Part shown: one piece after another, positions 1-33,953 of the stretch
Numbering within the stretch: position 1 is the first letter of the stretch
Layout of the letters: each line of letters starts with the position of its first letter
Source: a virus
Taxonomy: Duplodnaviria; Heunggongvirae; Uroviricota; Caudoviricetes
Reading direction: 5' to 3' (one strand)
DNA length: 33,953 bases
Virus record (IMG/VR): IMGVR_UViG_2534682338_000010
Location: 1-33,953 of that record
Translations under genes and position numbers: made by a program
Notes under the pieces: generated by a model
What the model was told of the DNA's origin: nothing
Seen by the model: only the letters and a program-made list of their open reading frames with translations
Database searches by the model: none

Positions 1-273
1 ATGAACATCGGTAAAGCAATCATCAACTACGCAGCACGTCGCAACATGGACATTACCTTGATTGGCGATGAGACCGTAGCGTTCTGGGAAGCGGATAACG
101 ATTGTGAATGGATGTTCTCCTACATGATTGGTAATGATGGTTTCCTCCACTTTAAAGGCAATGTGTATCTGCCGCAGGAGATTAAAGAAGAATTACCGGC
201 GTGCATCGATACAGACAAGAAGCTGAAAGAAGTAATCAACTTTATCGCTAAAGAGTTTATCAGCAAGAAGTAA
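1..273 (+). CDS. hypothetical protein (ATG at window position 1; true N-terminus may lie upstream of the window)
   Basis: 90-aa ORF from the six-frame track; coding-like composition; no recognisable motif. Confidence 0.5.
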   Translation: MNIGKAIINYAARRNMDITLIGDETVAFWEADNDCEWMFSYMIGNDGFLHFKGNVYLPQEIKEELPACIDTDKKLKEVINFIAKEFISKK

Positions 274-285
274 GGCAGCAAAACA

Positions 286-672
286 ATGTTCAATATCATG
301 ATTCGTAAATTTGGTGAGATGACTTTCGAGAAAGCTGGTGTTGCGCGTACAGAAGAAGAAGCAATGGCCTTAGTTCTGGTAGCACTGAGATCATCAACTG
401 AGATTATCGACGCTGAATATGTAGCCGCAGAAGGTGAGATTAACGAGATTAAAGCGGTGGCTAAGGAATTAGGTGTTAAAGGTTTCCGTAAGCTGAGACT
501 ATCCCGCGAGTCATATGTAATTGGTAAGCAAGGACAATACCTAGATGAGAATACCGTGATTATTCTACTGAATAAGATCACCCGCTATGGTTTCCAGATT
601 GAGCAATATAAAACGTGTTTCGAATTATACGAAAAAGGTTTGCTGGATACTCTGACCATCGTTCGCGCTTAA
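286..672 (+). CDS. hypothetical protein
   Basis: 128-aa ORF; AAGG Shine-Dalgarno-like element upstream of the ATG; followed by an intrinsic terminator. Confidence 0.6.
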   Translation: MFNIMIRKFGEMTFEKAGVARTEEEAMALVLVALRSSTEIIDAEYVAAEGEINEIKAVAKELGVKGFRKLRLSRESYVIGKQGQYLDENTVIILLNKITRYGFQIEQYKTCFELYEKGLLDTLTIVRA

Positions 673-686
673 TTAATTTCTAATTT

Positions 687-712
687 GGTGGGTGTAATTC
701 CCACCGCTTTTT
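687..712 (+). terminator. rho-independent terminator
   Basis: stem GGTGGG/CCCACC (687-692 / 700-705), 7-nt loop, then TTTTT. Confidence 0.6.
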
Positions 713-728
713 AAATGGAGAATCAAAC

Positions 729-809
729 ATGTTAGCTTTTATCTCATTCGTGGGAGGTAGTCTCACAACTATGATTAGTCTTTCTTATCTTGTCGTTAGT
801 ATGGGGTGA
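729..809 (+). CDS. possible 26-aa hydrophobic micropeptide (MLAFISFVGGSLTTMISLSYLVVSMG)
   Basis: ATG 9 nt downstream of GGAG; below the ORF-track length cut-off; speculative. Confidence 0.2.
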   Translation: MLAFISFVGGSLTTMISLSYLVVSMG

Positions 810-812
810 GCA

Positions 813-938
813 ATGAAACAATTTCATGATGGCATTTCATCCAAGACATTCAAGAAAGAATATAGCGGATTGTGTATTAACTGGATTGATTTGATTGGTG
901 CGGTTGTGTTTGGTCTGGTAATTAGCATCAATTTTTAA
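813..938 (+). CDS. possible 41-aa small membrane protein (C-terminal hydrophobic helix WIDLIGAVVFGLVISINF)
   Basis: short ORF in an otherwise gene-free 300-bp gap; weak SD; speculative. Confidence 0.25.
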   Translation: MKQFHDGISSKTFKKEYSGLCINWIDLIGAVVFGLVISINF

Positions 939-982
939 CGATATAAATATATCGTAATTCAAATAACAAAGAGGATTCTATT

Positions 983-1228
983 ATGAAAAAGATTATCGCT
1001 GGTATCGTTCTTGCTCTGGGTTTGGTTGGTGCTGCAAATGCCGAACAATATGTACAGGGTGATAGTGTCAAACGTGCTGCCGTTGCACCTTCTTTAAATC
1101 AACTGTGTACTGAATTAGCACAGGTTGCCGGAGTTGGTGACGATGACGACTTTATTACTGCGTGTGTATGGAGTCATATCGAGGATATTAATAAACGTGA
1201 TGCAAAACTAACTGGAAAGAAATATTAA
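983..1228 (+). CDS. small secreted/periplasmic protein with Sec signal peptide
   Basis: N-terminus MKKIIAGIVLALGLVGAANA followed by EQ (AxA cleavage motif, no lipobox Cys); AGAGGA SD 7 nt upstream of the ATG. Confidence 0.6.
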   Translation: MKKIIAGIVLALGLVGAANAEQYVQGDSVKRAAVAPSLNQLCTELAQVAGVGDDDDFITACVWSHIEDINKRDAKLTGKKY

Positions 1229-1244
1229 TGACTTACTAACCAAT

Positions 1245-1284
1245 GCCCCTATCGTTATAATACACGGTAGGGGCGTTTTTGTTT
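1245..1284 (+). terminator. rho-independent terminator
   Basis: 10-bp stem GCCCCTATCG / CGGTAGGGGC followed by GTTTTTGTTT. Confidence 0.6.
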
Positions 1285-1293
1285 GGAAATGGT

Positions 1294-2973
1294 ATGAAAA
1301 CTAAACTATATTCGTATATTCGCTTCTCGTCTATGCGTCAGAGTGATGGTTCGAGTTATGAACGACAAATCAGGATGGCGAGAGAGATTGCGGCAAAGTA
1401 TGACCTTGAACTGGTAAATGATTATCAGGATCTGGGTGTATCTGCGTTTAAGGGTGCTAACTCTAAAACAGGGGCGCTATCTCGTTTCCTTGATGCAATT
1501 GGTAGATCCGTTCCTGTTGGTAGCTGGCTATTCATTGAAAACTTGGACCGCTTATCCCGTGCCGATATTGTCAGTGCGCAGGAGTTATTCCTTTCAATCA
1601 TCCGTAGGGGAATAACCATTGTTACTGGCATGGATAACAAGATCTACTCGCTGGATACTGTTACCGCTAATCCGATGGACCTGATGTTCTCCATCCTTTT
1701 ATTCATCCGTGGTAATGAGGAAAGTCAGACTAAGCGCAATCGTACTAATTCAAGCGCACTGATTAAGATTAAAGCCCATCAAGAAAATCCCCAGAATCCG
1801 GCAGTGGCAATCGAGGAAGTTGGAAAGAATATGTGGTGGACGGATACCACTTCCGGTTATGTGCTGCCTCATCCGGTGTACTTCCCTGTTGTTCAGGATA
1901 TTGTGGAATTGCGGAAGAATGGACGTTCAACCGCCGAGATACTGGATCACCTTAACGAGACTTATACACCGCCACCAGCGGTTAGCAACAAGAAGCATTC
2001 AAAATGGTCACGGGCAATGGTTGAAAGGTTGTTTCATACCCGCGCTTTGATTGGTATCAAGGAGGTCTCTGTAGATGGCGTTAACTATGAGTTAAAGGAT
2101 TATTACCCTCGTGTTATTGATGACCCTACGTTCTATCACCTTAAGAAAAATATTGGTGCTAGAGCATGGAACTTTGGAGACAAGGAAGAAGTTAAACCGA
2201 TCCCCCTGCTTAGTGGTATTGGCCTATTGAAATGTGATCATTGCGGTTGCGCTATGGTTAAAGTGAAGGGAACGAACAAACGTTCTGACCAGTATCGTTA
2301 TACATGTGATGCGACCCGTTCACGTAGACTTGATTGCGAGCATCCAAACTGGAGTTTTCGAGGGGATCAATTAGAGAAAGCTGTATTGCAATTGCTGGCT
2401 GATAAAATCTGGATTGCTGAGGATAAGGCTAATCCGGTTCCGGCGTTGAAAGTACAGGTTGATGAAATATCACGCAAGATTGATAACCTGATTGCCCTTT
2501 CTGCTATGACAGGAGCAACGAAGGAGCTAGCCGATCAGATTACTACCCTCAATAGCGAGCGTGAAACACTCTACAATCAGATCAAGATGGCAGAAGAGGA
2601 AATGTATTCTGTGGACTCTCAAGGCTGGGAGAAGCTCGCAGAATTTGATTTAGAAGATGTTTATAACGAGGAACGACTAAAGGTCCGGTTTAAGATTAAG
2701 CAAGCTCTAAAGCGGATCGGGTGTAGCAGGATTGACAGAAACAAAAACTTGTTTGTACTGGAATACATCGATGGAAAGACCCAGAGAGTTGTAATAGAAA
2801 ATTCAAGAGGAACGAGGAAAGGCCGGATATTCATTGATTTGAAAACTATCAATGATAGACAGATTCTGGAAAGTAACGGGCTTGTTTTGCATCCATGTTT
2901 AGACATGCTGACAGATAAAGACTGGAAACCAGAAGAGGAAATACCAGGTCCATTACAGGAATTTGGAATTTAA
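1294..2973 (+). CDS. large serine recombinase (resolvase/invertase catalytic domain, recombinase domain, zinc ribbon, coiled coil)
   Basis: N-terminal YSYIRFSSMRQ (catalytic-Ser motif of serine recombinases); ENLDRLSR (conserved DRLGR-type motif); Cys cluster CDHCGC...YRYTC...CEH; 560 aa. Track start is TTG at 1279; ATG at 1294 preferred. Confidence 0.85.
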   Translation: MKTKLYSYIRFSSMRQSDGSSYERQIRMAREIAAKYDLELVNDYQDLGVSAFKGANSKTGALSRFLDAIGRSVPVGSWLFIENLDRLSRADIVSAQELFLSIIRRGITIVTGMDNKIYSLDTVTANPMDLMFSILLFIRGNEESQTKRNRTNSSALIKIKAHQENPQNPAVAIEEVGKNMWWTDTTSGYVLPHPVYFPVVQDIVELRKNGRSTAEILDHLNETYTPPPAVSNKKHSKWSRAMVERLFHTRALIGIKEVSVDGVNYELKDYYPRVIDDPTFYHLKKNIGARAWNFGDKEEVKPIPLLSGIGLLKCDHCGCAMVKVKGTNKRSDQYRYTCDATRSRRLDCEHPNWSFRGDQLEKAVLQLLADKIWIAEDKANPVPALKVQVDEISRKIDNLIALSAMTGATKELADQITTLNSERETLYNQIKMAEEEMYSVDSQGWEKLAEFDLEDVYNEERLKVRFKIKQALKRIGCSRIDRNKNLFVLEYIDGKTQRVVIENSRGTRKGRIFIDLKTINDRQILESNGLVLHPCLDMLTDKDWKPEEEIPGPLQEFGI

Positions 2974-3010
2974 GCGGCCTAAATCGACGTATAACGAGCT
3001 AAAACAGTTA

Positions 3011-3036
3011 AGGGGTACATTCGTACCCCTTTTTTA
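3011..3036 (+). terminator. rho-independent terminator
   Basis: stem AGGGGTAC / GTACCCCT with loop ATTC, then TTTTTT. Confidence 0.65.
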
Positions 3037-3241
3037 ATTTAATTGCATTAGGCAGCGTAAGCAAGTTTCATAGTAGTTTCCTCTAAAATAATAAGTTCAC
3101 TACTATTTATCAGAGAAAATTGTCTTACTATTGCATTCTCTATCTGGATGTGGGTATAGGCGGGATTGAATACGGCAAAACTGAAACATTCCACTACTGC
3201 AATAAATCACTAAACAATATAAAGAATATTGCAAGTGTGGA

Positions 3242-4741
3242 GTGGAACTAATGCAAGATATTAAAATTCATTTTCAAGATTACAGTTTCGTTAAGGTTGA
3301 TTGCTCTCCTTCTATCGGAATGGAATTAAGAGATTATTTCTCGTTTGAGGTTGAAGGGGCTAGGTTTAGCCCCCGTTACAAGTATTCTGGCTGGGATGGA
3401 CGAATAAGACTGTTTACGCATGAAAACACCCTACCAATTGGACTATTAAAAACGTTGGGTGTCTTTGTTAAAAATATGGGGTATTCAGTCTGGATTGACC
3501 CTAGATTGCTTGAGAAGGAAGATGTAACCAAAGACGCGATTAATGAATGGATTGATTCCTTAGAAGTGTATTCCGGTTCCAATAAAATCAATCCTTACTG
3601 GTATCAAAGGGAGGCAGTCTTTCAGGGTATTCATAATCGCCGTAGAATGCTGGTTCTTCCTACCAGTGCGGGTAAGTCATTGATTGCTTGTATGCTGTCT
3701 CGTTGGTACTTAGAGAACTACACCGGAAAAGTTCTAATCATTGTCCCTACTACATCGCTGGTGGTTCAAATGAGGGATGATTTTGTCGATTATAGGCTAT
3801 TCCCTTATGAAGCAATTCATACAATGATGAGTGGTAGCGGGAAACATCCGGGAGACAGGTTAATCACGGTTAGTACCTGGCAATCAGCTTGCAAGATGCC
3901 TCCTGAATGGTTCCGACAATATGGAATGTTGATAGTTGATGAATCACATAAGGCTAGTGCCAAAAATATTACCAATATCATTAACGGAATGAATCATTGT
4001 CAATTTAAGATCGGCATGACTGGTTCCCCGAAAGAATCAAAGTGCCATTTAATGCAGTATGTCGGGCTTTTCGGTGATATTTCTAAGATCGTGAGTATTG
4101 ACCGCCTGATGGAAGAAGGGCAGGTGACAAAACTGAAAATTAACTGTCTTTTCCTTCGTTATACCGATGAGGAATGTAGCGCGGTTAAGGGGAGAGAATA
4201 TGCGGAAGAGATCAAGTATATTACGTCTAACCCACGACGAAATAAGTTTGCTTGTAATTTGGCGCTAAAACTCGCTAAGAAGGGCGAAAACGTATTCCTG
4301 ATGTTCCGCAATACTAAGCACGGAAAACTTATGTATGATGCGTTACAGAAGGTACACGACAAGGTTTATTATATTGACGGTGGAGTTAAGACAGAAGAAC
4401 GTGATGAATTTAAGAAATTAGCGGAAGGGGAAACAGGGATCATTTGCGTTGCATCCTATGGTGTGTTCTCTACTGGTGTTTCAATTAAGAACTTGCACCA
4501 TGTTATTTTCGGTCATCCAGTGAAGGAATCAACTATCGTTCGTCAGAGTATCGGTCGTGCATTGCGTAAACATGGTTCTAAGGATATTGCAACGGTCTGG
4601 GATCTTATAGATCATCTGTGTATATTCGGTCGTAACGGAAAAGTCAAGCATAAAAATTATGCGGTAAAACATGCACTTGAGAGAATACGCTATTATCTAA
4701 CCGACAAGTTCAGCTATGCAACTAAAACAATTGCTATATAA
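3242..4741 (+). CDS. SF2 DExH helicase, UvsW-like (branch-migration/recombination helicase family)
   Basis: Walker A LPTSAGKS, motif II LIVDESH, motif VI QSIGRALRKHG; 499 aa; overall resemblance to T4 UvsW as recalled from memory. Confidence 0.8.
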   Translation: MELMQDIKIHFQDYSFVKVDCSPSIGMELRDYFSFEVEGARFSPRYKYSGWDGRIRLFTHENTLPIGLLKTLGVFVKNMGYSVWIDPRLLEKEDVTKDAINEWIDSLEVYSGSNKINPYWYQREAVFQGIHNRRRMLVLPTSAGKSLIACMLSRWYLENYTGKVLIIVPTTSLVVQMRDDFVDYRLFPYEAIHTMMSGSGKHPGDRLITVSTWQSACKMPPEWFRQYGMLIVDESHKASAKNITNIINGMNHCQFKIGMTGSPKESKCHLMQYVGLFGDISKIVSIDRLMEEGQVTKLKINCLFLRYTDEECSAVKGREYAEEIKYITSNPRRNKFACNLALKLAKKGENVFLMFRNTKHGKLMYDALQKVHDKVYYIDGGVKTEERDEFKKLAEGETGIICVASYGVFSTGVSIKNLHHVIFGHPVKESTIVRQSIGRALRKHGSKDIATVWDLIDHLCIFGRNGKVKHKNYAVKHALERIRYYLTDKFSYATKTIAI

Positions 4742-4742
4742 C

Positions 4743-4770
4743 AAAAAAGCGCCCACTAGAGGCGCTTTAA
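4743..4770. terminator. bidirectional intrinsic terminator between convergent helicase and endolysin genes
   Basis: stem AGCGCC / GGCGCT flanked by an A-run on one side and a T-rich run on the other. Confidence 0.55.
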
Positions 4771-4772
4771 TT

Positions 4773-5126
4773 TTATCCATTCCATCGTGATTTTTTCGAT
4801 CTGGAATCGATATGCGTAAAGGTTTTATATTTGCCTAAGCCGTATTGAGTAGGGTATTTCCCATCAAGATAAGCATGGACAATATCAGGGGAGACACCCT
4901 TGATCACAATGTCAGCCGCACGGCCTCGAACGTGATAGCTGTTGGTTGCACCGCCTACATTCTTGTTATGAGTCGGGCAACGGTTGCCACTGTTAATAAT
5001 CACTGGTTTACCGAAGTGCTCTCGTACATCCTCAAGAATTACCAGTAATTCAGCGTCGATTGTATCATAATCACATTTTCCGCATTTACATTTAAATTCC
5101 TTGCGAGAAAAATGTTTGCTTAACAT
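4773..5126 (-). CDS. endolysin, peptidase M15 family (zinc D-Ala-D-Ala carboxypeptidase / L-Ala-D-Glu peptidase fold)
   Basis: SGNRCPTHNKNVGGATNSYHVRGRAADI...THID matches the His/Asp zinc-ligand pattern of the M15 family; last gene of the late operon. Confidence 0.75.
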   Translation of the reverse strand: MLSKHFSRKEFKCKCGKCDYDTIDAELLVILEDVREHFGKPVIINSGNRCPTHNKNVGGATNSYHVRGRAADIVIKGVSPDIVHAYLDGKYPTQYGLGKYKTFTHIDSRSKKSRWNG

Positions 5127-5135
5127 ATTACCCCC

Positions 5136-5483
5136 TTAGATCATTTCGAAGATATAACCAATAAAGCGCATACCCTTGATATAATAAGGAGCAGTGCCTA
5201 CACACACCGCGCGTGCATCACCCAGACAGTTAAAGCTATAAGGATTAACCACATCAACTTCTTGTCCTACACGAAAACGATACTTAGGACGTTTAGCCAA
5301 TGTAGCGACACAAAACACGGTCCCTTTTTCATGATCGCGGATACATTCTTTATATTGTTTATGTTTAACTCTCTTCGCCTCAAAATCATGTGTCATGGAT
5401 TCTGGGCTAATGCCATTAATAAAAATACCGGAAAGCTGGTCGACCGGATAAGTAGGAAATTCAGTGAAAATATTTTTAGCCAT
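5136..5483 (-). CDS. hypothetical protein
   Basis: 115-aa ORF tightly packed in the operon. Confidence 0.5.
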   Translation of the reverse strand: MAKNIFTEFPTYPVDQLSGIFINGISPESMTHDFEAKRVKHKQYKECIRDHEKGTVFCVATLAKRPKYRFRVGQEVDVVNPYSFNCLGDARAVCVGTAPYYIKGMRFIGYIFEMI

Positions 5484-5521
5484 GTTATACCCCCATAAGA
5501 TTCTATGAGGGTATTTATGTA

Positions 5522-6205
5522 TTAAACGTATCTCATGCGCGATTTAATGTGCTTATTAATGTTCTTAAGCATCATTTCCTCGTTGCTTTCCCACGATCCT
5601 AGCGTCGAATAACGAGTAGAAATTTTATCCGACTTAACGGCAACAATTCGCTTACTCTGTTTCTGTGTGCGTTTCTCTAAGCGACGTTTTGCCACCGCCG
5701 ATCCATTCTTAGCGCGTTTGGTTCTGGATTTCTTAGGCTTGTACTTCTTCATGATAAAAGTCCCTTCCTTATTCTCTACCTTGATGAAGTTGCCATTTTC
5801 GATGTTACGCATCATCTTACCGCCTTTGATGGCCTTAATGTTCCCGTGGGCGTCTAAGACCTTACCGTTAGCGATTGGCACTAGCTTATTGATTTTGCCC
5901 CCATCGAAATAGTGTTTCAGATAGTCGTCCTGACTGCCGATCTTCTTGTCCTTATCCCTTGCGCCCTTAATGAAGATTTGGTGTCTCGTCCCTGAACGGT
6001 TCTTGTAGTTGGTATTACCTACAGCTTGCTGAGTCCAGCGAGTAGGTCTATCAACATTCTTGTTAATCTTCTTCTGTAGTGCACGAGCAGCAAAGATCGC
6101 CCCTTCCCCTATCGCCCTTTCGAATGTATCGGTTGCCTTTTCAGACCATTGCCGTAACGCTTTCTTAGTCCTTAGAGCGTTTCGTTTATTGGTACTGGTT
6201 GCCAT
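5522..6205 (-). CDS. hypothetical highly basic (Lys/Arg-rich) protein
   Basis: 227-aa ORF; very basic composition suggests nucleic-acid binding; no motif recognised. Confidence 0.55.
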   Translation of the reverse strand: MATSTNKRNALRTKKALRQWSEKATDTFERAIGEGAIFAARALQKKINKNVDRPTRWTQQAVGNTNYKNRSGTRHQIFIKGARDKDKKIGSQDDYLKHYFDGGKINKLVPIANGKVLDAHGNIKAIKGGKMMRNIENGNFIKVENKEGTFIMKKYKPKKSRTKRAKNGSAVAKRRLEKRTQKQSKRIVAVKSDKISTRYSTLGSWESNEEMMLKNINKHIKSRMRYV

Positions 6206-6206
6206 G

Positions 6207-6377
6207 TTAGCCCCCTAATAACGAAAAGACCCCCGCCAGTGTCCTTAGCAATTGTTCATCCACGGTCATAGCCGGGAGTTCAAGCCCAAAGGACGTTAGC
6301 AGAGGTCTAATTGCTACGTTATAAGTGAGGGCGACAATCAAGAGATAACCAAAATATTTCTTAAGTTTATTCTTCAT
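6207..6377 (-). CDS. small membrane protein, holin candidate
   Basis: ATG preceded by AAGGGGTGA; about 56 aa with one hydrophobic helix (YFGYLLIVALTYNVAI); track ORF begins at an upstream TTG (6449). Confidence 0.4.
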   Translation of the reverse strand: MKNKLKKYFGYLLIVALTYNVAIRPLLTSFGLELPAMTVDEQLLRTLAGVFSLLGG

Positions 6378-6396
6378 ATATTCACCCCTTTTATTA

Positions 6397-6675
6397 TTAT
6401 TTTTGTCTGAGTAAATCGATAACTTGGTCAAATTTAGCGTCCATCGCAACCACTTTCTTTTCTATACCGTGAAGGGTTTGTTCCATGCGATAAACTCTCT
6501 CGGCGATCTGGTCGTGGTTATTCTGCATTGTTTCAAACTTCTGATTAAACAATGCATCATTGGACTCTAATTTCGACAATCTATTTTCTGTGGCTAATTG
6601 ATTTCGGTGAAGTCTCCATAATCCACCACAAATTAAGGCGATAACACCGATACCGCCATATATAATTTCAGTCAT
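6397..6675 (-). CDS. membrane-anchored coiled-coil protein (i-spanin-like or holin-like)
   Basis: N-terminal TM segment GGIGVIALICGGLW followed by a heptad-like hydrophilic domain; sits in the lysis module. Confidence 0.5.
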   Translation of the reverse strand: MTEIIYGGIGVIALICGGLWRLHRNQLATENRLSKLESNDALFNQKFETMQNNHDQIAERVYRMEQTLHGIEKKVVAMDAKFDQVIDLLRQK

Positions 6676-6720
6676 TACGCCCCCGATATTTTTATATAGT
6701 TTAATGGCAAAATTATTTAG

Positions 6721-6762
6721 ATAAAAATAATCCCGCCTAACTCAAAAGAATTAAGCGGGATT
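6721..6762 (-). terminator. intrinsic terminator after the J-like gene
   Basis: inverted repeat AATCCCGC / GCGGGATT with a U-tract on the minus strand. Confidence 0.5.
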
Positions 6763-6780
6763 TATTATTAAAATTAAATT

Positions 6781-9700
6781 TTAAGAAACAGTAATACCGG
6801 TAGTTGCTTTTTTAGTTACCATTACCGTTAAATCACTGATCCATGTGCTAGGCGTCCAGTTGTTGATTGCGCTTGATTGCACTTCAAAGGTCAAGGTCAC
6901 AGCACCCTTACCCGCTGGCATATCAATAACACCTGAGTAAAGACCAGTATTACCGCCATACGCCCTATTATACAACTCTGACCCATTCTTACGAACAATC
7001 AGGCGACAGGTGTCGTAATAGGTATTATTGTTCGACCCTTCACGCGCTCGCAATCCACCAAAACTAACAGCCGGAATAACGATTTGACGATCGAACTTGT
7101 GATCATCTTCAACGCGAACAGTGACCGTTCCCTGTGGATAACCAGCATAACCATTATCAACGTTAACATCACGATGCGGGAACTTACGTCCAATCACCTT
7201 AACGAAATCACCCTTAACCTGAGTAGCTTCAAGCATACCCTTAATAACACAGCTAGAGTTAATCGTGACGTTGTTCAGAGTACCAGAATCAGCAGTGATA
7301 TTACCTTTAACGGTTGCATTCATGAACGTAGCGGACCCGTTCTTGTTGATATGCCATCCGGTGGACCCGTTCCAGTTGGAAGACTGGATATAGTTACCGA
7401 TTTTAGCGTTATCAATTGCACCGTTTACGATCTTCGCGTTAGTGATTGCCCCGTCCTGAATCTTCGCGCTGTTAATTGCAGCATTGCCGATTTTAGCCGT
7501 GGTAATTGCCGCATCATTAATCTGGGCTGTACCAATTGCAGCATTACGAATCATCGCATTATCGAGATAAACCTTGTTACCTTCGATACCAAACGGGCAT
7601 ACTTCCGATCCGTTCTGTGGAGCTACCGCGATTTTATCAGCATTAAAGATGATTCTCGTCGGTTGTGCCGGATCGTTGGTTGCGCTCATGTGAATACCAG
7701 CCACGCGACCATCTGCATTAACCGCCAGATTATATTTGCTGTTAATGGTTCCCTTCAAAGCATCGATTTTTACATCTGCTTCCTGATTCACGCCAGCAAT
7801 CTTGCCATCCATTTCTACCCGAACTTGATCAATCTTGCTTGCGCTTGCTGCCTCACTGGTAGCAATTGCTTGTTTCAGGGTAGTAGCAGATGCGCTAACT
7901 TCTTTGGTGATATCGCCTTTCAATTCAGCTTTAACCTGGTCGATCTTAGTGGAACTTGCTTGATCACCAGAGACAATCAGACTCTTGAGAGTATCGGCTG
8001 AGGCTTGCACCGTCTGCCCTGTTTCTGTAGTGATTTGCTTATGCATTGCATCAATTTTAGCATCGGCATTAGCGCCAGCTTGAGCAATAGCATCAGCGAT
8101 GGTTTCATCTAAGCGATCTTGTAAACCAATCAGGTCTTCCAGTGCTTCTTTGTCCTGATCGTCCCAGCTAATTGTAGATCTCATTTGCATGAAATAAGGT
8201 TCAGACCAAACAGCATCATCCATACCGAAAATATCGTAATGTGCCGCACGAAGATAATAATCACCATCAGCCAAATCAAAGGAAGTATGGCTAACACTAT
8301 TCGTGCTTACTGCCCTTGCATCGGAGAAAGTGTTATCGGTTGCATACTGGATGATTGACCCTGCATAATCATGTTCTACGTCATCTGCCCAGCTAACAAA
8401 CACACTATTAAAGCCACCACGCGCACTAAAACCTTTCATTGGCTTATGTTGTGGGTTGATAGCCACTAAACGCGCTGGGGCGCTCTCTGAGTTGTTATAG
8501 CCCTTAGCCGATACTTCTACCGTCAGTTGACGCGAAAGGCCGTTAAACTGGTTCATATCAAGCGTATAAGTCCATGATTCAGGATCGCGGGTACGGTACT
8601 GAATAGACTTACCAGCCTTGTTAGTCACCTTGATAATGTATGCTTCAAACAGGTCACTAAACTTGTTAGTTTCACCGTTGATCTCAACATCTAAGCCTTG
8701 CTGGTTTTCCCATTCGATAATCAGATCATTACCTTCGAAAGTTCCTGGCGTGCTACCCTGATTTTTGATTCGAATAACCGGAGTCGGCAATTCATAGGTA
8801 ACAGTCGGATTCTGGTTAATCAGTTCTACCCAATCGGATCGAGCGATGATACCGAAAGCACAAACTCGGTAATCATAAGAGCGATCTTTTGCCAGTGCAT
8901 TGACACTGAAAATTTGCTGTGAAGTCTGTCCCAGCTTAATCCAGTTAGGCGATCCACTTACACGGTAATCAATCTGGAAGCCGTAGCGGTTAAAATCTTC
9001 CGGTGCATCCCATGTCAAAGTAACGTTTTTACCGTAAATCGTCTCACCAGTTGCCTTAATCCTGAAATTAGTAGGCTTCTGTACTGTCATTGAATCCGGT
9101 AAACCACTTGGTCTATTGTCTGGAGTTGCCGCATAGTTCAGGTCAGTATAAACCTGAGAATTATATTCTGTGGCGGTGATCGTCATCATCCCAGCAATAC
9201 CAGAATCAATCGAGCGGTCAATTGCAGTAATACGCCAAAGTGAATTATTCAGTTTTAATTCATCATAGGTTACGCTGATAACGTCCCAAACTTCGGCAGT
9301 GAATGCGTCAGTAGTCATAAAGCTGATAACCTGAGTGATACGAGATTTATTTCGCTCAATGCTCGCGAGTTTATCAATCTGATCTTTAGACTTAACGAAA
9401 CGATATTCTACATCCTTAGCAATAATTCGACCATCTGCGCGAACAGTAGCATCGTTTTCAGCATCAGCCGGATAACGTAGCATTTGCTCTGAATAGTCAA
9501 TTGATGGTTCTTGATACATCGCGTTAATGGTATTGAAATAACCGTTAGTGCCACCTGTTTTCAGTGATACCTTACCCATCATGATATTGTCTTCATTGAA
9601 GGTATGCTTAACAATATCAGGAGCATCCAGTTTCAGCGTAATACGTCCAAAGGATTCGAACATCACCCCGCCGAAAGTCTGCATAAGATTAGTCAAGTTC

Positions 9701-10557
9701 TCTTTAAAGCTGGCGTTCGGATCACATGCACCGTTTGAATGTAGATCCATCTGGCGTACTTGTTTACGTACTTTCAGGAATGAATCAACGTTAATGTTTT
9801 CAATTGGTACGGATAAGCCATATTTTTCATTTGTTAGGTAGTGGAAAATCTGATCCACGCCGTTAGTGCTAGCCTCAATAGCATTGGTTTCAAGGTTACG
9901 GATTTTAAGGCCGCAAACGTCTACTGCTACCTGGCTATTTGGCTGGAGAATATCAACACCAGCAGCAAGAGATTTGTCATCACGACGTAACACAATACAC
10001 ATGGTCGCAATGCCGTTACCCTTGAAAGCGTCGGTCCAGTCTGAGCCTAAATGACGTTTTGCCAGCGACAAAGCGGTGTTAGGATTCTTGCCCGTGCGGA
10101 ACTCGACTTCTAATACTTTACGATATTCTTCTTTAATGTTGCCCTTATCGAGAATACCATCACGGATCGTCATGTTCTTACCAACAAGAACATTTTTATT
10201 ATCAATAAAGAGTGCTTTGTAATGGTCGATTTCACCCTCGGCTACAGAGAAGATTTGCACTAGCTTATTGTTTTCTTGCTTAGAAACTGCTTTGTAAACA
10301 CAGTTTGTGCCAGTGCGGGTAGTACCGAAAACGACTGGTATCACCGCTTTCGGATCGTTTGATGTTCCTAGTGTCACCGCATTATCTGGGCTTTGTACTT
10401 TAGGTGTTTTTGGTGCGCCTACAGTGGAAGCGATCAAAGTCATTGCACCAGCAGCCATACCGATAGCGACTGCGGTCATAACAGAAAATGTTGCAGCAGC
10501 AGCCATCCCAGCAGACGCACCAGCAATAACCGCGCCTACCAATACTTCAAATCCCAT
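6781..10557 (-). CDS. central tail fibre / host-specificity protein (lambda J-like) with fibronectin-III-like regions and C-terminal repeat array
   Basis: 1258 aa; position after the tail-tip genes; repeated xAAIxxAKI units near residues 1005-1055; hydrophobic Gly/Ala-rich N-terminus. Confidence 0.75.
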   Translation of the reverse strand: MGFEVLVGAVIAGASAGMAAAATFSVMTAVAIGMAAGAMTLIASTVGAPKTPKVQSPDNAVTLGTSNDPKAVIPVVFGTTRTGTNCVYKAVSKQENNKLVQIFSVAEGEIDHYKALFIDNKNVLVGKNMTIRDGILDKGNIKEEYRKVLEVEFRTGKNPNTALSLAKRHLGSDWTDAFKGNGIATMCIVLRRDDKSLAAGVDILQPNSQVAVDVCGLKIRNLETNAIEASTNGVDQIFHYLTNEKYGLSVPIENINVDSFLKVRKQVRQMDLHSNGACDPNASFKENLTNLMQTFGGVMFESFGRITLKLDAPDIVKHTFNEDNIMMGKVSLKTGGTNGYFNTINAMYQEPSIDYSEQMLRYPADAENDATVRADGRIIAKDVEYRFVKSKDQIDKLASIERNKSRITQVISFMTTDAFTAEVWDVISVTYDELKLNNSLWRITAIDRSIDSGIAGMMTITATEYNSQVYTDLNYAATPDNRPSGLPDSMTVQKPTNFRIKATGETIYGKNVTLTWDAPEDFNRYGFQIDYRVSGSPNWIKLGQTSQQIFSVNALAKDRSYDYRVCAFGIIARSDWVELINQNPTVTYELPTPVIRIKNQGSTPGTFEGNDLIIEWENQQGLDVEINGETNKFSDLFEAYIIKVTNKAGKSIQYRTRDPESWTYTLDMNQFNGLSRQLTVEVSAKGYNNSESAPARLVAINPQHKPMKGFSARGGFNSVFVSWADDVEHDYAGSIIQYATDNTFSDARAVSTNSVSHTSFDLADGDYYLRAAHYDIFGMDDAVWSEPYFMQMRSTISWDDQDKEALEDLIGLQDRLDETIADAIAQAGANADAKIDAMHKQITTETGQTVQASADTLKSLIVSGDQASSTKIDQVKAELKGDITKEVSASATTLKQAIATSEAASASKIDQVRVEMDGKIAGVNQEADVKIDALKGTINSKYNLAVNADGRVAGIHMSATNDPAQPTRIIFNADKIAVAPQNGSEVCPFGIEGNKVYLDNAMIRNAAIGTAQINDAAITTAKIGNAAINSAKIQDGAITNAKIVNGAIDNAKIGNYIQSSNWNGSTGWHINKNGSATFMNATVKGNITADSGTLNNVTINSSCVIKGMLEATQVKGDFVKVIGRKFPHRDVNVDNGYAGYPQGTVTVRVEDDHKFDRQIVIPAVSFGGLRAREGSNNNTYYDTCRLIVRKNGSELYNRAYGGNTGLYSGVIDMPAGKGAVTLTFEVQSSAINNWTPSTWISDLTVMVTKKATTGITVS

Positions 10558-10976
10558 TATTCACCCCCGAATCTATAAACTTGTTCATAGTCAATGTCTG
10601 AAACAGGAATGGTCATCCAGATACCATCTTCTTCAACGAGGCCATAACCGGAATAATGAGGAACTACGGAATAATAATTACGGTTTCCTAATTTGTGGGC
10701 TGTGACCAGTAAGTCGCCGTCCTGTAAATCATCAGTGACTAATTTGAAATGTTTCTTAATTGGTTGAAGGATATTTGAATACCCGCTTAATTCTTTGCAG
10801 ATTTTCAAGCCTTCTTCTTTAGTTGAATATTTTTTATAAAGAGAATTATATAGGTCAGTACCAGCGAGAATATCGATGATCTTACATGCAATGAGATTGC
10901 AATCATTCTCGCCTTGAACGAACTCCTGACCTATTAAAGAATTGATGTAATCGGTGATAAGCCTAGTTTTTAGCAT
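10557..10976 (-). CDS. tail-tip assembly protein (lambda K-position; possible Cys-peptidase-like motif)
   Basis: ATG at 10976 preceded by GGAGG with 8-nt spacing; track start at 11132 would overlap the upstream gene; motif ENDCNLIAC. Confidence 0.5.
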   Translation of the reverse strand: MLKTRLITDYINSLIGQEFVQGENDCNLIACKIIDILAGTDLYNSLYKKYSTKEEGLKICKELSGYSNILQPIKKHFKLVTDDLQDGDLLVTAHKLGNRNYYSVVPHYSGYGLVEEDGIWMTIPVSDIDYEQVYRFGGE

Positions 10977-11022
10977 GTTGAATACCTCCATGCTGTTATT
11001 TACTAGGCTTAGGGAGAAGGGA

Positions 11023-11676
11023 TTATTTCTTCGATGAATGCCACTTGCTTTCGCTATTCCACTTCCCGGCACGGGAGAAGAATAGATCGTTCTCGTTTCC
11101 AACATAGGAACGGTGGATACCATCGGAGGCATGACTACGAGCGTTTTTATCTAGAACTTCCCAGATACTATTAAGCTGAAATTCTGATTCGTTTTTACAC
11201 TCATCATCTTCATGTTCGATGTTAATCCCGATGGAATCGACTACCCCACGGAAAACAGGGTAAGTGGTTTCAACTTTGCCCGTGTTGGGGTTAAGGAAAA
11301 CCATCTCGATTTTCACATCAGATTTATCGAATTGCTTGTTTCGAATCAGGGTAATGTATTCTTCGCGAACGTTAGAAACAGTTACGTTGATCCCGTTGTT
11401 GTTGATCTCCTTCTCTTCGGTATTCGATGAGATTTGAAGAAAATCACCCGTTGCGAGATACGTAAATCCGTTATAGTCCAAATCGAAATACCCATCTGTA
11501 AGCCGTAGAACGTCCCCTGACGCTGTTATCACTTCGATAATGTGAAACATCGATCCAGTGGAAAAAAGCTGCGGTAGCGTCAATCTAGACACGTTCTGAC
11601 CTGTCTGGTCGTTGTAGACCTCGATGAAGTCCAGATTAGTGCATAGTTTGCTGAATGATTCCTGAATAGTTGCCAT
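11023..11676 (-). CDS. minor tail protein (lambda L-position)
   Basis: ATG overlaps the upstream stop (TAATG coupling) and is preceded by GGAGA; about 217 aa. Confidence 0.5.
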   Translation of the reverse strand: MATIQESFSKLCTNLDFIEVYNDQTGQNVSRLTLPQLFSTGSMFHIIEVITASGDVLRLTDGYFDLDYNGFTYLATGDFLQISSNTEEKEINNNGINVTVSNVREEYITLIRNKQFDKSDVKIEMVFLNPNTGKVETTYPVFRGVVDSIGINIEHEDDECKNESEFQLNSIWEVLDKNARSHASDGIHRSYVGNENDLFFSRAGKWNSESKWHSSKK

Positions 11677-12236
11677 TATACATTCTCCACTAATTCGAAT
11701 TTCATCTTGCCAATCTGGGCGATCTTCCAATCGATATTTTCAGTTTTGAGAACAAATTCACCTTCTACGTTTTGATACTTGATCACCTCACCCGCCAGGA
11801 CGTTTTGACGCAAGTTAGGGAAGAGTTTCATTTCACCACCTGATTTCACGTCTTCGGTGATCGTGTAGATTTTCTTGTGGTTCTCAAACTGGATGATAGT
11901 TCCCGCTTTCAGTGTTCCGGTGAAGTTGGAGATTCTCACCTTACGCCCACCGCGAGCAGTACCAGCAGCAGCCGTTACCATCTGGCGTACATCACCTGTA
12001 TATTTTGAAAAGTAAGACAGTGGCACATTGAAAGGACGACCAAAAAGGTGACGTGCTACAAATTCTTTTACTTCGTTAATATCCTGAGCCATGAAATTCG
12101 CGGTAAATTCTGCTTCGTAAAAATGGATGCCAGTAAAGCGACGCTGGAACTTACCGGAGATAGATTGCGCCTTGAAGAAAGGTTGTTTTGATTTAAGAGT
12201 AAAATCTGTGATTTTAATATTCTTTGATTTGAACAT
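11676..12236 (-). CDS. distal tail protein / minor tail protein (lambda M-position)
   Basis: 186-aa ORF immediately downstream of the tape-measure gene. Confidence 0.5.
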   Translation of the reverse strand: MFKSKNIKITDFTLKSKQPFFKAQSISGKFQRRFTGIHFYEAEFTANFMAQDINEVKEFVARHLFGRPFNVPLSYFSKYTGDVRQMVTAAAGTARGGRKVRISNFTGTLKAGTIIQFENHKKIYTITEDVKSGGEMKLFPNLRQNVLAGEVIKYQNVEGEFVLKTENIDWKIAQIGKMKFELVENV

Positions 12237-12241
12237 AGAAA

Positions 12242-12281
12242 AGCCCCCATAGTTTTATGATTATTTATGACTATGGGGGCT
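12242..12281 (-). terminator. intrinsic terminator / RBS-sequestering hairpin between tape-measure and distal tail genes
   Basis: minus-strand RNA GCCCCCAUAG-18-nt loop-CUAUGGGGGC followed by UUUUCU and then the AUG of the next gene. Confidence 0.55.
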
Positions 12282-12286
12282 TTTAA

Positions 12287-14716
12287 TTACATCTTACGGC
12301 GCTGTGCGTCTTCTACCGCCTGAGCAACTAACTTAGCGTGACGTTTGATGGCGTCCATGACCATCTTGTCTGAGCTATTAACGTTGCCGTTAATGTTCAA
12401 AGGTGCGTTAACTTCAATCGGTTGAGAGTTGCCACCGCCTGATTTTTGAGCAGCAAGGAAGTCTTTCAAATCGCCGTTAGTACGCTGATCAACTACTCGT
12501 TCACCCTTATCAAGCAACCATGTACCCTCACGAGGGATGTTATCAATACCATCGTGAGCCATACCGCTAACGTTAGTAGACTTGATGTTTGCGATGTTCC
12601 CCATGTTCTGAGAAACAGCCAATGCAGCAGCAGCGATTTTTTGACCTGTGGTTACGTTGGTCGGATCGTTCCATGCATCGGTAGCAGCCGTCCACATGTT
12701 CACCGTCGCTTGTCCAATGGAGAATGCTTTATGAGCAGTGAAAGCCATCTGCATAGCTTTAGTGTTTTCCTGCCCGAAGAGAGTCATTGCAGCAGCAAAA
12801 CCGCCGTACATATCATCGGCTATTGACTGACGAGCATCAGCATATTTCTTCTCAATTGCAGCCATTCGTTTTTGATGGTTTTCATTGAGTTTTTCTAATG
12901 CTTCCATCCGTTTAGCCGGATCGGTGATCCCATCAATCTTGAGTTTATCGGTTTTATAATCTTGTTCCGCTTCCGATTTCTCTTTATCGATTGCATTAAA
13001 TTTAGCAAACGGGTTATTTGAGTCTTGATAGTCTAAGCTATTGGTCAACTGATTGGTTTTAAAACCATCCATTCCATGCAAAGAATCTTCAATCTGTGAA
13101 TAACTTTGTTCGGTATCATTCACACGACGCATATATTCTTCGTAGGAGATAGCCTTGCCATCAAGTAACCGTTTATGGCTTTCTAACTCGTTGTCCCTGA
13201 TTTGTTGCAATTGTGTTAAGGCATTCAAAGCATCAACCGGATCAGCACCTAAAATCATCTTGTATACGTTTTCAGTATTCTGATCGATTAAGGATTGGCG
13301 TTTCGCGGCTGCGTCTTGCTGAGAGATTAAGCCCAGATCTAAAGCAGTGTCCAAATCTTTCAAGCTGGCTTCTAACTGCTTGTTCTGAGAAGCAATAGAC
13401 GCGGCGACCTGCCCTTGCAATTTAACATCAAGTGCATTCAGACGCTTGATTGCATCCTCACGTTCTTTCTGTGCTTTTTCTGCGGCTTCCTTAGCCTTTT
13501 TAGCTTTCTCTTCCGCTTTCTTCTTGGCTTTTTCCTCTTCTTTCTTTTCTTTACCAGACTTACCCAATGAAGCTGGTCGAGTTGGTGTAGTCGGGATAGT
13601 CAAATCACGGTTAGGATCTGCCTTGCGGGTTAGATGTTCCCCGTTATCGACAACAATCAGAGAGCCATTTTTCTTATAAGAATCACCAAAACGTTTCTTA
13701 AATCCTTCAACATCAAAGCCAGCAGTACGAGGATCAACACCAGCACCACGGATCGCGGCCTTTTCCCAATCTGCCAGATTATTCCAACGCTTTTCTTTAT
13801 TGTACTTGTCAATAATCTTTTGAGCGTCTTTATGGTTGGCGTTAAGAATACCACCAGTTGCGGTCTTGCCTTCTTTATTCAGTCGATCTAATGCCCTGAA
13901 TAGAGAACTCTTTTCCCAATCAATATTAAACCAGTCAAATAACCAGTTTAAGCTATCAACAAGCGGACCAGTAATGGTCATGCCGACACCTTTCAGGTTA
14001 TTTTCCAGCTTATTAATATTCTGAGAGAATTTATCATATTTTTTAGCGTTTTCTTCGGTGACGTTAACAGATTGATTCTGAATAGCGATCATCGCCTCTT
14101 GAGCACTATTATATTTCTCAAGCTGGCTGGTCATATGGCTTGAATCACTGGCTAAAGATTCCATCATGAACTTGATTTCAGCCATTGATTTTCCGGCTTT
14201 CTTCATGTCATAGAACACTTGGATCGCCGCTTTCATACCACCTTGCGGATCTGTCATGAAGTGAGCATAGTTTTCTAACTTAAGGCCAACCGATTCTAAA
14301 TCATCGGCAATACCACCACCGTTAGCCCACGCATCACCCATCTTATCTAAGGTGTCTTTGTTGATATCACCAAATTTTTCAACTGTTAGGCCAGTACCAG
14401 AAAATTCCTTTTCCAGTCTTTGAAGGGATTCAATCGAGAGTCCGGTCGCCTTAGATACTTCTGAATATTGTTTAACGTATTCCGCGCCAGCTTTAGCGGC
14501 TGCAACCACTGCGGTCGCAACTAAGCCGATACCACCAGCAGCCAAACCAGCAGAGCCAGCGATCCCACGAAGAGATCCAGTCAGACCAGATAAGCCACCA
14601 CCAAAATCAATATTACTTGCCTTTTCAGACAAACTATCGAGAAGGTCGGCGGCTTCATTGGTACTTCTCCTTAGACCTTTATTATCCCCTTCTATTGTTA
14701 CTATATGTTTTGTCAT
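12287..14716 (-). CDS. tail tape-measure protein
   Basis: 809 aa, long coiled-coil/Ala-Lys-Glu-rich central region (KKEEEKAKKKAEEKAKKAKEAAEKAQKERE), preceded by two small chaperone-like ORFs. Confidence 0.8.
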   Translation of the reverse strand: MTKHIVTIEGDNKGLRRSTNEAADLLDSLSEKASNIDFGGGLSGLTGSLRGIAGSAGLAAGGIGLVATAVVAAAKAGAEYVKQYSEVSKATGLSIESLQRLEKEFSGTGLTVEKFGDINKDTLDKMGDAWANGGGIADDLESVGLKLENYAHFMTDPQGGMKAAIQVFYDMKKAGKSMAEIKFMMESLASDSSHMTSQLEKYNSAQEAMIAIQNQSVNVTEENAKKYDKFSQNINKLENNLKGVGMTITGPLVDSLNWLFDWFNIDWEKSSLFRALDRLNKEGKTATGGILNANHKDAQKIIDKYNKEKRWNNLADWEKAAIRGAGVDPRTAGFDVEGFKKRFGDSYKKNGSLIVVDNGEHLTRKADPNRDLTIPTTPTRPASLGKSGKEKKEEEKAKKKAEEKAKKAKEAAEKAQKEREDAIKRLNALDVKLQGQVAASIASQNKQLEASLKDLDTALDLGLISQQDAAAKRQSLIDQNTENVYKMILGADPVDALNALTQLQQIRDNELESHKRLLDGKAISYEEYMRRVNDTEQSYSQIEDSLHGMDGFKTNQLTNSLDYQDSNNPFAKFNAIDKEKSEAEQDYKTDKLKIDGITDPAKRMEALEKLNENHQKRMAAIEKKYADARQSIADDMYGGFAAAMTLFGQENTKAMQMAFTAHKAFSIGQATVNMWTAATDAWNDPTNVTTGQKIAAAALAVSQNMGNIANIKSTNVSGMAHDGIDNIPREGTWLLDKGERVVDQRTNGDLKDFLAAQKSGGGNSQPIEVNAPLNINGNVNSSDKMVMDAIKRHAKLVAQAVEDAQRRKM

Positions 14717-14727
14717 AAATTACCCCT

Positions 14728-15069
14728 TTAACCGCTTCTGAGTTTCTCAAGCAAAGATGGATCAAACATGTTCAGCATTGCCGCTTTACGTTCTTCTTCT
14801 TTCTTGCGTGCAAGTTCTTCCAGTTCTTCTTTAGTTTTAAAGAGTTTTTCTTCTCTAATTAATTGGAATTGGCTAGGCTTGAGTTTCTTTGCAGTTTCAC
14901 GAGTCATTCCTTGTGACGTCATATACATGGAATATTGCAACATCGCATTCTGCATATCATGAAACGCGGGGCTTTGTGGTTCTAAGTAGGTGTCGAAAAT
15001 GTATAATTTCCAAAACAGAGTGATTGGCATATTATCCATTTCATCTTTACTAAGCCCCGATCGCATCAT
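14728..15069 (-). CDS. tail assembly chaperone (T-like partner)
   Basis: 113-aa ORF directly upstream of the tape-measure gene; no good SD; -1 frame relative to the preceding chaperone ORF. Confidence 0.45.
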   Translation of the reverse strand: MMRSGLSKDEMDNMPITLFWKLYIFDTYLEPQSPAFHDMQNAMLQYSMYMTSQGMTRETAKKLKPSQFQLIREEKLFKTKEELEELARKKEEERKAAMLNMFDPSLLEKLRSG

Positions 15070-15098
15070 TTGCCGAAAATAGAAATTCAGAAGCGGGT

Positions 15099-15407
15099 TT
15101 ACTTTACCTCGTTTTCAATTACTGCCGGATCTTGCATCAATGATGCTTGAGCAACCAAACCGATTAATTCACTACGGACGTTAGTATACAGTGCCTTAAC
15201 TTGTTCCATAGATTCAAATACTGGTTTACCGTCTTCATCTTCAATACAACGAAGAATCGAACGTTCATCACGGTCTTCTTTATCAGTATTGAAAACATGT
15301 TCGTTAAATTCTTTTACCGACATAGGGCGAGCATAGAAAGTAAATCCACCGATGGTTAAAGATTCACGTTTCGGAGAAAGGGCTTTCAGCATTTCATTAA
15401 TATTCAT
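15099..15407 (-). CDS. tail assembly chaperone (G-like)
   Basis: 102-aa acidic ORF at the canonical position upstream of the tape-measure gene. Confidence 0.5.
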   Translation of the reverse strand: MNINEMLKALSPKRESLTIGGFTFYARPMSVKEFNEHVFNTDKEDRDERSILRCIEDEDGKPVFESMEQVKALYTNVRSELIGLVAQASLMQDPAVIENEVK

Positions 15408-15449
15408 TCTTGTTTCCTCTTAAGTTAATTCGATATGTTTATTTAGAAT

Positions 15450-15956
15450 TTAAGAGATTTTCAAAGTCTGCTTAGTGCCAGTCTTCTTAATGTTGGTAAG
15501 GAAAGCAGCCGGAGGATTGCTTAACCAGTAGTAATGAAAACCACTTTGCATACTGTTATAAGGAACAGTGACAGCAGCACCACCCAAATTAACGGTTATA
15601 TTCCCCGCTCTACCATTCTGGAGATATACAGCCATAGTAGGAGTACCACCATTGAATTGACCAACGATAACGCCAATCAGACGCCCTACGCCCACGTTTT
15701 CGGGGTTCTCCATAGATCCTTTACCGCGCATGTCAGTTACTGGATAGTTTGAAGCAGTTACACCCCAGTTATTACCCAATGAAGTAGACCACGCAGCAGT
15801 AGCTACAACCGTATCCATACCACGACCACACATCGCACTCATGTTAGCTGGGCGACTAACCTTTAATGCGTTCATTGCTGCGCTCATCCATCGTTGACCA
15901 GTTACAGAAACAGCAGATGACCCGACCCAGCCAGGCTTATTAACGACATTCGCCAT
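15450..15956 (-). CDS. tail-associated structural protein (Gly/Asn-rich)
   Basis: 168-aa ORF; GGAG SD 8 nt upstream; follows the terminator after the putative tube gene. Confidence 0.5.
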   Translation of the reverse strand: MANVVNKPGWVGSSAVSVTGQRWMSAAMNALKVSRPANMSAMCGRGMDTVVATAAWSTSLGNNWGVTASNYPVTDMRGKGSMENPENVGVGRLIGVIVGQFNGGTPTMAVYLQNGRAGNITVNLGGAAVTVPYNSMQSGFHYYWLSNPPAAFLTNIKKTGTKQTLKIS

Positions 15957-15971
15957 TTTGATTACTCCAAT

Positions 15972-15999
15972 AAAAAAGCCCCACCATTAAGGCAGGGCT
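15972..15999 (-). terminator. intrinsic terminator (homologous to the one after the capsid gene)
   Basis: minus-strand hairpin GCCCUGCC-UUAA-GGUGGGGC with a G-U pair, followed by UUUUUU. Confidence 0.65.
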
Positions 16000-16004
16000 T
16001 ATAA

Positions 16005-16124
16005 TTAATCTTTAGCCTTGCGGCTTCGTTTAGCTGTGGCTTTCGCCGTAACTTCTTCTACTTCTGGAATCACCACCGCTTCATGTTCCGGCTGTGGTTC
16101 CGGTTCGGGAAGTTCTTCGAAAGT
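16005..16124 (-). other. in-frame post-TGA extension of the putative tail-tube gene (39 codons then TAA)
   Basis: frame 0 after TGA (16125-16127) is open: TFEELPEPEPQPEHEAVVIPEVEEVTAKATAKRSRKAKD; homologous to the capsid extension. Confidence 0.45.
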
Positions 16125-16601
16125 TCAAGCGGCAGTATTGAAGATTTGCTGTTTCAGCGGAGCACCATCAACGGCAAAGGTAAACTCTTTAGTTACCACT
16201 TCTTCATCGCCACCGTTCATAGCAACTTTAGAAATGAAGCCGTTGTACGCAATGCGAATACCAGTCTGTTTTCCGGCGTCAACATAATACTCTACTTTGA
16301 TCTGGCAGCGAGTGCCGTCTTCGGCAGCTTTTGCGAGCTTCTCGTGTACCGCATCACCTGGGATGTAGTTAACGGTCAGAGTCAGATCTTCAACGTTCAG
16401 TTTACCAACCAGCTTACGGTTATACTGAGAAGAATACGATTTGACTTCTACCGTCCCGCGAGACAGTGAATATTCAGGAAAACCAGCACACTCTTTAATT
16501 TCTTCGTATGCTTCATCAGCAAGATCGGTGTTAGTGGTATCAGCGTGATAGAACAGACTTACCAGACCACCAGTAAAAATATCTTTAAATTGTTGAGACA
16601 T
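16125..16601 (-). CDS. putative major tail tube protein
   Basis: 158 aa; size typical of siphovirus tube proteins; followed by a strong terminator; ends with TGA. Confidence 0.5.
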   Translation of the reverse strand: MSQQFKDIFTGGLVSLFYHADTTNTDLADEAYEEIKECAGFPEYSLSRGTVEVKSYSSQYNRKLVGKLNVEDLTLTVNYIPGDAVHEKLAKAAEDGTRCQIKVEYYVDAGKQTGIRIAYNGFISKVAMNGGDEEVVTKEFTFAVDGAPLKQQIFNTAA

Positions 16602-16657
16602 AGAATTACCCCTTAATTAAATTTGTTATAACGGGGGAACTAGTCCCCCGACTTTTA

Positions 16658-19600
16658 TTATTTAGTTGCTTTCAGTTCGGCTAATTCAGCTTTAGTTTCG
16701 GCAAGTTCTTTAGCCATAGCATCAAACTTAGCGGTCATTTCCTGCATTGCTTTGATGATTAAAGCATTGACAGCAGAGTTAGAAATAGTCTTGATTGCTT
16801 CTGGATGTTCTGGATCTTCGGTGGATTGAATACCTACTGCTTCCGGCAATACTTTTTCCAGATCCTGAGCAATAATACCTACTTCGCGTTTAATCACCGT
16901 GTCATCGGAAAGAGATTTAACTTTATCGTAGGTGTAGACTTTCAGTGAGTTTACTTTCTCTAATGCGCCGTCCTGTAATTCTTCCTTGTTAATTTTCAAA
17001 CGGGAGTCGGAGCGAATGTAAACATCGTTAAACGAACCGTTACGACCTGCGGTAAAGTCACCAGCAGCGTTAAAGTCAAAAGTTGCATCGTGTACGTGCA
17101 TACGCACCATAGCATTTCCGATAGTACCGCTAGGAACATGTACACCCATTGCTGCGATATGATATTTACCTTGATGGGTTGCTTTCCATACGTTATGAGC
17201 GGAATCGGTTGATTGTTGACAGTCGACCTGAATACCAGAAGCACGATCACGCCAGCTAGTCCAACTACCGCCAGCAACAGAACCACGAATCAGACCATTA
17301 CCGCCACCGGAAACAGTACCCGTTTCAAGTTGAATCATCTTACCGCCGAATTTCCAGACTTCGGTTTGTTTCTCACCGCGCATACGCATAACGCCAGCAT
17401 CATCGCAGTACAACAGACCCAATTCTAAGCCATTTGGATCTCTAAACCACAAATGCTTATTGCCACTGCGACGAAACTCAATATCAGCACCGTTAAGCGT
17501 GATATTACCGCCAGTGTGAATTGCTTTAGGTTTAACAGTACCGTTGATGGCAAACTCGATTAATTCAGTACCCGGACCGCCCGGTCGTTGTGTGTACCAG
17601 TGCCAACCGCTTTCGTCCGCACATTCGAATACTTGTTTACGAGCATCAGCACCCCACGCACGGATATTAAAGCTAGAAGTAGCTGTATTTTTGCCCCACG
17701 TTAATTTTCCTTCGGTAGTTAAATCCCCTCGGAAATGAGCAAGTAAGCCACCAGTACCGTTACGTTCTGTAGTAAAGTGAGTTCCGCTAGTGTCCTGGAA
17801 TTGCAAAACGTTATATCGATTGGCATTACTATTCCCCCAATGGTTAATCGTAAAAGAATCCATCGACTGATTTCCACCAGCAGAGAAAGTAAGCAGTCCT
17901 TTTTCTAAGAATACATTGTTGCTAAAACGGGCAGCACGGCTATCTCTTTCAAGAACTAATGCACCTTCGTTACCATCACCGCCTAAAGTAACTTTACCGT
18001 TAGTCAAATCGTAAATGAACGGTCTGTTTCCATTCCATCCGCCCAATTTATCATTTTCGGCAGTAGAAAGAAGATAAACTTTACCACCGTCATTACGCCA
18101 GAATGCACCATAATTACCGTAGATCATGCGGTAGGCGTCGCTATTCATTGAGATGAATTGAGCGTTAGTATAAACTCGTTTTGTGTTACCGGTTGCAAGT
18201 TCGATCTGTCCGTCGATGTGGTGACGAATAGAAGTACCACCTACATCACTATACCATTCAAAAACGTTAGTATCAGCATTACCATAACCGATCCACCCTT
18301 GACGGGTAATAGATCCAGTACGATTATCTTGAAACGCAATATGGTTGGATTGACCAGCAGGACGCCGCAAGGTAATAACATTACTACCTCCACCCAACAT
18401 CATTCGACCAGAAAGAATATTACCTTTATGAGTCCCAGCAATAGAGCTACTAGATTCAACGGATAGAATCTCCTGAGCATCTGTACTACCCGTGGCGAGT
18501 CGATAAGTAGAACCCTGAACCGTCTCATGCCAGATCATTTCGTTATAGTTGCTACGGAATTTACGAATATATTTTCGTCCAGTACCTCTATCATTGCTTA
18601 GATGAACAATGTCATAGCTGTTTTGTGTATTGTCGTCAAAACTCAACACACCACGTTTATTTTCTGTGTTAAAAAGAGTTACGTTGCGACCACCGATAAC
18701 ACCAACGGAAGGTTTAATTAACGTGGCTTCCGGCGTATCATAAACCGTCAAACTTACATAAACAGATTTCCCATATTCGACAATGACGTTATCGGTATAA
18801 CGCTGATATTTCACGTAGATATCATAGTTATCACCGGAAGTATTGACAGCAAATACCTCAAAATCTTTGTTTGTATTTCTACGGTATGCAATTACGTTAA
18901 GACCTTTAGGTCTATCGTTACCACTACGGAGAAGAATTTCTACTACATCAACTTGGTCATATGCCGTAACGTTGTAACCATTACCACCATGAATACGGAA
19001 AAACACACTACGCCCGTTTTGTGGAATTGTTGCGGTTGCCAATTTGAAATATGCAGATACGTTTTCGCTAGAATTGGGAACAGACATAACGACGTTTTTA
19101 ACAAACATCTTATCAACTTCGGCTTTGGTGTATGCACCAATCTCGCCAGGAGTCGGCTTATCACCTTCGTGATACATCTTATAGCTAAAGTTCTTCTGTC
19201 CTTCTCTATCAAAACCATAGGTTTCAACACGAGATCCACCAGACGCATAACGGAAAGTAAATCCGCGACCGTGCGCTTTACCGGCAGAGTGAGGAACGTT
19301 AAGAGTTAGATCCATGAGTCCATCTTGACCATTGGTACGGAAAGCACCAAAGTAGTTAAGATCTCTCGCTGTCTGGTCTTCCAAATAGTTAGCTGTTTTG
19401 GTTAACAGATAGCCGTGATGGTAAGTGTTGGTATTCTTCTTGATGTAAGCAGCATCGGCACTACCTTCAATAGAATCAATTCGCTGGTTAGCTGCGGCAA
19501 TTGCGGCATCAGTAGAAGATTTATTCTGGTCTACCTTGTTGTTAATTGCTGTATGGTTGCTATTAACTGTCCCCGTAAGATTGGTGATCTTCGTGTCGGC

Positions 19601-20194
19601 ATCTTTCTTATTATCCGCTACCGTCTTTTCTATTGCTGATTTATTTGCTTCGACAGTATTCGTTAAGTTGGTAACGTTGGTATTCGTCTGATCAACCCGC
19701 GCATTAATATCTGTCTTGTTCTTGTTAATTGTCGCGTTGATAGTATCGCGGGTTGAAGTAATAGTCTGATTCAGTTCAGTCTTAGCAGCCGCCAGAGCGT
19801 TAGCAGCTTCGGTTTTATTGTTACCTACTGTGGTAGTCAAAGCATCAATTCGTTTGTTGGCTGCGGTATCGCCAGCAGTGATTGAAGCATTGAGAGTATC
19901 ACGGGTAGAAGTGATAGTCTGATTCAGTTCAGCTTTAGCACTAGCCAGATTATTAGCGGCTTCTTGTTTGTTGGAAGCAATAACACGGTCAGTGCTAGTT
20001 TTGTTATTGTCTACTTTCGTATTCAGTTCAGCGTGTTTTTCTGGAGAAACACTAATTTGGACTACGTTATTATTTTTGTCTTTGGTGTAAATCACATGAT
20101 CCGCCAACTGTAAGGCGATTTCACCCTGTGATAATTGTTCCGGCGTTGGTTTTTTACCCGCCGTCTGTGTGCGTTTAAATTGGATCGACTGCAT
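16658..20194 (-). CDS. fibre protein with coiled-coil repeat shaft and C-terminal intramolecular chaperone (S74-like autoproteolytic) domain
   Basis: 1178 aa; N-terminal repeated NQTITSTRDT-type heptad units; C-terminal DSRLKINKEEL...VYTYDK...GIIAQDLEKVLPEAV typical of self-cleaving fibre chaperone domains. Confidence 0.75.
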   Translation of the reverse strand: MQSIQFKRTQTAGKKPTPEQLSQGEIALQLADHVIYTKDKNNNVVQISVSPEKHAELNTKVDNNKTSTDRVIASNKQEAANNLASAKAELNQTITSTRDTLNASITAGDTAANKRIDALTTTVGNNKTEAANALAAAKTELNQTITSTRDTINATINKNKTDINARVDQTNTNVTNLTNTVEANKSAIEKTVADNKKDADTKITNLTGTVNSNHTAINNKVDQNKSSTDAAIAAANQRIDSIEGSADAAYIKKNTNTYHHGYLLTKTANYLEDQTARDLNYFGAFRTNGQDGLMDLTLNVPHSAGKAHGRGFTFRYASGGSRVETYGFDREGQKNFSYKMYHEGDKPTPGEIGAYTKAEVDKMFVKNVVMSVPNSSENVSAYFKLATATIPQNGRSVFFRIHGGNGYNVTAYDQVDVVEILLRSGNDRPKGLNVIAYRRNTNKDFEVFAVNTSGDNYDIYVKYQRYTDNVIVEYGKSVYVSLTVYDTPEATLIKPSVGVIGGRNVTLFNTENKRGVLSFDDNTQNSYDIVHLSNDRGTGRKYIRKFRSNYNEMIWHETVQGSTYRLATGSTDAQEILSVESSSSIAGTHKGNILSGRMMLGGGSNVITLRRPAGQSNHIAFQDNRTGSITRQGWIGYGNADTNVFEWYSDVGGTSIRHHIDGQIELATGNTKRVYTNAQFISMNSDAYRMIYGNYGAFWRNDGGKVYLLSTAENDKLGGWNGNRPFIYDLTNGKVTLGGDGNEGALVLERDSRAARFSNNVFLEKGLLTFSAGGNQSMDSFTINHWGNSNANRYNVLQFQDTSGTHFTTERNGTGGLLAHFRGDLTTEGKLTWGKNTATSSFNIRAWGADARKQVFECADESGWHWYTQRPGGPGTELIEFAINGTVKPKAIHTGGNITLNGADIEFRRSGNKHLWFRDPNGLELGLLYCDDAGVMRMRGEKQTEVWKFGGKMIQLETGTVSGGGNGLIRGSVAGGSWTSWRDRASGIQVDCQQSTDSAHNVWKATHQGKYHIAAMGVHVPSGTIGNAMVRMHVHDATFDFNAAGDFTAGRNGSFNDVYIRSDSRLKINKEELQDGALEKVNSLKVYTYDKVKSLSDDTVIKREVGIIAQDLEKVLPEAVGIQSTEDPEHPEAIKTISNSAVNALIIKAMQEMTAKFDAMAKELAETKAELAELKATK

Positions 20195-20271
20195 CGAATC
20201 ACCTCACTATAAAACAGGAATAAGGGAGGCGTTAACCTCCCAACGTTCATGTTTTATTTAGGTAAGCAATC

Positions 20272-21105
20272 TTAATACTCACCGAAATCGATCCGGTCCG
20301 TCTTAGCCACTGCGCCAATTTCGCTAGGTGTCGGTTTCTCATTGGTGGAATATACCTTGATCCATTCAGAACGACCGTTTTCCTGAATATTTCGGACACG
20401 TAAACGCGGTGCGCCAGAAGTATTACAGGTTAATTGCCATGCGCCATGCTCATTAGCTTGAAGGTGAATTAACGATGTATCAGCACCATAAGGGTTAGTG
20501 CTAGCCGTTCCTTTGTAGGTTACGAAACGGTTTCCTGCTAATGCCTCGCTATCAATACCGCCCGTGAATGGATGTACACCTGCACCCAAACCAAAATCAC
20601 CCTGACGTAAGATCCGGCCTTCGGTAGCAATACCCCTTGCCAAAATCCCGCCATCTGGTTCAAGTTTAAATTCCAGTGTTACAGCTTTGTTATCACTACC
20701 ACGGGTTTTATGTGATGTGACGTAAGCATCGAATATACAAAAGTACCCTGTGTTAGCAGCACTATAGCCAGAGTTCACAACATAGAACATACGGAAGCGT
20801 AAAGGTGTTTTATCCTCTACCGCTTTCATCAACATTGCTTGATGTTCATCGTCAAGAACACGGTTTAACGTGAGTGTTGTCGGTTCCAGTCTACGATAAC
20901 CAGCAAGTTTCCCCGTAGCGTCCTGATCGTACTCTTCCAGAGTTTCAATCTCTGTGGATTCGGTTAGCGTAGGGAATGCTGCGATGTTCTCAATAGAACT
21001 AAAGCTAGGATCGAAAAAGTCGACCTGATTGTCTATCTGGTTAGAGATCGACACTTCAACATGCGACCCCGTGAAAATGTCTAAGTTATCTTGTGTAATA
21101 TTCAT
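20272..21105 (-). CDS. tail/neck structural protein (possible tube or fibre-anchoring protein)
   Basis: 277 aa; C-terminus shares the motif KPTPSEIGA with the 1178-aa fibre. Confidence 0.5.
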   Translation of the reverse strand: MNITQDNLDIFTGSHVEVSISNQIDNQVDFFDPSFSSIENIAAFPTLTESTEIETLEEYDQDATGKLAGYRRLEPTTLTLNRVLDDEHQAMLMKAVEDKTPLRFRMFYVVNSGYSAANTGYFCIFDAYVTSHKTRGSDNKAVTLEFKLEPDGGILARGIATEGRILRQGDFGLGAGVHPFTGGIDSEALAGNRFVTYKGTASTNPYGADTSLIHLQANEHGAWQLTCNTSGAPRLRVRNIQENGRSEWIKVYSTNEKPTPSEIGAVAKTDRIDFGEY

Positions 21106-21114
21106 TATTACCCC

Positions 21115-21537
21115 TTAAAAACGCGCTAGATAAGAAAATTTAAGGCTAAGTGTCCCAACGATACCACCATCACTAGAATCATCGTCATAATCGGTATTAG
21201 AAGCTACTGGAGTGATATCTGAAATTGAGAAGCCCAAATCTTTAAAACGTGGGTTATCCGGCTGAATCTGGATTATCTGGCAAATACCCTCATGAATTTT
21301 CGTTTCATGAATCTGAGAATATAACTGCATTTCGATAACGCATTCAGCTTGCATTGCATTACCGCCACGGACCCTAGTGTAAGTCTCATTCATTCCGGTG
21401 ATCCAACAAACCACGTCATCACTAAAGCCTTGCTGAGTTTGTTCTACGTTTAAAGCCAGACCTAAATCTTGTTCGATAATATCCTGCAAGGCGCGTTTGA
21501 TTTTCAGTCTAGGCATATTATTAACGGTAGCGAGCAT
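21115..21537 (-). CDS. head-tail joining / tail completion protein
   Basis: ATG at 21537 preceded by AGGGGG with 6-nt spacing; overlaps the upstream gene end by 17 nt. Confidence 0.45.
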   Translation of the reverse strand: MLATVNNMPRLKIKRALQDIIEQDLGLALNVEQTQQGFSDDVVCWITGMNETYTRVRGGNAMQAECVIEMQLYSQIHETKIHEGICQIIQIQPDNPRFKDLGFSISDITPVASNTDYDDDSSDGGIVGTLSLKFSYLARF

Positions 21538-21811
21538 GTGTACCCCCTGCCAGAGTGATAAAGCAATCAGTTGTATTGTCACCATTGCGCTTAACGTATT
21601 GAACTTTGAAACGCTGATTTTCTACAGTGACAATATCACCCTGCTTTAAGTCTCCCTCACGACAGAATAGAAATTCTGTTTCTGTCATTACCCCTTGTTC
21701 GTCGGTAGTAGTAATTTCATGATAAGCACGAATTGATTTACCACCTTCCACCGAAAATACAGGAGCACTTCGGAACATTCTTGATAATTGTGATTCTGAT
21801 AATTTGAACAT
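21521..21811 (-). CDS. head completion / head-tail adaptor protein
   Basis: 96 aa; AAGGGGG SD 5 nt upstream of the ATG; first gene after the capsid terminator. Confidence 0.45.
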   Translation of the reverse strand: MFKLSESQLSRMFRSAPVFSVEGGKSIRAYHEITTTDEQGVMTETEFLFCREGDLKQGDIVTVENQRFKVQYVKRNGDNTTDCFITLAGGTHARYR

Positions 21812-21841
21812 AGTTACCCCCTTTATGGAGTATTTACATAC

Positions 21842-21868
21842 AAAAAAGCCCCACCGTTAGGCAGGGCT
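21842..21868 (-). terminator. intrinsic terminator after the capsid gene
   Basis: minus-strand hairpin AGCCCUGCC-UAAC-GGUGGGGCU followed by UUUUUUG, starting 2 nt after the tandem stops. Confidence 0.65.
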
Positions 21869-21870
21869 AA

Positions 21871-22002
21871 TTATTATTCTTTAGTTTTACGTTGTTTTTT
21901 AACTGTGGCTTTCGCCGTAACCGTCTGAGATTCTTCTTCCTGAGATGGAATCAGATTTTCTTCCCCCAAATCGGGGGAAGGTTCAGATGGTTCTACGTTA
22001 GT
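21871..22002 (-). other. in-frame post-TGA extension of the capsid gene (42 codons then TAA-TAA)
   Basis: frame 0 after TGA (22003-22005) is open: TNVEPSEPSPDLGEENLIPSQEEESQTVTAKATVKKQRKTKE. Confidence 0.45.
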
Positions 22003-24006
22003 TCATTCAGCGGAGATGTGAAGAACTTTCAGAGCTTCCGGCTGAACTACGGTGAAGTCCAGGTCTACCCAGATACGCGGAACGATAGCAGACTGTGCGC
22101 GGTAAGTGGTGTCGTCCATATCCAGTTCCAGACCACCCCATTCACCGATCATGATACCGGAGAAATCACCCAGAACGATGTGGTCTGCCGGAATAACGCC
22201 AGAAGTAACTACATCGTAACCAGCCAGTTTGCCGTTTTCGATGATATAACCGGAAACGCCGTTATCTTTCAGGGTAGATTCCAGTTCAGCAGCAGTTGCA
22301 CCGCTCATTGCAAACTTGATGGACTGTGCCGGAACGCCAGCGTCGGTCAGTGCTGCAATTTCTTTCAGGAAGTCTTTGTAGCTAAAAGCGGCTTTCTTAG
22401 TAACGCGACCACCGTCTACCAGTTGCTTAACCAGACCTTTCGGACCTCGAGTATTATCTTTGTCAGACAGAATCAGTTGTTCCAGTTTGATGCGAACAGC
22501 TTTGTTAATATGATCAGTGATCAGGGTAGCAATATTCGGAACAGTTTTCAGAGACTGACGGCTGATCGGGTTGCCACCAGCAAACGTCTTAGGAGCCATT
22601 TTCACGTTTGCAAATTCAGCTTTGCTTTCCGGTGCAGCACCGTTTTCATCAACGAAACCGAAAGCATCAACGCTGGAAGTAGTCATTTTCGGTACAGCAA
22701 TCGGAGCATTCAGACCAGACAGAACAGTCACACCCAGACGACCCAGAACAGACTGCGGAAGCAGCATTTCTACATAGGATTCGGTCAGCAGTTTTTCGTC
22801 GGTTACAGCAGTCAGAGTAGCTTTGGTGTTACCATCAGCAGCAGCACGCAGAGCAGCAGCCGGAACGAATACAGAGCCACCGCGAGCAGCACGACCACGC
22901 TGCATTGCAGCACCAGCAGCCATTGCAGAAAACTCGGCTTCGTTAGCACCCAGAGCTTCACCATCTACCAGGGAGCGAATTACGTTGTTCAGGTCAAAAG
23001 TTTTTTCCATTTTAGAGTCCTTAATTTGTTCGTTATTACGTTGAGCAGTAGCGATTTTATTTAGTGTCTTAGTGCGGAATGCTTCCGGCGTCATGTCTTT
23101 AATTGCTAATGCGCGTTTCAATTCTTCGTCATCAATATTTAGTTCGCGTGCAATTTCGCGAATTTCTAATTCATCTTCTTCGGAACGTTCAGCCACTTCC
23201 TCGGTTTTTTCTTCTTCATCCGGAGCGGCTTCACGTTCTTCTTTTACTTCTTCTGCTTCCCGAACAGTTGAACTATCATCATCAACACTTTCAGGATGTT
23301 CAGCGTCTTTTCCGTCTTCGAGATTTTCATCTTCTTTATTCTCTTCAACTTGGCGCTCTTGAGTTTCTTCAACTTCCGGTTCTTTATTTTCTTCTACCGG
23401 AGTTTCTTCAACCTGAGCGGATTCTTGTTCTTCTTTGATTTCTTCGATTTGTTCTTTAGTCATATCGCGTTTAGCCTCCAAATTAACTGTGATAGTATTT
23501 AGAGAGCGATTTAAACCGACAGAATCATCGGCAGGGACCGTCACAAATGAAATTTCAAAAGGCGCCCACTTAGTAACAATCAATTGCCCTTTGGTGTAGT
23601 CGATGTGATATTCTTTAATGTCATAACCGACAGAAATTTTTTCCATCGTACCTTCAATGACTTTATTGCGAATATCATTAGCCAAAGTGCCATGCTTAGA
23701 GAATTTAACCAGAGCACGACCTACGTTATCCGCATCGATTCGAGCGTTACAAACGACACCAATATGATTATCGAAATTATGATTGAACAGCAACGGAGCG
23801 TTATTATTCAGACGGGACAGATCAACCGCTTCCGGTGTATGTACCAGAATTTCATCTAATACCACCATTTCTTGATTTTGCTCATCCCAGAATTGGCGCT
23901 GATAAGGCTGTTCACTGGAGAAAGCAATTTCAAATTCGTATTGATCGTTATGCCCTTCGTTAATAACTCCACCGTAACCGTTAAGATCGCGGCGAAATTT
24001 AAGCAT
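22003..24006 (-). CDS. prohead protease / acidic scaffold (delta-like) / HK97-fold major capsid protein fusion
   Basis: 667 aa: N-terminal about 170 aa protease-like (ends EISFVTVPAD), about 150 aa extremely Glu-rich linker, C-terminal about 330 aa capsid-like. Confidence 0.75.
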   Translation of the reverse strand: MLKFRRDLNGYGGVINEGHNDQYEFEIAFSSEQPYQRQFWDEQNQEMVVLDEILVHTPEAVDLSRLNNNAPLLFNHNFDNHIGVVCNARIDADNVGRALVKFSKHGTLANDIRNKVIEGTMEKISVGYDIKEYHIDYTKGQLIVTKWAPFEISFVTVPADDSVGLNRSLNTITVNLEAKRDMTKEQIEEIKEEQESAQVEETPVEENKEPEVEETQERQVEENKEDENLEDGKDAEHPESVDDDSSTVREAEEVKEEREAAPDEEEKTEEVAERSEEDELEIREIARELNIDDEELKRALAIKDMTPEAFRTKTLNKIATAQRNNEQIKDSKMEKTFDLNNVIRSLVDGEALGANEAEFSAMAAGAAMQRGRAARGGSVFVPAAALRAAADGNTKATLTAVTDEKLLTESYVEMLLPQSVLGRLGVTVLSGLNAPIAVPKMTTSSVDAFGFVDENGAAPESKAEFANVKMAPKTFAGGNPISRQSLKTVPNIATLITDHINKAVRIKLEQLILSDKDNTRGPKGLVKQLVDGGRVTKKAAFSYKDFLKEIAALTDAGVPAQSIKFAMSGATAAELESTLKDNGVSGYIIENGKLAGYDVVTSGVIPADHIVLGDFSGIMIGEWGGLELDMDDTTYRAQSAIVPRIWVDLDFTVVQPEALKVLHISAE

Positions 24007-24051
24007 TTAATCACCTTTAATTAATTGGGGGCATTGCGCCCCCGTTGGTTA

Positions 24052-25563
24052 TTAGGGATCGGCTGGGGAATTTTTTTCTTCACCCTCGCCATCAACGATA
24101 ATATTTAGTGCGCTCTTTTCGGCTTGAATCTCTGAGAATACTTTTTCAGGATCATCACCACGTTCAAGAATAACGGCAGTACGTGATTTAAGTCCTTTAT
24201 CAATTAAAGCAATATCAGCGTTTACGTCTTTAATAACATCGACAGACTCGAAACGCGGACGAATAATAGTTGTATTATCGATAATATGTGGAATTGCAGT
24301 AATACGAATCGGAACAATACCACGCGCGGAATAATGGCGTAGATATGCTTCAAAAATTGGCAATACCACTGTTTCAATTAATTTGTTTTGAAGTGCTTTA
24401 ACGCGGTTACGTTGAAGTAGTTCACCAAAACGTGCGGCTGAGTAGTTGATCTGTGAACAATCTCCCGTTAAGCCCTGTTTAAACACGCCTAAGCCCATTG
24501 ATACGCTAGTAAACATCGCATCATTGAAGCTGTTAAAGTCATCACCGCTTTGCGTCGCCTGGATGCTCTTGATCGTTGCCCCTTCCGGTAATTCCTGAAT
24601 AGTACCCGGTGCAAAATCCTGTACTACTTCCGGCGCTTGATATTGTTCATCCTCTTCACCAGTATCAAAATCGTCACCAGAATCTTTCGGACGTTCGATA
24701 AAGCCCATAGAGCTAGCTGCAATACGTTTCTGGACGATCGCAGTTTCGCGGAATGCGTCTTGATGTGCGATATCCTTAATCACTGGCAGGAAGTCAGTCA
24801 CACCACGCAGAGATTCAGCCGCAAGTGGTTGATAATAATGACATACTTGCGAAGCATCTACGCGATAGTTATCACCTGTGTAAGTCTGAGTCAGTAGGTT
24901 GATTTTACGAAACCAAAATGCAACAGGGCGCATTGTTTCTACGTCATACTCGATCCCCTGATAGATAGCGCGTTCTTTGCTTACTTCACGGTTTAGCGAC
25001 CAGTCGCACTTATCAGCAGACAGGATAGAAACATTTAACTCATTGTTTTCTTTGGTTAAAACGATGAAGCACTCACCACCCATAACGCGCTCACGTTCAG
25101 CCATTACCAGCAGTTCACGGAAGTTAAAGCGACCGTTACGAGAGAAGCGTTTAGCGTTCTGCGCCCACTTCCAGAAAGCATTCTCGATCTGCTTATTCAG
25201 TGCGCTATCAAGTTTGCCATTTGATTTAACGATTGATGGCTTCGGATCTAGGCCAGTACCTACCACCATATCGGTGATGTATTGCGTGTATCGACTGCCT
25301 ACGGAAGTGTTTAAGGCCAGAGTACGACCCTGATCATAAAGGCGCTTACCGTTCGATTTGAGAGCCTTATTGAAGGTTCCTGTAATGGTGTCTTGTTGAA
25401 GTGATCCATCAATGCGATCACCCACCAGACCTAAACTACGAGTCGCCAAAGATCTCTGGTATTTTTCTATAGATTTGTCGATGAAAATTTTTGGTTGTTG
25501 CTGGCGGTGATTAGTTTTAACTGGAGTTTCTACCGCCTTTTTGCGTCGAAAAAGATTAAACAT
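24052..25563 (-). CDS. portal protein
   Basis: 503 aa; position between terminase and capsid; composition and length typical of lambda-type portals. Confidence 0.75.
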   Translation of the reverse strand: MFNLFRRKKAVETPVKTNHRQQQPKIFIDKSIEKYQRSLATRSLGLVGDRIDGSLQQDTITGTFNKALKSNGKRLYDQGRTLALNTSVGSRYTQYITDMVVGTGLDPKPSIVKSNGKLDSALNKQIENAFWKWAQNAKRFSRNGRFNFRELLVMAERERVMGGECFIVLTKENNELNVSILSADKCDWSLNREVSKERAIYQGIEYDVETMRPVAFWFRKINLLTQTYTGDNYRVDASQVCHYYQPLAAESLRGVTDFLPVIKDIAHQDAFRETAIVQKRIAASSMGFIERPKDSGDDFDTGEEDEQYQAPEVVQDFAPGTIQELPEGATIKSIQATQSGDDFNSFNDAMFTSVSMGLGVFKQGLTGDCSQINYSAARFGELLQRNRVKALQNKLIETVVLPIFEAYLRHYSARGIVPIRITAIPHIIDNTTIIRPRFESVDVIKDVNADIALIDKGLKSRTAVILERGDDPEKVFSEIQAEKSALNIIVDGEGEEKNSPADP

Positions 25564-25573
25564 GATTTACCCC

Positions 25574-26071
25574 TTATCGCGTAAGACGTAATTTGATATT
25601 TTTAATCGGGCTAATTCCCTGTTTACGTCGTTCGGCTTGAATTAATTTTGATAACTGACGTTCATAATCAGTCTTCAATTGCTGGAGAACACCCAATGAC
25701 TCGTACACAAATGTAGTATTTTTGATACTCATCTGAGACAAAGCCGCCTCGTCATTCGCTAATCGAGCAAATATAACCTGCTCAATTAAAGCAATGGTCT
25801 CTCTTAGGTATTCTTTTTTTGTTTGACGTTGAAAAATAGGTAAAACTGTCAGTTCCTGCATTGATACCAGTTCTTCATCAAGAGTAATAACAATGGTCAT
25901 CTTCCCTTCTGGAAAGTCTAACGTTTTAATCTCGTGATTAGCCGGAGTATCATCAACCTGATAAATGATACCTTTATTATTATTTCCTACCTGAATTGTT
26001 ACACCCTCTTCATTCGCCAGCGTGATTTTTTCGCCTTTACGAATTACTAAGGGAATTAGTTCTAAACTCAT
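25574..26071 (-). CDS. hypothetical head-morphogenesis protein (between terminase and portal)
   Basis: 165-aa ORF in the position occupied by W-like proteins in lambda-type head modules. Confidence 0.45.
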   Translation of the reverse strand: MSLELIPLVIRKGEKITLANEEGVTIQVGNNNKGIIYQVDDTPANHEIKTLDFPEGKMTIVITLDEELVSMQELTVLPIFQRQTKKEYLRETIALIEQVIFARLANDEAALSQMSIKNTTFVYESLGVLQQLKTDYERQLSKLIQAERRKQGISPIKNIKLRLTR

Positions 26072-26143
26072 AATTACCCCTTATTTAATTGTTATTGGAT
26101 TAACAATATTTAGGAGTAAGCCGCCCCGAAGGACGGCGAGTTA

Positions 26144-28048
26144 TTAGAACGATGTTACCCAGCTACGGCCTCTATTTGGGCGTCTGGCGATGTTTTTACG
26201 TTGTGGTCGTGTGATTGGCTTATTTTCTTCGATTTGCTCGTCAGATTGCGATTTAGGAGCTTCTACGGGTTCTTCTGGTTCACGGTTCAAACTATCTTTG
26301 ATGGCTTCGAGTTTTTCCCATGACATTTTATTGAGTACATGGCGAGAAGCAGCATAGGAATAAGCCAGGCAGTCGAGAGCCTCGTTTCGTTGCTGACCAA
26401 CTTTTACCCAACGTGTGGTATTACCCTGCCGTTTCAACTGTTCAGAAAGCAATTGCTCGCAATAGTCATCAGGAACGTCACCAATCTGGAAGACAGTGTG
26501 AGGATCGCCATCTCTCAAGTTCCGGTTAATCATTTCACGGATCATCGTTTTAAGGTTGTTTACGCCCAGAATTTTAAGGGTAAAACCACCCGTTCTTGTG
26601 TCTTTTACCGGAAGGATTGGTGCATCAACATTGCTTGCGCCTTTAATGGCGGTTAGATTTTGCCACCGACTACAGAATCGGTAGATCACTTGCGTAGCTC
26701 GTCCGTTCGATGAGTCCACGAAAGCAGATAGCATCGGGATTCGTTCACCGGATCGGGTATAGAATTTCGCTTTCAGGAAGTTATAAAGCTGGTCATATGC
26801 TGGTGATTCGTGGCGTTCGCAGTTCACATCATAGAATGATCGGTGATCAACTACGCATAGACCTTTACGAGAAATACCCAGCAAGGTAGATTCCAGACGG
26901 TCTTTTTGCTGGTCAACTCCACCTACCAGAGCCAGTACATCATCAGGAATATTGTCTAGGCTAATATCAGTTTTCAGCGTTTCCAGTTCGTCGGCTGTGC
27001 GGTCTTCGTTAAGATCATCGAAGGTTTCACCGAGGACTGTATTGTAGAACGTTGCCAGGGACATATTCGCGTAGCTATCAGCAAAGTCCACCACACACGC
27101 ACGGATAGAACTAAACGGAGACATAAGGCGGTTAGCATGAAAACCGATTACTTCCGCATTTGGTTCGGTGGCGACCCATTCTCCCTTAGCAACAGCACGT
27201 AGGCGATCCCCTTCGGTCCAGTCGGTTTCACATTCAGGACAACGATAAACGGCTGTATCTGGGTTGGGTAATGATTTACCGTTAATCGTATGCCAATCGA
27301 AATGTACGTTACTCCATTCCATTACGTGCTTGTGTCCGCAATGCTGGCAAACGACATGATATTTTCTCTTATCCGAGAGTTCCCATTGTTGGTTAATCGC
27401 CCCATCACGAGCGGTTGGAGTGGAAGCAATTACGATCCTTGCATCTTCCCCGAAAGTGGTTGCGCGTTGTTCCGCTAGCTGGATCGGGTTCCCTTCGTCT
27501 GACTCATCAGCCGCATCAACTTCATCAAGAATAATCAAAGGGAGTGTTTTACCGCGAAGATGTGACGGACTATTCAACGACATGAAATACATAAACGATC
27601 CGTTACGAAGCTGAATAATCGATGAGTTGTTAACGGCATTGCGATCTGATTTGTCGGTGATCATCGCCTTTAATTCTGGCGTTGCCTCTAATACTGGCTT
27701 CACCTTACCAGCGATCCAAGAATTTAGTTCCCTAACGTTACTTTGCAACACCCCGATATTAGTAGGGTTACTCGCGATCCGATGGAAGATAATTCCGTTA
27801 AGAATCATGGTCTTACCCAACTGTGCCGAACATTTAAACACAATTTTTCTACGGTCTTCGGTGATCGCGTCCATCATTCCACGTTGGAAGGGATGCAATT
27901 TAATTAGAGATCCGGCTTTAACACCATCGGTAGCAACTACGTTAGCCTCTACCCACTCGCTAGGTTTCATTGCTTTAGGTGGGCGAATTGCAGCAGAGAT
28001 ATTTCTGAGAATCTTTTTTAATTTTGCCTTATTAGAAATCAGTTTCAT
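26144..28048 (-). CDS. terminase large subunit, lambda GpA-type
   Basis: 634 aa; Walker A KCSAQLGKT; acidic ILDEVDAADESDEG (Walker B-like); Cys/His cluster CQHCGHKH...CPECE as in GpA-family terminases. Confidence 0.85.
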   Translation of the reverse strand: MKLISNKAKLKKILRNISAAIRPPKAMKPSEWVEANVVATDGVKAGSLIKLHPFQRGMMDAITEDRRKIVFKCSAQLGKTMILNGIIFHRIASNPTNIGVLQSNVRELNSWIAGKVKPVLEATPELKAMITDKSDRNAVNNSSIIQLRNGSFMYFMSLNSPSHLRGKTLPLIILDEVDAADESDEGNPIQLAEQRATTFGEDARIVIASTPTARDGAINQQWELSDKRKYHVVCQHCGHKHVMEWSNVHFDWHTINGKSLPNPDTAVYRCPECETDWTEGDRLRAVAKGEWVATEPNAEVIGFHANRLMSPFSSIRACVVDFADSYANMSLATFYNTVLGETFDDLNEDRTADELETLKTDISLDNIPDDVLALVGGVDQQKDRLESTLLGISRKGLCVVDHRSFYDVNCERHESPAYDQLYNFLKAKFYTRSGERIPMLSAFVDSSNGRATQVIYRFCSRWQNLTAIKGASNVDAPILPVKDTRTGGFTLKILGVNNLKTMIREMINRNLRDGDPHTVFQIGDVPDDYCEQLLSEQLKRQGNTTRWVKVGQQRNEALDCLAYSYAASRHVLNKMSWEKLEAIKDSLNREPEEPVEAPKSQSDEQIEENKPITRPQRKNIARRPNRGRSWVTSF

Positions 28049-28091
28049 GTAATTACCCTCATTACGAAATATGAAGGTATTTATTAAATTG

Positions 28092-28119
28092 TTGATATTT
28101 TGATAAATACGGGTATTAA
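28092..28119 (+). promoter_or_regulatory. sigma70-like promoter for the 28136 gene
   Basis: TTGATA (28092-28097), 16-nt spacer, TATTAA (28114-28119); AAGGGGG SD before the ATG. Confidence 0.45.
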
Positions 28120-28135
28120 GATTTAAGGGGGTTGT

Positions 28136-28741
28136 ATGCTAATTAATCAGCAACAAAGAGATGAATTAAAATTAGCCTTTTCTTGTTGTACCGATCATGA
28201 ATATCGTTTGCCAGTAAAACATAAGCACTTAAAGACTGATTACACAACATCCGGGTTTAGCCGTGAGGAAGCGAAAGAGATTTTAATAGAATTTTACCGT
28301 GATAATGGTTATACAGACGTTCACAACTTCTTTAAGAAACATAGAACATCACATACAGAGTTTCGGAGAGTCCGAGATTGGTTTGATTTTGATATCAAGC
28401 GTTATTATCGCATTGATGACGGTCCTATCTATCGGTTGCAGTGGAAGCCGATCCGAGAAGTGTTGAAACAGACAAGGGATAGTATGGCTGTCACAATGCC
28501 ACGTAACATAGCTTTTAAGAAAGGATATGGTGATACAAGGGAACTATTCGTTGAACTCGCTAACGTGAAGTACAGCCACTATTACAACGATCCTAAGTCC
28601 TTCTTTGAAGTGCTTCGCAAGGTTGATATTAGTCGGGGTACATATTATTCACGGTTGAAGAAGTACGGGATTAAGGCAGAGTTCTTTATGTCGGTTGACG
28701 ATGGAGAACTTTTTCCGATAAAATGTAAGTCCTCTAAATAA
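28136..28741 (+). CDS. hypothetical protein with C-terminal small DNA-binding (HTH-like) domain
   Basis: 201 aa; C-terminal segment ISRGTYYSRLKKYGIKAEF resembles the two small paralogs at 28777 and 32146. Confidence 0.6.
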   Translation: MLINQQQRDELKLAFSCCTDHEYRLPVKHKHLKTDYTTSGFSREEAKEILIEFYRDNGYTDVHNFFKKHRTSHTEFRRVRDWFDFDIKRYYRIDDGPIYRLQWKPIREVLKQTRDSMAVTMPRNIAFKKGYGDTRELFVELANVKYSHYYNDPKSFFEVLRKVDISRGTYYSRLKKYGIKAEFFMSVDDGELFPIKCKSSK

Positions 28742-28776
28742 AGGTGAACATTCACTTTAATTTGGAGAAAATGACT

Positions 28777-29004
28777 ATGACTACTAAAGCTACTCGCGGT
28801 CGTCCTGCCCGTTTTAACGCTGAACAGATGGCTGATATTGCCTACGCTTATTATACAGCGGATCGTGGTAAGGAAGCGAAAGAACAGATTCTTAGTGAAC
28901 ATGGGATTTCAATTGCCCAATTCTATAAGAATATGAAGAAGTTAGACATTAAATTCTATGTTCAGATCGGTGATGGTCAGATCGTAGAAGCAACAGGTTT
29001 TTGA
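28777..29004 (+). CDS. small DNA-binding protein (GRP/AT-hook-like N-terminus plus HTH-like core)
   Basis: MTTKATRGRPARFNAEQMADIAYAYY...; GGAG 9 nt upstream of this ATG; track ORF begins at an upstream GTG (28744). Confidence 0.55.
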   Translation: MTTKATRGRPARFNAEQMADIAYAYYTADRGKEAKEQILSEHGISIAQFYKNMKKLDIKFYVQIGDGQIVEATGF

Positions 29005-29019
29005 GTTTTGATTCTCTTT

Positions 29020-29044
29020 GCCACTCTTCGGAGTGGCTTTTTTG
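29020..29044 (+). terminator. rho-independent terminator
   Basis: stem GCCACTC / GAGTGGC with loop TTCG, followed by TTTTTTG. Confidence 0.7.
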
Positions 29045-29151
29045 TATCTGTAGGGTGTCCAAAACGCCATCGGCGGGTTGGTGGAAGATGGCGCGAAAAG
29101 TCGCGTGATGTAGGTATGAAAAAGCCACGCACTAGGCGAGGCTAAAAATTA

Positions 29152-29967
29152 TTACAGTCCGAAGACTTCCAGTGATCCAACATTCTGACGGAGACGTTCA
29201 GCCGCTTTATTTTGAATCAGAATAGTGTTATTTGGCTGCGGTAGTTTAAGAGTTGCTTTCTGTTCTTCTTCCAAAACGCCCAATTCAACCAGCACCGGAA
29301 GCACATCAACAGTAAACTCAAGTTGGTAGTGAGCATTCATGCGGCAGAAAGACAGAGAAGAGTCATTAGCAACATACCCACACGGCTTGTTATTTTCATC
29401 ATAGACGCGCTCAATGTATCCAGCAGTACGCAAGGCCGTCAGTGCTTCTTTAACCTTCGTAGCGCCCTTTTTAGCGCCTAACAGACGCGTCATTGAATGG
29501 CTATCTACAGACTTACGAACATGAAGTTCAATCAGCTTTTTGTTTTCGCGAGTTTTCTTTAATGCCAGTTCGATCCAGTCTGTTTCTTCAAAGTCTGCAT
29601 ACGGGTTAACAGCTAAACGTTCCTGACGCAGTTTTTCATTTTCTTCTTTCAGTCGTTTCCATTCCTGAATAACAACCATTCGACGCTTAACATCGTAACC
29701 AGTAACAAGAGTCAGCGTAAGTTCTTCGTCAAGGTGATATTCGGTTTGTTCACGTCCATATTGGTCAAAAAAGATGCGTCCAAATTTGGACTCATCTAAT
29801 TCAAGAGAAGTAAGCATAGTTTTAATATCACGTTTAACATGCTTATGTTCTTTTCCGGTAAATTCAGCGATCTGACGGGAAGACATGGTCAGCGGTTTGG
29901 TGTTATCAACAACCAGAGACACGGAAGCAGTTTTAACAGCAGTATTCATAGTAGTAACAGTATTCAT
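29152..29967 (-). CDS. Rha-family phage regulatory protein
   Basis: N-terminal LTMSSRQIAEFTGKEHKHVKRDIKTM matches the conserved Rha motif; likely start at the first ATG of an 18-bp tandem duplication. Confidence 0.7.
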   Translation of the reverse strand: MNTVTTMNTAVKTASVSLVVDNTKPLTMSSRQIAEFTGKEHKHVKRDIKTMLTSLELDESKFGRIFFDQYGREQTEYHLDEELTLTLVTGYDVKRRMVVIQEWKRLKEENEKLRQERLAVNPYADFEETDWIELALKKTRENKKLIELHVRKSVDSHSMTRLLGAKKGATKVKEALTALRTAGYIERVYDENNKPCGYVANDSSLSFCRMNAHYQLEFTVDVLPVLVELGVLEEEQKATLKLPQPNNTILIQNKAAERLRQNVGSLEVFGL

Positions 29968-29976
29968 AGTAGTAAT
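29941..29976. repeat. perfect-but-one 18-bp tandem duplication at the start of the Rha gene
   Basis: AGTATTCATAGTAGTAAC followed by AGTATTCATAGTAGTAAT; encodes MNTVTT-MNT on the minus strand. Confidence 0.8.
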
Positions 29977-30063
29977 TCCCCTTAAACGGTTTTGCGATAA
30001 TGATATTGGTCCTCCTAGTTCCGGCATCACCACCGGAACAATTTTATTTATAATAGAAATTTA

Positions 30064-30396
30064 TCACCAATCGATTTCTACTTGGTCTTCTTCATAATAA
30101 GGAATCGCATATTCATAACGCCAGTTTTCGATGATTTCACGTTCTTCATTAGTAAGAAGGTGATTGTTAACTGGAGTCGCATTGTGATTACCAGCTTCGA
30201 ATTGCTCGCGAACTTCCAGCATTGCATGAATACCAGTTAAGGACATCAGATCAAACGGAACATGCATACTACGGGAGATAGTTTCACGGGATACGCCCCA
30301 ATCATTTTCTACATGGCTAGGGGTTACAGAAACGGTTTTGCCGGAGATTTTAACAGTCCAGTCATACAGGGATTTAGTGATGGTAAATTCTTTCAT
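30064..30396 (-). CDS. hypothetical protein
   Basis: 110 aa; AGAGGA SD; driven by a near-consensus promoter just upstream. Confidence 0.6.
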   Translation of the reverse strand: MKEFTITKSLYDWTVKISGKTVSVTPSHVENDWGVSRETISRSMHVPFDLMSLTGIHAMLEVREQFEAGNHNATPVNNHLLTNEEREIIENWRYEYAIPYYEEDQVEIDW

Positions 30397-30452
30397 GTTA
30401 CATCCTCTTTACAAATCTAGGTCAAATAGGTTCAAAGTTGTCAAGTGCGATA

Positions 30453-30481
30453 ATCATAAAAAAGTTTGAAGATATTGTCAA
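30453..30481 (-). promoter_or_regulatory. near-consensus sigma70 promoter (minus strand)
   Basis: minus-strand TTGACA (30481-30476), 17-nt spacer, TATGAT (30458-30453); a second TTGACA lies at 30444-30439. Confidence 0.55.
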
Positions 30482-30517
30482 ATACCCCTTGACAGGACGC
30501 CAAAGGGTTGACCTAAC

Positions 30518-30985
30518 TTACAGCATATCTAAGCCTTCATCGTAACCGTAGAAGCCATTCTGAGAAGAGAAACAGATTGGAGCGTAGTCGTCGTCATCTT
30601 CGTCTTGTTCATCGCGTTCTGGTGCTTTCTGAGCGGTTTCTTTGCCGTAGTTAAACATTGCTTCATCCAGTTCATAGACAGTAACGAAGCTACCTAAATC
30701 AATGTCATAATCACGGACTTCGAAAGGCAGGTCATCACGAACAATGATTGCTGGAATGTTCTGGTATTTCAGGCGGTCTTCATCGGTGAAGCAGTTAACA
30801 ACAATGGTCGGCTTCTTATTACGGCAAAACGCATAACATGCACTAGAGAAATGGGATTCATCGGAATTGAAAAGGATGTTATAACCACGTTCACGGAACA
30901 TCTTCATTAACTTGTCATTGTGGAAGCTATCAGCATCAAAACCTAACAGGATGAAAGGAGTAGTGGTAGTCATTTTATGGTTCAT
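30518..30985 (-). CDS. hypothetical early protein with strongly acidic C-terminal region
   Basis: 155 aa; AGAGGA SD 8 nt upstream; C-terminal ERDEQDEDDDDY. Confidence 0.6.
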   Translation of the reverse strand: MNHKMTTTTPFILLGFDADSFHNDKLMKMFRERGYNILFNSDESHFSSACYAFCRNKKPTIVVNCFTDEDRLKYQNIPAIIVRDDLPFEVRDYDIDLGSFVTVYELDEAMFNYGKETAQKAPERDEQDEDDDDYAPICFSSQNGFYGYDEGLDML

Positions 30986-31388
30986 AGTGGAAATCCTCTA
31001 AAAGAAAGTGAATCAAAGTAATTCTGATATTATTTATAAGAGAAAATTCTTGATGATTTTGGAAGGGATTGTTACTCACTTCGTTCGTTTACTAGAATCA
31101 GTTATCATCTGGTATTAAATCCCTTTCTAAGAAAATCCTTTCAAAAGTGATTCTCGATGCCACGCAGTGGCGTCGCAGACGTTTGGGAGTGAGCGAAGCG
31201 AGCGAGCAAACTAGTTAATTCCTTCTAAGATCATCTAGTTTAAATTAGTGTTACTAGAAGTAATTGGTTAGCGCTTCGCGCAGTCGGGCTACGCCCTCCT
31301 AATATCTTTTTGGTTATTTGTTGTTTTTGGTTTTACACATGAGCGTAGCGAATGTGTTATATAATATCTATGCACGCCCGATTCCCCG

Positions 31389-31630
31389 TTTTGCCCCTCA
31401 CTAAGTTAATGTTTTATAAAGAGTTTTTCTCACAAATCCTTTTCGGGGGCAAATTTCAGGGGCAAAAATTAGATTTTCAGGGGCAATTATTGGCATTTCA
31501 GGGGCAAAAATGAGGGGCAAAATCACTGTTTCCCAGAATTTCAGGGGCAAAAATAGTAGGTTTCAGGGGCAAAAATGGGATGTGGAATCTAGGGGATTTT
31601 GGTTCAGGGGCAAAATTCGGGGGCAATTTT
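31389..31630 (+). repeat. iteron-like array: 9 direct copies and 1 inverted copy of GGGGCAA(A/T)
   Basis: direct copies starting at 31445, 31459, 31480, 31501, 31514, 31544, 31566, 31607, 31619; inverted copy at 31389-31397; several have the extended form TTTCAGGGGCAAAAAT. Confidence 0.8.
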
Positions 31631-31667
31631 CATAGTGTAGGGCTAGTGTAGGTTTGAAAATCCTTTG

Positions 31668-31696
31668 TTGACACTGTGTAGGATCGGTGGTATACT
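31668..31696 (+). promoter_or_regulatory. near-consensus sigma70 promoter P1
   Basis: TTGACA (31668-31673), 17-nt spacer, TATACT (31691-31696). Confidence 0.55.
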
Positions 31697-31724
31697 TGAA
31701 AATTCGAGATAAATATTTTATAAT
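31696..31724 (+). promoter_or_regulatory. near-consensus sigma70 promoter P2 (tandem with P1)
   Basis: TTGAAA (31696-31701), 17-nt spacer, TATAAT (31719-31724). Confidence 0.55.
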
Positions 31725-32145
31725 ATTTGTATTGAAAGTGAAAATTTACCGATTTTCCTTCCTATTGTTATCACCGTGTTAAATTGTTATATGTCTGTGA
31801 AGATTTGGATCTGAGAGAAAATCTTGTAACAAATCTTTACAATTCATAGCTCAATTAATGCTCACCGCTTTAGCAAAAAGTGCTATGCCTTTTTCTAAAT
31901 TGATTGAATATACATCAATTTGGTTAAATCGTGTTCTTCGCTTTAGCAATTCGTGCTGTGGTTTAACACATTTAACACGTCTGATAACATCTGAATAACA
32001 TTTTAACATATCTCTGTTATAAATACATATATAAGAGATAAATGTGAGGGGTTGAAAAATAAAATACAATCCCCATATAAATAATAGTGAGCGGTTAACG
32101 CTCTTTTTTAAGAAATCATTAATCCACATTGTAGGAGGATTCGAG

Positions 32146-32328
32146 ATGGCACGACCTGTTAAGTTCACTCGCGAAATCATCTTAGAAATGGCTAAACGCT
32201 ACTTTGAGTTAACGCCGGGTGTGAGAATTGAAGAGTGGTTTAAAAATGAGGGCATCGATAAATCAACCTTTCATAAACTGCTAAAACGATATGACATTAA
32301 AGTGAAGATTGAAGCTACCGTTTGGTAA
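32146..32328 (+). CDS. small DNA-binding protein (paralog of the 28777 gene)
   Basis: 60 aa MARPVKFTREIILEMAKRYFELTPGV...; AGGAGGA SD 6 nt upstream. Confidence 0.65.
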   Translation: MARPVKFTREIILEMAKRYFELTPGVRIEEWFKNEGIDKSTFHKLLKRYDIKVKIEATVW

Positions 32329-32442
32329 TCAACTTTGACTGAGAATTATATGATGGCTTTAAAAAAGAAAAAGCCTCCCTTGTTGCAGCAAAGGAGGCTT
32401 GAAATGAACAATTAAAACTAACTTTCCACAGGAGTATTTATA

Positions 32443-33384
32443 ATGTTATTTTCCGCTAACTTTTTCACTAACGAAGTAACCAACGCTAAAGCAGTTATCA
32501 AATTTGGCACCGAAGCAAACAAGAAGATTCAGCCGAAAGTTGTTGCTCATGTTTCCTTTGCGCAGCAGAAATCCGCCTTCGCTGGCTTTAAAGCACATCG
32601 TGAAGCACTGATCGCGGCTGGCTTTGGTGTTGACGGTAAACTGCCTAACGGCATTCGTAAAGCAATCGACCGCGTTAAACCTGCTAAAGACGTTGCAGTA
32701 GACCACATCGTTACTTTTACCGTTAAGAACTCTTCTGAACTGTTCCACCTGGTTATTGCTGGTGATACTGCTATCGTTTCCGCTCCTAACATGGATTTTC
32801 AGGATACCGCTGATTGCCAGATCACCTTCGGTCGTCGTAAAGAAGTTACCGGAAAAGCTAAACTGAACTTCACTAAATCTGGCAATCCTTACTTTGCTGT
32901 TTTCTTTAACAGCCACGCTACCGAAAAAGAAGTTGTAGAACTGGTTGCTTATGAAGGTGAAGAGAAAGAACGTATTGAATCTTGCGAAGCATTTCTGGAA
33001 CTGGAAGCACAGGTGAATGCTGTTTCTCCGGTTGTTGAAGATCGCTTTGCTGCACTGGAAGCACAGATCGCAGAACTGAAAGCTGCACTGGAAGAAAAAG
33101 ACCAGATTATCGAAGCACAGAAAGCTGAGATTGAAGAACTGAAAGCTAAAGAAGTTGCTCCGGTAGCAGTAGTTGAAAACGCGGCTGATGAGGCCGCAAA
33201 TGATGAAGTAGAAGTGAAAATCGATGTGATGCGTGATCCGATGGCTGCACTGCAATTACTTCGTTCTTTTAAGGGCAAATCTCATTTTTCTAGTGATGTA
33301 GAAGATGAGGAAGAAGAACAGAAACGCAATGCTGCAATGCTTCATGATGAAATGTACGGTACTAACTTTTCTTACTGCCAATAA
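32443..33384 (+). CDS. abundant early-type protein with central coiled coil and acidic C-terminal region
   Basis: 313 aa; codon usage strongly skewed to high-expression codons (CTG, GAA, AAA, CGT, GGT); coiled-coil segment LEAQIAELKAALEEKDQIIEAQKAEIEELKAKE. Confidence 0.7.
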   Translation: MLFSANFFTNEVTNAKAVIKFGTEANKKIQPKVVAHVSFAQQKSAFAGFKAHREALIAAGFGVDGKLPNGIRKAIDRVKPAKDVAVDHIVTFTVKNSSELFHLVIAGDTAIVSAPNMDFQDTADCQITFGRRKEVTGKAKLNFTKSGNPYFAVFFNSHATEKEVVELVAYEGEEKERIESCEAFLELEAQVNAVSPVVEDRFAALEAQIAELKAALEEKDQIIEAQKAEIEELKAKEVAPVAVVENAADEAANDEVEVKIDVMRDPMAALQLLRSFKGKSHFSSDVEDEEEEQKRNAAMLHDEMYGTNFSYCQ

Positions 33385-33668
33385 AAAAAGGGACTCCGAA
33401 GAGTCCCTAGTAAGTTTAGGTTAGGTTTGCGCAACAAAGATGAGGTTATAATGAACATAATGCTACATTATTCTTTAAAGCCAGAAAAATAACCGCCCCC
33501 GAAGGGGCGGGAGGATTAATACTCAATCTATACTTGTTATGTTTTTATGTTGTATAGTCACTGACTATGAAAACACTGTACTGAATGTGTTTTATGGCTT
33601 TTAATCGGGAACTCTCTTTCGAAAGCCCCCTGTTAAAACCACATAAGGAGAAATGGCAGATTACAATA

Positions 33669-33953
33669 TTATTTAGTCTGTTTGAAAACAAACGTTAAAA
33701 ATTCGATTAAGCAATATACCCAGAATACCGTCAGTAGTAAATGCATAGCAATAGTTGGATGGAAGTTAAAAAGTGTCATACTAACTAGGCCAACAATATA
33801 AGAAATCCCTTCGACAATTAACGCAAGGCTAGCAAATGCAACAAACGCACCCAAGAATAATTCGCCTCGTTCTTTCGGTTCGGTTCCGAGTTTATAAGCA
33901 GAGATAGCAGCCAGAATAGTAATGATGACAGCATAGGTAATAAAAGTAGCCAT
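33669..33953 (-). CDS. small integral membrane protein (about 3 TM helices); start codon at the window edge
   Basis: 94 aa, hydrophobic throughout; ATG coincides with the last 3 bases of the window. Confidence 0.5.
   Translation of the reverse strand: MATFITYAVIITILAAISAYKLGTEPKERGELFLGAFVAFASLALIVEGISYIVGLVSMTLFNFHPTIAMHLLLTVFWVYCLIEFLTFVFKQTK

Follow-up and report, generated by a model that had tools for sequence, protein, structure and literature searches.

A probable large serine integrase gene at the edge of an Escherichia coli prophage inserted in ycdX

The DNA analysed here, a stretch of 33,953 nt referred to as the window, carries near its left end a gene for a large serine recombinase, int, which is preceded by three small genes and followed by a gene for a UvsW-type helicase (Table 1). 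As a preliminary description of the sequence had stated, int lies between two terminator-like elements, both with the G+C-rich stem and subsequent T-run of a predicted intrinsic terminator, and the helicase assignment is borne out by a UvsW_N domain. The length of the int product, given earlier as 560 aa, was close but is to be read as 559 aa from an ATG at 1294 or 564 aa from a TTG (1279-2973); of the two starts, the ATG is favoured by the RefSeq annotation of relatives and by a near-invariant M1 in an alignment of 32 sequences. The ribosome-binding site is indeed weak, with GGA at −9 to −7 as the only match, whereas the relatives in Salmonella and Edwardsiella have stronger ones (GAGG and GGAGGG, respectively), so the weakness is not a conserved trait.

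Table 1 Features of the int locus, in window coordinates.
Feature	Position	Strand	Basis or remark
Three small left-end genes between attL and int	1-273, 286-672, 983-1228	+	PHROGs 6147 and 14908, unknown function
Upstream hairpin and T-run, terminator-like; loop TATAAT at 1257-1262	1242..1284	+	Scan and fold
Translation initiation region GGAAATGGT, 3-nt GGA Shine-Dalgarno match only	1285..1293	+	Read from sequence
int, 559-aa large serine integrase (probable)	1294..2973, stop codon included	+	ORF, Pfam/PHROG, alignment, model
Catalytic resolvase-type domain (aa 1-125) and long alpha-E helix (aa 127-164)	1294..1785	+	R10, S12, D85, R86, R89; Pfam, alignment, model
Recombinase domain (aa 196-292) and zinc ribbon domain (aa 312-372; C314, C317, C338, C348)	1879..2409	+	Pfam, alignment, model
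Coiled-coil motif (aa 382-436), predicted	2437..2601	+	AF2 model helices; aligns with SprA, A118
Beta-rich C-terminal domain (aa 460-540)	2671..2913	+	AF2 model; length kept among 557-562-aa relatives
Downstream hairpin and T-run, terminator-like on + strand; stem also folds on − strand	3010..3037	+	Scan and fold
UvsW-type helicase gene	3242..4741	+	Pfam UvsW_N 2.1e-34

A Pfam scan of the full-length protein yields the Recombinase (PF07508, 1.4e-8) and Zn_ribbon_recom (PF13408, 1.1e-10) families without a Resolvase match, although the latter appears at 2.3e-15 when residues 1-170 are scanned alone; among the PHROG profiles, Int matches PHROG 95 'integrase' at 1.5e-62. The protein carries the catalytic Ser12 and a D85-R86-x-x-R89 motif, and across 32 aligned homologues Arg10, Asp85, Arg86, Arg89 and the cysteines 314, 317, 338 and 348 are invariant, with Ser12 conserved in at least 90%. 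In the AF2 model (pLDDT 81.5), the helices 382-406 and 410-436 are capable of an antiparallel arrangement and are predicted to form the coiled coil. With its catalytic domain, Recombinase domain, four-cysteine zinc ribbon, predicted coiled coil and overall fold, Int has the features of a large serine recombinase, and the earlier assignment, made on the catalytic serine, the DRLSR motif, the zinc ribbon and the coiled coil, is upheld by domains and conserved residues alike. The Recombinase and zinc ribbon domains are the predicted reading heads for the att sites.

When solved structures were searched with the single sequence, only one weak match was obtained, and a homologue profile was needed to match SprA of SPbeta (2e-19) and the integrases of A118, phiC31 and TP901-1; residues 1-114 align with the catalytic domain of 3guv, and the TP901-1 catalytic domain was matched as well. 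The best Foldseek matches for the model are the SPbeta and phiC31 integrase complexes (E 3.5e-16 to 4e-14), with the A118 LSR-DNA complex at 2e-8, and the TM scores are low (0.2-0.37), as expected with a flexible multi-domain protein. SprA (YokA) of the Bacillus subtilis phage SPbeta is the best match among solved structures in both sequence and fold; it shares the domain order and likewise integrates inside a host ORF (spsM), but the identity in the structural alignment is 13-15%, and the host phylum and the att sequences are different. The A118 / LI, phiC31 and TP901-1 integrases have the catalytic domain, recombinase domain, zinc ribbon and coiled coil in common with Int, and resemble it further in short att sites with inverted half-sites, a 2-bp crossover and an attP more symmetric than attB, whereas their sequences are distant and Int has an apparently extra beta-rich C-terminal domain and a Gram-negative enterobacterium as host. 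The closest proteins in isolated phages are of the YbcK type (Perceval, DLP12) or are the serine recombinases of Bcep22, Bcep176 and JC1, with 28-31% identity over 80-94% of the length, far below the 60-99% of the prophage-borne relatives; moreover, in the records of these lambdoid phages the YbcK genes have internal coordinates, presumably in the nin region, and are not at a prophage end as int is. Neither the enzyme nor the phage backbone was found in any isolated phage of the collection searched. Int is ordinary in kind but previously uncharacterised.

Over the 8973 nt compared, the window is 100% identical to the E. coli assembly GCA_000190855.1, in which an identical Int protein is encoded inside ycdX and the prophage splits that gene, adjoining csgDEFG-ycdZ-ycdY-ycdX'. 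In NZ_AP027850.1 the prophage is complete, and ycdX is present as two pseudogene halves ~36.9 kb apart. Comparison of attL and attR with the empty K-12 sites gives an attP of ~58 bp, GTGTTATTGGGGGTTGACTACGTTCGGG-TT-CCCTAATATCATGTACCCACAATAACAC, with two imperfectly inverted 28-bp arms (19 of 28 positions match) around a non-palindromic TT, while attB in ycdX reads ...TTTGGGA-TT-TCCGGGATGG... at about nt 400 of 738; the predicted attP junction sequence is GGTTGACTACGTTCGGGTTCCCTAATATCATGTACCC and that of the repaired ycdX TTTGGGATTTCCGGGATGG. The TT is the only sequence that the ycdX junctions have in common with the empty K-12 site, which is the signature of the 2-bp staggered cut of serine recombinases. 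Short inverted half-sites, a 2-bp crossover and little further identity between attP and attB are properties of large serine integrases, and so is a gene position beside att, such as int has at one end of the prophage. Since the crossover TT of attL lies 41-42 nt upstream of window position 1, the preliminary description was right that no attachment site could be identified there, and att-like sequences were not found within the window.

It is thus very probable, from the sequence comparisons, that Int is the large serine integrase belonging to a temperate, lambda-like siphovirus-type E. coli prophage inserted inside ycdX, and the apparent oddity of a lone serine recombinase beside T4-type genes would resolve into a normal integrase at a prophage edge. 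By the mechanism of the family, in which attP and attB are recombined in one direction with no need of host factors, Int dimers would contact attP and attB with their recombinase and zinc-ribbon domains, the coiled coils would mediate synapsis, Ser12 would cut all four strands and subunit rotation would swap the halves, while excision would require a recombination directionality factor. The prophage family had not been characterised before, and its attP, attB, attL and attR are now defined, which makes available a large serine integrase from a Gram-negative host with known sites of ~58 bp and 40-50 bp.

The preliminary description had also entertained concatemer resolution or inversion. An enzyme that resolves concatemers or dimers or switches a tail-fibre segment, and is not an integrase, would agree with a weak secondary match of residues 2-254 to PHROG 125 'DNA invertase' (3.2e-11) and with the T-even-type gp37/gp38 fibre genes that the phage carries, since certain other phages invert such genes with small serine invertases. 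Small serine resolvases and invertases (Tn3/gamma-delta, Hin, Gin, Cin) are, however, proteins of ~180-200 aa with a C-terminal helix-turn-helix, whereas Int has 559 aa and, with its recombinase, zinc-ribbon and coiled-coil parts, the full large-serine architecture. Flanking repeats or a variable gene position would be expected of such an enzyme, as of a self-contained mobile insertion, but near int no segment is bracketed by inverted repeats, and the gene has a constant position among the relatives examined. A 2-bp core, as a serine enzyme should leave, is seen at the prophage junctions, and another recombinase or integrase family was neither found in Pfam and PHROG scans of the window ORFs nor annotated in the RefSeq relatives. 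That Int serves resolution or inversion is therefore highly improbable.

A second integration site, hicB, was identified from junctions analysed as for ycdX, where the common core is TTGCC in one phage type and is narrowed to TT in another. The window Int is 98.9-99.5% identical to the ycdX-type enzymes and ~92-93% to those of the hicB type, and its closest homologue, 99% identical, belongs to a 90% cluster of 975 member sequences. The two types are distinguished by 30 fixed differences, 28 of which fall within aa 196-351 in the DNA-binding domains, and their attP sites are nearly identical while their attB sites are unrelated. Such enzymes, 92% identical and with different attB targets, would be a natural minimal pair for mapping, and possibly re-engineering, attB specificity in large serine integrases. 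More distant relatives in Salmonella (71-76% identity) and Edwardsiella (60%) likewise reside in ycdX, and a 73%-identical relative sits in a permease gene. An insertion knocks out ycdX or cuts short the antitoxin gene hicB, which may affect the host phenotype. Neither gene was found as a phage integration site in the literature searched, and neither the Int protein nor the att core was found in the supplement text of a recombinase-mining study (PMC10083194), a text that is possibly incomplete.

Mosaic breakpoints lie immediately outside both hairpins that flank int, and the neighbouring DNA is an insertion hotspot that holds uvsW, a GIY-YIG nuclease gene or a small secreted-protein gene, a setting that would suit the self-contained mobile insertion considered earlier, in which the terminator-int-terminator unit is a small mobile cassette inserted into the phage. 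In all relatives examined, which belong to three genera, the gene nevertheless keeps its position one to four genes away from attL, its start being ~1.3 kb from attL in E. coli and 228 nt from a truncated ycdX-like gene in Edwardsiella. Around int, where a search for att-like inverted repeats had been proposed as a check, only short matches at chance level were found and no flanking direct, inverted or att-like repeats, and the att site acted on is the prophage boundary; a cassette of this kind thus appears barely credible. The synteny comparison, suggested in order to see whether int is an indel, gave the opposite result, as int is constant and the adjacent uvsW is the indel. The latter has ~84% DNA identity to the uvsW of Krischvirus (RB49-like) and is absent from the hicB-type and many ycdX-type prophages, and by these comparisons uvsW is variable cargo beside int and not a part of the integrase unit. 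The left-end gene set (1..1228) also varies between relatives, and the 81-aa product of its last gene has a signal-peptide-like N-terminus.

Prophage forms of the phage, whose existence the preliminary description had left to be checked, are found in E. coli, Salmonella and Edwardsiella. Among complete E. coli genomes, the ycdX attL junction is present in at least 27, the ycdX attR in at least 23 and the hicB attL in at least 22, and the family occupies ~1% of them. The temperate-phage integrase that had been one of the earlier options is therefore the reading that stands, with junctions in ~49 or more complete E. coli genomes in addition to those of Salmonella and Edwardsiella. All 62 places of the prophage in complete genomes are chromosomal, with no episomal copy, and at least one genome has two copies.

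The enzyme could be an integrase by descent that mobilises nothing now, the prophage being a fixed, defective remnant. Such a state would be in line with the exclusively chromosomal location, with insertions of IS1, IS2, IS3, IS5 or IS911 in several relatives, and with the lack of recognisable replication or repressor genes in the window scans. An intact attP, as in the excised or virion form, was likewise not found in IMG/VR, JGI metagenome contigs and GTDB species genomes by an exact pattern of 37 nt with two degenerate positions; a shorter P'-arm pattern matched one IMG/VR contig, which is another hicB attL junction. On the other hand, the int frame is intact and the 90% cluster of its closest homologue is populous, the window has full-length structural and lysis genes, and a genome with two copies exists. 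Many unrelated strains either carry the prophage or lack it, with the boundary at exactly the same dinucleotide, and two or three different sites are occupied, a pattern that requires recent integrations. A defective remnant is accordingly unlikely, and the copy studied here may still be active. Two metagenome scaffolds of 35.8 and 37.5 kb were considered as free phage genomes and rejected, as both begin with hicB DNA and are prophages.

For an integrase of a temperate phage, the surroundings of int contain little else of lysogeny, as had been pointed out. No repressor family was detected anywhere in the window in Pfam and PHROG scans of the ORFs, the sole regulator found being Rha/Ant-like (29152-30033), so that the pairing of a tyrosine integrase with a recognisable repressor, typical of a lambda-type lysogeny module with its excisionase and CI/Cro-type switch, is neither seen in the ORFs scanned nor annotated in the RefSeq relatives; a recombination directionality factor was not identified in these scans either. 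The missing module is not anomalous, because int lies ~1.3 kb from the prophage end, where an integrase gene is canonically located. In SPbeta, sprA is expressed constitutively in lysogens, and the direction of recombination is set by a separate factor, SprB (PMC5499854), which fits an insulated, autonomous int unit. Family scans found no SprB-like factor here, nor is excision known to be linked to a host developmental programme.

The upstream hairpin (1242-1277; −23.4 kcal/mol, z −4.4) shows no variation across the ycdX and hicB types, in contrast to the diverging sequence on its left. It is also kept in Salmonella and Edwardsiella, where stem pairs are changed, two of them on both sides, and the TATAAT loop is retained. 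These compensatory changes were established from the individual folds of the relatives, as the MAFFT alignment shifts the Edwardsiella 3' arm by one base. The downstream hairpin (3010-3031; −14.6 kcal/mol, z −3.9) is kept in all E. coli types, with mosaic divergence from ~25 nt beyond it; a hairpin with a T-run also follows int in Salmonella, and in Edwardsiella a hairpin of different sequence is followed by two small + strand genes. Terminator-like sites are rather frequent in the 8-kb region, with 14 found against 6.2 +/- 2.6 in shuffled sequences, and no Rfam family was matched anywhere in the window.

With somewhat lower confidence, int may be regarded as a self-contained expression cassette, in which the upstream hairpin would block transcription arriving from the att side, its loop TATAAT could serve as the −10 element of a weak int promoter whose transcripts would lack the 5' stem arm, and the unit would end at the downstream hairpin. 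Expression at such a low, autonomous level, comparable to the constitutive expression of sprA in SPbeta lysogens (PMC5499854), would do no harm, since Int by itself cannot excise. For the loop, the candidate −35 hexamers match at 3-4 of 6 bases, and the promoter scan did not list the loop site. A second candidate is a sigma-70 match of 10/12 (TTGACT, 17 nt, TATCAT) that spans attP. Within 714 nt there is no other match on the + strand; attL, attR and attB lack the site, which integration splits and destroys. Both candidates are situated in DNA that is perhaps conserved for other purposes, Int binding in the attP arms and hairpin stability in the loop.

That these two elements, newly described here, act as promoters is something we only infer. 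Together they suggest, quite tentatively, that the int locus might be an integration-coupled transcription device with two overlapping signals. In the first, with the −35 in the P arm and the −10 in the P' arm of attP, the phage DNA would have to be unintegrated for transcription of the left-end operon, which recombination itself would shut off; in the second, the terminator loop would provide the −10 of a weak constitutive int promoter, and Int would be kept low in the lysogen independently of any repressor. A precedent for integrase-side transcription signals inside an attachment region is KplE1, whose intS, like related integrase genes, is autoregulated from a promoter overlapping attL (PMC2951348). 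The KplE1-type enzymes are tyrosine integrases and their attL promoter is repressed by Int together with the directionality factor, whereas the promoter proposed here spans attP and would be split by recombination.

The large serine recombinase encoded by int is an integrase, by its predicted activity, at the canonical end position of a prophage whose attachment sites are now defined, and belongs to an established class of enzymes. The preliminary description had left open whether it serves a temperate phage, resolves or inverts DNA, or is a self-contained mobile insertion, and the search for prophage forms that it proposed was successful: of 5426 complete E. coli genomes, 60 carry the region, always in the chromosome and never on a plasmid record. 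In NZ_AP027850.1, a prophage of ~36.9 kb splits ycdX into C-terminal and N-terminal pseudogenes. The window's own integrase sequence is present in GCA_000190855.1, where the 8973 nt compared match the window at 100% identity and adjoin csgDEFG-ycdZ-ycdY-ycdX'.

Alignment of both prophage junctions to the uninterrupted K-12 ycdX yielded the sites listed in the table, in which TT are the sole bases shared across the four att sites. The reconstructed attP consists of two 28-bp arms, P and P', with an inverted-repeat match at 19 of 28 positions and near-perfect symmetry in the outer motif ACCC(C/A)CAATAACAC, and its arm layout is that of large-serine-integrase sites. Staggered cleavage by these enzymes needs a 2-bp non-palindromic core. 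The attL crossover falls outside the window, 41-42 nt upstream of its first base, and a search of the window found no att-like sequence, which is why the site could not, as had been remarked, be identified from the window.

Positions and properties of the main features (nucleotides of the window unless marked aa; Int domains from the AlphaFold model)
Feature	Position	Details
Longest ORF of flagged interval	1279-2973	TTG start
int	1294-2973 (+)	ATG at 1294; 559 aa
Upstream hairpin and T-run	1242-1277	-23.4 kcal/mol, z -4.4
Downstream hairpin and T-run	3010-3031	-14.6 kcal/mol, z -3.9
Int catalytic domain	N-terminal part	alpha/beta
Int alpha-E helix	aa 127-164	long
Int recombinase domain	aa 196-292	
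Int zinc ribbon	aa 312-372	
Int coiled coil	aa 382-436	two long helices
Int C-terminal domain	aa 460-540	beta-rich
uvsW (T-even-type module)	3242-4741	~84% identical to Krischvirus (RB49-like) phages
Distal long-tail-fibre gene	within 16658-20194	75-90% DNA identity to the same Krischvirus group
gp37-like T-even-type module	about 16735-19411	
gp38-like T-even-type module	15450-15956	
attB (ycdX)		...CATATTTGGGA-TT-TCCGGGATGGC...
attL (ycdX)		...CATATTTGGGA-TT-CCCTAATATCATGTACCCACAATAACAC...
attR (ycdX)		...GTGTTATTGGGGGTTGACTACGTTCGGG-TT-TCCGGGATGGC...
attB (hicB)		...TTTAGGT-TT-GCCAATTCG..., by the same junction analysis against K-12 hicB

The assignment of the protein as a large serine recombinase with a catalytic serine, zinc ribbon and coiled coil is upheld by domain matches, conserved residues and an AlphaFold model (pLDDT 81.5). 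First, RefSeq relatives are annotated from the same ATG, and the aligned homologues keep the N-terminal Met almost without exception. Next, the full-length protein matches Pfam Recombinase and Zn_ribbon_recom as well as PHROG 95 'integrase' (1.5e-62). The Pfam Resolvase domain is absent from the full-length 559-aa scan at E <= 0.01, an absence not to be trusted, and is found when aa 1-170 are scanned alone (2.3e-15, 57 bits vs a cutoff of 23); it is also recorded for a protein identical to the window's Int. Among 32 homologues with identities down to ~27%, R10, D85, R86, R89, C314, C317, C338 and C348 are invariant and S12 is conserved in at least 90%, so the catalytic residues, whose divergence had been named as possible counterevidence, are retained. 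Finally, a profile from this alignment matches the solved structures of SPbeta SprA (2e-19) and of the A118, phiC31 and TP901-1 integrases, and the closest structural matches of the model are the full-length integrase complexes of SPbeta and phiC31.

The integrase occupies the same position in every relative examined, while its neighbourhood varies: uvsW is missing in hicB-type and many ycdX-type prophages (named by the host gene entered), some relatives carry a GIY-YIG nuclease gene between int and uvsW, and hicB-type phages have a small secreted-protein gene between int and its terminator. No repeats bracketing int were found. The window ORFs scanned yielded no further recombinase family, and RefSeq relatives have none annotated. 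The gene is therefore not an indel, a mobile cassette or an invertase, and it is uvsW rather than int that comes and goes in the synteny comparison. The reading as the integrase of a temperate phage is the one strongly supported, with ycdX split by the prophage, int near the junction and att sites sharing a TT core. As previously noted for the vicinity of int, no repressor was recognised, here in the whole prophage, nor was a directionality factor; searches of sequence collections found no excised or virion form. The literature and supplements searched contain no description of this enzyme or its sites, though large recombinase catalogues may include it. In NZ_AP027850.1 the gap between the int terminator and uvsW (23049-24224 of locus L001) holds a 391-aa GIY-YIG nuclease gene and a 185-aa ORF, which are inserted in many relatives and not in the window; the DNA directly past the int terminator resembles an insertion hotspot, which may have arisen by homing. 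In the hicB-type locus L004 (7233-7500), ~270 extra nt follow the int stop codon, ahead of the shared downstream terminator, and start with a signal-peptide-like ORF beginning MKMIKILGLILSMNSCLALA, so that the proposed single-gene unit comprises two genes in those phages.

The antitoxin gene hicB holds the same phage type in about 22 complete genomes. The shared core there is TTGCC in one phage type and narrows to TT in metagenomic relatives with a P' arm starting CCC. Just a few bases close to the centre distinguish the hicB-type attP from the ycdX-type one; in a third attP variant the P arm diverges further. The window Int is 98.9-99.5% identical to ycdX-type and about 92-93% to hicB-type enzymes; between three ycdX-type and six hicB-type integrases there are 30 fixed differences, 28 of them within aa 196-351, the DNA-reading recombinase and zinc-ribbon domains. 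At least one E. coli genome carries two prophage copies, consistent with independent target specificities, and the two types form a natural specificity pair worth testing. The ycdX target is likewise used by Salmonella relatives (71-76% identity) and an Edwardsiella relative (60%), in which int is the first gene past the junction, whereas a 73%-identical relative is inserted in a cytosine/purine-permease gene. In hicB-site lysogens (L007 30752-31260, L015/L018), hicB is cut by integration at about nt 305 of 417, so that the antitoxin loses its C-terminal part and the remaining N-terminal product has 116 aa; the neighbouring toxin gene hicA is annotated as frameshifted in strain 14EC029. Enzymes with 38% identity in Enterobacter and Citrobacter adjoin a different, non-phage island (L028/L029), whose UvrD-like helicase and AAA_15/21 ATPase make a Gabija-like pair, with the integrase at the island edge; GGCTTGCCTAGCATACAAT, ~80 nt upstream of its start, resembles the P' arm of the window's phage type.

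The two terminator-like elements around int are recovered as predicted folded hairpins with T-runs, and the noted weak ribosome-binding site is reduced to a GGA match. The conserved block starts exactly at the upstream hairpin and stops ~25 nt past the downstream one, with mosaic flanks. Salmonella and Edwardsiella keep the upstream hairpin. Compared with the E. coli stem, that of Edwardsiella has both partners replaced in two pairs (T-A to G-C, A-T to C-G) and two further changes on one side only. The hairpin loop has 6 to about 10 nt and contains TATAAT in every case, the six columns of which form the longest invariant run of the alignment. As a terminator it would stop incoming transcription, while the loop TATAAT could be the -10 element of a weak int promoter, whose transcripts would begin inside the 3' arm and hence be unable to fold into the hairpin. 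Since candidate -35 hexamers match at just 3-4 of 6 bases, this arrangement is put forward as a hypothesis. Such a weak promoter would fit the SPbeta case, in which lysogens express the integrase gene constitutively and excision awaits the directionality factor (PMC5499854).

A promoter rule, run on the reconstructed att sites, gives a sole plus-strand match in 714 nt around attP, TTGACT, 17 nt, TATCAT (10/12). This match straddles the crossover, and attL, attR and attB of either phage type lack it, so integration would split this putative promoter of the left-end genes; in the third attP variant, TTTACA is found, shifted leftward by one base. Conservation of the match is not independent evidence, because the same bases lie within the Int binding arms. 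The nearest precedent is that of the KplE1-type prophages, whose integrase promoters overlap attL (PMC2951348); those are, however, tyrosine systems regulated by protein binding, whereas here the promoter is proposed to be split by recombination. Both overlapping transcription signals are worth testing. Host ghrA-ycdX transcription would read into the attR end.

Only two stretches of the window resemble DNA of any isolated phage, uvsW and the distal long-tail-fibre gene, and their 75-90% identity to lytic Krischvirus suggests that lytic T4-like and temperate E. coli phages may have exchanged genes recently. Otherwise the window codes for a lambda-type terminase, portal, capsid, tail tube, tape measure and tail tip; a comparison with 50,697 phage records gave nothing close to the large terminase (best match 43%). 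Three T-even-type modules, the UvsW helicase, a gp37-like distal tail fibre and a gp38-like adhesin, sit within a lambda-like temperate siphovirus backbone, and in Salmonella relatives UvsY adjoins UvsW. The final phage gene before attR, just past the right end of the window (L002 6741-7660), encodes a 183-aa product matching a terminase-small-subunit PHROG (6.7e-15), ~6 kb away from the large terminase gene; some relatives carry added cargo, such as an LprI-family lysozyme inhibitor, between it and attR.

At 4746-4768, where the uvsW and endolysin genes converge, a hairpin accompanied by T-runs on either strand is laid out like a bidirectional terminator. About nine copies of TTTC(A/G)GGGGCAAA(A/T), mostly 21-22 nt apart, occupy 31438-31641, with inverted copies at 31383-31400, inside a ~1.1-kb stretch without a convincing gene. 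The array may act as an origin of replication or as a binding array of the operator/partition type; the prophage shows no recognisable replication or repressor gene. The small proteins of 28744-29004, 32146-32328 and 28136-28741 match no Pfam or PHROG family and share the pattern (G)RPxKF...(F/Y)(H/Y)KxxKKxDIK, which resembles stand-alone helix-turn-helix modules and makes them candidates for regulators or the missing directionality factor.

Follow-up and report, generated by a model that had tools for sequence, protein, structure and literature searches.

The window, i.e., the whole stretch of 33,953 nucleotides of phage DNA that was analysed, encodes a J-like central tail fibre with a tandem repeat array, and the question is what this array does: does its repeat number determine host range, or is the array a structural element of the fibre? 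The initial annotation proposed the former, describing a repeat that is prone to expansion and contraction and hence a likely host-range hot spot. The gene, its neighbours and the domains flanking the array are as follows.

6781..10557, minus strand: J-like central tail fibre / tail tip protein gene, 1258 aa (Pfam, PHROG and PDB matches)
7474..7767, minus strand: PF09327 'tail tip fibre / gpJ central straight fibre' domain, residues 931-1028
7189..7371, minus strand: distal straight-fibre segment, residues ~1063-1123, homologous to lambda gpJ ~946-1000 (PDB alignments)
6784..7188, minus strand: Ig-like receptor-binding domain PF12421, residues 1124-1258 (Pfam, 9wca, 9wcb)
Upstream of the fibre gene, same (minus) strand: 191-aa ORF
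11023-11730, minus strand, upstream: tail protein gene
11676-12236, minus strand, upstream: distal tail protein gene
12287-14716, minus strand, upstream: tape measure gene

The fibre gene is thus the last of a tape-measure, distal-tail and tail-tip gene block, whose other members stand directly upstream of it, and its source is an E. coli prophage; a 'phage tail tip protein' of 90-92% identity is present in many E. coli genomes. A megablast search of the phage collection with the gene gave zero matches, and the sole long phage match at the protein level is DCP80 (39% identity). The ORF at 7084-8001 on the plus strand (305 aa) was treated as spurious, because it runs antisense to a gene whose homology support is very strong.

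The assignment of the product as a lambda-J-like central tail fibre is supported by Pfam domains and by the lambda gpJ and A8 gpJ structures, which match it at 1e-35 to 1e-54 in a PDB sequence search, where T1 gp33 and the F2 pyocin protein PyoF10 were matched as well. The strongest Pfam matches are the receptor-binding domain PF12421 (E 7.7e-34; 117 bits vs. a cut-off of 26.2) and PF09327 (E 5.8e-18; 65.4 bits vs. a cut-off of 22). The hub domain PF13550 (Phage-tail_3; 19.7 bits vs. 23) and fn3 (FNIII; 18.5 bits vs. 25) are weak, a precomputed PF13550 match being present in close homologues, and residues 20-785 match PHROG tail fibre families. Among PDB sequences, the receptor-binding domain matches 9wca (A8 gpJ) at 2e-54 and 8iyk at 4e-35, and a Foldseek comparison with 9wcb (A8 gpJ with OmpC) yields 50% identity and a TM score of 0.72. 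A porin such as OmpC is the probable receptor. By homology to gpJ, the protein is probably a trimer at the tail tip.

The array itself and the motif that closes it occupy the following positions.

7387..7566, minus strand: decapeptide (2 x pentad) array, residues 998-1057, 12 pentads of the form I-x-x-A-x (translation and periodicity)
7354..7386, minus strand: conserved cap motif QSSNWNGSTGW closing the array, residues 1058-1068

The array is real, as all five units quoted in the initial annotation occur verbatim in the minus-strand translation of 7300-7620; its extent goes somewhat beyond the core noted there (7393-7545, residues 1005-1055). Hydrophobic residues recur with a spacing of five between 998/1003 and 1053, so that 11-12 pentads can be counted, the first of which is LDNAM. 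The true period is 10 aa: there are 18 self-matches at lag 5 and 26 at lag 10, values that none of 20,000 shuffled versions of these 55 residues reached, and a self-match scan found no comparable periodic run anywhere else in the protein. Repetition at the nucleotide level, also noted earlier, holds for five copies of 30 nt (7393-7542) at a spacing of exactly 30, with lag-30 identity of 0.61 vs. a background of ~0.27, but these copies are degenerate, with 60-73% identity to the reference copy and 43-67% from unit to unit, and Tandem Repeats Finder at a score of at least 30 did not report the array.

Within the protein, the array is placed between the PF09327 domain and the distal prism followed by the lambda-type Ig domain. 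The C-terminal positions of the PF09327 model (~81-105) are the pentads themselves, and the array matches this part of the model twice, at positions 81-101 and 81-120, indicating that it is expanded relative to the family consensus. The cap motif is shared by T1 gp33, F2 PyoF10, gp24 of phage 23gd, and 24 of the 150 representatives among the matches listed.

We consider it probable, at roughly 60%, that the array is a rigid spacer in the trimeric central straight fibre, built by three chains as one intertwined beta-helix. Each decapeptide would comprise two non-equivalent pentads, in which the inward-facing residues are a small one at i-2 and Ile at i, Lys or Ala at i-1 faces outward, and a polar two-residue turn comes next. 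Three such chains wound around one another would form an intertwined beta-helix of triangular section, which would link two prisms, the wide upper beta-prism (the PF09327 part) and the narrower distal one bearing the receptor-binding domain. At one rung per pentad (4.8 A), 12 pentads would span ~5-6 nm; the linker of about four pentads found in the F2 pyocin fibre and T1 gp33, like the 12 residues of lambda gpJ, would be shorter by ~4 nm. The spacer may set a constant distance for the receptor-binding domain and relay the twist set off by receptor binding, as in the lambda and T5 fibres. It may also double as a tolerated crossover site for exchange of the distal fibre module, given partial sequence conservation and rungs that would all be equivalent. 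A beta-helix adding fibre length, one of the possibilities raised in the initial annotation, is thus the best structural reading, but the receptor-binding role attached to it is not retained, as receptor binding belongs to the lambda-type Ig domain ~70 residues downstream.

The sequence has the pattern expected for such a fold, namely, short units of strand and turn whose inward-facing residues alternate between small and large hydrophobic ones, and both flanks have homology to the prism of lambda gpJ. In the AF2 monomer of residues 975-1085, pLDDT is 85-94 over the array, which takes the shape of a confidently predicted open spiral, and there is no intrachain strand, bridge or helix; as a single-chain model, it says nothing on chain intertwining and is not decisive for a trimeric segment. 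Foldseek returned no significant PDB or BFVD match for a repeat-only model, the best hits being single chains of trimeric beta-helices (VgrS/VgrG1, SU10 gp16, HylP) at a non-significant E of ~2, and the nearest BFVD models being 'gpJ central straight fibre' proteins and a pb4 homologue; matches to the receptor-binding domain prevailed in the search with the 334-residue model. A coiled-coil or fold-switching array was rejected, given that almost all decapeptides contain Gly or Asn and that the AF2 prediction shows no helix.

A different fold, to which we give a rather low probability, is that each chain alone forms a right-handed quadrilateral beta-helix of the pentapeptide-repeat type, with four pentads (20 aa) per coil and about three coils, so that three helices would stand side by side and add only ~1.5 nm. 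The A-x-[I/V/L]-x-x pattern is indeed in register with NP275-NP276 (2j8k; E 0.015), and designed 'beta1' solenoids are matched at ~1e-5 using a profile; PDB matches for long arrays of the same repeat needed a profile of 28 array segments, and a phmmer search of PDB with the long-array protein P0146 returned nothing. Such long-array relatives score 19-39.5 bits against the Pentapeptide Pfam models, reaching or approaching the Pentapeptide_4 threshold of 38 (P0129, at 39.5, is annotated by JGI/IMG as 'YjbI with pentapeptide repeats'). Pentad counts of 4, 8, and 12 recur, and in long arrays identity at lag 20 is slightly above that at lag 10 (0.414, vs. 0.40 at lags 30 and 40), although periodicity at 15, 20, and 30 aa leaves three- and four-sided models inseparable. 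With Ala at i-2 and Ile at i, the pattern is also compatible with a pentapeptide-type solenoid formed by a single chain, and weak sequence matches to such solenoids exist. The only natural indel seen within the array removes exactly 20 aa, the length of one four-pentad coil, and counts against the trimeric reading.

On the other hand, a search of the 91-aa array region against Pfam at E<=10 found only PF09327 and no Pentapeptide model. The canonical consensus A-[D/N]-[L/F]-x-x is replaced by A/G at i-2, K/A rather than D/N at i-1, I/V/L at i, and D/N/T at i+2, and adjacent pentads are not equivalent, as identity is 0.38-0.41 at lag 10 and falls to background (0.13) at lag 5. Moreover, the AF2 model lacks an intrachain beta-ladder, and pentapeptide-repeat structures are absent from the Foldseek matches. 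In lambda, the segments on either side form intertwined trimeric prisms, and an intertwined beta-helix is what has been described for the homologous segment of the pyocin. The intertwined three-chain spacer is preferred over side-by-side solenoids.

Comparison of alleles adds a further feature, located inside the array.

7483..7506, minus strand: mosaic (recombination) junction, ~residues 1018-1025, between pentads 4 and 5

Across ~15 codons at this junction, nucleotide identity drops from 93-100% to 46-53% for the alleles of E. coli UTME-12 and OkiPb01713, and sliding protein identity declines at the same place; in the homologue alignment, pentads 5-9 occur as two alleles. The 12-residue stretch at the cap forms an island of 82-84% nucleotide identity between the divergent alleles. 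The distal segment (~1063-1123) is inherited as one module with pentads 5-10, the D1 and D2 types being perfectly linked, and upstream type 0 is found joined to two distal-module types. Megablast alignments to other genomes start immediately beyond the distal side of the array (query positions 587-590), and a 24-residue stretch is shared with DCP80 despite 39% overall identity. These observations would suit an array that persists mainly as a recombination linker, with the conserved proximal pentads and the cap serving as homology patches for swaps of distal modules between prophages and with any structural role being secondary. We regard this as improbable as the principal explanation, since three U/D1 combinations were observed out of a possible four, the receptor-binding domain is exchanged at a second, separate junction (~residue 1125), and the kept pentad count and the pattern of inward and outward residues point to structural constraint. 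It is, however, compatible with a structural spacer rather than exclusive of it. The host-range hot spot of the initial annotation thus survives only as a mosaic junction between pentads 4 and 5, and not as repeat number.

The evidence on repeat number comes from 120 cluster representatives of close homologues (70-92% identity; E. coli, Salmonella, Providencia). The same pentad count is found in 119 of them despite 12 different types of receptor-binding domain, as expected for a structural element, and the lone exception, P0095, has a clean 20-aa deletion, i.e., the loss of exactly two decapeptides. Twelve pentads are also present in DCP80 and in five representatives at 41-70% identity. Near-invariance across receptor-binding-domain types is essentially the outcome that the initial annotation itself had named as speaking against its proposal. 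The claimed tendency to expand and contract likewise finds no support, because the properties of a slippage-prone repeat are missing: the DNA units (43-73% identical) are not near-identical, and apart from P0095 there is no copy-number polymorphism among close relatives. The fibre segment that does vary in copy number among relatives is another one.

7783..8004, minus strand: tandem 37-aa duplication in the alpha-helical shaft, residues 852-888 and 889-925 (lag-37 self-match)

Deletions of 37 or 33 aa in this coiled-coil shaft repeat are seen in seven homologues (P0061, P0064, P0073, P0084, P0087, P0096, P0098). A contingency-like repeat, whose readily shifting copy number would alter host range by way of fibre length or receptor contact, is therefore very improbable: its units are tandem and in frame, one homologue has lost two of them, and arrays in the wider family span ~4 to 177 pentads, but long exact DNA repeats are absent, the count is kept across host genera, a separate Ig domain binds the receptor, and the length polymorphism lies in the shaft.

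The repeat is by no means restricted to this fibre. At E<=1e-3, it was found in 9131 representatives, in arrays of up to 177 pentads in phage tail-tip and fibre proteins; the consensus V/I-T-x-A-K-I-A-D-G-A is common to the window array and the long arrays, which often terminate in the IQSxNW cap. This kind of repeat is thus already very common in phage fibres, and the window array is an ordinary but informative case. No description of the decapeptide repeat was found in the literature on pentapeptide repeats in tail fibres and on DUF5907. We tentatively suggest, as an idea that is somewhat more likely to be wrong than right, that it represents a structurally uncharacterised class of trimeric beta-helix, in which each pentad would supply one face and 4.8 A of length and which would be related to pentapeptide-repeat proteins in pattern and not in fold. 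It could serve as a modular, length-setting phage shaft of 4-177 pentads (~2-85 nm), used in tail-tip, Tal, fibre, and head-decoration proteins that number more than 9000 representatives. The 12-pentad array would then be a short case of fixed length, with a second use as a crossover site for distal-module exchange.

For lambda-like E. coli prophages, these results point to the Ig domain after residue 1124, together with a separately exchangeable distal-fibre module that starts inside the array, as the host-range determinant; the number of pentads is not such a determinant, and the length-variable element is the 37-residue coiled-coil repeat. This distinction is useful for engineering and for predicting the host range of these prophages. 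The junction inside the array and the occurrence of the same decapeptide in thousands of phage fibre proteins were both absent from the initial annotation. As the repeat builds very long arrays in these proteins and has been seen experimentally only as a short stretch, a trimer structure of the compact 12-pentad array would give a rule relating repeat count to fibre length. In the solved entries that bear the repeat (T1 gp33, F2 PyoF10, P-SCSP1u gp28, SU10 gp16), the repeat part is not resolved experimentally.

Among known systems, pentapeptide-repeat proteins (NP275-NP276, MfpA/Qnr type) share with the array the five-residue hydrophobic spacing and the Ala two positions before, but differ from it in period (10 in the array) and in its homotrimeric fibre context. 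The long decapeptide arrays of J-like and Tal-like proteins, covered in part by Pfam DUF5907, are 2-15 times longer and occur in other architectures, e.g., Prophage_tail/Tal with CBM_4_9; the window array is a short, fixed-length version of them. The T5 pb4 spike is a trimeric, triangular beta-prism/beta-helix, ~20 A across, that twists on receptor binding. No sequence match was obtained for pb4 itself; the pb4 homologue of phage My1 has 48% identity to the array model over 77 columns.

Short forms of the array, with 4-5 pentads and the same IQSxNW cap in the same place, occur in T1 gp33, F2 PyoF10, and gp24 of 23gd. T1 gp33 has IIKNG FITNA MIGNF IQSNNY at the matching position, its C-terminal part being unresolved in the structure, and the receptor-binding proteins of both T1 and T5 fibres differ from that found here. 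F2 PyoF10 (PDB 25vf) has a PF09327-type region, then pentads starting with FIKNA, then the IQS cap, the pentads plus IQS ending at residue 1167; the F-type pyocin chain has only ~4-5 pentads and lacks the lambda-type receptor-binding domain. Cryo-EM of the F7 pyocin central fibre describes a beta-prism bottom (1083-1119), a 'short intertwined beta-helix' (1119-1167), and a narrower prism (10.64898/2026.01.28.702463). Assuming that F7 and F2 share residue numbering, this beta-helix would correspond to the pentads, and the array is then probably an expanded version of it.

Lambda gpJ (PDB 8XCK/8XCJ/8IYK) and the fibre protein have a common domain order of hub, FNIII, alpha-helical shaft, beta-prism, and Ig receptor-binding domain, the N-terminal hubs being only distantly related. 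Its 'central straight fibre' is a beta-prism formed by an intertwined trimer, and receptor binding is transmitted as a twist of the prism (PMC11101478). Residues 876-933 and 946-1131 of gpJ align with residues 951-1007 and 1067-1257 of the fibre protein, respectively (4e-35 for the receptor-binding domain). Between these blocks, lambda has ~12 residues and no extended pentad array where the fibre protein has 59 (1008-1066), which indicates that the array replaces those ~12 residues inside the beta-prism.

The repeat array of the J-like central fibre is genuine and statistically solid. All repeat units quoted in the initial annotation are found in the minus-strand translation of its core, and the pentads traced there extend slightly beyond the span originally given:

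6784-7188, minus strand: receptor-binding domain (RBD), residues 1124-1258, closest to "A8 gpJ 713" (sequence E 2e-54)
7387-7566, minus strand: full repeat array, pentads traced in the translation
7393-7545, minus strand: core of the repeat array, in the translation of ORF 6781..10557 (1258 aa)
7783-8004, minus strand: tandem 37-aa duplication in the alpha-helical coiled-coil shaft, residues 852-888 and 889-925

The array comprises 11-12 pentads (I-x-x-A-x) and has a super-period of 10 residues, every fifth position being hydrophobic from residue 998 or 1003 to residue 1053. Self-matches number 18 at lag 5 and 26 at lag 10, values that none of 20,000 shuffles reached, and the self-match scan found no comparable pentad run elsewhere in the 1258-aa protein. 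The repetition proposed at the DNA level is real, as five 30-nt copies were found at 7393-7542 with a spacing of exactly 30 nt, and the lag-30 nucleotide identity is 0.61 vs. a background of about 0.27. It is, however, degenerate: the copies share 60-73% identity with the reference copy and the units 43-67% pairwise, and Tandem Repeats Finder did not report the array at score ≥30. A 305-aa ORF on the plus strand (7084-8001), antisense to the J-like gene and spanning the array, was regarded as a by-product of coding-strand composition and rejected as a gene.

The assignment of the protein to J-like central fibres was right. Pfam identifies PF09327 (tail tip fibre/gpJ central straight fibre; residues 931-1028, E 5.8e-18) and PF12421 (gpJ C-terminal receptor-binding Ig domain; residues 1124-1258, E 7.7e-34), along with sub-threshold Phage-tail_3 and fn3 matches. 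In the PDB search, residues 1067-1258 match A8 gpJ 713 (2e-54) and lambda gpJ (4e-35), and the region upstream of the array matches T1 gp33, the F2 pyocin protein PyoF10, and "J-like gp24".

The locus belongs to a prophage integrated in the chromosome. Among 5426 complete E. coli genomes, 55 carry this stretch of the gene, always chromosomally and at no more than 98% identity, and the protein database yielded 120 listed cluster representatives from E. coli, Salmonella, and Providencia (70-92% identity). The phage collection searched contained no near-identical isolated phage; the closest was Escherichia phage DCP80 (39% protein identity; PQ671644.1, 7917-11675), and no other phage record has a full-length relative. 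The 141-kb DCP80 record is filed under Straboviridae/Tevenvirinae with nearly all genes "hypothetical", and a siphovirus-type tail tip gene under a T4-like classification looks inconsistent. The J-like gene is the last of a tape-measure/distal-tail/tail-tip block, with lysis genes downstream and terminase, portal, and head genes and a T4-gp37-like side-fibre gene farther upstream. The 1178-aa product of 16658-20194 (minus strand), whose PHROG matches are T4 gp37-like "long tail fiber distal subunit" families (2.6e-142) and which lies between head and tail genes of this siphovirus-like module, is presumably a side fibre. A 667-aa ORF (22003-24006, minus strand) resembles major head protein PHROGs along its entire length. 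It also matches "major head and protease" PHROGs and families of head maturation proteases, and may be a protease-capsid fusion.

The initial annotation took the array for a likely hot spot of expansion and contraction affecting host range, naming an invariant repeat number among relatives with different host range as the contrary outcome, and the latter is essentially what we observe. The pentad count is identical in 119 of the 120 closest listed representatives, which span 12 RBD types and a Salmonella group lacking PF12421. The remaining representative, P0095, stems from one 7.8-kb contig and cleanly lacks 20 aa (residues 1017-1036), the length of two decapeptides. Twelve pentads also occur in DCP80 and in six cluster representatives with 41-70% identity over residues 925-1125 (P0121, P0147, P0153, P0186, P0226, P0240); another, P0270, has 8, and other architectures have 19-64 or more. 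The real copy-number-variable element of the fibre is the 37-aa shaft repeat (ASADTLKSLIVSGDQASSTKIDQVKAELKGDITKEVS / ASATTLKQAIATSEAASASKIDQVRVEMDGKIAGVNQ). Close relatives are 37 or 33 aa short here (residues 852-925), and this coiled-coil indel accounts for the length classes of 1258 vs. 1221, 1226, and 1217 aa.

The fibre gene is also a mosaic. Nucleotide identity to two E. coli alleles is 93-100% up to residue ~1018, falls to 46-53% at residues 1033-1043, recovers to 82-84% over a 12-residue stretch, and drops again, hence one junction lies inside the array, between pentads 4 and 5. With a third allele, identity is 88-100% up to residue ~1120 and then collapses; a second junction thus lies at the start of the RBD. 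Pentads 5-10 are always co-inherited with the distal prism (1063-1118), and RBD types, of which the homologues have at least 12, assort independently. Crossovers are thus tolerated within the array, whose repeat number is irrelevant to host-range exchange. In a Foldseek comparison, the RBD matches A8 gpJ complexed with OmpC of E. coli EDL933 (50% identity, TM 0.72); closeness to A8 gpJ 713 suggests a porin such as OmpC rather than LamB as the receptor.

We favour, with a probability of about 60%, an intertwined trimeric beta-helix as the array fold. The solved entries matching the repeat do not resolve this part experimentally. The exception is one preprint on the F7 pyocin: in its post-ejection central fibre, the bottom of a beta-prism (1083-1119) leads through a "short intertwined beta-helix (1119-1167)" to a narrower prism (10.64898/2026.01.28.702463). 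In F2 PyoF10, the pentads and IQS end exactly at residue 1167; provided that F7 and F2 share numbering, the pentads would form the C-terminal part of that helix. AlphaFold2 monomer models gave array pLDDT values of 75-82 (residues 925-1258) and 85-94 (residues 975-1085), and DSSP assigned no strand, bridge, or helix to the array in either. The predicted structure is a confident open spiral, as expected of one chain from a three-start helix and unlike a closed solenoid. Foldseek found no significant PDB match to the array model; the top entries, at E ~2, come from VgrS/VgrG1, SU10 gp16, and HylP hyaluronidase, each a single chain of a trimeric beta-helix, with no pentapeptide-repeat proteins among the matches. 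Among viral models, the array comes closest to "gpJ central straight fibre" proteins and to a pb4 homologue of phage My1 (48% identity, 77 columns).

The main rival, a single-chain pentapeptide-type solenoid, is improbable. The array does align in register with pentapeptide repeats (2j8k, E 0.015), and designed solenoids match at ~1e-5 with a profile. However, no Pentapeptide Pfam model matches, K/A takes the place of D/N at position i-1, adjacent pentads are non-equivalent (lag-5 identity at background), and the context is, by homology to gpJ, probably a trimer.

Under the trimeric beta-helix reading, the most likely mechanism, judging from position, pattern, monomer model, and the cryo-EM description of the homologue, is that the array would act as a rigid three-chain spacer, adding ~4 nm over the typical linker and carrying the receptor-binding signal.

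An exhaustive search of representative proteins with residues 925-1125 yielded 9131 matches at E≤1e-3. The top ones are giant proteins, the largest 4696 aa long and with as many as 40 matched stretches, that share the decapeptide, with the consensus V/I-T-x-A-K-I-A-D-G-A; those among P0122-P0270 are built largely of it. Since the listed matches are the best-scoring ones, their pentad counts are skewed to long arrays, which have a strict 10-aa period with lag-5 identity at background. The longest uninterrupted run, 177 pentads, occurs in P0144, a protein with no Pfam domain whatsoever. Others include the J-like P0129 (FNIII-A_GpJ, Phage-tail_3; 102 pentads), the Gram-positive Tal-like P0131 (Prophage_tail, CBM_4_9; 107 pentads), further fibres, and one trimeric head-decoration protein. 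Pfam coverage of the decapeptide is partial (the PF09327 tail, DUF5907, sub-threshold Pentapeptide_4), and our literature search found no published description of it. The novelty of the array is modest, as it is a lengthened version of an established linker, and many genomes already have the protein annotated; the array-internal junction, the variable coiled-coil repeat, and this huge, poorly described family may prove of greater use than what was first claimed.

In lambda gpJ, hub domains are followed by two FNIII domains, the alpha-helical shaft, the beta-sheet prism ("central straight fibre"), and the Ig RBD; upon receptor binding, the prism rotates and the shaft flips (PMC11101478). Fibre residues 951-1007 and 1067-1257 align with lambda gpJ 876-933 and 946-1131, respectively, and the array (residues 1008-1066) therefore stands in for only ~12 lambda prism residues (934-945). 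The array matches the pentads of the PF09327 model (positions ~81-105) twice, hence an expansion of ~8 pentads over the family consensus. Short versions, all with the same cap, occupy the same place in T1 gp33 (IIKNG FITNA MIGNF IQSNNY), gp24 (23gd; IKNAS INFAQ ITDTL QSNNF), and F2 PyoF10, where the segment runs from FIKNA to IQSN.

Follow-up and report, generated by a model that had tools for sequence, protein, structure and literature searches.

A hairpin between the tape measure and Dit genes of an Escherichia coli prophage masks the Dit Shine-Dalgarno sequence and bears a promoter-like box in its loop

The window, that is the whole stretch of 33,953 nucleotides analysed here (IMG/VR record IMGVR_UViG_2534682338_000010), represents most of a prophage of about 37.6 kb located within the ycdX gene of E. 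coli. The late genes lie on the minus strand and start with terminase, portal, a protease-capsid fusion, a long T4-like fibre, the tail tube and a gp38-like adhesin; they continue with two chaperones, the tape measure protein (TMP), the distal tail protein (Dit), a hub N-domain protein, a DUF6950 protein and a J-like tip protein. No terminase small-subunit gene was evident upstream of the large subunit. The element described here is located at the junction of the TMP and Dit genes and is composed of the following features, given in the order of transcription.

12287..14716, minus strand: TMP gene from the ORF list, 809 aa, matching phrog_13674 (E = 3.9e-65) and several other TMP families
12281..12284, minus strand: A-run that starts 2 nt past the TMP stop codon, pairs with the U-run and lengthens the stem to 14-15 bp
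12271..12280, minus strand: 5' arm GCCCCCAUAG, the anti-Shine-Dalgarno strand, from folding and covariation with the 3' arm
12253..12270, minus strand: loop of 18 nt, UCAUAAAUAAUCAUAAAA, read from the minus strand
12262..12268, minus strand: invariant heptamer ATAAATA in the loop, a putative promoter-like box matching TATAAATA at 7 of 8 positions
12253..12257, minus strand: predicted transcription start zone, assuming a T4-type -10 element
12243..12252, minus strand: 3' arm CUAUGGGGGC, from folding and covariation
12244..12248, minus strand: Dit Shine-Dalgarno sequence GGGGG inside the 3' arm, 7 nt upstream of AUG
12237..12242, minus strand: U-rich tract UUUUCU right after the stem (UUUUUCU in many relatives)
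11676..12236, minus strand: Dit gene, 186 aa, with the start codon AUG at 12236-12234

The TMP gene stops with UAA at 12289-12287 on the minus strand, and UU and then AAAA (12284-12281) follow. Reading of the minus strand, folding and the ranking of inverted repeats confirmed the arrangement that the first-pass annotation had described, namely a 10-bp stem, UUUUCU and AUG between the TMP stop codon and the start at 12236. Its assignment of the two flanking genes to the tape measure and the tail tip was confirmed by phrog_13674, phrog_1302, homologue N-termini and PGAP. The Dit ORF matched phrog_1302 with E = 1e-16, and its match to the pb9 B domain (PF21430) was weak; the start at 12236 agreed with the N-termini of homologues (43-89% identity) and with the PGAP calls in four E. 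coli genomes. The Dit stop codon overlaps the start of the next tip gene, the hub gene, as UAAUG. If the A and U runs on either side and one further U-A pair are included, the junction contains a perfect inverted repeat of 15 nt per arm, which ranked first among those detected in the whole window (about 34 kb). The minimum free energy of a 71-nt junction stretch was -25.6 kcal/mol, compared with -9.1 ± 2.4 kcal/mol for 200 dinucleotide shuffles (z = -7.0), and none of the 200 shuffles folded as well. The arm is not a repeated element in the window, and one weak match pointed to a similar hairpin masking a Shine-Dalgarno sequence at 5511-5490. Covariance models of Rfam 15 run over 11000-17000 gave only a chance match to SCARNA7, whose 16 bits are far below the gathering score of 65 (E = 0.77). 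A 60-aa ORF at 12068-12250, which starts within the 3' arm, was rejected as a gene because its ATG is missing in the Salmonella-type relatives.

The hairpin had been named a terminator, and this name agrees with the stem and the U-run and disagrees with the loop. The stem is GC-rich, with a 10-bp core containing six G-C pairs and 14-15 bp when extended, and it is located 2-6 nt past the TMP stop codon. The U-tract is UUUUCU followed by AUGUU, and 4-5 U were found in all relatives of the compact form. However, the loop comprises 18 nt where 3-8 nt are typical, and only for this reason did a simple terminator scan, which accepts loops up to 8 nt, fail to report the hairpin. The U-run is short, so that termination is probably partial; taken together with the long loop, the 4-5 U predict partial termination at best.

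Other clear U-run terminators in this phage numbered three, located after the capsid, tube and J genes. GC-rich hairpins were observed in almost every larger gap of the late region (about 26120, 24040, 21868-21847, 20241-20224, 16650-16632, 16000-15976 and 6762-6729). The hairpins behind J and behind the capsid and tube extensions contain U-runs, and those after terminase (UUCG loop), portal (GGGGGC-gcaat-GCCCCC) and the fibre gene do not.

The capsid and tube extensions were observed as follows. The major capsid and tail tube genes both end at an in-frame UGA (UGA-ACU) followed by 40-44 stop-free codons, at 22005-21873 and 16127-16005 on the minus strand. Each extension is composed of an acidic proline-rich linker and a common basic tail (VTAKATxK..RKxK), with a near-identical U-run terminator after it. 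Among close relatives the reading frame of the tube extension is preserved, with indels of +6 nt and conservative substitutions; both stretches are unannotated by PGAP, and the extension is absent in Salmonella-type relatives. It looks like a programmed UGA read-through, which would add the tail to a fraction of the capsid and tube subunits.

GGGGG at 12248-12244 was the only Shine-Dalgarno-like sequence found before the Dit AUG, and it lies inside the 3' arm as the first-pass annotation had stated. At thirteen other genes in the window, GGGG or GGGGG was found 4-7 nt before ATG. Two relatives belonging to one lineage (L041 and L119) contain GGAGG together with a compensating C-to-U change in the 5' arm, which indicates a double constraint on the Shine-Dalgarno arm. 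Judged by these comparisons, GGGGG is the genuine Shine-Dalgarno sequence of Dit. The start codon is only 6-7 nt past the stem, and therefore the 3' arm doubles as the Shine-Dalgarno sequence.

By folding of the read-through RNA, the probability of the Shine-Dalgarno sequence being unpaired was about 0, and opening of the initiation region cost about 23.6 kcal/mol. For RNAs starting at 12258-12254, which are without the 5' arm, opening of the Shine-Dalgarno sequence cost about 4.6 kcal/mol. When 12 nt from the first base of the TMP stop codon were forced to be single-stranded, three of the five G residues reached an unpaired probability of about 0.4. By this modelling, a mask of such stability would nearly abolish de novo initiation of the essential dit gene, and therefore some bypass route would have to exist. 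Since the Dit stop codon overlaps the start of the next gene, the genes behind Dit would be affected by the mask too.

Junction sequences were taken from four E. coli chromosomes and 37 IMG/VR contigs, and Salmonella or metagenome contigs were added via graded Dit homologues. Hand alignment anchored on the arm ends gave 11 distinct junction sequences free of indels, with Dit 61-100% identical; a MAFFT alignment of the junctions, in which the Salmonella-type arms were out of register, was set aside. Through the 11 sequences, none of the ten core pairs was broken. Four pairs (4, 7, 9 and 10) changed on both sides, from A-U to C-G, C-G to U-A, C-G to A-U and G-C to U-A, and C-to-U changes at pairs 5 and 6 gave G.U in the sense RNA and A.C in the antisense. 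Pair counts were controlled by an arms-only alignment with an artificial GAAA loop, in which 96% of cells were paired and the covariation score was 0.278, compared with 0.10 for shuffled alignments; none of 500 shuffles reached 0.278, and slid registers gave at most 0.046, 6-fold lower than the true register. The complementarity of the A-run and the U-run was kept in relatives as well, for example as AAAUA/UAUUU in L112, L113 and L116. From these substitution patterns, the stem is under selection as an RNA structure of the sense strand.

Most relatives contain in the loop an inner mini-stem of 4-6 bp (UGAU/AUCA, UUGAU/AUCAA or UAGAU/AUCUA), which covaries too (UUGAU/AUCAA to UAGAU/AUCUA) and leaves an apical loop of 4-6 nt. 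In the window, C at 12269 disrupts this mini-stem, and the same holds for 12 identical relatives. A search of IMG/VR with a degenerate hairpin pattern, which was one base off for the E. coli form, gave two chance matches in coding DNA.

The loop was more conserved than the stem, and GAUAAAUA (CAUAAAUA in the window) was invariant in all 11 sequences. This invariance could reflect another, sequence-specific role. The box with its preceding base, cATAAATA, is located at 12269-12262, about 25 nt before the Dit AUG; the first base is C in the window and G in most relatives, compared with T in TATAAATA. T4 late promoters follow a spacing rule from box to start, and this rule was used for the predicted start zone. 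A start 5-7 nt downstream of the box would exclude the whole 5' arm.

ATAAATA occurs 12 times in the window. Using our own gene mask, 10 occurrences were intergenic (2.5 expected) and two were coding (7.7 expected), and both coding copies fall in one doubtful ORF. The depletion within genes is partly trivial, because TAA and the rare ATA codon are both part of the box. Six occurrences are the exact TATAAATA, and most copies sit 25-45 nt before an ATG of the same strand. The genes with an upstream ATAAATA include terminase, the gene before the endolysin (lysis), the divergent gene at 28136 and the gene at 30518-30985. Nine or ten genes of the window are preceded by the shorter core TAAATA, located at -25 to -44 and usually just past a junction hairpin. 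By this distribution, ATAAATA would appear to behave like a promoter box of this phage group.

A sigma-70 consensus scan found no promoter at the loop position and no -35 element. The sigma-70 reading of the loop was rejected for the lack of a consensus match, and also because, by eye, the Salmonella form does not keep the AATAAT hexamer of the E. coli form. Inspection by eye led us to reject Fur-box and IHF readings as well, the Fur consensus being matched at about 11 of 19 positions. Among the prophage ORFs searched against PHROGs, Pfam, NCBIfam and PDB sequences, no late sigma factor or activator was recognisable, and the PGAP annotation of the full 37.6-kb prophage contained no late sigma factor; remote homologues may have escaped these searches.

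Two other hairpins masking a Shine-Dalgarno sequence were observed right after a box on the minus strand. At 5518-5484, upstream of the gene 5136-5483, the order is ATAAATA-CCCTCATA-gaatct-TATGGGGG-tataac-ATG, and at 28084-28049, upstream of the terminase gene, it is ATAAATA-CCTTCAT-atttcgta-ATGAGGG-taattac-ATG. A C-rich anti-Shine-Dalgarno pentamer fills the 5 nt past each box, and therefore an RNA initiated from the box would lack the pentamer. Close relatives gave no informative variation at these hairpins, and in the region upstream of terminase their sequences were near-identical. Between terminase on the minus strand and the gene 28136 on the plus strand, we observed an outward-facing, back-to-back pair of ATAAATA (28077-28110, inverted repeat I14). 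The stretch separating these two boxes holds an IHF-like ATCAACAATTTA by eye, and the pair mirrors the palindromic spacers of the relatives with divergent Dit described below.

The related DNA was found in 56 of 5,426 complete E. coli genomes; strains 14EC007 and DEC5A are examples of lysogens of this prophage. A near-identity DNA search among isolated phages gave no match, and a search with the Dit protein among isolated phages found only DCP80, with about 43-44% identity in Dit and capsid. Scanning genome representatives with the Dit alignment gave one locus only, a MAG contig identical to a viral contig, and a literature search on ycdX prophages returned no relevant match. The DCP80 sequence (L001, PQ671644.1, 10905-23462) belongs to a 141-kb record labelled as Straboviridae/Gaprivervirus, yet it is a homologous structural module of siphovirus type. 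An endonuclease VII gene lies behind the module, which contains three cassettes of identical style, each with a CCTTCGGG hairpin, a U-run and TATAAATA. The record may be chimeric, or may come from an unusual large phage.

In the collinear relatives examined, a hairpin was found directly 3' of the TMP stop codon, and the hairpin sequences were unrelated. Classical terminators are located past TMP in L090, L095 and L100, and GC hairpins without a U-run in DCP80, L077/L117 and L094. In the relatives with a classical terminator, ATAAATA is placed between its U-run and a separate Shine-Dalgarno sequence, 22-38 nt before the Dit ATG. The same order of terminator, box and Shine-Dalgarno sequence was found at the tube-chaperone junction in seven lineages, and it occurs three times in phage DCP80. 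Of 19 lineages, 16 contain TAAATA in the 60 nt preceding Dit, most often at -27 to -40; in shuffles this number averaged 1.8 and never exceeded 7. The 19 lineages are related to each other and not independent. From this order in the relatives, the hairpin of the window can be read as a compacted version of an ancestral cassette. The position of the box between the post-TMP terminator and the Dit Shine-Dalgarno sequence suggests that the tip genes have a transcript of their own, without the 5' arm.

In divergent relatives (L034-L038, L043, L080 and L085-L088, with Dit at about 4001 or 3501), Dit and the hub N-domain gene run opposite to the tube, chaperones and TMP. The divergent spacer is 50-75 nt long, and its inverted repeat of 11-18 bp contains both Shine-Dalgarno sequences. 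Several of these spacers contain the exact heptamer on both strands, with each copy facing its own gene.

Some further observations were made on the relatives. Upstream of Dit in L094, L096, L097 and L102, we found GGGGGC-uucau-GCCCCC-UAAAUACAUUAAAAUAA-GGGG-cauaua-AUG, in which the C-run can pair with either the upstream G-run or the downstream G-run of the Shine-Dalgarno sequence, a switch-like layout. In contig L009 (1-96), the 3' end of TMP is replaced by IS1, one end of which directly adjoins the TMP-Dit hairpin at its 5' base. Strain 14EC007 has an IS1 in the gap that separates J from the gene after it, and strain E275a has an IS2 within the fibre gene; the loci listed for insertion sequences besides L009 are L134 12808-13505 and L039 11551-12779.

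Elsewhere in the window, tandem repeats of 13 and 21 nt (AATTTCAGGGGCAAAAATTAG, 2.9 copies) were found at 31441-31511 in the gene-poor region 31000-31850. This long stretch is non-coding and is flanked by early-type genes, and the repeats could represent iterons or an array of operators. The proteins encoded on the plus strand at 28136-28741, 28744-29004 and 32146-32328 contain, by eye in the translations, a common repeated unit of about 60 aa, with the pattern ..RP..F.. and then G-I-x-x-x-x-F/Y-x-x-L/M-K-K/R-x-x-I-K. These three proteins gave no family matches, and they may be small DNA-binding proteins.

Considering the TMP-Dit element as a whole, we speculate that it is a compacted cassette of terminator, promoter-like box and Shine-Dalgarno sequence with the three parts nested in 46 nt, the uncompacted form of which would divide the structural genes from one another across this phage group, a reading we would put at an even chance. 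RNA coming from the TMP gene would fold the hairpin, and part of it would terminate at the U-run. In the read-through RNA, the Shine-Dalgarno sequence would be locked in a stem of about -24 kcal/mol, and Dit and the coupled tip genes would hardly be translated; a ribosome stopping at the TMP UAA, 2-6 nt upstream, would at most pry open the base of the stem. Transcripts begun about 5-7 nt past the box (about 12257-12253) would be without the 5' arm, would have the Shine-Dalgarno sequence free and would supply most of the tip proteins. The logic would be as in the T4 genes e, soc, 49 and I-TevI, plus a terminator function. Termination, promoter activity and the start site at this element are what we infer from sequence. 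The first-pass annotation had read the element as a simple down-tuning of the tip genes; the masking of the Shine-Dalgarno sequence stands, but the invariant ATAAATA had been overlooked, and the sequences suggest insulation plus re-start as the net effect instead.

Another explanation, possible though in our estimate rather improbable, is a leaky intrinsic terminator combined with a Shine-Dalgarno mask and no internal promoter. The tip genes would be expressed from read-through RNA only and Dit by translational coupling, with the tip output tied to the TMP output and lower than it. The hairpin, the U-run and the masked Shine-Dalgarno sequence, all confirmed above, fit this explanation, and so does the position of the TMP stop codon, which precedes the extended stem by 2 nt and its GC core by 6 nt, with the 12 nt forced single-stranded partly freeing the Shine-Dalgarno sequence (three of five G at about 0.4). 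The tight gene packing behind Dit and the UAAUG overlap of Dit and hub fit a single translational entry point, and the searches in PHROGs, Pfam, NCBIfam and PDB sequences that found no phage sigma factor are consistent with it as well. However, the distance from stop to stem is not conserved: in L112, L113 and L116 the C-run lies 13-16 nt from the stop codon, so that a ribosome terminating there would get no further than the A/U base of the stem. Coupling also leaves unexplained why the heptamer is invariant amid a varying stem, and why it recurs between terminator and Shine-Dalgarno sequence and before many genes. In several relatives, moreover, Dit heads its own divergent operon. The first-pass annotation had proposed a stoichiometry control, by which the tips would be lowered relative to the tape measure. 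This argument is weak, because siphovirus tails contain Dit as a hexamer and the tape measure as a trimer, and Dit is not needed below the amount of TMP.

We consider it unlikely that the hairpin is a signal for RNA processing or stability instead of a terminator, where an RNase III-type site or a barrier to 3' exonucleases would divide the polycistronic late RNA, make the upstream message more stable and, once cleavage has occurred, leave the Dit Shine-Dalgarno sequence free. The phage lambda N leader is a precedent for cleavage freeing a Shine-Dalgarno sequence. In relatives, the outer and inner stems together reach about 19-20 bp with a conserved bulge on the 3' side, but the inner stem is broken in the window and 12 identical relatives. 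RNase III sites span about 20 bp, mostly double-stranded and often with an internal loop; the outer stem here gives 14-15 bp, and the inner stem of relatives adds 4-6 bp with the 3' bulge. The GC hairpins without a U-run (DCP80, L077/L117, L094 and the window junctions after terminase, portal and fibre) favour processing, and therefore not all junction hairpins of the group can be terminators; yet in the lineage of the window the U-run is conserved with its matching A-run. The recurrence of ATAAATA outside hairpins is left unexplained by processing.

Very improbable is an element acting at the DNA level, either a palindromic site for a dimeric regulator or a signal for recombination at a module junction, with the RNA fold incidental: the 15-bp DNA palindrome is perfect, palindromes of 11-18 bp occupy the equivalent place in divergent-Dit relatives and an IS1 end lies exactly at the 5' base of the hairpin in L009, but two independent C-to-T changes preserve pairing solely as G.U of the sense RNA, being A.C on the opposite strand, and disrupt the palindrome in DNA, the arms are free to change sequence while pairing is kept, the opposite of a protein-recognised operator, and the match of relatives to the query (H25 and H26) ends inside the TMP gene and not at the hairpin.

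Returning to the nested cassette, we might extend it tentatively to the whole group, as a reading somewhat more likely to be wrong than right. In the temperate prophages of siphovirus type from E. coli, Salmonella and related hosts, and in the DCP80 module, the structural genes would be expressed as many short units bounded by hairpins or terminators, each restarted from a T4-late-type promoter without -35, similar to TATAAATA, via a factor unrecognisable by sequence. The TMP-Dit element would be a three-in-one form of it, from which only locally initiated RNA is translated. The component mechanisms are of known kinds and this instance is new; we infer the nesting of the promoter-like box in a terminator loop and the family-wide cassette.

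If the composite reading is true, a small phage packs signals for stop, restart and translation gating into less than 50 nt, and the tail-tip proteins come only from their own transcript, not from run-on of the upstream tail genes. It would also mean that T4-late-style logic, with a bare TATAAATA-like box and no -35, exists in a temperate siphovirus lineage without a recognisable late sigma factor. This would point to an undiscovered transcription factor, and transcription units in these so far unannotated prophages could be marked by a simple rule on sequence. Should the basic reading alone be true, the element is a well-documented case of an ordinary intercistronic terminator overlapping a ribosome-binding site.

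Hairpins sequestering the Shine-Dalgarno sequence are found at the T4 genes e, soc, 49 and I-TevI, where they are bypassed by an internal late promoter TATAAATA (PMC3014915, PMC2988022). As in these genes, the Shine-Dalgarno sequence of Dit is in a stable helix on the read-through RNA, and the box is placed in the loop such that transcripts started from it would lack the 5' strand of the helix and be translatable. The present element differs from the T4 hairpins in belonging to a temperate prophage of siphovirus type without recognisable gp55, gp33 and gp45. It also has the U-run anatomy of a terminator, its box is in the loop and not in the 5' strand, and the regulated gene is a core tail gene. 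A junction of terminator and then promoter is found in T4 mobE/nrdB (PMC2988022).

With the Rho-independent terminators of E. coli and its phages, the element shares a GC stem followed by a U-run at the end of a gene, an upstream A-run which gives a bidirectional look, and a putative restart signal downstream. Unlike usual terminators of this kind, it has a loop of 18 nt instead of 3-8, a U-run of 4-5 U, and a start codon 6-7 nt past the stem. Translational coupling via masked ribosome-binding sites is known from the coat and replicase genes of the RNA phage MS2 and from bacterial operons. As in coupling of the MS2 type, the downstream Shine-Dalgarno sequence is base-paired, and an upstream terminating or translating ribosome would be needed to open it; in contrast, the upstream stop codon here is outside the stem at a distance that varies among relatives, and a bypass by a promoter in the loop is indicated. 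In lambda-type tail operons, protein ratios are set through the G/GT frameshift and through codon and Shine-Dalgarno strength on one antiterminated late transcript. The gene order of tube, chaperones, tape measure, tip proteins and J-like fibre is as in lambda, whereas the late region of this prophage appears as many hairpin-bounded units, each then followed by an ATAAATA box, and not as one long transcript.

Follow-up and report, generated by a model that had tools for sequence, protein, structure and literature searches.

A candidate stop codon readthrough module shared by the capsid and tail-tube genes of an Escherichia coli prophage family

To our knowledge, the only type of recoding described at the 3' ends of phage capsid and tail genes is frameshifting, and beyond Qbeta there is hardly any documented case of natural, selected stop codon readthrough in bacteria or their DNA phages. 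Qbeta is an ssRNA levivirus; its A1 extension, which is needed for infection, folds into a domain of about 200 residues. The UGA that ends the Qbeta coat gene is decoded by tRNA-Trp (Weiner and Weber 1973, cited in PMC7026636). This occurs infrequently and yields a minor component of the virion. For tailed phages, a review of recoding describes capsid and tail extensions by frameshifting in T3/T7, Lactobacillus phage A2 and the Listeria phages A118, A500 and PSA (PMC5009743); this review contains no case of readthrough for tailed phages, and literature searches likewise revealed none.

The stretch of DNA analysed here (33,953 nucleotides, in the following the window) is a siphovirus-type E. 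coli prophage, in which the gene of the major capsid protein and a tail-tube gene both end with TGA followed by an open frame. With Listeria PSA, A118 and A500 (Cps, Tsh) and with Lactobacillus A2 it shares the putative recoding site at the 3' end of capsid and tail genes, a (here proposed) minor longer form beside the major one and a site at or near the stop (CCC_UGA in PSA tsh) (PMC5009743). However, these phages use +1 or -1 frameshifts and their extensions are folded Ig-like domains, whereas the extensions of the window lie in frame behind the UGA and are predicted disordered tails of 28-45 residues; moreover, the window uses the same module on both genes and the hosts are Gram-negative enterics. 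T7 and T3 (10A/10B) likewise have a minor C-terminally extended capsid form via recoding, and the T7 extension is not Ig-like (PMC5009743). They differ by using a -1 frameshift, and distant relatives of the window with -1 tails at A_AAA_AAG-type motifs (see below) are closer to T7 than the window is. SPP1 gp17.1/gp17.1* and lambda gpV resemble the tube gene: a C-terminal addition is made to the same tube fold at the same topological point, and their additions face outward and are thought to contact the cell surface weakly, with the dose in SPP1 set by recoding to 3:1 (PMC8718954). In SPP1 a +1 frameshift adds an FN3 domain and the lambda domain is constitutive, whereas the window has a charged, probably disordered tail behind a putatively leaky stop. 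Qbeta A1 is similar in the host translation apparatus, in the proposed decoding of UGA by a near-cognate Trp-tRNA and in the few extended coat subunits that this would produce; the window differs in being a dsDNA tailed prophage with a short, putative tail on two different proteins.

The late genes of the prophage are on the minus strand, in the order large terminase, portal, fused S78 protease-capsid gene, head-tail genes, a 277-aa tube-like protein, a T-even-type long tail fibre, the 158-aa tube protein, a gp38-like adhesin, two chaperone-sized genes and the tape measure gene. The fused capsid gene has the Pfam domains Peptidase_S78 and Phage_capsid and matches PHROG 617 'major head protein' (E = 5.9e-96). 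The product of the tube gene matches PHROG 158 'major tail protein' (E = 1.7e-20), and in relatives this gene is positioned directly upstream of chaperone-sized genes and the tape measure gene. Its AF2 model has a core pLDDT of 76-90, and the top Foldseek matches in the PDB are the siphophage tail tubes NF5, lambda gpV, YDC107 and 80alpha (E about 1e-6). The 277-aa paralogue in the window has a tube fold too; given this paralogue, the 158-aa protein is a putative major tube protein, assigned from fold and gene order only. A near-identity DNA search of phage records returned no match to the window, and the best of these records, DCP80, has 41-44% identity. The prophage family is known solely from prophages, UViGs and metagenome contigs, and a cultured close relative is absent. 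All records used here annotate the extension region as intergenic.

The features of the two loci are as follows.

16128-16601, minus strand: tail-tube protein gene, 158 codons, with a lambda gpV N-domain-like fold (PHROG, Foldseek, gene order)
16125-16127, minus strand: stop codon of the tube gene, TGA followed by A (TGA-ACT), predicted to be leaky by its context; found in 21/21 distinct tube alleles
16008-16124, minus strand: tube extension, 39 in-frame codons in the open frame after the TGA, TFEELPEPEPQPEHEAVVIPEVEEVTAKATAKRSRKAKD
16053-16124, minus strand: acidic, Pro-rich spacer of the tube extension by composition, TFEELPEPEPQPEHEAVVIPEVEE, net charge -9; its length varies by whole codons
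16008-16052, minus strand: basic tip that closes the tube extension, VTAKATAKRSRKAKD, net charge +5; it opens with the 19-nt block in common with the capsid extension (16034-16052)
16005-16007, minus strand: TAA closing the tube extension, 4 nt ahead of the terminator stem and at the same position in all tube alleles
15966-16000, minus strand: predicted rho-independent terminator past the tube extension, AAGCCCTGCCTTAATGGTGGGGCTT plus T run; 10 pairs, 6 of them G-C, stem 15976-16000
22006-24006, minus strand: prohead protease (S78), acidic linker and HK97-type major capsid protein in one fused gene, 667 codons (Pfam, PHROG)
22003-22005, minus strand: stop codon of the capsid gene, TGA followed by ACT, predicted to be leaky by its context; TGA-A in 39/39 distinct capsid alleles
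21877-22002, minus strand: capsid extension, 42 codons, TNVEPSEPSPDLGEENLIPSQEEESQT (net charge -8) followed by VTAKATVKKQRKTKE (net charge +5); block at 21903-21921
21960-21980, minus strand: stable hairpin in the long capsid extension, CUUCCCCC-GAUUU-GGGGGAAG, from 22 nt past the TGA (RNA fold prediction)
21837-21876, minus strand: TAA TAA (21871-21876) and predicted rho-independent terminator past the capsid extension; 9 pairs, 6 of them G-C, T run, stem 21847-21868

The initial annotation had noticed that the tube gene ends with TGA-ACT followed by 39 in-frame codons and TAA, and these coordinates are confirmed on the minus strand; the 44 codons that it implied for the capsid extension are in fact 42 sense codons. 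It had also described a 19-nt block in both extensions and homologous terminators behind them, and both observations hold. The block (GTTACGGCGAAAGCCACAG) has exactly two copies in the window, at 16034-16052 and 21903-21921, while zero matches are expected in shuffled windows, even with 3 mismatches allowed. It sits in an 80-nt direct repeat (15973-16052 and 21842-21921, 76% identity). Between the tube and the capsid copy of the tip, the substitutions are synonymous or conservative (CGC/CGT, AAG/AAA, R/K, D/E). The terminators that follow the two extensions are the two strongest of the terminator-like sites between 14 and 26 kb, and their loop carries indels of 1-2 nt across loci.

The chance of an open 39-codon frame in a single genome is roughly 0.1-0.15; an open frame in one genome is thus not significant, and significance rests on the comparison across loci. 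Alleles were collected from E. coli genomes, IMG/VR, metagenome contigs and Salmonella. Among 5,426 complete E. coli genomes, the tube region was matched in 22 and the capsid end in 52; loci were taken from 15 of the matching E. coli genomes, from about 50 IMG/VR contigs and from metagenome contigs, and the loci of Salmonella, Edwardsiella and a second E. coli lineage were reached through protein look-ups. The resulting set has 60 distinct nucleotide alleles (21 tube and 39 capsid). Scanning the GTDB genomes with a protein pattern confirmed no relative, and the 10 matches that the 19-nt block gave in the same genomes were judged to be chance.

All 60 alleles have TGA-A as first stop (the next codon is ACT in 50 and AAT in 10), and in all 60 the reading frame continues without interruption to a common end point ahead of the terminator. 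The extensions differ by at least 8 indel events, all multiples of three: 6, 3 and 18 nt in the tube gene and 48, 27, 3, 3 and 3 nt in the capsid gene. Total lengths are 36, 39, 40 or 41 codons for the tube extension and 28, 33, 42, 43, 44 or 45 codons for the capsid extension. Frame 0 is the sole sense frame that is open in all alleles of both genes, with at least one stop in both the +1 and the -1 frame of every allele. About 4.4% of point changes would turn a codon of frame 0 into a stop, and no new in-frame stop is present in the extensions over about 160 substitutions (summed along spanning trees). An antisense ORF as the cause of the open frame was rejected, as every antisense frame is interrupted in at least one tube allele. 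The pN/pS ratio in frame 0 is 0.37 for the tube and 0.64 for the capsid extension, compared to 0.74-0.85 in the other frames, which indicates purifying selection on the residues of the extension that is only moderate, of a strength usual for disordered linkers. A point against the readthrough reading is that nearly each nucleotide allele encodes a distinct peptide. At its start, the tube extension (TNEELPE...IP) has residues in common with the short capsid type (NNEELPE..IP), and these are encoded by different codons (CTT/TTG, CCC/CCG, CCA/CCG). Selection at the protein level, as the initial annotation had proposed, is thus supported by the in-frame indels, by the lowest pN/pS being in frame 0 and by residues kept via different codons. 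The opposite pattern, a kept block with a broken frame behind the TGA, was sought and is present in 0/60 distinct alleles. The further claim that the constraint is on protein and not on RNA alone needs rewording: its protein part is supported, and the nucleotide constraint on the block (see below) turns the remainder into 'protein and possibly RNA'.

Differences between genes with and without extension are also obvious at the stop codon itself. The other structural genes of the same loci have mostly TAA, commonly TAAT. Capsid and tube homologues without in-frame extension (distant IMG/VR relatives, phage DCP80, the second E. coli lineage for the tube only, and the tubes of Salmonella and Edwardsiella) have nearly all TAA; the sole exception is Edwardsiella with TGA-T. 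Extension goes with TGA and absence of extension with TAA; hence, the two genes expected to be most expressed use the weakest stop exactly when they are extended. UGA with A at position +4 is especially misread by tRNA-Trp in E. coli according to Engelberg-Kulka 1981, as cited in PMC5289835, and readthrough of UGA is a competition between Trp-tRNA and RF2 (PMC10570021). The codon preceding the TGA varies, both in the tube gene (GGA, GCT, GGT, TCT) and in the capsid gene (GAA, GAG, GAC, GAT). Of the 39 capsid alleles, Salmonella included, 29 have TGA-ACT and 10 have TGA-AAT.

Other ways of decoding the TGA were considered and rejected. Reassignment of the stop (TGA = Trp) is at odds with a pattern that is restricted to these two genes while other ORFs are intact; TGA is the ordinary stop of a few other ORFs in the window. 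Selenocysteine recoding was dismissed as there is no Rfam (SECIS) match and the sequence behind the UGA differs among alleles. The lone ARAGORN call in the window, a 91-nt 'tRNA-Glu' antisense inside a CDS, is probably false and was not accepted as a suppressor tRNA. A collection of 5.8 billion proteins contained no sense-codon variant of the tube stop: the one full-length match (P0001, 198 aa, with W at the stop) is not a true fusion but a gene-calling artefact, since the DNA has TGA. It comes from one metagenome gene caller that applied a TGA-reassigned code to the tube gene. For the capsid stop, the same collection gave no sense-codon variant either, with 4 partial matches, none of them spanning the extension. 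A variant of this kind would have proven that a full fusion is tolerated, and its absence counts against the readthrough reading.

The extension was further suggested to be a transferable module, and this is supported by the comparison of loci. Capsid genes with only 57-59% nucleotide identity to the window show a sudden rise to 83-86% right at the TGA and reach 87-95% further downstream. Among alleles, the spacer types and tip types that flank the 19-nt block occur in recombined pairings, and at one locus (L016) a tube extension is joined to the terminator that is used by extension-less tube genes. On sequence grounds, the module moves by recombination, with the stop codon, the 19-nt block and the terminator as candidate joints. 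The tube extension is found in one E. coli sub-lineage; Salmonella and the sister E. coli lineage have the capsid extension and lack the tube extension. As the capsid extension is thus present in lineages with an extension-less tube, the tube copy looks derived, probably from the capsid copy.

More distant relatives have similar tails that are produced by other means. Among capsids with 45-49% identity to the capsid of the window, some have short constitutive tails rich in A/K/E (GTPAEAKAAKQ, GEAEAGETRKAK). Other distant capsid genes have a K/A/R-rich ORF in the -1 frame that reaches the terminator, and each of them has a lysine slippery motif 2-5 codons ahead of the stop: A_AAA_AAG in L212, A_AAA_AAA in L209 and A_AAG in DCP80 and Edwardsiella. 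Between L212 and L215 the -1 peptide is conserved, with a difference of one whole codon. The Edwardsiella tube protein has a constitutive end (...VIPEAVAAKEK). These relatives support the view that the extension is a genuine part of the protein. Although drawn from few genomes, this distribution suggests that the tail may be an old feature, with its dose set by differing decoding routes.

The peptide itself has the same design throughout: each allele has a Glu/Pro-rich spacer with a net charge of -4 to -9, followed by a Lys/Arg/Ala tip with a net charge of +5 or +6. Residues 159-198 of the extended tube protein have no secondary structure in the AF2 model (pLDDT 36-53, about 50 in the spacer), and the extension is predicted to be a disordered tail with an acidic spacer and a basic tip. 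Pfam searches of the 28-45-residue extensions found no domain above threshold, and there is no folded Ig-like or FN3 domain. HK97-fold capsids have external C-termini, as in T7 10B display and in encapsulins. By fold comparison, the tube extension starts where the outward-facing Ig-like domain of lambda gpV begins, and this C-terminal domain of gpV begins after residue 156 and protrudes outward (PMC8718954).

We consider selected, low-level readthrough of UGA, resulting in minor, tailed forms of the capsid and tube subunits, to be the best reading of these data, with a probability of about 0.62. In such a mechanism, release factor 2 would end most ribosomes at the UGA, and a small fraction, probably around a percent, would decode it by Trp-tRNA(Trp) and produce a C-terminally extended subunit. 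The junctions read with Trp would be ...LHISAE-W-TNVEPSEPSPDLGEENLIPSQEEESQTVTAK and ...IFNTAA-W-TFEELPEPEPQPEHEAVVIPEVEEVTAK (that is, ...AE-W-TNVEPSEPSPD... and ...AA-W-TFEELPEPEP...). Each head and each tail would then have a few extended subunits, whose flexible cationic tips would lie on the surface of the virion. Their function is a matter of speculation: the tips may bind weakly and electrostatically to LPS, capsule, DNA or mucus, in parallel to what has been proposed for the frameshift-added Ig-like/FN3 extensions of other phages. That a stop is kept at this position instead of a sense codon would presumably mean that full occupancy is harmful or unnecessary.

Three competing explanations were considered. 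One is an untranslated 3' RNA element, either an mRNA-stabilising 3' end or an Hfq-type sRNA with the block as its seed; the open frame would then have no role of its own. The two copies of the block do not differ, and about 60 alleles have zero synonymous changes in it. The GGC-GAAA-GCC GNRA mini hairpin is kept in the rare variants of the block, which are GGT..GCC (twice) and GGA..TCC (once); the block is thus under nucleotide-level constraint beyond coding, and an RNA role may coexist with translation. The seed-like block is followed by an A-rich stretch and a strong U-tailed terminator. The hairpin of the long capsid type (8 bp) has an invariant stem and a variable loop in the E. coli alleles, and its Salmonella version (CUCUCCCC...GGGGAGAG) has two compensatory pairs. 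The short capsid type has a different hairpin (11 bp, 11 nt after the UGA), the tube extension has no strong hairpin (z = -1.2), and the RNA folds revealed no readthrough-stimulating structure at the usual spacing that is common to all alleles, a point against readthrough. Many of the known readthrough cases, not all, have a stimulatory structure downstream. Block and hairpin may be conserved for mRNA stability or as part of a small RNA; they may also serve as a homology patch in recombination or modulate readthrough. However, an Rfam search of the extension regions gave no match, even at E <= 1, and no complementary small-RNA target for the block was found within the window. An RNA element also leaves unexplained why the indels are multiples of three, why TGA-A is invariant, why TGA is linked to the presence and TAA to the absence of an extension, why residues are kept via different codons and why like tails are constitutive or in the -1 frame in relatives. 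An RNA role could exist beside translation, not replace it, and as a full explanation we regard it as rather improbable.

Regulation by the act of readthrough is, in our estimate, slightly less probable still: ribosomes that pass the TGA would mask the 5' arm of the terminator and set the level of transcription into the downstream head-tail and tail genes, with the peptide as a by-product. This would fit with an extension ORF that always ends 2-4 nt ahead of the terminator stem, with terminators that follow the two most abundant structural genes and with weak selection on residues, yet strict conservation of frame and leaky stop. On the other hand, a stop hugging the terminator is ordinary compaction and is also found in extension-less relatives, and occupancy at the percent level would relieve termination only marginally. 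A mere by-product would also not be expected to keep its acidic-spacer/basic-tip design in both paralogues, in all alleles and in Salmonella, or to have like counterparts that are constitutive in the capsid or tube proteins of relatives. The least probable explanation is a decaying remnant, an ancestral constitutive tail that was cut by a nonsense mutation and whose downstream part is not yet degraded. Distant relatives do have short constitutive tails of similar composition, but the frame is intact in 60 alleles from E. coli and Salmonella despite many substitutions and 8 or more in-frame indels, the TGA never drifts to TAA while other stops in the same loci vary, and the module was copied onto a second gene along with its TGA.

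Selected UGA readthrough can be combined with the data on distant relatives to a wider scheme, which we put forward tentatively and consider less likely to be correct as a whole than readthrough itself. One phage lineage would tune the dose of a surface tail by constitutive synthesis, by -1 frameshifting at A_AAA_AAG-type motifs or, in the E. coli/Salmonella branch, by UGA readthrough. Leaky stop, tail and terminator would have been copied together onto the tube gene, in what would be the first programmed readthrough in tailed-phage structural genes, and the final 80 nt would serve both as coding sequence and as RNA element (GNRA mini hairpin, or small-RNA seed plus terminator).

If the readthrough is real, it would be the first case of stop codon readthrough in structural genes of a tailed phage, and it would provide an easy E. 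coli system to study which factors, such as RF2 variants or tRNA-Trp levels, determine how often ribosomes of wild strains read through a stop. It would further mean that annotation pipelines overlook real isoforms of virion proteins. The charged disordered tail would be a new type of virion decoration that is movable among structural proteins, and it suggests a natural low-copy display site on head and tail for phage engineering. Some tip alleles are at most AT-hook-like (KKVGRPPKAK, KRGRKPKE), as the match of one allele to Pfam AT_hook is sub-threshold (E = 0.09).

The sequence common to the extensions of the tube and capsid genes was compared across about 60 distinct extension alleles (21 tube, 39 capsid), and not a single synonymous substitution was found within it:

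16034-16052 and 21903-21921, shared 19-nt block

Variants of the block retain a GGC-GAAA-GCC hairpin, and one of them (locus L012) has a double compensatory change. This pattern shows constraint at the nucleotide level in addition to the block's coding function. An exact match to the 18-nt block was also found in an unrelated small phage ORF (L067, IMGVR_UViG_3300030419_002355), whose C-terminal end reads ...PVVEPKVKAKATPKAAKKAKKEVKEDE; either the identity is coincidental or a further protein carries a basic tail of this type.

The capsid ORF of distant relatives terminates in TAA or TGA, and a second ORF runs on in the -1 frame up to the terminator:

capsid gene 3' end, -1-frame K/A/R-rich ORF; loci L212, L215, L208/L209, L001 (phage DCP80, about 6520-6700) and L059/L256 (Edwardsiella)

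In every such relative, a lysine slippery motif (A_AAA_AAG, A_AAA_AAA or A_AAG) precedes the capsid stop by two to five codons. These ORFs are candidates for a form of this tail that is reached by -1 frameshifting.

The public collection contains a 198-aa 'fused' protein consisting of the tube protein and its extension (P0001, from locus L053). We rejected it as a genuine fused protein: the metagenome pipeline had read the TGA of the tube gene as Trp and translated straight across it, making the entry an annotation artefact. Its sequence happens to equal the predicted readthrough product.

Upstream of the fibre gene, the window encodes a tube-protein paralogue; it also has an adhesin gene, which in the window's clade separates the tube gene from the chaperone genes:

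20272-21105 (-), 277-aa paralogue of the tube protein
15450-15956 (-), gp38-like adhesin gene

The paralogue is 29-31% identical to the tube protein across the tube domain, has an additional C-terminal part and is kept across the whole prophage family; instead of the main tube, it may form a ring for fibre docking. Given its existence, the label 'major tube' for the 158-aa protein derives from gene order and fold only. When the window was compared with L016, L054-L056 and L059, the adhesin gene was missing from L016 and from the L054 lineage and was upstream of the tube gene in Edwardsiella (L059), indicating that the insertion point of the fibre/adhesin cassette around the tube gene varies. 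Some family members are defective, because IS2 or ISKpn26 interrupts structural genes: insertions are found in portal/capsid, head-tail or fibre genes of several prophage copies (L014, L015, L016).

Two further features were recorded in the window:

21260-21350 (+), 91-nt tRNA-Glu called by ARAGORN, antisense to a structural gene
31442-31626, array of six to seven TTTCAGGGGCAAAAAT-like copies, spaced about 21 nt

The tRNA-Glu is probably a false positive. The TTTCAGGGGCAAAAAT-like repeats resemble iterons or operator sites; such an array could serve as a replication origin or bind a regulator.

Follow-up and report, generated by a model that had tools for sequence, protein, structure and literature searches.

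The 1178-aa fibre protein encoded in the window (the whole stretch of DNA analysed, 33,953 nucleotides of the Caudoviricetes record IMGVR_UViG_2534682338_000010) probably forms the distal part of a lateral tail fibre built from two pieces, which is anchored to the virion by a paralogue of the tail tube protein. Anchoring through a specialised ring of the tube would be a mode of fibre attachment undescribed for any studied phage, a proposal that we hold to be marginally favoured. Fibres set the host range of tailed phages, and their engineering requires knowledge of how they are attached. The original prediction had read from the position of the gene a neck-attached fibre, separate from the J-like central fibre. 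The ORF is genuine, and its product is indeed distinct from the J-like protein, whose gene occupies positions 6781-10557. The fibre gene and the parts of its product are the following.

16658 to 20194, minus strand: fibre gene (gp37-type long-tail-fibre distal subunit), an ATG-initiated ORF of 1178 aa
20042 to 20194, minus strand: fibre residues 1-51, gp37-type N-terminal domain and predicted docking end (phrog_1699 and ECD7 gp37 match)
19460 to 20029, minus strand: fibre residues 56-245, α-helical coiled-coil spacer (composition and hydrophobic periodicity)
17012 to 19411, minus strand: fibre residues 262-1061, gp37-like shaft and tip (BLASTP to ECD7 gp37)
16661 to 17011, minus strand: fibre residues 1062-1178, C-terminal intramolecular chaperone of the Peptidase_S74 type (PF13884)

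In a PHROG search, the fibre matches phrog_1699 ('long tail fiber distal subunit', E = 2.6e-142), and it is ∼80% identical to Krischvirus gp37 at both the nucleotide and the amino-acid level. BLASTP aligns 914 of its residues (262-1175) with residues 71-978 of gp37 from Krischvirus ECD7 at 79.5% identity, and Pfam Gp34_trimer matches residues 638-728 (E = 3.3e-23). Residues 1-51 cover positions 6-51 of the phrog_1699 profile (E = 8.6e-17); the N-terminus is 39% identical to residues 4-54 of ECD7 gp37 (E = 4e-10) and has the motif IQFKR..GE.A.. in common with T4 gp37. Among nine prophage loci, this domain is the best-conserved part of the fibre. A word-index search for homologues of residues 1-279 returned partial E. 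coli proteins only.

The shaft had been described as a series of heptad repeats. A coiled coil does exist at about residues 56-245, but its hydrophobic period is 3.65 residues (the 11-residue type) and not 3.5, with a periodicity power of 85.9 versus 20.2 ± 11.9 in shuffled sequences, and residues 262-1061 are gp37-like. This spacer is rich in Ala, Thr and Asn, contains four Gly and neither Pro nor aromatic residues, and differs between loci in both sequence and length; together with its flanks it makes up a 210-aa insert (residues 52-261, mostly coiled coil) that stands in place of 16 residues of ECD7 gp37. The C-terminal chaperone domain of the original prediction was confirmed: PF13884 matches residues 1062-1120 (E = 1.1e-13; 51.7 bits for a gathering cut-off of 22), and a Ser-x4-Lys pair, SDSRLK at residues 1062-1067, aligns with SDARLK of ECD7 gp37. 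The catalytic role ascribed to such a pair comes from work on endosialidases, and the domain is predicted to be cleaved off at Ser1062.

As had been noted, the fibre gene lies after the head-tail genes and before the tube gene, and not behind the tape measure and tip genes; however, the adjoining upstream gene encodes a tube paralogue and not a head-tail joining protein. Since this 277-aa protein is a second tube-fold protein, the fibre gene is located between two tube paralogues. Annotation pipelines name the fibre a 'tail fiber domain-containing protein' and its neighbour a 'hypothetical protein'.

20272 to 21105, minus strand: gene of the 277-aa protein, directly upstream of the fibre gene, encoding a tube fold with a C-terminal extension
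20626 to 21105, minus strand: residues 1-160 of the 277-aa protein, tail-tube-fold domain (paralogy, AF2 and Foldseek)
20275 to 20625, minus strand: residues 161-277 of the 277-aa protein, fibre-like extension with a gp36-type terminus (...KPTPSEIGAVAKTDRIDFGEY; ECD7 gp36 alignment)

The 277-aa protein is 29% identical to the 158-aa tube protein across 157 aa (E = 2e-17). In the AF2 model of its N-domain, block-mean pLDDT is mostly 72-93, and strands 118-135 and 143-162 form a long β-hairpin. In the PDB, Foldseek ranks tail tube proteins highest (E = 7e-8 to 1e-6), with the lambda tail tube first (8k36_A, E = 7e-8), and a BFVD fold search returned ordinary tube proteins only. Direct sequence search of the PDB gave just two unrelated matches at chance level. 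The 277-aa protein was ruled out as tail terminator: the 140-aa neighbour is gpU-like, and by structure the 277-aa protein is best matched by tube proteins.

In one pairwise comparison, the C-terminal 73 aa of ECD7 gp36 align with the extension end-to-end (33% identity, E = 2e-5). The terminus of the 277-aa protein reads IDFGEY, that of T4 gp36 DFGYY, that of ECD7 gp36 IDFGTF and that of the homologue in DCP80 IDFGLE. Likeness to gp36 is confined to the last 73 residues; the module with the KPTPxEIGA motif is also an internal repeat of many fibres, and only the terminal DFGxY is particular to gp36-like ends. The central domain Phage_T4_gp36 of Pfam (PF03903) has no match in the 277-aa protein at E values up to 5; a Serratia anchor homologue of 1209 aa scores 28.8 bits with it (cut-off 26), and a separate 490-aa S74 protein is encoded after that homologue. 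The extension also has weak PHROG matches to tail and tail-fibre families. Its AF2 model is poor, with pLDDT <50 for most residues, among them 163-220. Both halves of the anchor gene are under purifying selection, with a dN/dS of ∼0.12 (0.12 for the tube-fold half and 0.11 for the extension). Within the tail module, the 277-aa protein is the only one with a gp36-like terminus. From these sequence matches, the upstream tube paralogue is the predicted anchor of the fibre, since the gp36-type C-terminus is found there and the gp37-type N-terminus on the fibre.

The remaining features of this region are the following.

21521 to 21811, minus strand: 96-aa FII-like head-tail joining (stopper) protein (Pfam Phage_attach)
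21115 to 21537, minus strand: 140-aa tail terminator, gpU-like (AF2 mean pLDDT 77.9, and Foldseek)
16125 to 16601, minus strand: 158-aa major tail tube protein (phrog_158, E = 1.7e-20; weak matches to Pfam tube families)
15976 to 16000, minus strand: strong terminator-like hairpin 3' of the tube gene
15450 to 15956, minus strand: 168-aa gp38-type tail-fibre adhesin (Pfam Gp38_N, E = 1.9e-15; phrog_1121 'tail fiber adhesin', E = 2.1e-33)

The order of the genes is thus gpU-like terminator, 277-aa tube paralogue, fibre, 158-aa tube protein and gp38-like adhesin. Tube protein, G/T chaperones, tape measure, distal tail protein, hub and J-like protein make up a tail module of the non-contractile type, and gp34-like and gp35-like ORFs were not found in the structural module. 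The neck set looks complete without the fibre: it comprises a W-like protein of 165 aa, the FII-like protein and the gpU-like terminator. In the PDB, the terminator has Foldseek matches to lambda gpU (3fzb), T5 p142, the monocin cap and neck proteins of NF5 and E217 (E = 1e-6 to 1e-4). Phage_attach matches the 96-aa protein with E = 3.5e-5 and 24.7 bits, slightly under the 26-bit cut-off, and NCBIfam tail_join_FII matches it weakly. Kinship of the fibre with neck-passage, collar or whisker proteins, which its position had suggested, was not borne out: neck families are absent from the Pfam and PHROG matches of both the fibre and the 277-aa protein, and all 21 PHROG matches of the fibre belong to tail, tail-fibre or unknown-function families.

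We consider the 158-aa protein to be the major tube protein because its gene has a codon adaptation index (CAI) of 0.519, compared with 0.297 for the 277-aa paralogue, and because the terminator-like hairpin behind it is near-identical to that of the capsid gene (21847-21868). Its CAI equals that of the capsid gene (0.526) and exceeds those of all remaining genes examined. A PDB sequence search with the 158-aa protein gave zero matches. The ribosome-binding sites of the two tube genes are alike, and codon adaptation indicates that the paralogue would be less abundant than the major tube protein. In a promoter scan, promoter-like sites were no commoner than in shuffled sequences. Two genes downstream of the fibre, the gp38-type adhesin is part of the same fibre system; its residues 7-48 are 71% identical to the N-terminus of RB49 gp38, and the remainder, which lies outside the N-terminal domain matched by Pfam, is ∼45% identical to adhesins of Stx phages.

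Synteny in relatives did not reveal a simple rearrangement of a side tail fibre, and the position of the gene is a conserved trait of the lineage. The same gene order occurs in 59 of 5426 complete E. coli genomes (∼1%), and the lineage is also present in Salmonella, Klebsiella, Serratia and further genera. The succession of terminator, tube-fold fibre gene and tube gene is kept in prophages of E. coli, Klebsiella, Leclercia and Serratia, in one assembly contig and in DCP80. In two-piece loci, a separate distal fibre piece lies between the tube-fold gene and the tube gene, whereas in one-piece relatives the same genomic slot encodes tube domain, fibre and S74 domain as a single chain. Since tube domain and fibre form one polypeptide in the latter, the tube domain is the anchor there. 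An exhaustive profile search yielded 282 matches, and 149 representatives were analysed: 113 have the N-terminal tube domain followed by an extension, with total lengths of 230-1563 aa. In all, at least 113 protein clusters (50% identity) combine an N-terminal tube domain with a long extension, at the end of which an S74-like chaperone is often found, and in some relatives the anchor bears an entire fibre of up to ∼1400 residues with its own chaperone. Across loci, the gp36-type and gp37-type ends of the joint are conserved and the fibre body is mosaic. Among 50,697 phage records, the arrangement was found in one, DCP80, a chimeric assembly. DCP80 was also the sole close relative detected by tblastn with the capsid protein, the 277-aa protein, the tube protein and the N-terminus of a one-piece tube-fibre. 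Its record is chimeric or scrambled and carries two annotated copies each of rIIA and ndd, as well as capsid and sheath genes of the T4 type; the literature searched holds no mention of it. The plasmid collection searched gave no match.

In the mechanism that we propose, the S74 domain would drive trimerisation of the fibre and would then be released at Ser1062, and the gp38-type adhesin would cap the exposed tip in the manner of T2 and T6. That gp37 is cleaved at its C-terminus and that gp38 acts as a cap has been described (PMC3157838). By analogy with the docking of gp37 on gp36 in T4, the gp37-type N-terminus would bind a trimer of gp36-type C-termini supplied by the tube paralogue; the literature searched yielded no solved gp36-gp37 junction. 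The tube-fold domains of the paralogue would form one or few minor hexameric rings inside the tail tube, so that the fibres would project sideways off the tube and could make the reversible first binding to an outer-membrane receptor, infection being triggered by the J-like tip protein. A ring adjoining the distal tail protein is slightly more likely than a ring under the terminator. Hexameric ring and trimeric fibres differ in symmetry, a mismatch that counts against a tube-ring anchor. The odd position of the fibre gene would be explained by an origin of the anchor through tandem duplication of the tube gene, and this, rather than a demonstrated association with the neck, is the best reading of the gene position.

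A head-proximal attachment, close to the original prediction, seems unlikely to us. The tube paralogue would then be the last ring beneath the gpU-like terminator and would carry whisker-like fibres below the neck; fibres on a ring right under the terminator amount to neck-proximal ones. In all relatives, the anchor gene does immediately follow the terminator gene and precede that of the major tube protein, and structural gene order in phages often mirrors position in the virion. However, likeness to neck-passage, collar or fibritin proteins is lacking, and the terminator and neck proteins are separately accounted for. All structurally characterised siphophage side fibres that PMC13455828 lists attach distally. 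Moreover, a paralogue restricted to the top would need some means of detecting where the tape measure ends, as it would otherwise be incorporated anywhere. The fibre, by a rough estimate ∼80-90 nm long, would hang from a tail of ∼120 nm (809-aa tape measure), and thus a neck-attached fibre would fall short of the plane of the tail tip.

It is improbable that we are dealing with an ordinary side fibre whose N-terminus binds to the distal tail protein or the J-like tip complex, the arrangement seen in lambda Stf and T5 pb1, although decorative C-terminal domains are common on tube proteins. In that case, the 277-aa protein would have nothing to do with the fibre and would be a decorated tube protein, or else it would be a minor tube isoform like the lambda gpV Ig domain or SPP1 gp17.1*. 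gp37-like modules are widely exchanged between temperate and virulent phages (PMC9659904), and the known siphophage side fibres covered in PMC13455828 sit around the distal tail protein or tip. However, the N-terminus of the fibre is gp37-type, with gp36 as known partner, and Pfam and PHROG detected no Ig-like or OB anchor domain of known side fibres in it; the only gp36-like terminus of the module is on the 277-aa protein, and one-piece relatives join tube domain and fibre in one polypeptide. We regard it as highly improbable that the paralogue joins the polymer of the major tube protein at heights set by chance, so that a few fibres would be scattered along the tail and no defined ring would form. 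This would be the simplest outcome of a tube-gene duplication, in line with the similar ribosome-binding sites and with the scarcer paralogue indicated by the CAI. However, the paralogues are just 29% identical, and all relatives examined, E. coli prophages as well as those of Serratia and Klebsiella, keep the anchor gene at this position, which points to specialisation. In addition, lone random subunits could not gather three C-termini unless trimers pre-form.

Should a tube ring be the anchor, the lineage would mount its fibres in a new and genetically compact manner, which would explain the recurrent 'misplaced' fibre gene. The architecture with a tube domain is widespread in Enterobacterales prophages, in a one-piece form and in a two-piece form with a putative gp36-gp37 joint of the T-even type. 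A joint of this type would give direct compatibility with T-even fibre modules, and through the two-piece form these temperate siphoviruses could exchange modules for receptor binding directly with virulent T4-like phages. Were the ring to lie beneath the terminator, the boldest version of the proposal, a siphovirus would carry receptor-binding fibres right below its neck.

With the T-even distal fibre of the Krischvirus type (RB49/ECD7), this E. coli prophage shares the gp37-type N-terminus, shaft, tip and S74 chaperone, and also the gp36-type C-terminal end, which is borne by the partner protein. However, the prophage is without gp34, gp35, a contractile tail and a baseplate, its gp36-like end is fused to a siphovirus tail-tube-fold domain, the gp37-like N-terminus is followed by the long, mostly coiled-coil insert, and the tube gene separates the adhesin gene from the fibre gene. 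With the side fibres of siphophages (T5 pb1/p132 collar, Ur-lambda Stf, monocin, F-type pyocin), it has in common accessory trimeric fibres besides a central tip protein. The C-terminus of T5 pb1 is an S74-type chaperone too, and in systems of the T5 pb1, Stf, monocin and pyocin type the fibre genes follow the tip genes. According to a 2026 structural paper (PMC13455828), side fibres are held by Ig-like dodecameric rings that encircle the distal tail protein or p140, by a loop of the distal tail protein, or by an OB domain of the central fibre; the survey in that paper distinguishes four ways of side-fibre attachment on non-contractile tails, none of them with a tube-fold anchor.

Lactococcal NPS and T4 fibritin share with the fibre only a rough genomic neighbourhood near the head-tail genes; there is no likeness in sequence or domains, and the predicted anchor is a tube fold and not a neck protein. 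In lambda gpV with its Ig-like domain, SPP1 gp17.1* and lactococcal TpeX, a tube fold carries an outward C-terminal extension that aids adsorption. The 277-aa protein likewise consists of a tube fold and then a C-terminal extension, and gpV is its best structural match. However, these decorated tube proteins have small globular domains, which belong to the major tube protein or to a product made by frameshifting, whereas the 277-aa protein is a separate, diverged paralogue with features of low expression that bears a fibre joint.

The fibre gene lies within a complete virion module on the minus strand of the window (28048 to about 4773), which is flanked by serine integrase, helicase and anti-repressor genes.

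Genes of the virion module, in transcription order (all minus strand)
Large terminase
165-aa W-like protein
Portal
667-aa protease-capsid fusion
96-aa FII-like protein
140-aa protein
20272-21105, 277-aa protein
16658-20194, 1178-aa fibre
158-aa tube protein
15450-15956, 168-aa protein
G-like and T-like chaperones
809-aa tape measure
186-aa distal tail protein
Hub
DUF6950 protein
1258-aa J-like tip protein

A chromosomal prophage carrying the same element was found in 59 of 5426 complete E. coli genomes, and the element was absent from the plasmid collection searched. Strains PSJ-22, H2 and MEI003 are among the carriers. The prophage of E. coli PSJ-22 is 94.8% identical to the window over the 10 kb compared; it adjoins a truncated ycdX (L002, 33192-33596), and this position suggests an integration into ycdX. 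A large serine recombinase gene is present at 1279-2973 on the plus strand of the window. The T-like ORF (14728-15069, minus strand) follows closely behind the G-like chaperone gene, both lying within 14728-15407, and has no recognisable ribosome-binding site 5' of its ATG, a pattern as would be expected of a G-T frameshift product.

The fibre ORF was confirmed as real, and its predicted C-terminal chaperone domain corresponds to a Pfam Peptidase_S74 match at residues 1062-1120 (E 1.1e-13), residue 1062 being the first of an SDSRLK motif. The heptad-repeat shaft of the original prediction stands only in part: a coiled-coil stretch exists, but it is confined to residues 56-245 and follows an 11-residue pattern, the remainder not being coiled coil. 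This stretch is devoid of proline and aromatic residues, and its hydrophobic periodicity of 3.65 residues, which is that of an 11-residue pattern, has a power well over the shuffle mean, with one shuffle higher. Residues 262-1175 share 79.5% identity with gp37 of Krischvirus ECD7, and the corresponding DNA is about 80% identical to that of several RB49-like phages. Moreover, residues 1-51 form a gp37-family N-terminus (phrog_1699 positions 6-51, E 8.6e-17), with 39% identity to residues 4-54 of ECD7 gp37. As both parts belong to gp37, the fibre consists of a whole gp37 in which a 210-residue insert, mostly coiled coil, stands in place of 16 residues.

The 277-aa protein encoded directly upstream, hereafter the anchor, is paralogous to the 158-aa tube protein, with 29% identity over 157 residues (E 2e-17). 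AF2 modelled its N-terminal domain mostly with confidence, and the top PDB matches are tail tube proteins, lambda gpV first. The C-terminal 73 residues give an end-to-end alignment with the gp36 C-terminus of ECD7 (33% identity, E 2e-5), and the terminal IDFGEY resembles IDFGTF in ECD7 gp36, DFGYY in T4 gp36 and IDFGLE in the homologue from Escherichia phage DCP80. In T4, the N-terminal region of gp37 is bound by trimeric gp36 (PMC3004832). Thus, a gp36-type end on the anchor and a gp37-type N-terminus on the fibre provide both halves of the T4 joint, one of them fused to a tube-fold domain. Across nine loci, purifying selection acts on both halves of the anchor gene (dN/dS about 0.12). With dN/dS equal, dS rises roughly threefold from the tube domain (20626-21105, 0.30) to the C-terminal extension (20275-20625, 1.03), which indicates that the mosaic, recombining region starts inside the anchor gene.

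The codon adaptation index of the 158-aa gene (0.519) is the same as that of the capsid gene (0.526), and that of the anchor gene (0.297) falls in the range of minor proteins. Near-identical GC-rich terminator hairpins (AGCCCTGCC...GGTGGGGCT, then a T-run) are located immediately 3' of the capsid gene (21847-21868) and of the 158-aa gene (15976-16000), both on the minus strand; these two genes are also the two with the highest codon adaptation. Codon adaptation and hairpins together identify the 158-aa protein as the major tube protein and the anchor as a minor component. A role of the anchor as tail terminator was rejected, this role being already filled by the 140-aa protein, whose AF2 model (mean pLDDT 77.9) matches tail terminators in the PDB, among them lambda gpU, T5 p142 and the monocin cap.

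The major tube gene ends with TGA followed by A, and 39 in-frame open codons lie beyond it (16005-16127, minus strand), stopping just short of the terminator hairpin. In the window and the seven relatives that share this layout, eight loci in all, the extension is open over 36-41 codons in every case; its length differs by multiples of three, and its end, AKRSRKAKD, is conserved with minor variants. On this sequence pattern, programmed UGA readthrough yielding a minor extended tube protein is a candidate. In the E. coli TO6 variant, the tube gene stops with TAA and lacks the extension.

The 168-aa protein carries a Gp38_N domain (E 1.9e-15), and over its residues 7-48 it shares 71% identity with RB49 gp38, in agreement with an RB49-type fibre tip. 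In phages of the T2 and T6 types, gp37 undergoes cleavage at its C-terminus and is capped there by gp38 (PMC3157838). TO6 encodes a 259-aa gp38-type protein directly 3' of the fibre, followed by a 70-aa ORF before the tube gene (L004, 5016-6071), and no gene separates its tube gene from G, whereas the window has the 168-aa adhesin after the tube gene; the adhesin slot therefore varies.

The analysis establishes domain identities, paralogy, expression signature and synteny; how the fibre may dock, how rings may form and with what stoichiometry is inferred. The S74 domain would fold and trimerise the fibre before cleavage at Ser1062, and the adhesin would cap the fibre tip. The gp37-type N-terminus would then dock onto the trimerised gp36-type ends of the anchor, whose tube-fold domains would assemble within the tail tube into one minor ring or a few. 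Speculatively, six subunits per ring would give two trimers, and three stacked rings six trimers. With anchor rings in the tube, the fibres would jut sideways and mediate a reversible first binding, the J-like protein staying as the central tip.

The axial position of such a ring can be read in two ways. Gene order favours a ring just under the terminator, and the original prediction of a neck-attached fibre, apart from the J-like central fibre, would then be partly vindicated; however, we estimate the fibre at about 80-90 nm and the tail, from the 809-aa tape measure, at about 120 nm, so that neck-attached fibres would fall short of the tip plane. Assembly logic, a specialised ring being most easily laid on the initiator complex, and the function of gp37 and gp38 favour instead a ring on the distal tail protein, as does the distal location of the siphophage-type side fibres described in PMC13455828.

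A comparison of nine E. coli loci shows strong mosaicism in the body of the fibre and conservation of its first 50 residues and of the final residues of the anchor. An exhaustive profile search for the anchor family gave 282 matches, of which 149 representatives (clusters at 50% identity) were analysed. An N-terminal tube domain plus extension was found in 113 of them, with total lengths of 230-1563 residues. Within these 113, a Ser-x4-Lys S74-type motif near the C-terminus occurs in 31, probably an underestimate of S74-type ends, since many others finish in similar coiled-coil tails. Of the 149, nine have a DFGxY-type terminal pattern, and several more have close variants of it. Serratia, Klebsiella, Leclercia, Pantoea and Kluyvera are represented among the named members; closer homologues occur in Salmonella, Proteus, Edwardsiella and Providencia. 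Four further contigs carry an anchor-family gene in the same slot, between genes for a ~140-aa protein and a ~150-aa tube protein. In a Serratia genome, the anchor (1209 aa) matches Pfam Phage_T4_gp36 over the cut-off, and the next gene encodes a separate 490-aa S74 protein. The kept slot makes the fibre-gene position a defining trait of the lineage, for which a tandem duplication of the tube gene, with subsequent fusion to a fibre, is the simplest explanation.

DCP80 (PQ671644.1, filed under Gaprivervirus) is the sole phage record related to the backbone, and no other isolated phage among 50,697 records has the arrangement. Its siphovirus virion module (about 1-22.5 kb) is joined to T4-like genes, including capsid, sheath and gp37 genes, and its annotation has two copies each of rIIA and the nucleoid disruption protein. 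The record seems to be a chimeric or scrambled assembly; a search for an associated paper found none.

T4-like and temperate phages are known to exchange gp37-like modules (PMC9659904), which makes a gp37-like fibre in a siphovirus ordinary. In the modes listed in PMC13455828, side fibres attach through a distal tail protein loop, through Ig-like dodecameric rings (Ur-lambda, the T5 collar) or through an OB domain carried by the central fibre. The predicted tube-fold anchor matches none of these modes and, unlike the gp37-like fibre it would carry, is out of the ordinary.

Follow-up and report, generated by a model that had tools for sequence, protein, structure and literature searches.

The long tail fibres of the T-even phages are chains of proteins, in which gp36 hangs from gp35 and gp34 on the myovirus baseplate. 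At the next joint of the T4 fibre, the C-terminal end of gp36 binds the N-terminal end of gp37 (PMC9603124). A PDB search returned no structure of gp36 or of the gp37 N-domain and no solved gp36-gp37 joint. In T4 and in the Krischvirus phages Phi1 and RB49, the distal protein begins with a domain of about 50 aa (IQFKR…GE(L/I)…TKD), and the gene of the proximal partner directly precedes that of the distal one. In T5, a ring of p140, a tube-protein paralogue, carries the collar p132 and the L-shaped fibres pb1, and the T5 authors described p140 and p132 as restricted to T5-like phages. In the Vibrio phage XM1, the collar spike gp40 (PDB 7KJK) is attached to the tail axis through its N-terminal anchoring domain, and a coiled coil comes next. 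The anchoring part, an Ig-like domain, binds to the neck proteins from outside (PMC10457771).

Here, the whole 33,953-bp stretch of DNA that was analysed is referred to as the window. Adjacent genes in the same order as in the T-even phages were found in it, with the difference that a tail-tube paralogue serves as the proximal partner, in a prophage of E. coli that is a lambda-like siphovirus. A tube paralogue probably using a gp36/gp37-type joint is a modestly novel variant of the described architectures, and the peptide motif KPTP-x-EIGA that both genes contain is ordinary.

A tail-tube paralogue next to a gp37-type fibre

The 277-aa protein encoded upstream of the fibre is called the anchor below, after its proposed role. 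The anchor and its surroundings are arranged as follows:

21115-21540, minus strand: tail terminator gene (141 aa), directly upstream of the anchor gene
20272-21105, minus strand: open reading frame of the 277-aa putative fibre anchor, a tail-tube paralogue with a gp36-like C-terminal connector
20626-21105, minus strand: N-terminal tail-tube-fold domain of the anchor (aa 1-160)
20341-20625, minus strand: C-terminal beta-rich, gp36-C-terminal-like domain of the anchor (aa 161-255)
20275-20292, minus strand: C-terminal tail IDFGEY, the proposed plug of the joint (D and G invariant and aromatic end conserved in the family)
20224-20241, minus strand: terminator-like hairpin in the 77-nt anchor-fibre spacer, from a consensus scan only and not above the shuffle expectation of the region
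16125-16601, minus strand: bona fide tail tube (major tail) protein gene (158 aa), directly downstream of the fibre gene

Judged by sequence, the 277-aa protein and the tail-tube protein of the same phage are paralogues (BLASTP E = 2e-17 against the tube protein of the window), and the 277-aa protein displays both the tail-tube fold and a sequence relationship to siphophage tube proteins. The 158-aa protein matched phrog_158 with E = 1.7e-20, far better than the 277-aa protein did, and the Pfam lambda-like TTP models scored below their cut-offs. Its gene precedes those of the chaperone and the tape measure, and its counterpart in a near-identical prophage is named 'phage tail tube protein' in RefSeq. 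Since the better-scoring gene occupies the tube position, the 277-aa protein is more likely a specialised ring than a tube-polymerising subunit. In the tail of the siphovirus it would assemble into a ring resembling those of the tube. Its identification as a lambda gpU-like tail terminator was rejected, the canonical terminator being a different gene. The anchor family comprises 78 clusters in Enterobacterales prophages, with conserved synteny.

The C-terminal part of the anchor resembles gp36. By hhalign, the anchor family profile (aa 183-276) matched Phi1 gp36 378-496 end to end with a probability of 88.6% and E = 2.6e-6, and by BLASTP residues 207-277 matched Phi1 gp36 426-496 from terminus to terminus (E = 2e-5). 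Phi1 gp36 thus has the same C-domain as the anchor and the same …KPTPx(D/E)(V/I)GAV…IDFG(T/E)(F/Y) tail before its stop codon. The end of the anchor, …KPTPSEIGAVAKTDRIDFGEY followed by the stop, and the C-terminus of gp36 are homologous, and kindred tails were detected in Phi1 gp36 (IDFGTF), T4 gp36 (QDFGYY), a 198-aa Proteus protein (MDFGTF), P0078 and P0080-P0095. The likeness to T4 gp36 itself is confined to the DFG-aromatic tail. PHROG tail-fibre matches of the C-domain were weak, and its AF2 model was of low confidence (pLDDT 30-60). The Pfam model Phage_T4_gp36 (PF03903) gave no match for the 277-aa protein at E <= 0.1 and did match the longer relative P0083 (28.8 bits against a cut-off of 26); lacking the PF03903 body, the 277-aa protein carries only the gp36 C-terminal connector part.

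The neighbouring fibre gene is composed of the following parts:

16658-20194, minus strand: open reading frame of the 1178-aa tail fibre, a gp37-type distal fibre with an intramolecular chaperone
20042-20194, minus strand: N-terminal connector domain (aa 1-51) of the gp37-N-terminal type, the proposed socket, containing KKPTPEQLSQGEIAL
19412-20041, minus strand: helix-rich insertion of about 210 aa (aa 52-261), a gap in the Phi1 gp37 alignment
16661-19411, minus strand: gp37-like fibre body (aa 262-1178), common to Krischvirus phages
16835-17011, minus strand: S74 chaperone (Peptidase_S74) within the fibre body (aa 1062-1120)

The fibre matched phrog_1699, long tail fibre distal subunit, with E = 2.6e-142, and the Pfam families Gp34_trimer and Peptidase_S74. 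Its residues 1-51 are 39% identical to Phi1 gp37 aa 4-54 (E = 4e-10), and this domain, with the pattern IQFKR…G.(K/R)P…GE(L/I)…(Y/F)TKD, can be aligned to that of T4 gp37 and of six further distal fibres. The body shares 78% amino acid identity with Phi1 gp37 aa 71-978 and approximately 80% nucleotide identity with the gp37 genes of the RB49/Phi1 group. Unlike in the T-even fibres, the N-domain is followed by the inserted helix-rich segment, which is probably a coiled coil. This segment displayed a weak apolipoprotein-like match and contains a 93-nt direct repeat (19728-19820 and 19881-19973), and in Proteus a related segment exists as the separate 198-aa protein.

Pairing and co-inheritance of anchor and fibre N-domain

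Because the anchor ends like a T4-type gp36 and the adjacent fibre starts like gp37, the two probably plug together. The earlier note had linked the fibre to its neighbour through the peptide that they share. A functional link is supported, and the ends that bear two of the motif copies probably matter for attachment, but the evidence for the link is the resemblance of these ends to the two halves of a known joint and not the peptide. At the eight loci examined, all nine junctions had a tail of the form xD(F/L/E)Gx(F/Y/E) before the stop codon, followed by a gene with a gp37-type N-domain; the nine include the two-joint chain of the Proteus locus. The whole anchor architecture was found at the N-terminus of 104 of the 149 best representative matches, and 99 of these 104, distant relatives, are longer than 400 aa (median 916) and constitute one-piece anchor-fibre fusions. 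One fused locus had no separate fibre gene. Matching sequences were present in 51 E. coli genomes, and in many of them (about half of the 45 listed) the homology comprised the anchor gene and the first 21-65 fibre codons only, the fibre bodies being different; the anchor and the N-domain of the fibre are thus inherited together.

The 277-aa protein is thus probably a tube-paralogue fibre anchor that uses a gp36/gp37-type joint. The putatively trimerising gp36-like C-domain and the …DRIDFGEY tail would hold the fibre by its gp37-type N-domain, in the way in which gp37 is held by gp36 in the long tail fibres of the T-even phages. The anchor and the first 50-65 or so residues of the fibre would make up a constant attachment unit, and the remaining fibre an exchangeable receptor-binding cartridge. 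Against this reading, it is not easy to match trimeric fibres to a tube ring of six subunits. In the virion, the anchor may be tip-proximal like T5 p140, or head-proximal as the gene order might suggest.

The likeness to T5 p140 has its limits. In T5 the separate Ig-like collar p132 is placed between ring and fibre and p140 has no extension, whereas the tube paralogue described here itself carries the fibre connector or a whole fibre. Furthermore, p140 is a double-domain trimer and the anchor has a single tube domain. The Pfam and PHROG matches of the tail genes scanned included no collar-like family. The anchoring domain of XM1 gp40 differs from the anchor in not being a tube-fold ring subunit, and the match to the motif region of gp40 was weak and not significant (E = 0.42).

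The KPTP copies and the module-end motif

The observation in the earlier note that the motif occurs three times in the fibre and the adjacent 277-aa protein was reproduced, each copy being found in its place on the minus strand. KPTP on this strand (n = 3) was confined to these two genes, and a six-frame scan of the window found no KPTP tetrapeptide beyond these three. The copies and their cores are:

20337-20326 (KPTP), minus strand: anchor copy EKPTPSEIGAVAKTD, aa 256-270 of the 277-aa protein
20311-20337, minus strand: anchor core KPTPSEIGA (aa 257-265), a module-end junction motif conserved in the family
20111-20155, minus strand: fibre N-terminal copy KKPTPEQLSQGEIAL (fibre aa 14-28), with KPTP at 20152-20141
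19159-19148 (KPTP), minus strand: fibre internal copy DKPTPGEIGAYTKAEVD (fibre aa 345-361)
19133-19159, minus strand: fibre internal core KPTPGEIGA (aa 346-354), a module-end junction motif

A consensus of the form W..W.(K/R)(V/I)Y-x4-KPT(A/P)x(D/E)(V/I)GA was present in 99 strict copies in the 149 related proteins, against 0 expected. In related fibres there are up to 8 copies per protein, spaced by approximately 100-120 aa and with an invariant Tyr at -5. The consensus is matched by the anchor (WIKVYSTNEKPTPSEIGAV) and by the fibre internal copy (SYKMYHEGDKPTPGEIGAY), and not by the fibre N-terminal TAGKKPTPEQLSQGEI, which lacks both the Tyr at -5 and the (D/E)(V/I)GA. The N-terminal copy has KPTP alone in common with the other two, and then GEI past a 6-residue gap; as it lies in another domain with a conservation of its own, it does not count as a further instance of the element that the other two represent. 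Within the anchor family VY(S/T)xxEKPTPxEIGAV is conserved. Phi1 gp36 contains three junction-motif copies, and Phi1 gp37 has the motif as YKMYHEGDKPTPSELNVY (aa 155) in the same position as the fibre internal copy.

The C-terminal region of T4 gp34 (PDB 5NXF, 5NXH and 4UXE) has the same motif, VQVFDGGNPPQPSDIGALP, at aa 1242, right after the P5 beta-prism (aa 1146-1238), and the gp34 homologue in 9F4A has WMRVFTSATPPTAADIGA. Its location at the exit of a trimeric beta-prism allows the motif to be read in structural terms as the end of a module: it closes one beta-rich module of the fibre, about 100 aa long, and leads into the next. Otherwise gp34 differs from the anchor, with weak sequence similarity (E = 0.088), no DFG-aromatic tail, and gp35 instead of a gp37-type N-domain as its partner. 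KPTP-x-EIGA is one case of a widespread tail-fibre junction motif and most probably not a docking peptide.

The three local copies are best explained by three different origins, and the reading as a whole is considered probable. The anchor copy would be the last module junction of the gp36-like C-terminal connector, the fibre internal copy would have arrived with the Krischvirus-type gp37 body, and the fibre N-terminal copy would be a partly conserved G-(K/R)-K-P-T stretch within the gp37-type N-domain.

Coincidence of composition or low complexity has a negligible probability as the source of the three occurrences, even if the N-terminal copy aligns over KPTP only. The motif is conserved across the family. 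Given how the two proteins are composed, 0.0035 KPTP were expected and 3 were seen (Poisson P ~7e-9); the anchor and fibre internal copies share 8 of 9 residues of KPTPxEIGA, a level reached in 0 of 500 shuffles of both proteins (maximum 7), so a chance origin of these two is already refuted. That the motif itself is a specific docking element, an idea of the earlier note, with copies that recognise each other or a common partner, is very unlikely. Two copies do lie at or near the ends that are expected to come together (fibre aa 15-18 and anchor aa 257-265), 6 of the 8 gp37-type N-domains have G-(K/R)-K-P-T conserved, and in 7 of the 9 proximal partners the motif stands before the C-terminal tail. 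Yet the motif is repeated at regular module ends inside single fibres, it marks an intramolecular domain exit in T4 gp34, the joint exists without it in T4 gp36 and the Proteus 198-aa protein, and T4 gp37 has RPAA in place of KPTP. Moreover, the internal copy is absent from the sister prophage L012, in which a pyocin-knob fibre body goes with the same anchor. Slightly less improbable, though still unlikely, is a recombination scar or hotspot, that is, a box for module swaps between the neighbouring genes or with other phages. Conserved boxes have been invoked for the swapping of T-even gp37, the fibre is clearly mosaic, and the long anchor homologues P0078, DCP80 and P0083 have additional fibre modules inserted precisely after the motif and before the DFG tail at their end. 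For an exchange between the two genes, suspected in the earlier note, the DNA gave no trace: the motif cores are alike in 22 of 27 nt without identity in the flanks, and the longest word common to both genes (11 nt) lies away from the motif. Anchor residues 230-270 do match fibre 318-359 (BLASTP, 36% identity, E = 3e-4), but the profile likeness of the anchor to the fibre internal region does not reach beyond 22 columns at the motif (E = 3.7e-4, probability 36%). The breakpoints, at fibre aa ~262 relative to Phi1 gp37 and ~21-65 in the E. coli prophages, coincide with no motif copy.

The 277-aa protein might also be a decorated major tail protein or second tube subunit, its C-domain exposed on the tail surface and without a role in holding the fibre. 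Ig-like domains decorate the tail surface in lambda gpV and T5 pb6, and the likeness of the C-domain to fibre modules would then stem from an adhesin-like decoration. This alternative is improbable, as a separate, better-scoring tube gene is present, the anchor C-terminus matches gp36 end to end, and in the 99 fused relatives the same N-terminal architecture continues into complete fibres that include chaperones and receptor-binding tips. In addition, a fibre gene with a gp37-type N-domain always comes next after the anchor gene, except where the fibre is fused. For the joint of anchor and fibre, the conservation of the KPT stretch in 6 of the 8 N-domains means that it may contribute to the interface.

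Occurrence of the KPTP-x-EIGA motif

The three KPTP peptides that the earlier note described in the 277-aa protein (the putative anchor) and the adjoining 1178-aa tail fibre were found where it had placed them: at anchor residues 257-265, at fibre residues 346-354 and, as KPTP only, at the fibre N-terminus. The tetrapeptide occurs nowhere else in any frame of the window, and the three copies compare with 0.0035 expected from the composition of both proteins. The KPTPxEIGA pair is identical in 8 of 9 positions, none of 500 shuffles being as good, and BLASTP aligned the anchor with the fibre at E = 3e-4 across 42 residues; these figures confirm the observation and exclude a chance origin. The N-terminal fibre copy has only KPTP and a displaced GEI in common with the other two, and profile similarity between the anchor and the internal fibre region is confined to the 22 motif columns.

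In the family of the anchor (78 clusters; hosts E. coli, Shigella, Salmonella, Providencia, Edwardsiella and Proteus) the sequence VY(S/T)xxEKPTPxEIGAV is conserved, and longer homologues hold several, frequently with G(D/E)TMTG behind them. When 1.84 billion representative proteins were searched with a profile, 270 matched, and the best 149 of these were analysed. The strict pattern KP[TS]xx[DE][IVL][GNS]A was counted 99 times in these best 149 of 270 matches and not once in shuffles; copies number up to 8 per protein and are spaced by approximately 100-120 residues. The consensus is W..W.(K/R)(V/I)Y(T/H)x(G)(N)KPT(A/P)(A)(D/E)(V/I)GA(L/V)P, with an invariant Tyr at position -5. The motif search across fibre relatives, which the earlier note had suggested, revealed recurrent and regularly spaced module ends, and the motif also occurs in Phi1 gp36 (three copies), Phi1 gp37 (one copy) and T4 gp34, there at residue 1242 (…VQVFDGGNPPQPSDIGALP…). 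The crystal structure of T4 gp34 displays the P5 beta-prism at residues 1146-1238, with a short beta-helical cap behind it (PMC5537660), and the motif is therefore located at the exit of a trimeric module. In tail fibres the motif is a generic junction at module ends and is not private to the anchor and the fibre. A Pfam scan of the motif-bearing segments and of the fibre N-terminus alone returned no family, the repeated module of about 100 residues is without a Pfam model, and no account of GNKPT in tail fibres was found in the literature. By itself the motif is ordinary, marking the ends of fibre modules, and its use lies in delimiting domains for annotation and engineering.

The anchor, the fibre and their proposed joint

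The window represents the structural module of an E. coli prophage of the lambda-like siphovirus type, with chromosomal matches of 79-95% nucleotide identity in 58 of 5,426 complete E. coli genomes.

Genes of the structural module.
26144-28048 (-), large terminase
25574-26071 (-), head-tail joining protein
24052-25563 (-), portal
22003-24006 (-), protease-capsid fusion
21521-21811 (-), FII-like protein, 96 aa
21115-21585 (-), 141/156-aa ORF with a terminator fold
20272-21105 (-), 277-aa ORF (anchor)
16658-20194 (-), fibre, 1178 aa
16125-16601 (-), tail tube protein, 158 aa
15450-15956 (-), gp38-like adhesin, 168 aa
Between the gp38-like adhesin and tape measure genes (-), two chaperone-like ORFs
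12287-14716 (-), tape measure protein
After the tape measure gene (-), distal tail protein, then 1258-aa tail tip protein

The anchor is a paralogue of the tail tube protein and has a tube-like domain fold. In its AF2 model the N-domain was informative and the C-domain (aa 163-277) had pLDDT values of 30-60, for which reason no fold was assigned to the motif region. Anchor residues 183-277 align end on end with the C-terminus of Phi1 gp36 (…KVYSTNEKPTPSEIGAVAKTDRIDFGEY in the anchor and …QLYHEGNKPTPADVGAVPLNAVIDFGTF in gp36; BLASTP E = 2e-5; hhalign probability 88.6%, E = 2.6e-6), and T4 gp36 terminates in …DSVQDFGYY. The anchor gene occupies the position of gpU in lambda, but a role as the tail terminator was rejected, since the terminator fold belongs to the 141-aa ORF upstream of it.

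In T4, the N-terminal end of gp37 is bound by the C-terminal end of gp36 (PMC9603124). Nine junctions were compared: the one in the window, those of the PSJ-22 prophage, a metagenomic relative, Proteus (two), DCP80 and the related locus L009, and the gp36/gp37 pairs of Phi1 and T4. All nine consist of a protein ending in xD(F/L/E)Gx(F/Y/E), directly followed by a gene that starts with a gp37-type N-domain. The KPT motif is found ahead of this tail in seven junctions and is missing in T4 gp36 and in a Proteus 198-aa protein; what stays constant in the joint is thus the tail and not the motif. Searches of the PDB with T4 gp36, Phi1 gp36 and a profile of the gp37-type N-domain gave no real matches, only spurious designed beta-propellers, which leaves the joint without a structural template.

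A Proteus mirabilis contig (L005, 10001-13516) encodes a chain of a 275-aa anchor, a 198-aa coiled-coil protein and a 675-aa gp37-like fibre. Two successive joints of DFG tail and N-domain are present in this chain, by which the joint appears to be a repeatable connector.

Among 51 matched E. coli genomes, many share only the anchor gene and the first 21-65 fibre codons, the rest of the fibre being replaced; the anchor and the fibre N-domain thus behave like a single attachment unit in inheritance. One replacement fibre is of the pyocin-knob/S74 type and lacks the internal KPT motif, so that the pairing does not require the internal copy. A second replacement is gp37-like and precedes a receptor-recognising gp38 of the T2 type. 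A natural cassette boundary, which could serve host-range retargeting, separates the constant part (the anchor with the ~50-65 N-terminal residues of the fibre) from the exchangeable rest.

The fibre itself is gp37-like at both ends of an insertion. Residues 1-51 show 39% identity to the N-terminus of Phi1 gp37 (E = 4e-10) and are alignable with T4 gp37, which places the N-terminal KKPTP inside a gp37-type N-terminal domain. In such domains G-(K/R)-(K/Q)-P-T is common and not universal, the equivalent being GTRPAA in T4 and GYIPKA in DCP80. Over residues 262-1175 the fibre matches gp37 of Phi1 and RB49, both Krischvirus phages, with 78% protein identity and about 80% DNA identity; this stretch contains the internal motif, which has the Phi1 gp37 counterpart YKMYHEGDKPTPSELNVY, and a C-terminal S74 intramolecular chaperone. 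Residues 52-261 (~210 aa) are a helix-rich insertion that Phi1 gp37 does not have.

Features of the fibre gene.
16661-19411 (-), gp37-like fibre body, ~80% nt and 78% aa identity to Krischvirus gp37
19412-20041 (-), helix-rich insertion, alignment gap relative to Phi1 gp37
19728-19820 and 19881-19973 (-), 93-nt direct repeat in the insertion, 78% identity, spacing 153 nt

Judged by these identities, the fibre body is a clear case of exchange with lytic T4-like Krischvirus (RB49, Phi1) myophages, and the prophage fibre thereby documents that receptor-binding fibres travel between temperate E. coli prophages and lytic T4-like phages. A segment similar to the insertion is encoded in a Proteus prophage as an independent 198-aa protein that has an N-domain and a DFGTF tail of its own.

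Anchor-fibre fusions and the proposed mode of attachment

The whole anchor architecture is found at the start of 104 of the best 149 of 270 profile matches, and 99 of these 104 are longer than 400 aa (median 916). The 99 long matches are one-piece fusions of anchor and fibre, with tips such as T5 pb1 or S74-chaperoned fibres, and one fused locus lacks a separate fibre gene downstream. Of the closest relatives (342-1209 aa), most possess the gp36-type tail, and one has a bona fide Phage_T4_gp36 domain. The collar spike gp40 of XM1 (7kjk_A3, E = 0.42) was rejected as a homologue, since it anchors by an Ig-like domain; an 839-aa match (P0119) was likewise rejected as a gp40, being a T5-pb1-tipped fusion. 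The collar of phage Milano is without fibres.

The earlier note had interpreted the shared peptide either as a docking or anchoring element or as a trace of domain exchange, and both interpretations are disfavoured. As for a docking peptide, the motif is repeated within fibres, some joints do without it and the internal fibre copy is dispensable. Against the scar of a recent exchange between the anchor and fibre genes stand the motif cores, which agree at 22 of 27 nt, the flanking DNA, which shows no identity, and the breakpoints, which are located elsewhere. Nor is the anchor likely to be merely a decorated tube protein, given the separate tube gene, the relatives fused to fibres and the gp36-type terminus.

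A far-reaching reading, to which we give about even chances of being correct, is that of a large undescribed class of siphophage side-fibre anchors, in which a dedicated ring of duplicated tube protein carries the fibre either fused or on a portable plug-and-socket joint of the gp36-C/gp37-N type. For the present pair of proteins, the homologies, the tube-like fold, and the joint occurrence and joint inheritance of tail and N-domain are established; in the mechanism inferred, the tube paralogue would build a ring on the axis of the tube, the gp36-like C-domains would trimerise, and their DFG-aromatic tails would engage the fibre N-domain. The closest known case by function is p140 of T5, a duplicate of the tube gene that makes up a single ring directly above the distal tail protein; this ring supports the p132 collar, where the L-shaped fibres are attached (PMC10038345). 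Although the gene order of terminator, anchor, fibre and tube suggests a neck-proximal position, a tip-proximal ring is considered somewhat more likely because of the p140 precedent. A literature search for tube-domain fibre anchors gave the T5 and lambda accounts only, the latter silent on Stf attachment, and the combination of a tube paralogue, a gp36-type connector and a Krischvirus gp37-like fibre in a temperate siphophage was not found described. If correct, the reading of an anchor class would address fibre anchoring in lambdoid-type siphophages outside the T5 group, for which this prophage family offers a concrete and testable answer, a tube paralogue bearing a gp36-type connector. A joint common to T-even myophages would also mean that whole receptor-binding fibres, here a Krischvirus gp37, could be exchanged between temperate siphophages and myophages of lytic habit.

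Further features of the module and its relatives

A tblastn search of 50,697 phage records with the anchor and a distant fused relative matched only the Escherichia phage DCP80 (PQ671644.1), classified as a 141-kb Straboviridae phage. Its first ~18 kb (1-18560) harbour a prophage-type module with lambda-like terminase, portal, anchor-fibre (698 aa + 745 aa) and tape measure, which points to either a chimeric assembly or a highly unusual mosaic.

The 168-aa gp38-like ORF matched Pfam Gp38_N (E = 1.9e-15) and phrog_1121 'tail fiber adhesin' (E = 2e-33). It is separated from the fibre gene by the tube gene, lies in the same module as a fibre with its own S74 chaperone, and is not present in the Proteus relative or at the related loci L003, L009 and L010. 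Plus-strand ORFs within the fibre gene (e.g. 18953-19309 and 19415-19639) were without support and are antisense to a gene of strong homology. The protease-capsid gene is one 667-aa ORF in which an acidic Glu-rich linker joins a prohead protease (Peptidase_S78) and an HK97-type major capsid protein.

Terminator-like GC hairpins with T-runs were noticed in the gaps between the capsid and connector genes (21847-21868, -), the anchor and fibre genes (20224-20241, -) and the tube and adhesin genes (15976-16000, -). The region has 8 hairpins relative to a shuffle mean of 5.5 (sd 2.5), an excess that is not clear; the intergenic hairpins could tune expression ratios. Finally, the near-identical prophage of E. 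coli PSJ-22 (L002, 32993-34711) adjoins a truncated ycdX, ghrA and a tRNA-Ser gene, flanks that suggest the integration site.

Follow-up and report, generated by a model that had tools for sequence, protein, structure and literature searches.

Candidate in-frame UGA readthrough extensions behind the capsid and tail-tube genes of an Escherichia coli prophage family

Tailed phages are well known to lengthen capsid and tail proteins through recoding, which in their case proceeds by frameshifting (PMC5009743). Extensions made in this way include those of T7 and T3 gene 10B, Lactobacillus phage A2, the Listeria phages A118, A500 and PSA (cps and tsh) and SPP1 gp17.1* (PMC5009743; PMC5221750; PMC8718954); in A2 and the Listeria phages head and tail genes are both extended, and many of the added segments, although not that of T7, are Ig-like or FN3 domains. 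Siphophage tail tubes can also bear C-terminal accessory domains, as in lambda gpV (residues 157-246), T5 pb6 and YSD1 (PMC8718954). Leaky decoding of UGA, on the other hand, makes the A1 coat extension of phage Q-beta, at ~5% (PMC7026636). A sequence-only reading of the DNA analysed here proposed that a capsid gene is extended by in-frame UGA readthrough, and knew of no such description for tailed phages. The literature that we searched likewise yielded no case of in-frame stop readthrough in a tailed phage (an absence that is not proof), but the novelty is narrower than that reading implied, as recoding of capsid and tail genes is established through frameshifting (PMC5009743).

The window, i.e., the whole stretch of 33,953 nucleotides that was analysed, carries a module at the 3' end of both its major capsid gene and its major tail gene, each of which would thus yield two products. 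The features concerned are as follows:
22006..24006, minus strand: protease-scaffold-capsid gene, 667 codons without the stop (ORF 24006-22003)
22002..22005, minus strand: UGA-A tetranucleotide, proposed leaky gate (TGA 22005-22003, +4 A at 22002)
21877..22002, minus strand: in-frame 42-codon capsid extension (acidic/Pro linker, TAKAT core, basic tip)
21960..21980, minus strand: hairpin UUCCCCC-GAUUU-GGGGGAA with loop GAUUU, 8 bp including C21980-G21960
21903..21921, minus strand: conserved core GTTACGGCGAAAGCCACAG (V-TAKAT), the best-conserved part, common to the tail-tube copy
21871..21876, minus strand: tandem stop TAA-TAA ending the capsid extension
21841..21868, minus strand: intrinsic terminator, 9-bp G+C stem (21868-21847) and T-run, starting 2 nt after TAA-TAA
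16128..16601, minus strand: major tail (tube) protein gene, 158 codons (phrog_158 'major tail protein', E = 1.7e-20)
16124..16127, minus strand: second UGA-A, likewise a proposed gate (TGA 16127-16125, A 16124)
16008..16124, minus strand: in-frame 39-codon tail-tube extension TFEELPEPEPQPEHEAVVIPEVEEVTAKATAKRSRKAKD, homologous to the capsid extension
15999..16007, minus strand: stops TAA-TTA-TAA ending the tail-tube extension
15970..16000, minus strand: terminator behind the tail-tube extension, 10-bp stem and T-run, near-identical to the capsid terminator

The capsid gene fuses a prohead protease, an acidic scaffold and an HK97-type major capsid protein in one 667-aa ORF. Precomputed Pfam assignments for the identical protein P0001 comprise PF04586 (S78 prohead protease) and PF05065 (HK97-type capsid), and the solved capsid protein 8gta_A aligns with the last 335 aa (E = 3.7e-27), up to the C-terminus of both proteins. 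Peptidase_S78, Phage_capsid and solved-capsid homology, the features that define the class, are thus all found on a single polypeptide, and kindred fused protease-capsid genes occur in phages R4C, phiHAP-1, VP882 and FoX. For the tail-tube product, lambda-type tail-tube Pfam models match only below threshold, and its RefSeq relatives are annotated as 'phage tail tube protein'. The capsid-end anatomy described by the sequence-only reading was confirmed on the minus strand, with a TGA at 22005-22003, 42 open codons (22002-21877) encoding TNVEPSEPSPDLGEENLIPSQEEESQTVTAKATVKKQRKTKE, TAA-TAA, and the terminator 2 nt further on. The 7-bp hairpin that it had placed at 21961-21979, ~22 nt past the TGA, is also present, beginning 23 nt after the stop.

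Stop-codon usage sets these two genes apart. TAA ends 26 of the 30 genes across the window, and among the 20 tabulated genes of the structural operon TGA is found only at the capsid and tail-tube genes, all others ending in TAA. UAA is normally the preferred stop in highly expressed genes (PMC5289835), yet both of these genes, which rank among the most highly expressed, end in TGA. The stop is followed by A in 61/61 capsid copies and reads TGA-ACT in 29/29 tail-tube copies; the stop codons of neighbouring genes are likewise mostly invariant among relatives, so that TGA invariance by itself is weak evidence. UGA-A had earlier been treated as background context, a view that does not hold for E. 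coli: in the passage of PMC5289835 that cites Engelberg-Kulka 1981, UGA followed by A is documented as leaky and prone to misreading by tRNA-Trp. In K-12 reporters, UGA readthrough amounts to ~2% at 37 C and ~4% at 25 C (PMC10570021). ARAGORN found no suppressor tRNA; its lone 'tRNA-Glu' (21260-21350, plus strand) lies inside an opposite-strand gene and looks spurious.

An ordinary capsid gene end also has a terminator behind the most highly expressed structural genes, and the terminators here (21868-21847 and 16000-15976) rank above every other minus-strand site within 8500-28100, with the expected G+C-rich stem and U-run. However, an ordinary gene end would set a strong stop beside the terminator, whereas here the nominal stop is a weak UGA-A, separated from the terminator by an 80-135-nt, coding-like, frame-preserved spacer that does not evolve as non-coding DNA. 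The strong stops lie at the far end of this spacer: capsid extensions end in TAATAA (57 copies), TGATAA (2) or TAATAATAA (2), and these stops abut the terminator's TTAGCCC in all 61 copies.

A lone sequence proves little in this respect, since in the window an open frame of at least 31 codons follows the stop of 9 of the 30 genes. The comparison therefore rests on 90 module copies, 29 from tail-tube genes and 61 from capsid genes (the window, 1 RefSeq twin, 32 IMG/VR, 12 metagenome and 15 further E. coli genomes). The region had no megablast or blastn match among 50,697 phage records, which leaves no cultured phage with the module, a scan that took one genome from each species turned up no relative, and neither extension peptide matched any of 5.8 billion predicted proteins; accordingly, no relative in that set joins the extension through a sense codon, a result that does not discriminate between the hypotheses. 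In IMG/VR, every occurrence of the core 16-mer in module context follows either a capsid gene (22) or a tail-tube gene (22).

The extension is open in every copy, at 27, 28, 33, 42, 43, 44 or 45 codons behind the capsid gene (61/61) and 36, 39 or 41 codons behind the tail-tube gene (29/29). Frameshifts or stops scattered through the extension in relatives, named by the sequence-only reading as evidence against it, are found in 0/90 copies, among which are 35 capsid haplotypes with pS of ~0.2, while frames 1 and 2 contain one to seven stops in every haplotype, the count differing among haplotypes. New stops would be missing by chance with P = 0.07 (2.7 expected), which makes their absence only mildly unusual. 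Indels are more telling: all eight events, at least six in the capsid and at least two in the tail-tube extension, are multiples of 3 (chance (1/3)^8 = 1.5e-4), with the caveat that many sit in GAA/CCG-GAA repeats, where 3n slippage could be favoured. The adjacent 62-nt non-coding stretch from terminator to ATG has undergone at least five indels of 1-2 nt, none 3n (Fisher p = 8e-4 against the extensions), and the capsid terminator itself differs among copies in loop and stem through compensatory changes and 1-2-nt indels.

Such preservation bears on whether the module is a decaying relic, in which ancestral tails fused to capsid and tail tube were silenced by a nonsense TGA and left a remnant that is still present. 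Fused tails do exist in relatives: capsid homologues at ~45% identity carry short Pro/Ala/Glu/Lys tails (GTPAEAPAEAKAGK, GTPAEAKAAKQ) in direct fusion, with a terminator behind them, and the tail-tube homologue of DCP80 ends in ...GSGEKPTEEPIV. These fusions also count in favour of the readthrough reading. A relic could combine coding-like composition with the near-neutral pN/pS described below. Yet this level of divergence and at least eight indels have brought not one frameshift or stop, and two genes would hardly have been silenced alike, by the same TGA-ACT at an identical junction, unless selection acts on the gated module as such. Decay is a very improbable account. As a separate observation, the sequences of two distant relatives, L055 and DCP80, hint, as no more than a lead, that similar tails might be reached by -1 frameshifting.

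Three other potential sources of an open frame were rejected. An independent small gene within the extension has no ATG or GTG with a Shine-Dalgarno sequence, and its only candidate starts, an in-frame TTG or CTG, are not conserved across variants. ATGA-overlap coupling at the capsid TGA opens an ORF of only 2-7 codons and disappears in copies whose gene ends in a GAC codon. The antisense ORF 21892-23064 is a typical spurious frame that starts inside the extension and is broken in some haplotypes.

Codon composition points in the same direction as frame preservation. Using a codon model trained on 20 structural genes of the same phage, the log-likelihood ratio (LLR) per codon of the capsid extension was ~+0.51 to +0.52 in frame 0, compared with -0.45 and -0.78 for the two alternative frames, and that of the tail-tube extension ~+0.46 to +0.49 in frame 0; real genes average +0.50, wrong frames lie at -0.5 to -0.7, and true intergenic stretches range from -0.9 to +0.07. 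Shuffled sequences reached the observed value in 0/5000 cases for the capsid and 1/5000 for the tail-tube extension. Substitution patterns are less uniform. In the tail-tube extension, pN/pS is 0.41 in frame 0 versus 0.76 and 1.19 in the other frames, with an excess of synonymous events (8/17, p = 0.03). In the capsid extension, pooled pN/pS is 0.74, the same as in frames 1 and 2, and synonymous events in the long capsid type (8/32) equal the neutral expectation exactly; between the paralogous capsid and tail-tube extensions, dN/dS did not discriminate among frames. Among the comparative checks that the sequence-only reading had suggested, conservation of the frame thus stood (61/61), whereas dN/dS in the capsid extension is weak to neutral.

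Near-neutral pN/pS in the capsid copies would also be expected of a non-coding structured 3' UTR, i.e., an 80-135-nt RNA element duplicated behind two highly expressed genes, whose open frame is a by-product and whose role might be that of an mRNA stabiliser, a processing site or a 3'-UTR-derived small RNA. The capsid post-stop region does fold well (MFE -55.3 kcal/mol, z = -4.4), and the core 19-mer is kept at the nucleotide level between capsid and tail-tube copies. Compensatory changes occur in three small hairpins, some via non-synonymous pairs: GGC-GAAA-GCC, a mini-hairpin contained in the capsid-extension core 21903..21921, becomes GGA-GAAA-UCC, GGUGG..CCACC becomes GGCGG..CCGCC, and UUG..UAG becomes UCG..UGA. 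RNA-level constraint therefore exists and accounts for part of the conservation. It leaves unexplained, however, why 8/8 indels are 3n when neighbouring non-coding DNA takes 1-2-nt indels, why codon composition is specific to frame 0 and tandem strong stops lie at the exact end of that frame, and why TGA-A occurs at just these two genes, with a frame-0 minimum of pN/pS in the tail copy. The hairpins, moreover, are not conserved between variants, and Rfam returned nothing at or near threshold and no match even at E up to 10. A purely non-coding element is thus unlikely, even though RNA structure contributes.

The role of readthrough stimulator that the sequence-only reading had assigned to the hairpin at 21960..21980 is not borne out. 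This hairpin is only marginally more stable than shuffled sequence (z = -1.8, with 11/200 folding equally well), and, while invariant among long capsid variants, it is absent from the 27- and 28-codon variants, which bear another hairpin; tail-tube copies show no significant hairpin. The conserved downstream RNA stimulator that marks programmed readthrough is therefore lacking in the module, although leakiness of the Q-beta type does not require one. The same comparison bears on selenocysteine insertion, in which UGA would be decoded as Sec through a downstream SECIS-like hairpin. Bacterial SECIS elements lie immediately downstream of the UGA (PMC7026636), and the capsid variants do have a hairpin 13-25 nt past it. 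The two capsid hairpins differ, however, in sequence, loop and distance, so that no stem-loop is conserved at a fixed distance after the UGA, and neither the Rfam search nor the tail-tube copies provide a candidate element. Their loops, GAUUU and GAAA, are presumably unlike that of E. coli fdhF. Taken together, we give selenocysteine almost no credence.

Under another alternative, the extension is translated and its peptide irrelevant: readthrough ribosomes, running up to stops that abut the terminator stem, would hinder the terminator hairpin and so adjust how much transcription continues into the head-completion and tail genes further downstream. It would account for an open frame with stops directly before the terminator stem in 90/90 copies, for amino-acid identity that is hardly constrained in the capsid copy, and for the location of both modules at the operon's only two strong terminators. 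A readthrough of a few percent, however, would let at most a few percent of lead ribosomes mask the terminator, a small effect compared with ordinary leakage. The linker-plus-basic-tip character is also consistent across otherwise unrelated tails (QRKTKE, ERKTKAK, VGRPPKAK, GRKPKE and RSRKAKD), which, along with the coding-type composition, points to selection on the peptide. In L161, furthermore, the terminator and downstream gene have been swapped right after the stops of the extension and the extension has been retained, indicating that it moves with its gene rather than with its terminator. We thus consider transcriptional tuning an improbable purpose of the module.

Overall, we favour, with a probability of about 0.6, the reading that extended minor capsid and tail-tube subunits are made by leaky tRNA-Trp decoding of UGA-A. 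The sequence-only reading is thereby partly supported: the extension is no chance frame, has coding-type codons in frame 0 and possesses a homologue behind the tail-tube gene, but the hairpin proposal finds no support and dN/dS is weak. Most ribosomes would stop at UGA-A and release the normal subunit, while a few percent would insert an amino acid at the UGA, most likely Trp through near-cognate tRNA-Trp, and go on for 27-45 codons until the strong tandem stop directly before the intrinsic terminator. With Trp, the predicted junctions are LHISAE-W-TNVEPSEPSPDLGEENLIPSQEEESQTVTAK in the capsid protein and IFNTAA-W-TFEELPEPEPQPEHEAVVIPEVEEVTAK in the tail tube. The product would be the normal subunit lengthened by a short and probably disordered tail, in which an acidic Pro/Glu linker leads through a T-A-K-A-T core to a Lys/Arg-rich tip. 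If readthrough reached the 2-4% of K-12 reporters, this would give ~10 tailed subunits per T=7 head and a few per tail tube. RF2 is more efficient in many natural E. coli than in K-12, so that readthrough there may fall below the reporter values. Single-sequence AlphaFold prediction gave a pLDDT of 33 and the model was set aside; outside exposure of the capsid C-terminus is thus argued by analogy only. For the tail tube, the 158-aa protein is about the size of the gpV tube domain (1-156), so that a C-terminal appendage would sit where the gpV Ig-like domain projects outside (PMC8718954). By analogy with accessory Ig-like domains elsewhere, the tails might plausibly serve to bind polyanions, on the cell surface or elsewhere, through weak electrostatic contacts.

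A broader, and distinctly doubtful, proposal is that UGA-A gate, acidic linker, basic tip and tandem stop form a portable readthrough cassette exchanged between capsid and tail-tube genes, which would be the first programmed in-frame readthrough in structural genes of a tailed dsDNA phage. Head and tail would then be decorated sub-stoichiometrically, to a degree set by the UGA fidelity of the host, a property that changes with temperature and with cAMP or growth state. As the final stops abut the terminators, such a cassette might in addition couple translational leakiness to transcription of downstream genes. The module is carried by a common and widespread E. coli prophage family, with roughly 2,000 copies in public sequence. 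If readthrough is confirmed, it would join frameshifting, so far the only documented route to minor extended head and tail proteins of tailed phages, with one gated tail common to, and exchanged between, capsid and tail-tube genes. Functional UGA readthrough that is both natural and conserved in evolution is rare in E. coli, and this would be an instance of it. How many subunits of a virion are decorated would hinge on host translational fidelity, through RF2 allele, tRNA-Trp level, temperature and cAMP, making host physiology an input to virion composition. As gene callers never annotate such extensions, similar cases would be invisible to standard annotation.

Among known systems, the frameshift-made extensions of A2 and the Listeria phages resemble this locus in the gene pair affected and differ in the route, since they reach another frame by -1 or +1 at slippery sites, whereas both extensions here lie in frame 0, with the other frames closed. 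Nor do the tails resemble the Ig-like or FN3 domains often added by frameshifting, as 27-45 residues of Pro/Glu/Lys-rich, low-complexity sequence of variable length are too short for such a fold. The accessory domains of gpV, T5 pb6 and YSD1 are folded, constitutively fused and present on every subunit, while the appendage here would be short, probably disordered and stop-gated. Q-beta is a ssRNA levivirus whose extension is a folded domain of ~200 aa essential for infectivity; the phage here is a dsDNA tailed prophage with a low-complexity tail on two structural genes, known from sequence alone. The Q-beta coat stop is also followed by A. As listed in table 1 of PMC7026636, which cites Weiner and Weber 1973, Q-beta has an E. 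coli host, a capsid gene with a leaky UGA and an in-frame extension, and a low-copy extended coat protein in its virion; the modules described here have the same host, a UGA stop in a readthrough-prone context and a frame-0 ORF kept open across relatives.

The window corresponds to a siphovirus-type E. coli/Shigella prophage, whose capsid protein is identical to one from E. coli H120 and shares 95-99% identity with hundreds of entries (665-670 aa) in E. coli, Shigella and Salmonella. The region was present in 54 of 5,426 complete E. coli genomes, and the cultured phages of the phage collection yielded no DNA-level match to it. The structural operon and the two gene ends discussed here are organized as follows.

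Structural operon and recoding candidates in the window
28048-26144, minus: terminase
between terminase and portal, minus: small connector-like protein
25563-24052, minus: portal
24006-22003, minus: fused S78 protease, acidic scaffold and HK97-type capsid gene
22005-22003, minus: capsid stop TGA
22002-21877, minus: 42 open codons
21980-21960, minus: 8-bp hairpin
21876-21871, minus: tandem TAA-TAA
from 21868, minus: terminator stem
after the capsid gene and before the tail fibre, minus: head-completion genes
between head-completion genes and major tail protein, minus: tail fibre, 1,178 aa
16601-16125, minus: major tail (tube) protein, 158 aa (phrog_158, E = 1.7e-20)
15970-16127, minus: tail-tube module (TGA-ACT, in-frame extension, terminator), homologous to the capsid module
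after the major tail protein, minus: Gp38-like adhesin, then G/T chaperone pair, then tape measure

Several other features of this region were recorded. A 277-aa protein upstream of the tail fibre (20272-21105, minus) matches phrog_158 over its N-terminal 150 aa (E = 1.4e-9), making it a second tube-like protein, and its stop is the sole nearby one varying among relatives (TAA/TGA/TAG). The chaperone pair (14728-15407, minus; TAC-like, 102 aa, then T-like, 113 aa) lies directly upstream of the 809-aa tape measure, the usual site of the conserved G/GT -1 frameshift. A 91-nt tRNA-Glu(ttc) called by ARAGORN (21260-21350, plus), within and antisense to a 156-aa head-completion gene, is probably a false positive. 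A 390-codon antisense ORF across the capsid gene (21892-23064, plus) is probably spurious, since such ORFs are typical of genes with strong codon bias and this one is broken in some relatives. In one relative (L039, NZ_CP042903, 4624-5473), a gene for a GIY-YIG nuclease stands where the others have the long tail-fibre gene.

The sequence-only reading had proposed that leaky decoding of the capsid UGA yields a C-terminally extended capsid variant, and every element on which it drew (TGA, open frame, tandem stops, terminator and hairpin) was found in place. Within this single sequence the anatomy is weak evidence, since 9 of the 30 window genes are followed by at least 31 open codons and the hairpin is little better than shuffles (z = -1.8). 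We therefore rely on relatives, using 61 capsid-gene copies: the window, 1 RefSeq twin, 32 from IMG/VR contigs, 12 from metagenome contigs and 15 from additional complete E. coli genomes. Some of these genomes were picked because their identity was lowest or their match length was not a multiple of 3. The TGA was followed by A (ACT or AAT) in all 61, despite differing capsid ends (..ISAE, ..HISE, ..IGGE, ..MGEE, ..ISAD) and even with a divergent type of C-terminal domain (..TVVQKKVD). Frame 0 was likewise open in 61/61, with no internal stop, while frames 1 and 2 held 1-7 stops, their number differing by haplotype. The extension ended in TAATAA (57 copies), TGATAA (2) or TAATAATAA (2), always adjoining the TTAGCCC of the terminator. 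Its seven lengths (27, 28, 33, 42, 43, 44 or 45 codons) imply at least six length-changing events, every one a multiple of 3, and no copy showed a frameshift. By comparison, the 62 nt from terminator to next ATG accumulated five or more indels, each of 1-2 nt and none a multiple of 3 (terminator loop, T-run, spacer and G-run), and all targeted length differences that were not multiples of 3 fell there.

The composition of the extension is clearly coding. Under a codon model trained on the phage's own 20 structural genes, frame 0 of the capsid extension scored +0.51 per codon, against a mean of +0.50 for real 42-codon gene windows (5-95% range 0.27-0.75), -0.51 and -0.68 for frames 1 and 2, and -0.9 to +0.07 for true intergenic stretches, whatever the frame; the frame-0 score was reached in 0 of 5,000 shuffles. 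The substitution pattern in the capsid copies is not convincing as a coding signal: pooled pN/pS was 0.74, near wrong-frame values, compared with 0.33 for the last 100 capsid codons and 0.27 for the next gene. Synonymous changes made up 8/32 events in the long capsid type, the neutral expectation, and 6/12 in the short type (p = 0.04), and the absence of stop gains (2.7 expected) is only mildly improbable (P = 0.07). The coding signal is mixed overall. Taken together, these results indicate selection on an open frame and its composition rather than on a particular sequence, a pattern that fits a disordered linker and would equally arise from a peptide-independent role.

A second module provides further evidence. 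TAA terminates 26 of the 30 tabulated window genes and TGA 4; within the structural operon only 2 of 20 genes end in TGA, both as TGA-ACT. The second is the tail-tube gene, behind whose stop come 39 in-frame codons (TFEELPEPEPQPEHEAVVIPEVEEVTAKATAKRSRKAKD), TAA-TTA-TAA and a terminator near-identical to that of the capsid gene. The two modules align from TGA through T-run and share the string GTTACGGCGAAAGCCACAG. Across 29 tail-tube copies (the window, 23 from IMG/VR and 5 from E. coli genomes), TGA-ACT and the open frame were kept in 29/29, with 36, 39 or 41 codons. Here pN/pS was 0.41 in frame 0 vs 0.76 and 1.19 in the other frames (gene body 0.13), and 8/17 events were synonymous in frame 0 (p = 0.03) vs 1/17 and 4/17. 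Pooling both loci, 8/8 indels were multiples of 3 ((1/3)^8 = 1.5e-4; Fisher test vs flanking DNA, p = 8e-4). The 16-mer core occurred in module context in IMG/VR only behind capsid and tail-tube genes (22 + 22 hits), the remaining ~20 hits being unrelated chance matches. In one tail-tube copy (L161, NZ_CP035865, 700-780), the sequence diverges immediately past the stops of the extension, with terminator GCCATCC-TTCG-GGGTGGC-T6 and a different gene replacing the usual terminator and Gp38-like gene; the extension therefore belongs to the gene, not to the terminator. At the DNA level, the capsid tip of another relative (L036; KRGRKPKE) almost matches tail-tube tips, so sequence is exchanged between the modules; the copies concerned are the L036 and L037 capsid copies and the L160 tail-tube copy.

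Part of the conservation acts on RNA, as would be expected of a non-coding structured 3' UTR. Folding of the 186 nt from gene end through terminator is much stronger than that of shuffled sequences (z = -4.4). The hairpin that had been proposed to stimulate readthrough is unchanged in long variants and missing from the 27/28-codon variants, where an unrelated hairpin (11 bp, GAAA loop, z = -5.5) lies 13 nt past the TGA and shows one compensatory U-A to C-G change; a role of the hairpin as a single conserved stimulator is not supported. Every type has the mini-hairpin GGC-GAAA-GCC; in one capsid copy (L039) and one tail-tube copy (L160), two non-synonymous substitutions turn it into GGA-GAAA-UCC, a rare T-E-K-S-T variant. 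GRPP tails show a GGUGG...CCACC to GGCGG...CCGCC switch. The strong fold and compensatory switches place part of the constraint on RNA, and both the structured-3'-UTR reading and one based on ribosome-terminator coupling are less likely alternatives beside the coding composition and frame preservation that favour an extended protein.

More distant relatives put the extended-protein reading in a wider context. In capsid homologues of ~45% identity, a short Pro/Ala/Glu/Lys tail is joined directly to the body, with a terminator behind it (...YEK-GTPAEAPAEAKAGK and ...GTPAEAKAAKQ), and phage DCP80 has a tail-tube homologue ending in ...GSGEKPTEEPIV, so an architecture of body, flexible tail, strong stop and terminator looks ancestral; the E. 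coli clade has UGA-A at the body/tail junction. Neither extension peptide occurred among 5.8 billion predicted proteins; in sequenced relatives, therefore, no sense codon takes the place of this UGA-A, and the extension is invisible to annotation pipelines. Two ~45%-identity capsid homologues (L001, from DCP80, 5900-6100; L055, ~2070-2200) end in TAA with the -1 frame open from GAA-AAG or GAA-AAA, encoding Ala/Lys-rich tails (..K-DSINLMERAISPMSLGAEALDAAPVKKSKSASG, ..K-TSLRKAKAKAKAKAETAE) that stop shortly ahead of the terminator. Similar tails are fused in frame in sister contigs, and the open frame may reflect either decay or a tail of this kind being made by -1 frameshifting. The DCP80 record itself (Escherichia phage, PQ671644.1), filed as a 141-kb Straboviridae (T4-like) genome, holds at 1700-22500 a complete siphovirus-type head-tail module homologous to the window prophage (terminase, portal, fused protease-capsid, tube, G/T chaperones, tape measure), and is an unusual genome or possibly a chimeric assembly.

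UGA is the leakiest stop, UAA being preferred in highly expressed genes (PMC5289835; PMC7026636), and UGA followed by A is described, in work cited there, as especially misread by tRNA-Trp in E. coli (PMC5289835, citing Engelberg-Kulka 1981; PMC7026636). In K-12 reporters, readthrough runs at ~2% (37 C) or ~4% (25 C) and responds to tRNA-Trp, RF2/RF3 and cAMP (PMC10570021). A lambda-like tube has ~192 subunits (PMC5009743). The capsid domain is homologous to a solved capsid protein (8gta_A, E = 3.7e-27, both C-termini covered by the alignment), whose seven chains we interpret as one T=7 asymmetric unit. Of the capsid and tail-tube subunits, a few percent would gain Trp and the tail, which comes to ~10 on each head and a few on each phage tail, assuming this T=7 reading and a lambda-like tube of ~190 subunits. 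The C-termini of HK97-fold shells, e.g. T7 gp10, are used for display. In lambda gpV, residues 1-156 form the tube domain and a C-terminal Ig-like domain projects outward (PMC8718954); the 158-aa protein here is as long as that tube domain. Given this length and the display use, the tails would be external on both head and tail tube, by analogy with gpV and T7 gp10, and we favour a role in weak electrostatic contacts between basic tip and polyanionic surfaces, comparable to accessory Ig-like domains. Overall, the sequence-only interpretation is partly supported, and leaky UGA decoding is the best explanation (probability about 0.6): preserved frame and UGA-A and coding composition speak for it, the second, independent copy on the tail-tube gene strengthens it, and the capsid pN/pS is not convincing.

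Extension of major capsid and tail proteins by recoding is well known, as in T3/T7 gene 10, SPP1 gp17.1*, Lactobacillus phage A2 (head and tail) and Listeria A118/A500/PSA (cps and tsh), all by frameshifting (PMC5009743; PMC5221750; PMC8718954). Extended proteins as such are thus not new to tailed phages; for in-frame stop readthrough in their structural genes, a full-text literature search of incomplete coverage returned no case. The extension here lies in frame 0 with the other frames closed, lacking the defining feature of the frameshift phages. The Q-beta A1 coat extension is made by UGA readthrough at ~5% (PMC7026636). The proposed mechanism would resemble that of Q-beta A1, and the biology that of A2 or PSA.

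What the first reader, a model, noticed from the sequence alone, without database searches (positions are those of the whole stretch)
22003..24006. Protease, scaffold and capsid encoded as one polypeptide
One ORF combines a prohead-protease-like N-terminal domain, an approximately 150-residue extremely acidic Glu-rich coiled-coil region resembling a delta/scaffold domain, and an HK97-fold capsid domain. This would fix protease-to-capsid stoichiometry at 1:1 and imply autoprocessing during maturation. The acidic linker composition resembles the readthrough extensions described above.
Basis: partly seen in the sequence, partly recalled or inferred. Interest (0 to 1): 0.5.

Follow-up and report, generated by a model that had tools for sequence, protein, structure and literature searches.

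The report
Protease–capsid fusion gene with hidden start
An E. coli prophage encodes its capsid-maturation protease, a scaffold-like segment and its capsid protein as one gene, a known and widespread layout, and a conserved internal ribosome-binding site suggests the same gene also makes a protease-free capsid precursor, so the protease dose is probably not fixed at 1:1.

Summary

Two details need correction. The acidic tract is predicted disordered, not coiled-coil. The scaffold-like helical domain is a separate conserved segment (res 272–390).

The architecture is already known. [quoted passage not shown] There are ≥547 clusters at 50% identity, including phages VP882, phiHAP-1, R4C and ECO1230-10.

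The 1:1 stoichiometry inference is probably wrong. Codon 182 is an in-frame ATG with GGAGG 11 nt upstream. Across 49 dereplicated diverged loci, 47 have such a linker ATG. These ATGs show SD pairing far above within-linker controls (KS p=5e-13), SD spacing of 4–11 nt in 29/31, and locally unstructured mRNA.

This predicts a nested 486-aa scaffold–capsid product, as in λ C/Nu3 and herpesvirus UL26/UL26.5. No nested CDS is annotated in 12 phage records, and I found no paper describing it. It remains untested experimentally.

The parts
22003..24006 (-). Full-length ORF, 667 aa, 73.5 kDa: protease - acidic linker - helical scaffold-like domain - HK97-fold capsid domain
   Evidence: 100% identical protein P0001 from E. 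coli H120
24011..24017 (-). Shine-Dalgarno-like AAGGTGA upstream of the full-length start (ATG 24006..24004)
   Evidence: read directly from the sequence
23506..23946 (-). Prohead serine protease domain (res 21-167), Peptidase_S78 / HK97 gp4 type. Candidate catalytic residues: H76 (23779-23781), S125 (23632-23634), E151 (23554-23556)
23475..23479 (-). Internal Shine-Dalgarno GGAGG, 11 nt upstream of the internal ATG
   Evidence: Anti-SD duplex -9.3 kcal/mol, the best 2% of positions in this linker. GGAGG in 26 and GGGGG in 5 of the 31 unique sequences compared, window included
23461..23463 (-). Internal in-frame ATG (codon 182), the predicted start of the nested product
   Evidence: conserved in all 31 unique close sequences, window included. 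A homologous linker ATG is present in 47 of 49 dereplicated diverged loci, with SD, spacing and mRNA-accessibility signatures
22003..23463 (-). Predicted nested ORF, 486 aa, 52.8 kDa: acidic N-terminal tail + helical scaffold-like domain + capsid domain, without protease
   Evidence: inference; sizes. Not demonstrated experimentally
23122..23478 (-). Acidic Glu-rich tract (res 177-295; 45% D+E, net -39). Res 200-271 are predicted intrinsically disordered. It is a lineage-specific expansion of a variable linker
   Evidence: Alignment occupancy 24-65% in diverged relatives. Linker length 15-152 aa, net negative in 136/147, window ranked 8th of 147 by acidity
22837..23193 (-). Conserved helical domain (res 272-390; six predicted helices), the likely delta/scaffold-like assembly domain removed at maturation
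   Evidence: AF2 pLDDT 79-95. Conserved positions I282, F310, E356, E358, G377, P382, R387. It lies upstream of the first residue in the R4C virion structure
22006..22815 (-). HK97-fold major capsid domain (res ~398-667, ~29 kDa), the likely mature capsid protein. The exact cleavage site is unknown
   Evidence: Pfam PF05065 res 409-663. phmmer to 8gta_A E 1e-26. Foldseek to 8GTA, HK97, RcGTA, D3 and SaPI1 with TMt 0.6-0.75
24052..25563 (-). Portal gene immediately upstream. There is no separate protease or scaffold gene between portal and capsid
   Evidence: PHROG 21 E 3e-65. Same gene order in the cultured relatives inspected (portal directly upstream in all twelve)

Best explanation
This is the head-assembly gene of a temperate E. 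coli siphophage-type prophage. It belongs to a large, already recognised family in which the HK97-type (S78) prohead protease, a scaffold/delta-like region and the HK97-fold major capsid protein are encoded in one reading frame directly after the portal gene. The gene most likely yields two co-terminal proteins. Initiation at codon 1 gives the 73.5-kDa protease-linker-scaffold-capsid polyprotein. Initiation at the conserved internal RBS and ATG at codon 182 gives a 52.8-kDa linker-scaffold-capsid protein without protease. Both would co-assemble into the procapsid through their identical capsid and helical domains, with the N-terminal parts facing inward. The protease is thereby delivered covalently, on a flexible acidic tether, to a subset of subunits. 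Once concentrated inside the shell it cuts away itself, the linker and the helical domain from all subunits, leaving a mature capsid protein of about 29-31 kDa that starts somewhere around residues 375-400. Shown here: the ORF, the three folded modules, the invariant catalytic residues, the family size, and the statistical signatures of an internal start site. Inferred: that both products are made, their ratio, co-assembly, and the cleavage positions.
Against: There is no experimental evidence of two products for any member. None of the 12 GenBank phage records inspected annotates a nested CDS. The window's SD-to-ATG spacing of 11 nt is at the long end of the functional range. Five of the 31 unique close sequences compared have GGGGG instead of GGAGG. 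Low synonymous diversity around the site is not exceptional for this gene (16th percentile). Two of 49 dereplicated loci have no linker ATG, and about 15% have no SD-like sequence. Several cultured relatives show weak signals: S-LBS1, Murka and MQ-4. The linker is purine-rich, which favours chance SD-like motifs, although the within-linker, spacing and null-region controls address this. The cleavage site is not determined. 8GTA's 268 residues may be only the ordered part of a longer mature protein.
Confidence: 0.68

Rival explanations
1. Only the full-length polyprotein is made. Every capsid subunit carries its own protease (strict 1:1), which removes itself and the linker after assembly. The linker ATG and SD-like motifs have no initiation function.
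For: The ORF is uninterrupted in the window and in all 80 diverged loci. Databases annotate a single CDS. Two of 49 loci lack a linker ATG and some lack an SD, so a 1:1 design may be viable in at least some lineages. The full-length start has its own good SD.
Against: It does not explain why an ATG, an SD at 4-11 nt and weak mRNA structure coincide just after the protease domain across lineages that share only 25-45% identity, while six control regions of the same genes show nothing. From general knowledge of HK97: proheads carry far fewer protease copies than the 415 capsid subunits, and ~19 kDa of protease per subunit would crowd the interior.
Confidence: 0.2
2. The SD plus ATG is an evolutionary relic of the start of a formerly separate capsid gene that fused to the upstream protease gene. 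It is no longer used.
For: The arrangement looks like protease gene + SD + ATG + scaffold-capsid gene with the stop codon lost. In HK97 the protease gene (4) and capsid gene (5) are adjacent and separate (general knowledge).
Against: The fusion is ancient and universal in the family: all 80 diverged loci are fused and there are 547 clusters at 50% identity. The surrounding linker has diverged beyond alignment in length (15-152 aa) and composition. An unused 4-6-nt motif at fixed spacing, and low mRNA structure, would not persist without selection.
Confidence: 0.07
3. The internal SD-like sequence acts as a translational pause site that gives the protease domain time to fold before the linker emerges. 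It is not a start site.
For: The motif lies just after a domain boundary.
Against: A pause site would need neither an in-frame ATG at 4-11 nt (29/31), nor ATG enrichment, nor unstructured mRNA around the ATG. From general knowledge, SD-induced pausing in bacteria is itself disputed.
Confidence: 0.04
4. The single ORF is an artefact: a sequencing or assembly error, or a pseudogene, has merged a protease gene and a capsid gene.
For: None found. One of 32 close relatives (L033) carries a frameshift.
Against: An identical protein is on record. 31 of 32 close relatives, 80 of 80 distant relatives and the cultured phages whose ORF could be analysed (nine of twelve) keep the single ORF.
Confidence: 0.01

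Closest known systems
[quoted passage not shown]
   Same: Same domain order and the same position after the portal gene. PHROG 617 aligns over res 21-662 (E 6e-96). Murka annotates 'major capsid protein and protease'. [quoted passage not shown] KIRK Fhv_0017 lists Peptidase_S78 + Phage_capsid.
   Different: Nothing in kind. This E. coli lineage has one of the longer and more acidic linkers, ranked 8th of 147. None of these sources mentions an internal start.
Bacteriophage HK97 gp4 protease and gp5 capsid protein with its N-terminal delta (scaffolding) domain
   Same: Same protease family (S78) and the same capsid fold. In both, a helical scaffolding domain is fused to the N-terminus of the capsid protein and removed by the protease (HK97: PMC10275583).
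   Different: In HK97 the protease is a separate gene product incorporated non-covalently in substoichiometric amounts. Here it is in frame with the capsid gene. The helical domain here shows no detected sequence similarity to the HK97 delta domain, and it is preceded by a disordered acidic tract.
Nested in-frame protease/scaffold genes: lambda C/Nu3 (Shaw & Murialdo 1980), Mu I/Z, and herpesvirus UL26/UL26.5
   Same: A long product carrying the protease and a shorter, more abundant product starting at an internal in-frame site share one C-terminal assembly domain, so the protease is co-assembled at low dose. Herpes: PMC11565193 reports about 10-fold more of the short form.
   Different: In those systems the shared part is only the scaffold, and the capsid protein is a separate gene. 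Here the shared part would include the capsid protein itself. Herpesviruses use a separate promoter and transcript, whereas here an internal RBS is predicted. Lambda gpC is an S49-type protease, not S78. The two products here are predicted, not shown.
P2 gpO (protease-scaffold single protein)
   Same: The protease is fused N-terminally to a scaffolding region and processes itself (Chang et al. 2009, cited in PMC8508860).
   Different: gpO is not fused to the capsid protein gpN. As far as I know it is made as a single product.

Membership tests
Peptidase S78 / HK97-family prohead serine protease | Sequence match to the family profile above its curated threshold | tested here: met
   PF04586: 43.1 bits against a cut-off of 21, E 6e-11, res 40-162. 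TIGR01543 is hit at 37.6 bits, below its equivalog cut-off of 59.
Peptidase S78 / HK97-family prohead serine protease | Conserved catalytic His and Ser (plus an acidic third residue) | tested here: met
   H76, S125 and E151 are 100% conserved in 147 diverged fusion proteins and in the 40-sequence alignment. Their assignment as catalytic is by family analogy, not by assay.
Peptidase S78 / HK97-family prohead serine protease | Assemblin-like (herpesvirus protease / T4 gp21) fold | tested here: met
Peptidase S78 / HK97-family prohead serine protease | Proteolytic activity on the capsid precursor inside the procapsid | not testable with these tools
   Only indirect evidence: the virion structure of relative R4C holds 268 of 629 encoded residues.
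HK97-fold major capsid protein (Pfam Phage_capsid PF05065) | Profile match and HK97 fold | tested here: met
   PF05065: 94.6 bits against a cut-off of 24.2. 8gta_A phmmer E 1e-26. Foldseek E 1e-18 to 1e-10 against 8GTA, HK97 (1ohg, 2ft1), RcGTA (6tb9) and D3 (9ous).
Protease-capsid fusion family (PHROG 617; NCBIfam NF045541) | Full-length match covering the protease, linker and capsid parts | tested here: met
   PHROG 617 covers res 21-662 against profile positions 24-621 of 626, E 6e-96.
Protease-capsid fusion family (PHROG 617; NCBIfam NF045541) | Score above the curated cut-off of NF045541 (scaf_prot_MCP2) | tested here: not met
   133 bits against a cut-off of 525, matching only res 22-344. 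That model describes a different, narrower subfamily. The window protein shares the architecture but is not a member of that specific model.
Nested in-frame protease/scaffold genes (lambda C/Nu3 type) | An internal in-frame start codon with a ribosome-binding site downstream of the protease domain | tested here: met
   In silico only. GGAGG-N11-ATG at codon 182. Family-wide SD, spacing, accessibility and ATG-enrichment signals with flat null regions.
Nested in-frame protease/scaffold genes (lambda C/Nu3 type) | Two protein products with a common C-terminus, the shorter in excess | not testable with these tools
   Needs protein or ribosome-profiling data. No such data were found in 10 literature searches.
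HK97-type delta (scaffolding) domain | A helical domain directly N-terminal to the capsid fold that is absent from the mature shell | tested here: inconclusive
   Helical domain at res 272-390 is predicted with pLDDT 79-95, and it lies upstream of the first residue in the R4C virion model. Homology to the HK97 delta domain, oligomeric or coiled-coil state and removal were not shown. The acidic tract itself is predicted disordered.

The most novel reading that the evidence does not exclude
Protease-scaffold-capsid fusion genes across many bacterial phyla carry an unannotated, conserved internal translation start. Each gene would then be a nested pair: a minor protease-bearing polyprotein and a major protease-less scaffold-capsid subunit. 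The ratio of the two initiation sites, not a 1:1 fusion, would set the protease dose per procapsid. This would be a third, independently evolved version of the lambda C/Nu3 and herpesvirus UL26/UL26.5 strategy, and the only one in which the shared part includes the capsid protein itself. The variable, usually acidic, disordered linker would serve as the tether that lets each tethered protease reach neighbouring subunits.
Probability: 0.5. Interest if true: 0.55.

Novelty: new member of a known kind. Interest (0 to 1): 0.4.

Why it matters
As given, the finding is a correct description of a known gene architecture that databases usually hide under the label "major capsid protein", so on its own it is ordinary.

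A conserved internal start would make the gene a two-product unit and put the protease:capsid ratio under translational control.

If confirmed, three things would follow:
- The annotation of thousands of phage and prophage capsid genes would need correcting.
- The nested protease/scaffold expression logic shared by lambda, Mu and herpesviruses would extend to a case where the capsid protein itself is the shared module.
- It would offer a compact natural design, one gene giving a self-assembling and self-clearing shell, of interest for engineered nanocompartments and cargo loading.

Cultured relatives (R4C, ECO1230-10, VP882, Alexa) make the test straightforward.

Tried and rejected
- **Nucleotide search of the gene against GenBank phages:** no match. 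Only protein-level relatives were found.
- **Synonymous-site conservation around the internal SD/ATG in 31 close relatives:** low diversity, but only the 16th percentile for this gene. Counted as inconclusive.
- **The search for related loci in bacterial genomes:** two broad alignments failed for lack of a conserved stretch. A narrower alignment returned only 10 loci, enough to show host breadth but too few for a large replication. Cultured phage records were used instead.
- **Ten literature searches** (one search failed on syntax): they found the fusion named in actinophage papers and listed in a Francisella phage table. They found no paper on processing or an internal start in this family. 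Three key papers are not held: Mobberley 2008 on phiHAP-1, Liu & Mushegian 2004, and an HFTV1 ribosome-profiling preprint. Prior description therefore cannot be excluded.
- **R4C structure and proteome papers:** neither mentions a protease or cleavage of the capsid precursor.
- **Rejected readings:** the artefact/frameshift explanation; a coiled-coil reading of the acidic tract; and the idea that the Glu-rich composition defines the family, since R4C and others have Pro/Ala-rich linkers.

Full report
**1. The observation**

The window is part of an E. coli prophage. A protein 100% identical to the ORF product is on record for E. coli H120. The 8-kb head region matches 58 of 5,426 complete E. 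coli genomes at 80–94% identity, always on the chromosome.

The window also holds a large serine recombinase, a helicase, an anti-repressor, terminase, portal, tape measure and tail-fibre genes.

It follows the portal gene (24052..25563) after a 45-nt spacer. No separate protease or scaffold gene exists in the head module.

Pfam finds Peptidase_S78 at res 40–162 (E 6e-11, above threshold) and Phage_capsid at res 409–663 (E 9e-27).

The acidic region is real. Residues 177–295 are 36% Glu and 45% Asp+Glu, with a net charge of −39.

- 31 of 32 independently assembled close relatives keep the single ORF.
- All 80 diverged viral loci keep it too.
- Every cultured phage whose ORF could be analysed keeps it (nine of twelve).

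**2. Anatomy**

AlphaFold2 with a 40-sequence diverse alignment (mean pLDDT 79) resolves four parts:
- **Protease, res ~21–167.** A β-rich domain with pLDDT 90–97.
- **Linker, res ~169–271.** Two short low-confidence helices (172–180 and 184–197), then no predicted structure for res 200–271 (pLDDT <45).
- **Helical domain, res 272–390.** Six helices, pLDDT 79–95.
- **Capsid domain, from res ~409.** It follows a low-confidence stretch at res 392–408.

In a MAFFT alignment of 147 diverged fusion proteins, H76, S125 and E151 are 100% conserved and D160 is 99% conserved. These are the expected His/Ser/acid catalytic set, so the protease is under selection to stay active.

The capsid domain matches the R4C capsid (8GTA), HK97, RcGTA, D3 and SaPI1 capsid proteins.

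- A disordered acidic tract, which contains P203, P210, G232, P238 and P262.
- An adjacent, conserved helical domain, which is the better candidate for a delta/scaffold-like module.

**3. How common and how known**

The exhaustive representative search finds 7,065 clusters (50% identity) at E ≤ 1e-3 and 547 at E ≤ 1e-30. Nearly all of the best 150 are 560–700 aa long and match the query in both the protease and capsid parts.

104 GenBank phage records hold a relative. At least 585 IMG/VR contigs match. Prophage copies occur in Enterobacteriaceae, Verrucomicrobia, Acidobacteria, Acidovorax and Polyangia.

The architecture is already named:
- PHROG 617 covers the whole protein (E 6e-96), and PHROG 4523 is called 'major head and protease protein'.
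- NCBIfam has NF045541, 'prohead protease/major capsid protein fusion protein'. This protein scores below that model's cut-off, so it belongs to a different subfamily.
- Xanthomonas phage Murka annotates 'major capsid protein and protease'.
- Francisella phage KIRK lists both Pfam domains in one 600-aa 'major capsid protein'.

The fusion itself is therefore not new.

The linker is the variable part. Its length ranges from 15 to 152 aa (median 56). It is net negative in 136 of 147 sequences and strongly acidic (net ≤ −10) in 44. The window ranks 8th of 147 by acidity. Other members, such as R4C, have Pro/Ala-rich linkers instead.

**4. Processing**

The R4C gene encodes 629 aa. The chain in its virion cryo-EM structure, 8GTA, has 268 aa. 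It begins at GGVLVAQDYRAGSF, equivalent to about residue 398 here.

This is consistent with removal of the protease, linker and helical domain. It is not proof, because the R4C paper does not discuss cleavage and the deposited chain may be only the ordered part.

A mature protein of ~29–31 kDa is predicted here. The cleavage site is unknown.

**5. The stoichiometry question**

Many linkers of unrelated composition contain a Met in a context that looks like a protein N-terminus.

*Protein level.* Met frequency peaks at 4.2% in the 10–19 residues after the protease domain, against 0.4–1.2% just before it. A Met lies within 30 residues in 101 of 147 sequences, against 67.5 expected (p 2e-8).

*DNA level, 80 diverged loci.* The first linker ATG has anti-SD pairing of median −5.1 kcal/mol, against −2.2 for 1,011 other internal ATGs (p 1e-8).

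*Within-linker control.* The linker is purine-rich, so I compared each ATG with all other codon positions in its own linker, after dereplicating to 49 loci:
- 47 of the 49 have an ATG.
- Its SD energy is in the best 10% of positions in 55% of cases, and in the best 25% in 74% (KS p 5e-13).
- The identical test in six other 62-codon regions of the same genes is flat: median percentile 0.39–0.61, KS p ≥ 0.05. An ATG is present in only 28–43 of 49 loci in those regions.

*Spacing.* Where an SD core of ≥4 nt exists, it lies 4–11 nt from the ATG in 29 of 31 cases, against 34% of control positions (p 5e-12).

*Host SD use.* Linker-SD strength tracks SD use at ordinary gene starts in the same locus (ρ 0.44, p 0.002). 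This is expected if weak cases come from hosts that rely less on SD.

*mRNA structure.* The mRNA from −25 to +20 around the ATG is 3.3 kcal/mol less structured than other windows of the same linker (p 2e-6).

*Replication.* In an independent set of cultured phages and prophages, 8 of 12 first linker ATGs fall in the best quartile (p 0.003). Clear examples are R4C (cGGAGGacgcaATG), DCP80, Alexa, ECO1230-10 and an Acidovorax prophage.

*The window itself.* The site is TTGGAGGCTAAACGCGAT-ATG: SD at 23479..23475, ATG at 23463..23461, pairing energy −9.3 kcal/mol, best 2% of its linker. M182 is conserved in all 31 unique close sequences compared, window included, although five of them have GGGGG in place of GGAGG.

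**6. Mechanism proposed**

The gene is most likely a nested pair. The full-length 73.5-kDa product carries the protease. The 52.8-kDa product starting at M182 is a scaffold–capsid subunit comparable to HK97 gp5 with its delta domain.

Both share the helical and capsid domains, so they should co-assemble on the portal. The protease would then be delivered covalently to a subset of positions, on a flexible acidic tether. It would clear all N-terminal parts once enclosed in the shell.

This is the logic of two known systems:
- Lambda C/Nu3 (Shaw & Murialdo 1980, cited in PMC8508860).
- Herpesvirus protease–scaffold genes, where the short form is about 10-fold more expressed (PMC11565193).

The difference here is that the shared module includes the capsid protein.

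The steps 'two products', 'ratio', 'co-assembly' and 'cleavage positions' are inferences. The role of the negative charge of the linker is unknown. Charge repulsion that keeps the tether extended, or that keeps nucleic acid out of the procapsid, is speculation.

**7. Rivals**

- **A strict 1:1 polyprotein.** This remains possible (about 0.2), especially in the few lineages without a linker ATG. It leaves the coincident ATG, SD, spacing and accessibility signals unexplained.
- **A relic start site.** This is unlikely, because the linker has otherwise diverged beyond recognition while the fusion is universal in the family.
- **A pause-site role.** This does not need an ATG.
- **An artefact.** This is excluded by the comparative data.

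**8. Novelty and verdict**

The finding as written is a correct reading of a known architecture. One structural detail is wrong (the coiled coil) and one inference is probably wrong (1:1 stoichiometry).

I file the gene as a new member of a known kind.

The conserved internal start appears to be undescribed. No nested CDS is annotated in the 12 phage records inspected, and nothing turned up in ten full-text searches. However, key subscription papers are not held, so prior description cannot be excluded.

It is a concrete, cheaply testable prediction, and it gives the finding moderate rather than low interest.

Noticed in passing
window 24027-24043 (- strand), between the portal stop (24052) and the fusion start (24006): A perfect 6-bp G+C hairpin, GGGGGC-gcaat-GCCCCC, sits in the 45-nt spacer just upstream of the SD of the fusion gene. 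It is not followed by a T-run, so it is not a canonical terminator. It could be an mRNA processing or stability element, or could modulate translation of the full-length product.
   Followed up: no
window 16125-16601, 20272-21105 and 16658-20194 (all - strand): Two paralogous major-tail-protein-like genes (both PHROG 158) flank a 1178-aa T4-type long-tail-fibre gene, with a gp38-like adhesin at 15450-15956. The 277-aa copy has a C-terminal extension ending in a KPTPSEIGA motif that recurs in the fibre protein. An actinophage preprint also reports a duplicated major tail protein together with a capsid-protease fusion; this may be coincidence.
   Followed up: partly
window 22001-24000: G+C jumps from 0.40 (23001-24000, protease and linker) to 0.50 (22001-23000, capsid domain) within the one gene. 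Close relatives also differ more in the capsid half than in the protease/linker half. This suggests a recombination mosaic boundary near residue ~375.
   Followed up: no
L126 (Escherichia phage DCP80, PQ671644.1, 4358-9286): The closest cultured-phage relative (44% identity) lies in a 141-kb record classified as Straboviridae/Tevenvirinae. In that record the portal and fusion genes are annotated only as hypothetical proteins. A lambda-like head module in a T4-like record is odd and may reflect a chimeric assembly or a mis-assigned taxonomy.
   Followed up: no
P0156, P0136 and P0144 (representative proteins, linker region): Some family members carry unusual linker inserts. P0156 has a CxxC...CxxC zinc-ribbon-like motif (EYTCPECDHVFESADEPEECPECGYKFEDE). 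P0136 and P0144 have tandemly repeated linker units (NFTDEDVDYTERKKRAKR; TKTLADYVD).
   Followed up: no
L033 (IMGVR_UViG_2877285697_000006): One of 32 close relatives has a frameshift that truncates the ORF at 393 aa. This is either a decaying prophage copy or an assembly error.
   Followed up: no
window 21892-23064 (+ strand): A 390-aa antisense ORF overlaps the capsid domain. It is Ser/Phe/Arg-rich and lies in the G+C-rich half of the gene. It is most likely a chance open frame. Similar antisense 'hypothetical proteins' are annotated inside the VP882 homologue (gp08, gp09).
   Followed up: partly
window 1279-2973 (+ strand): The prophage integrase is a large serine recombinase (PHROG 95, E 5e-63), not a tyrosine integrase.
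   Followed up: no
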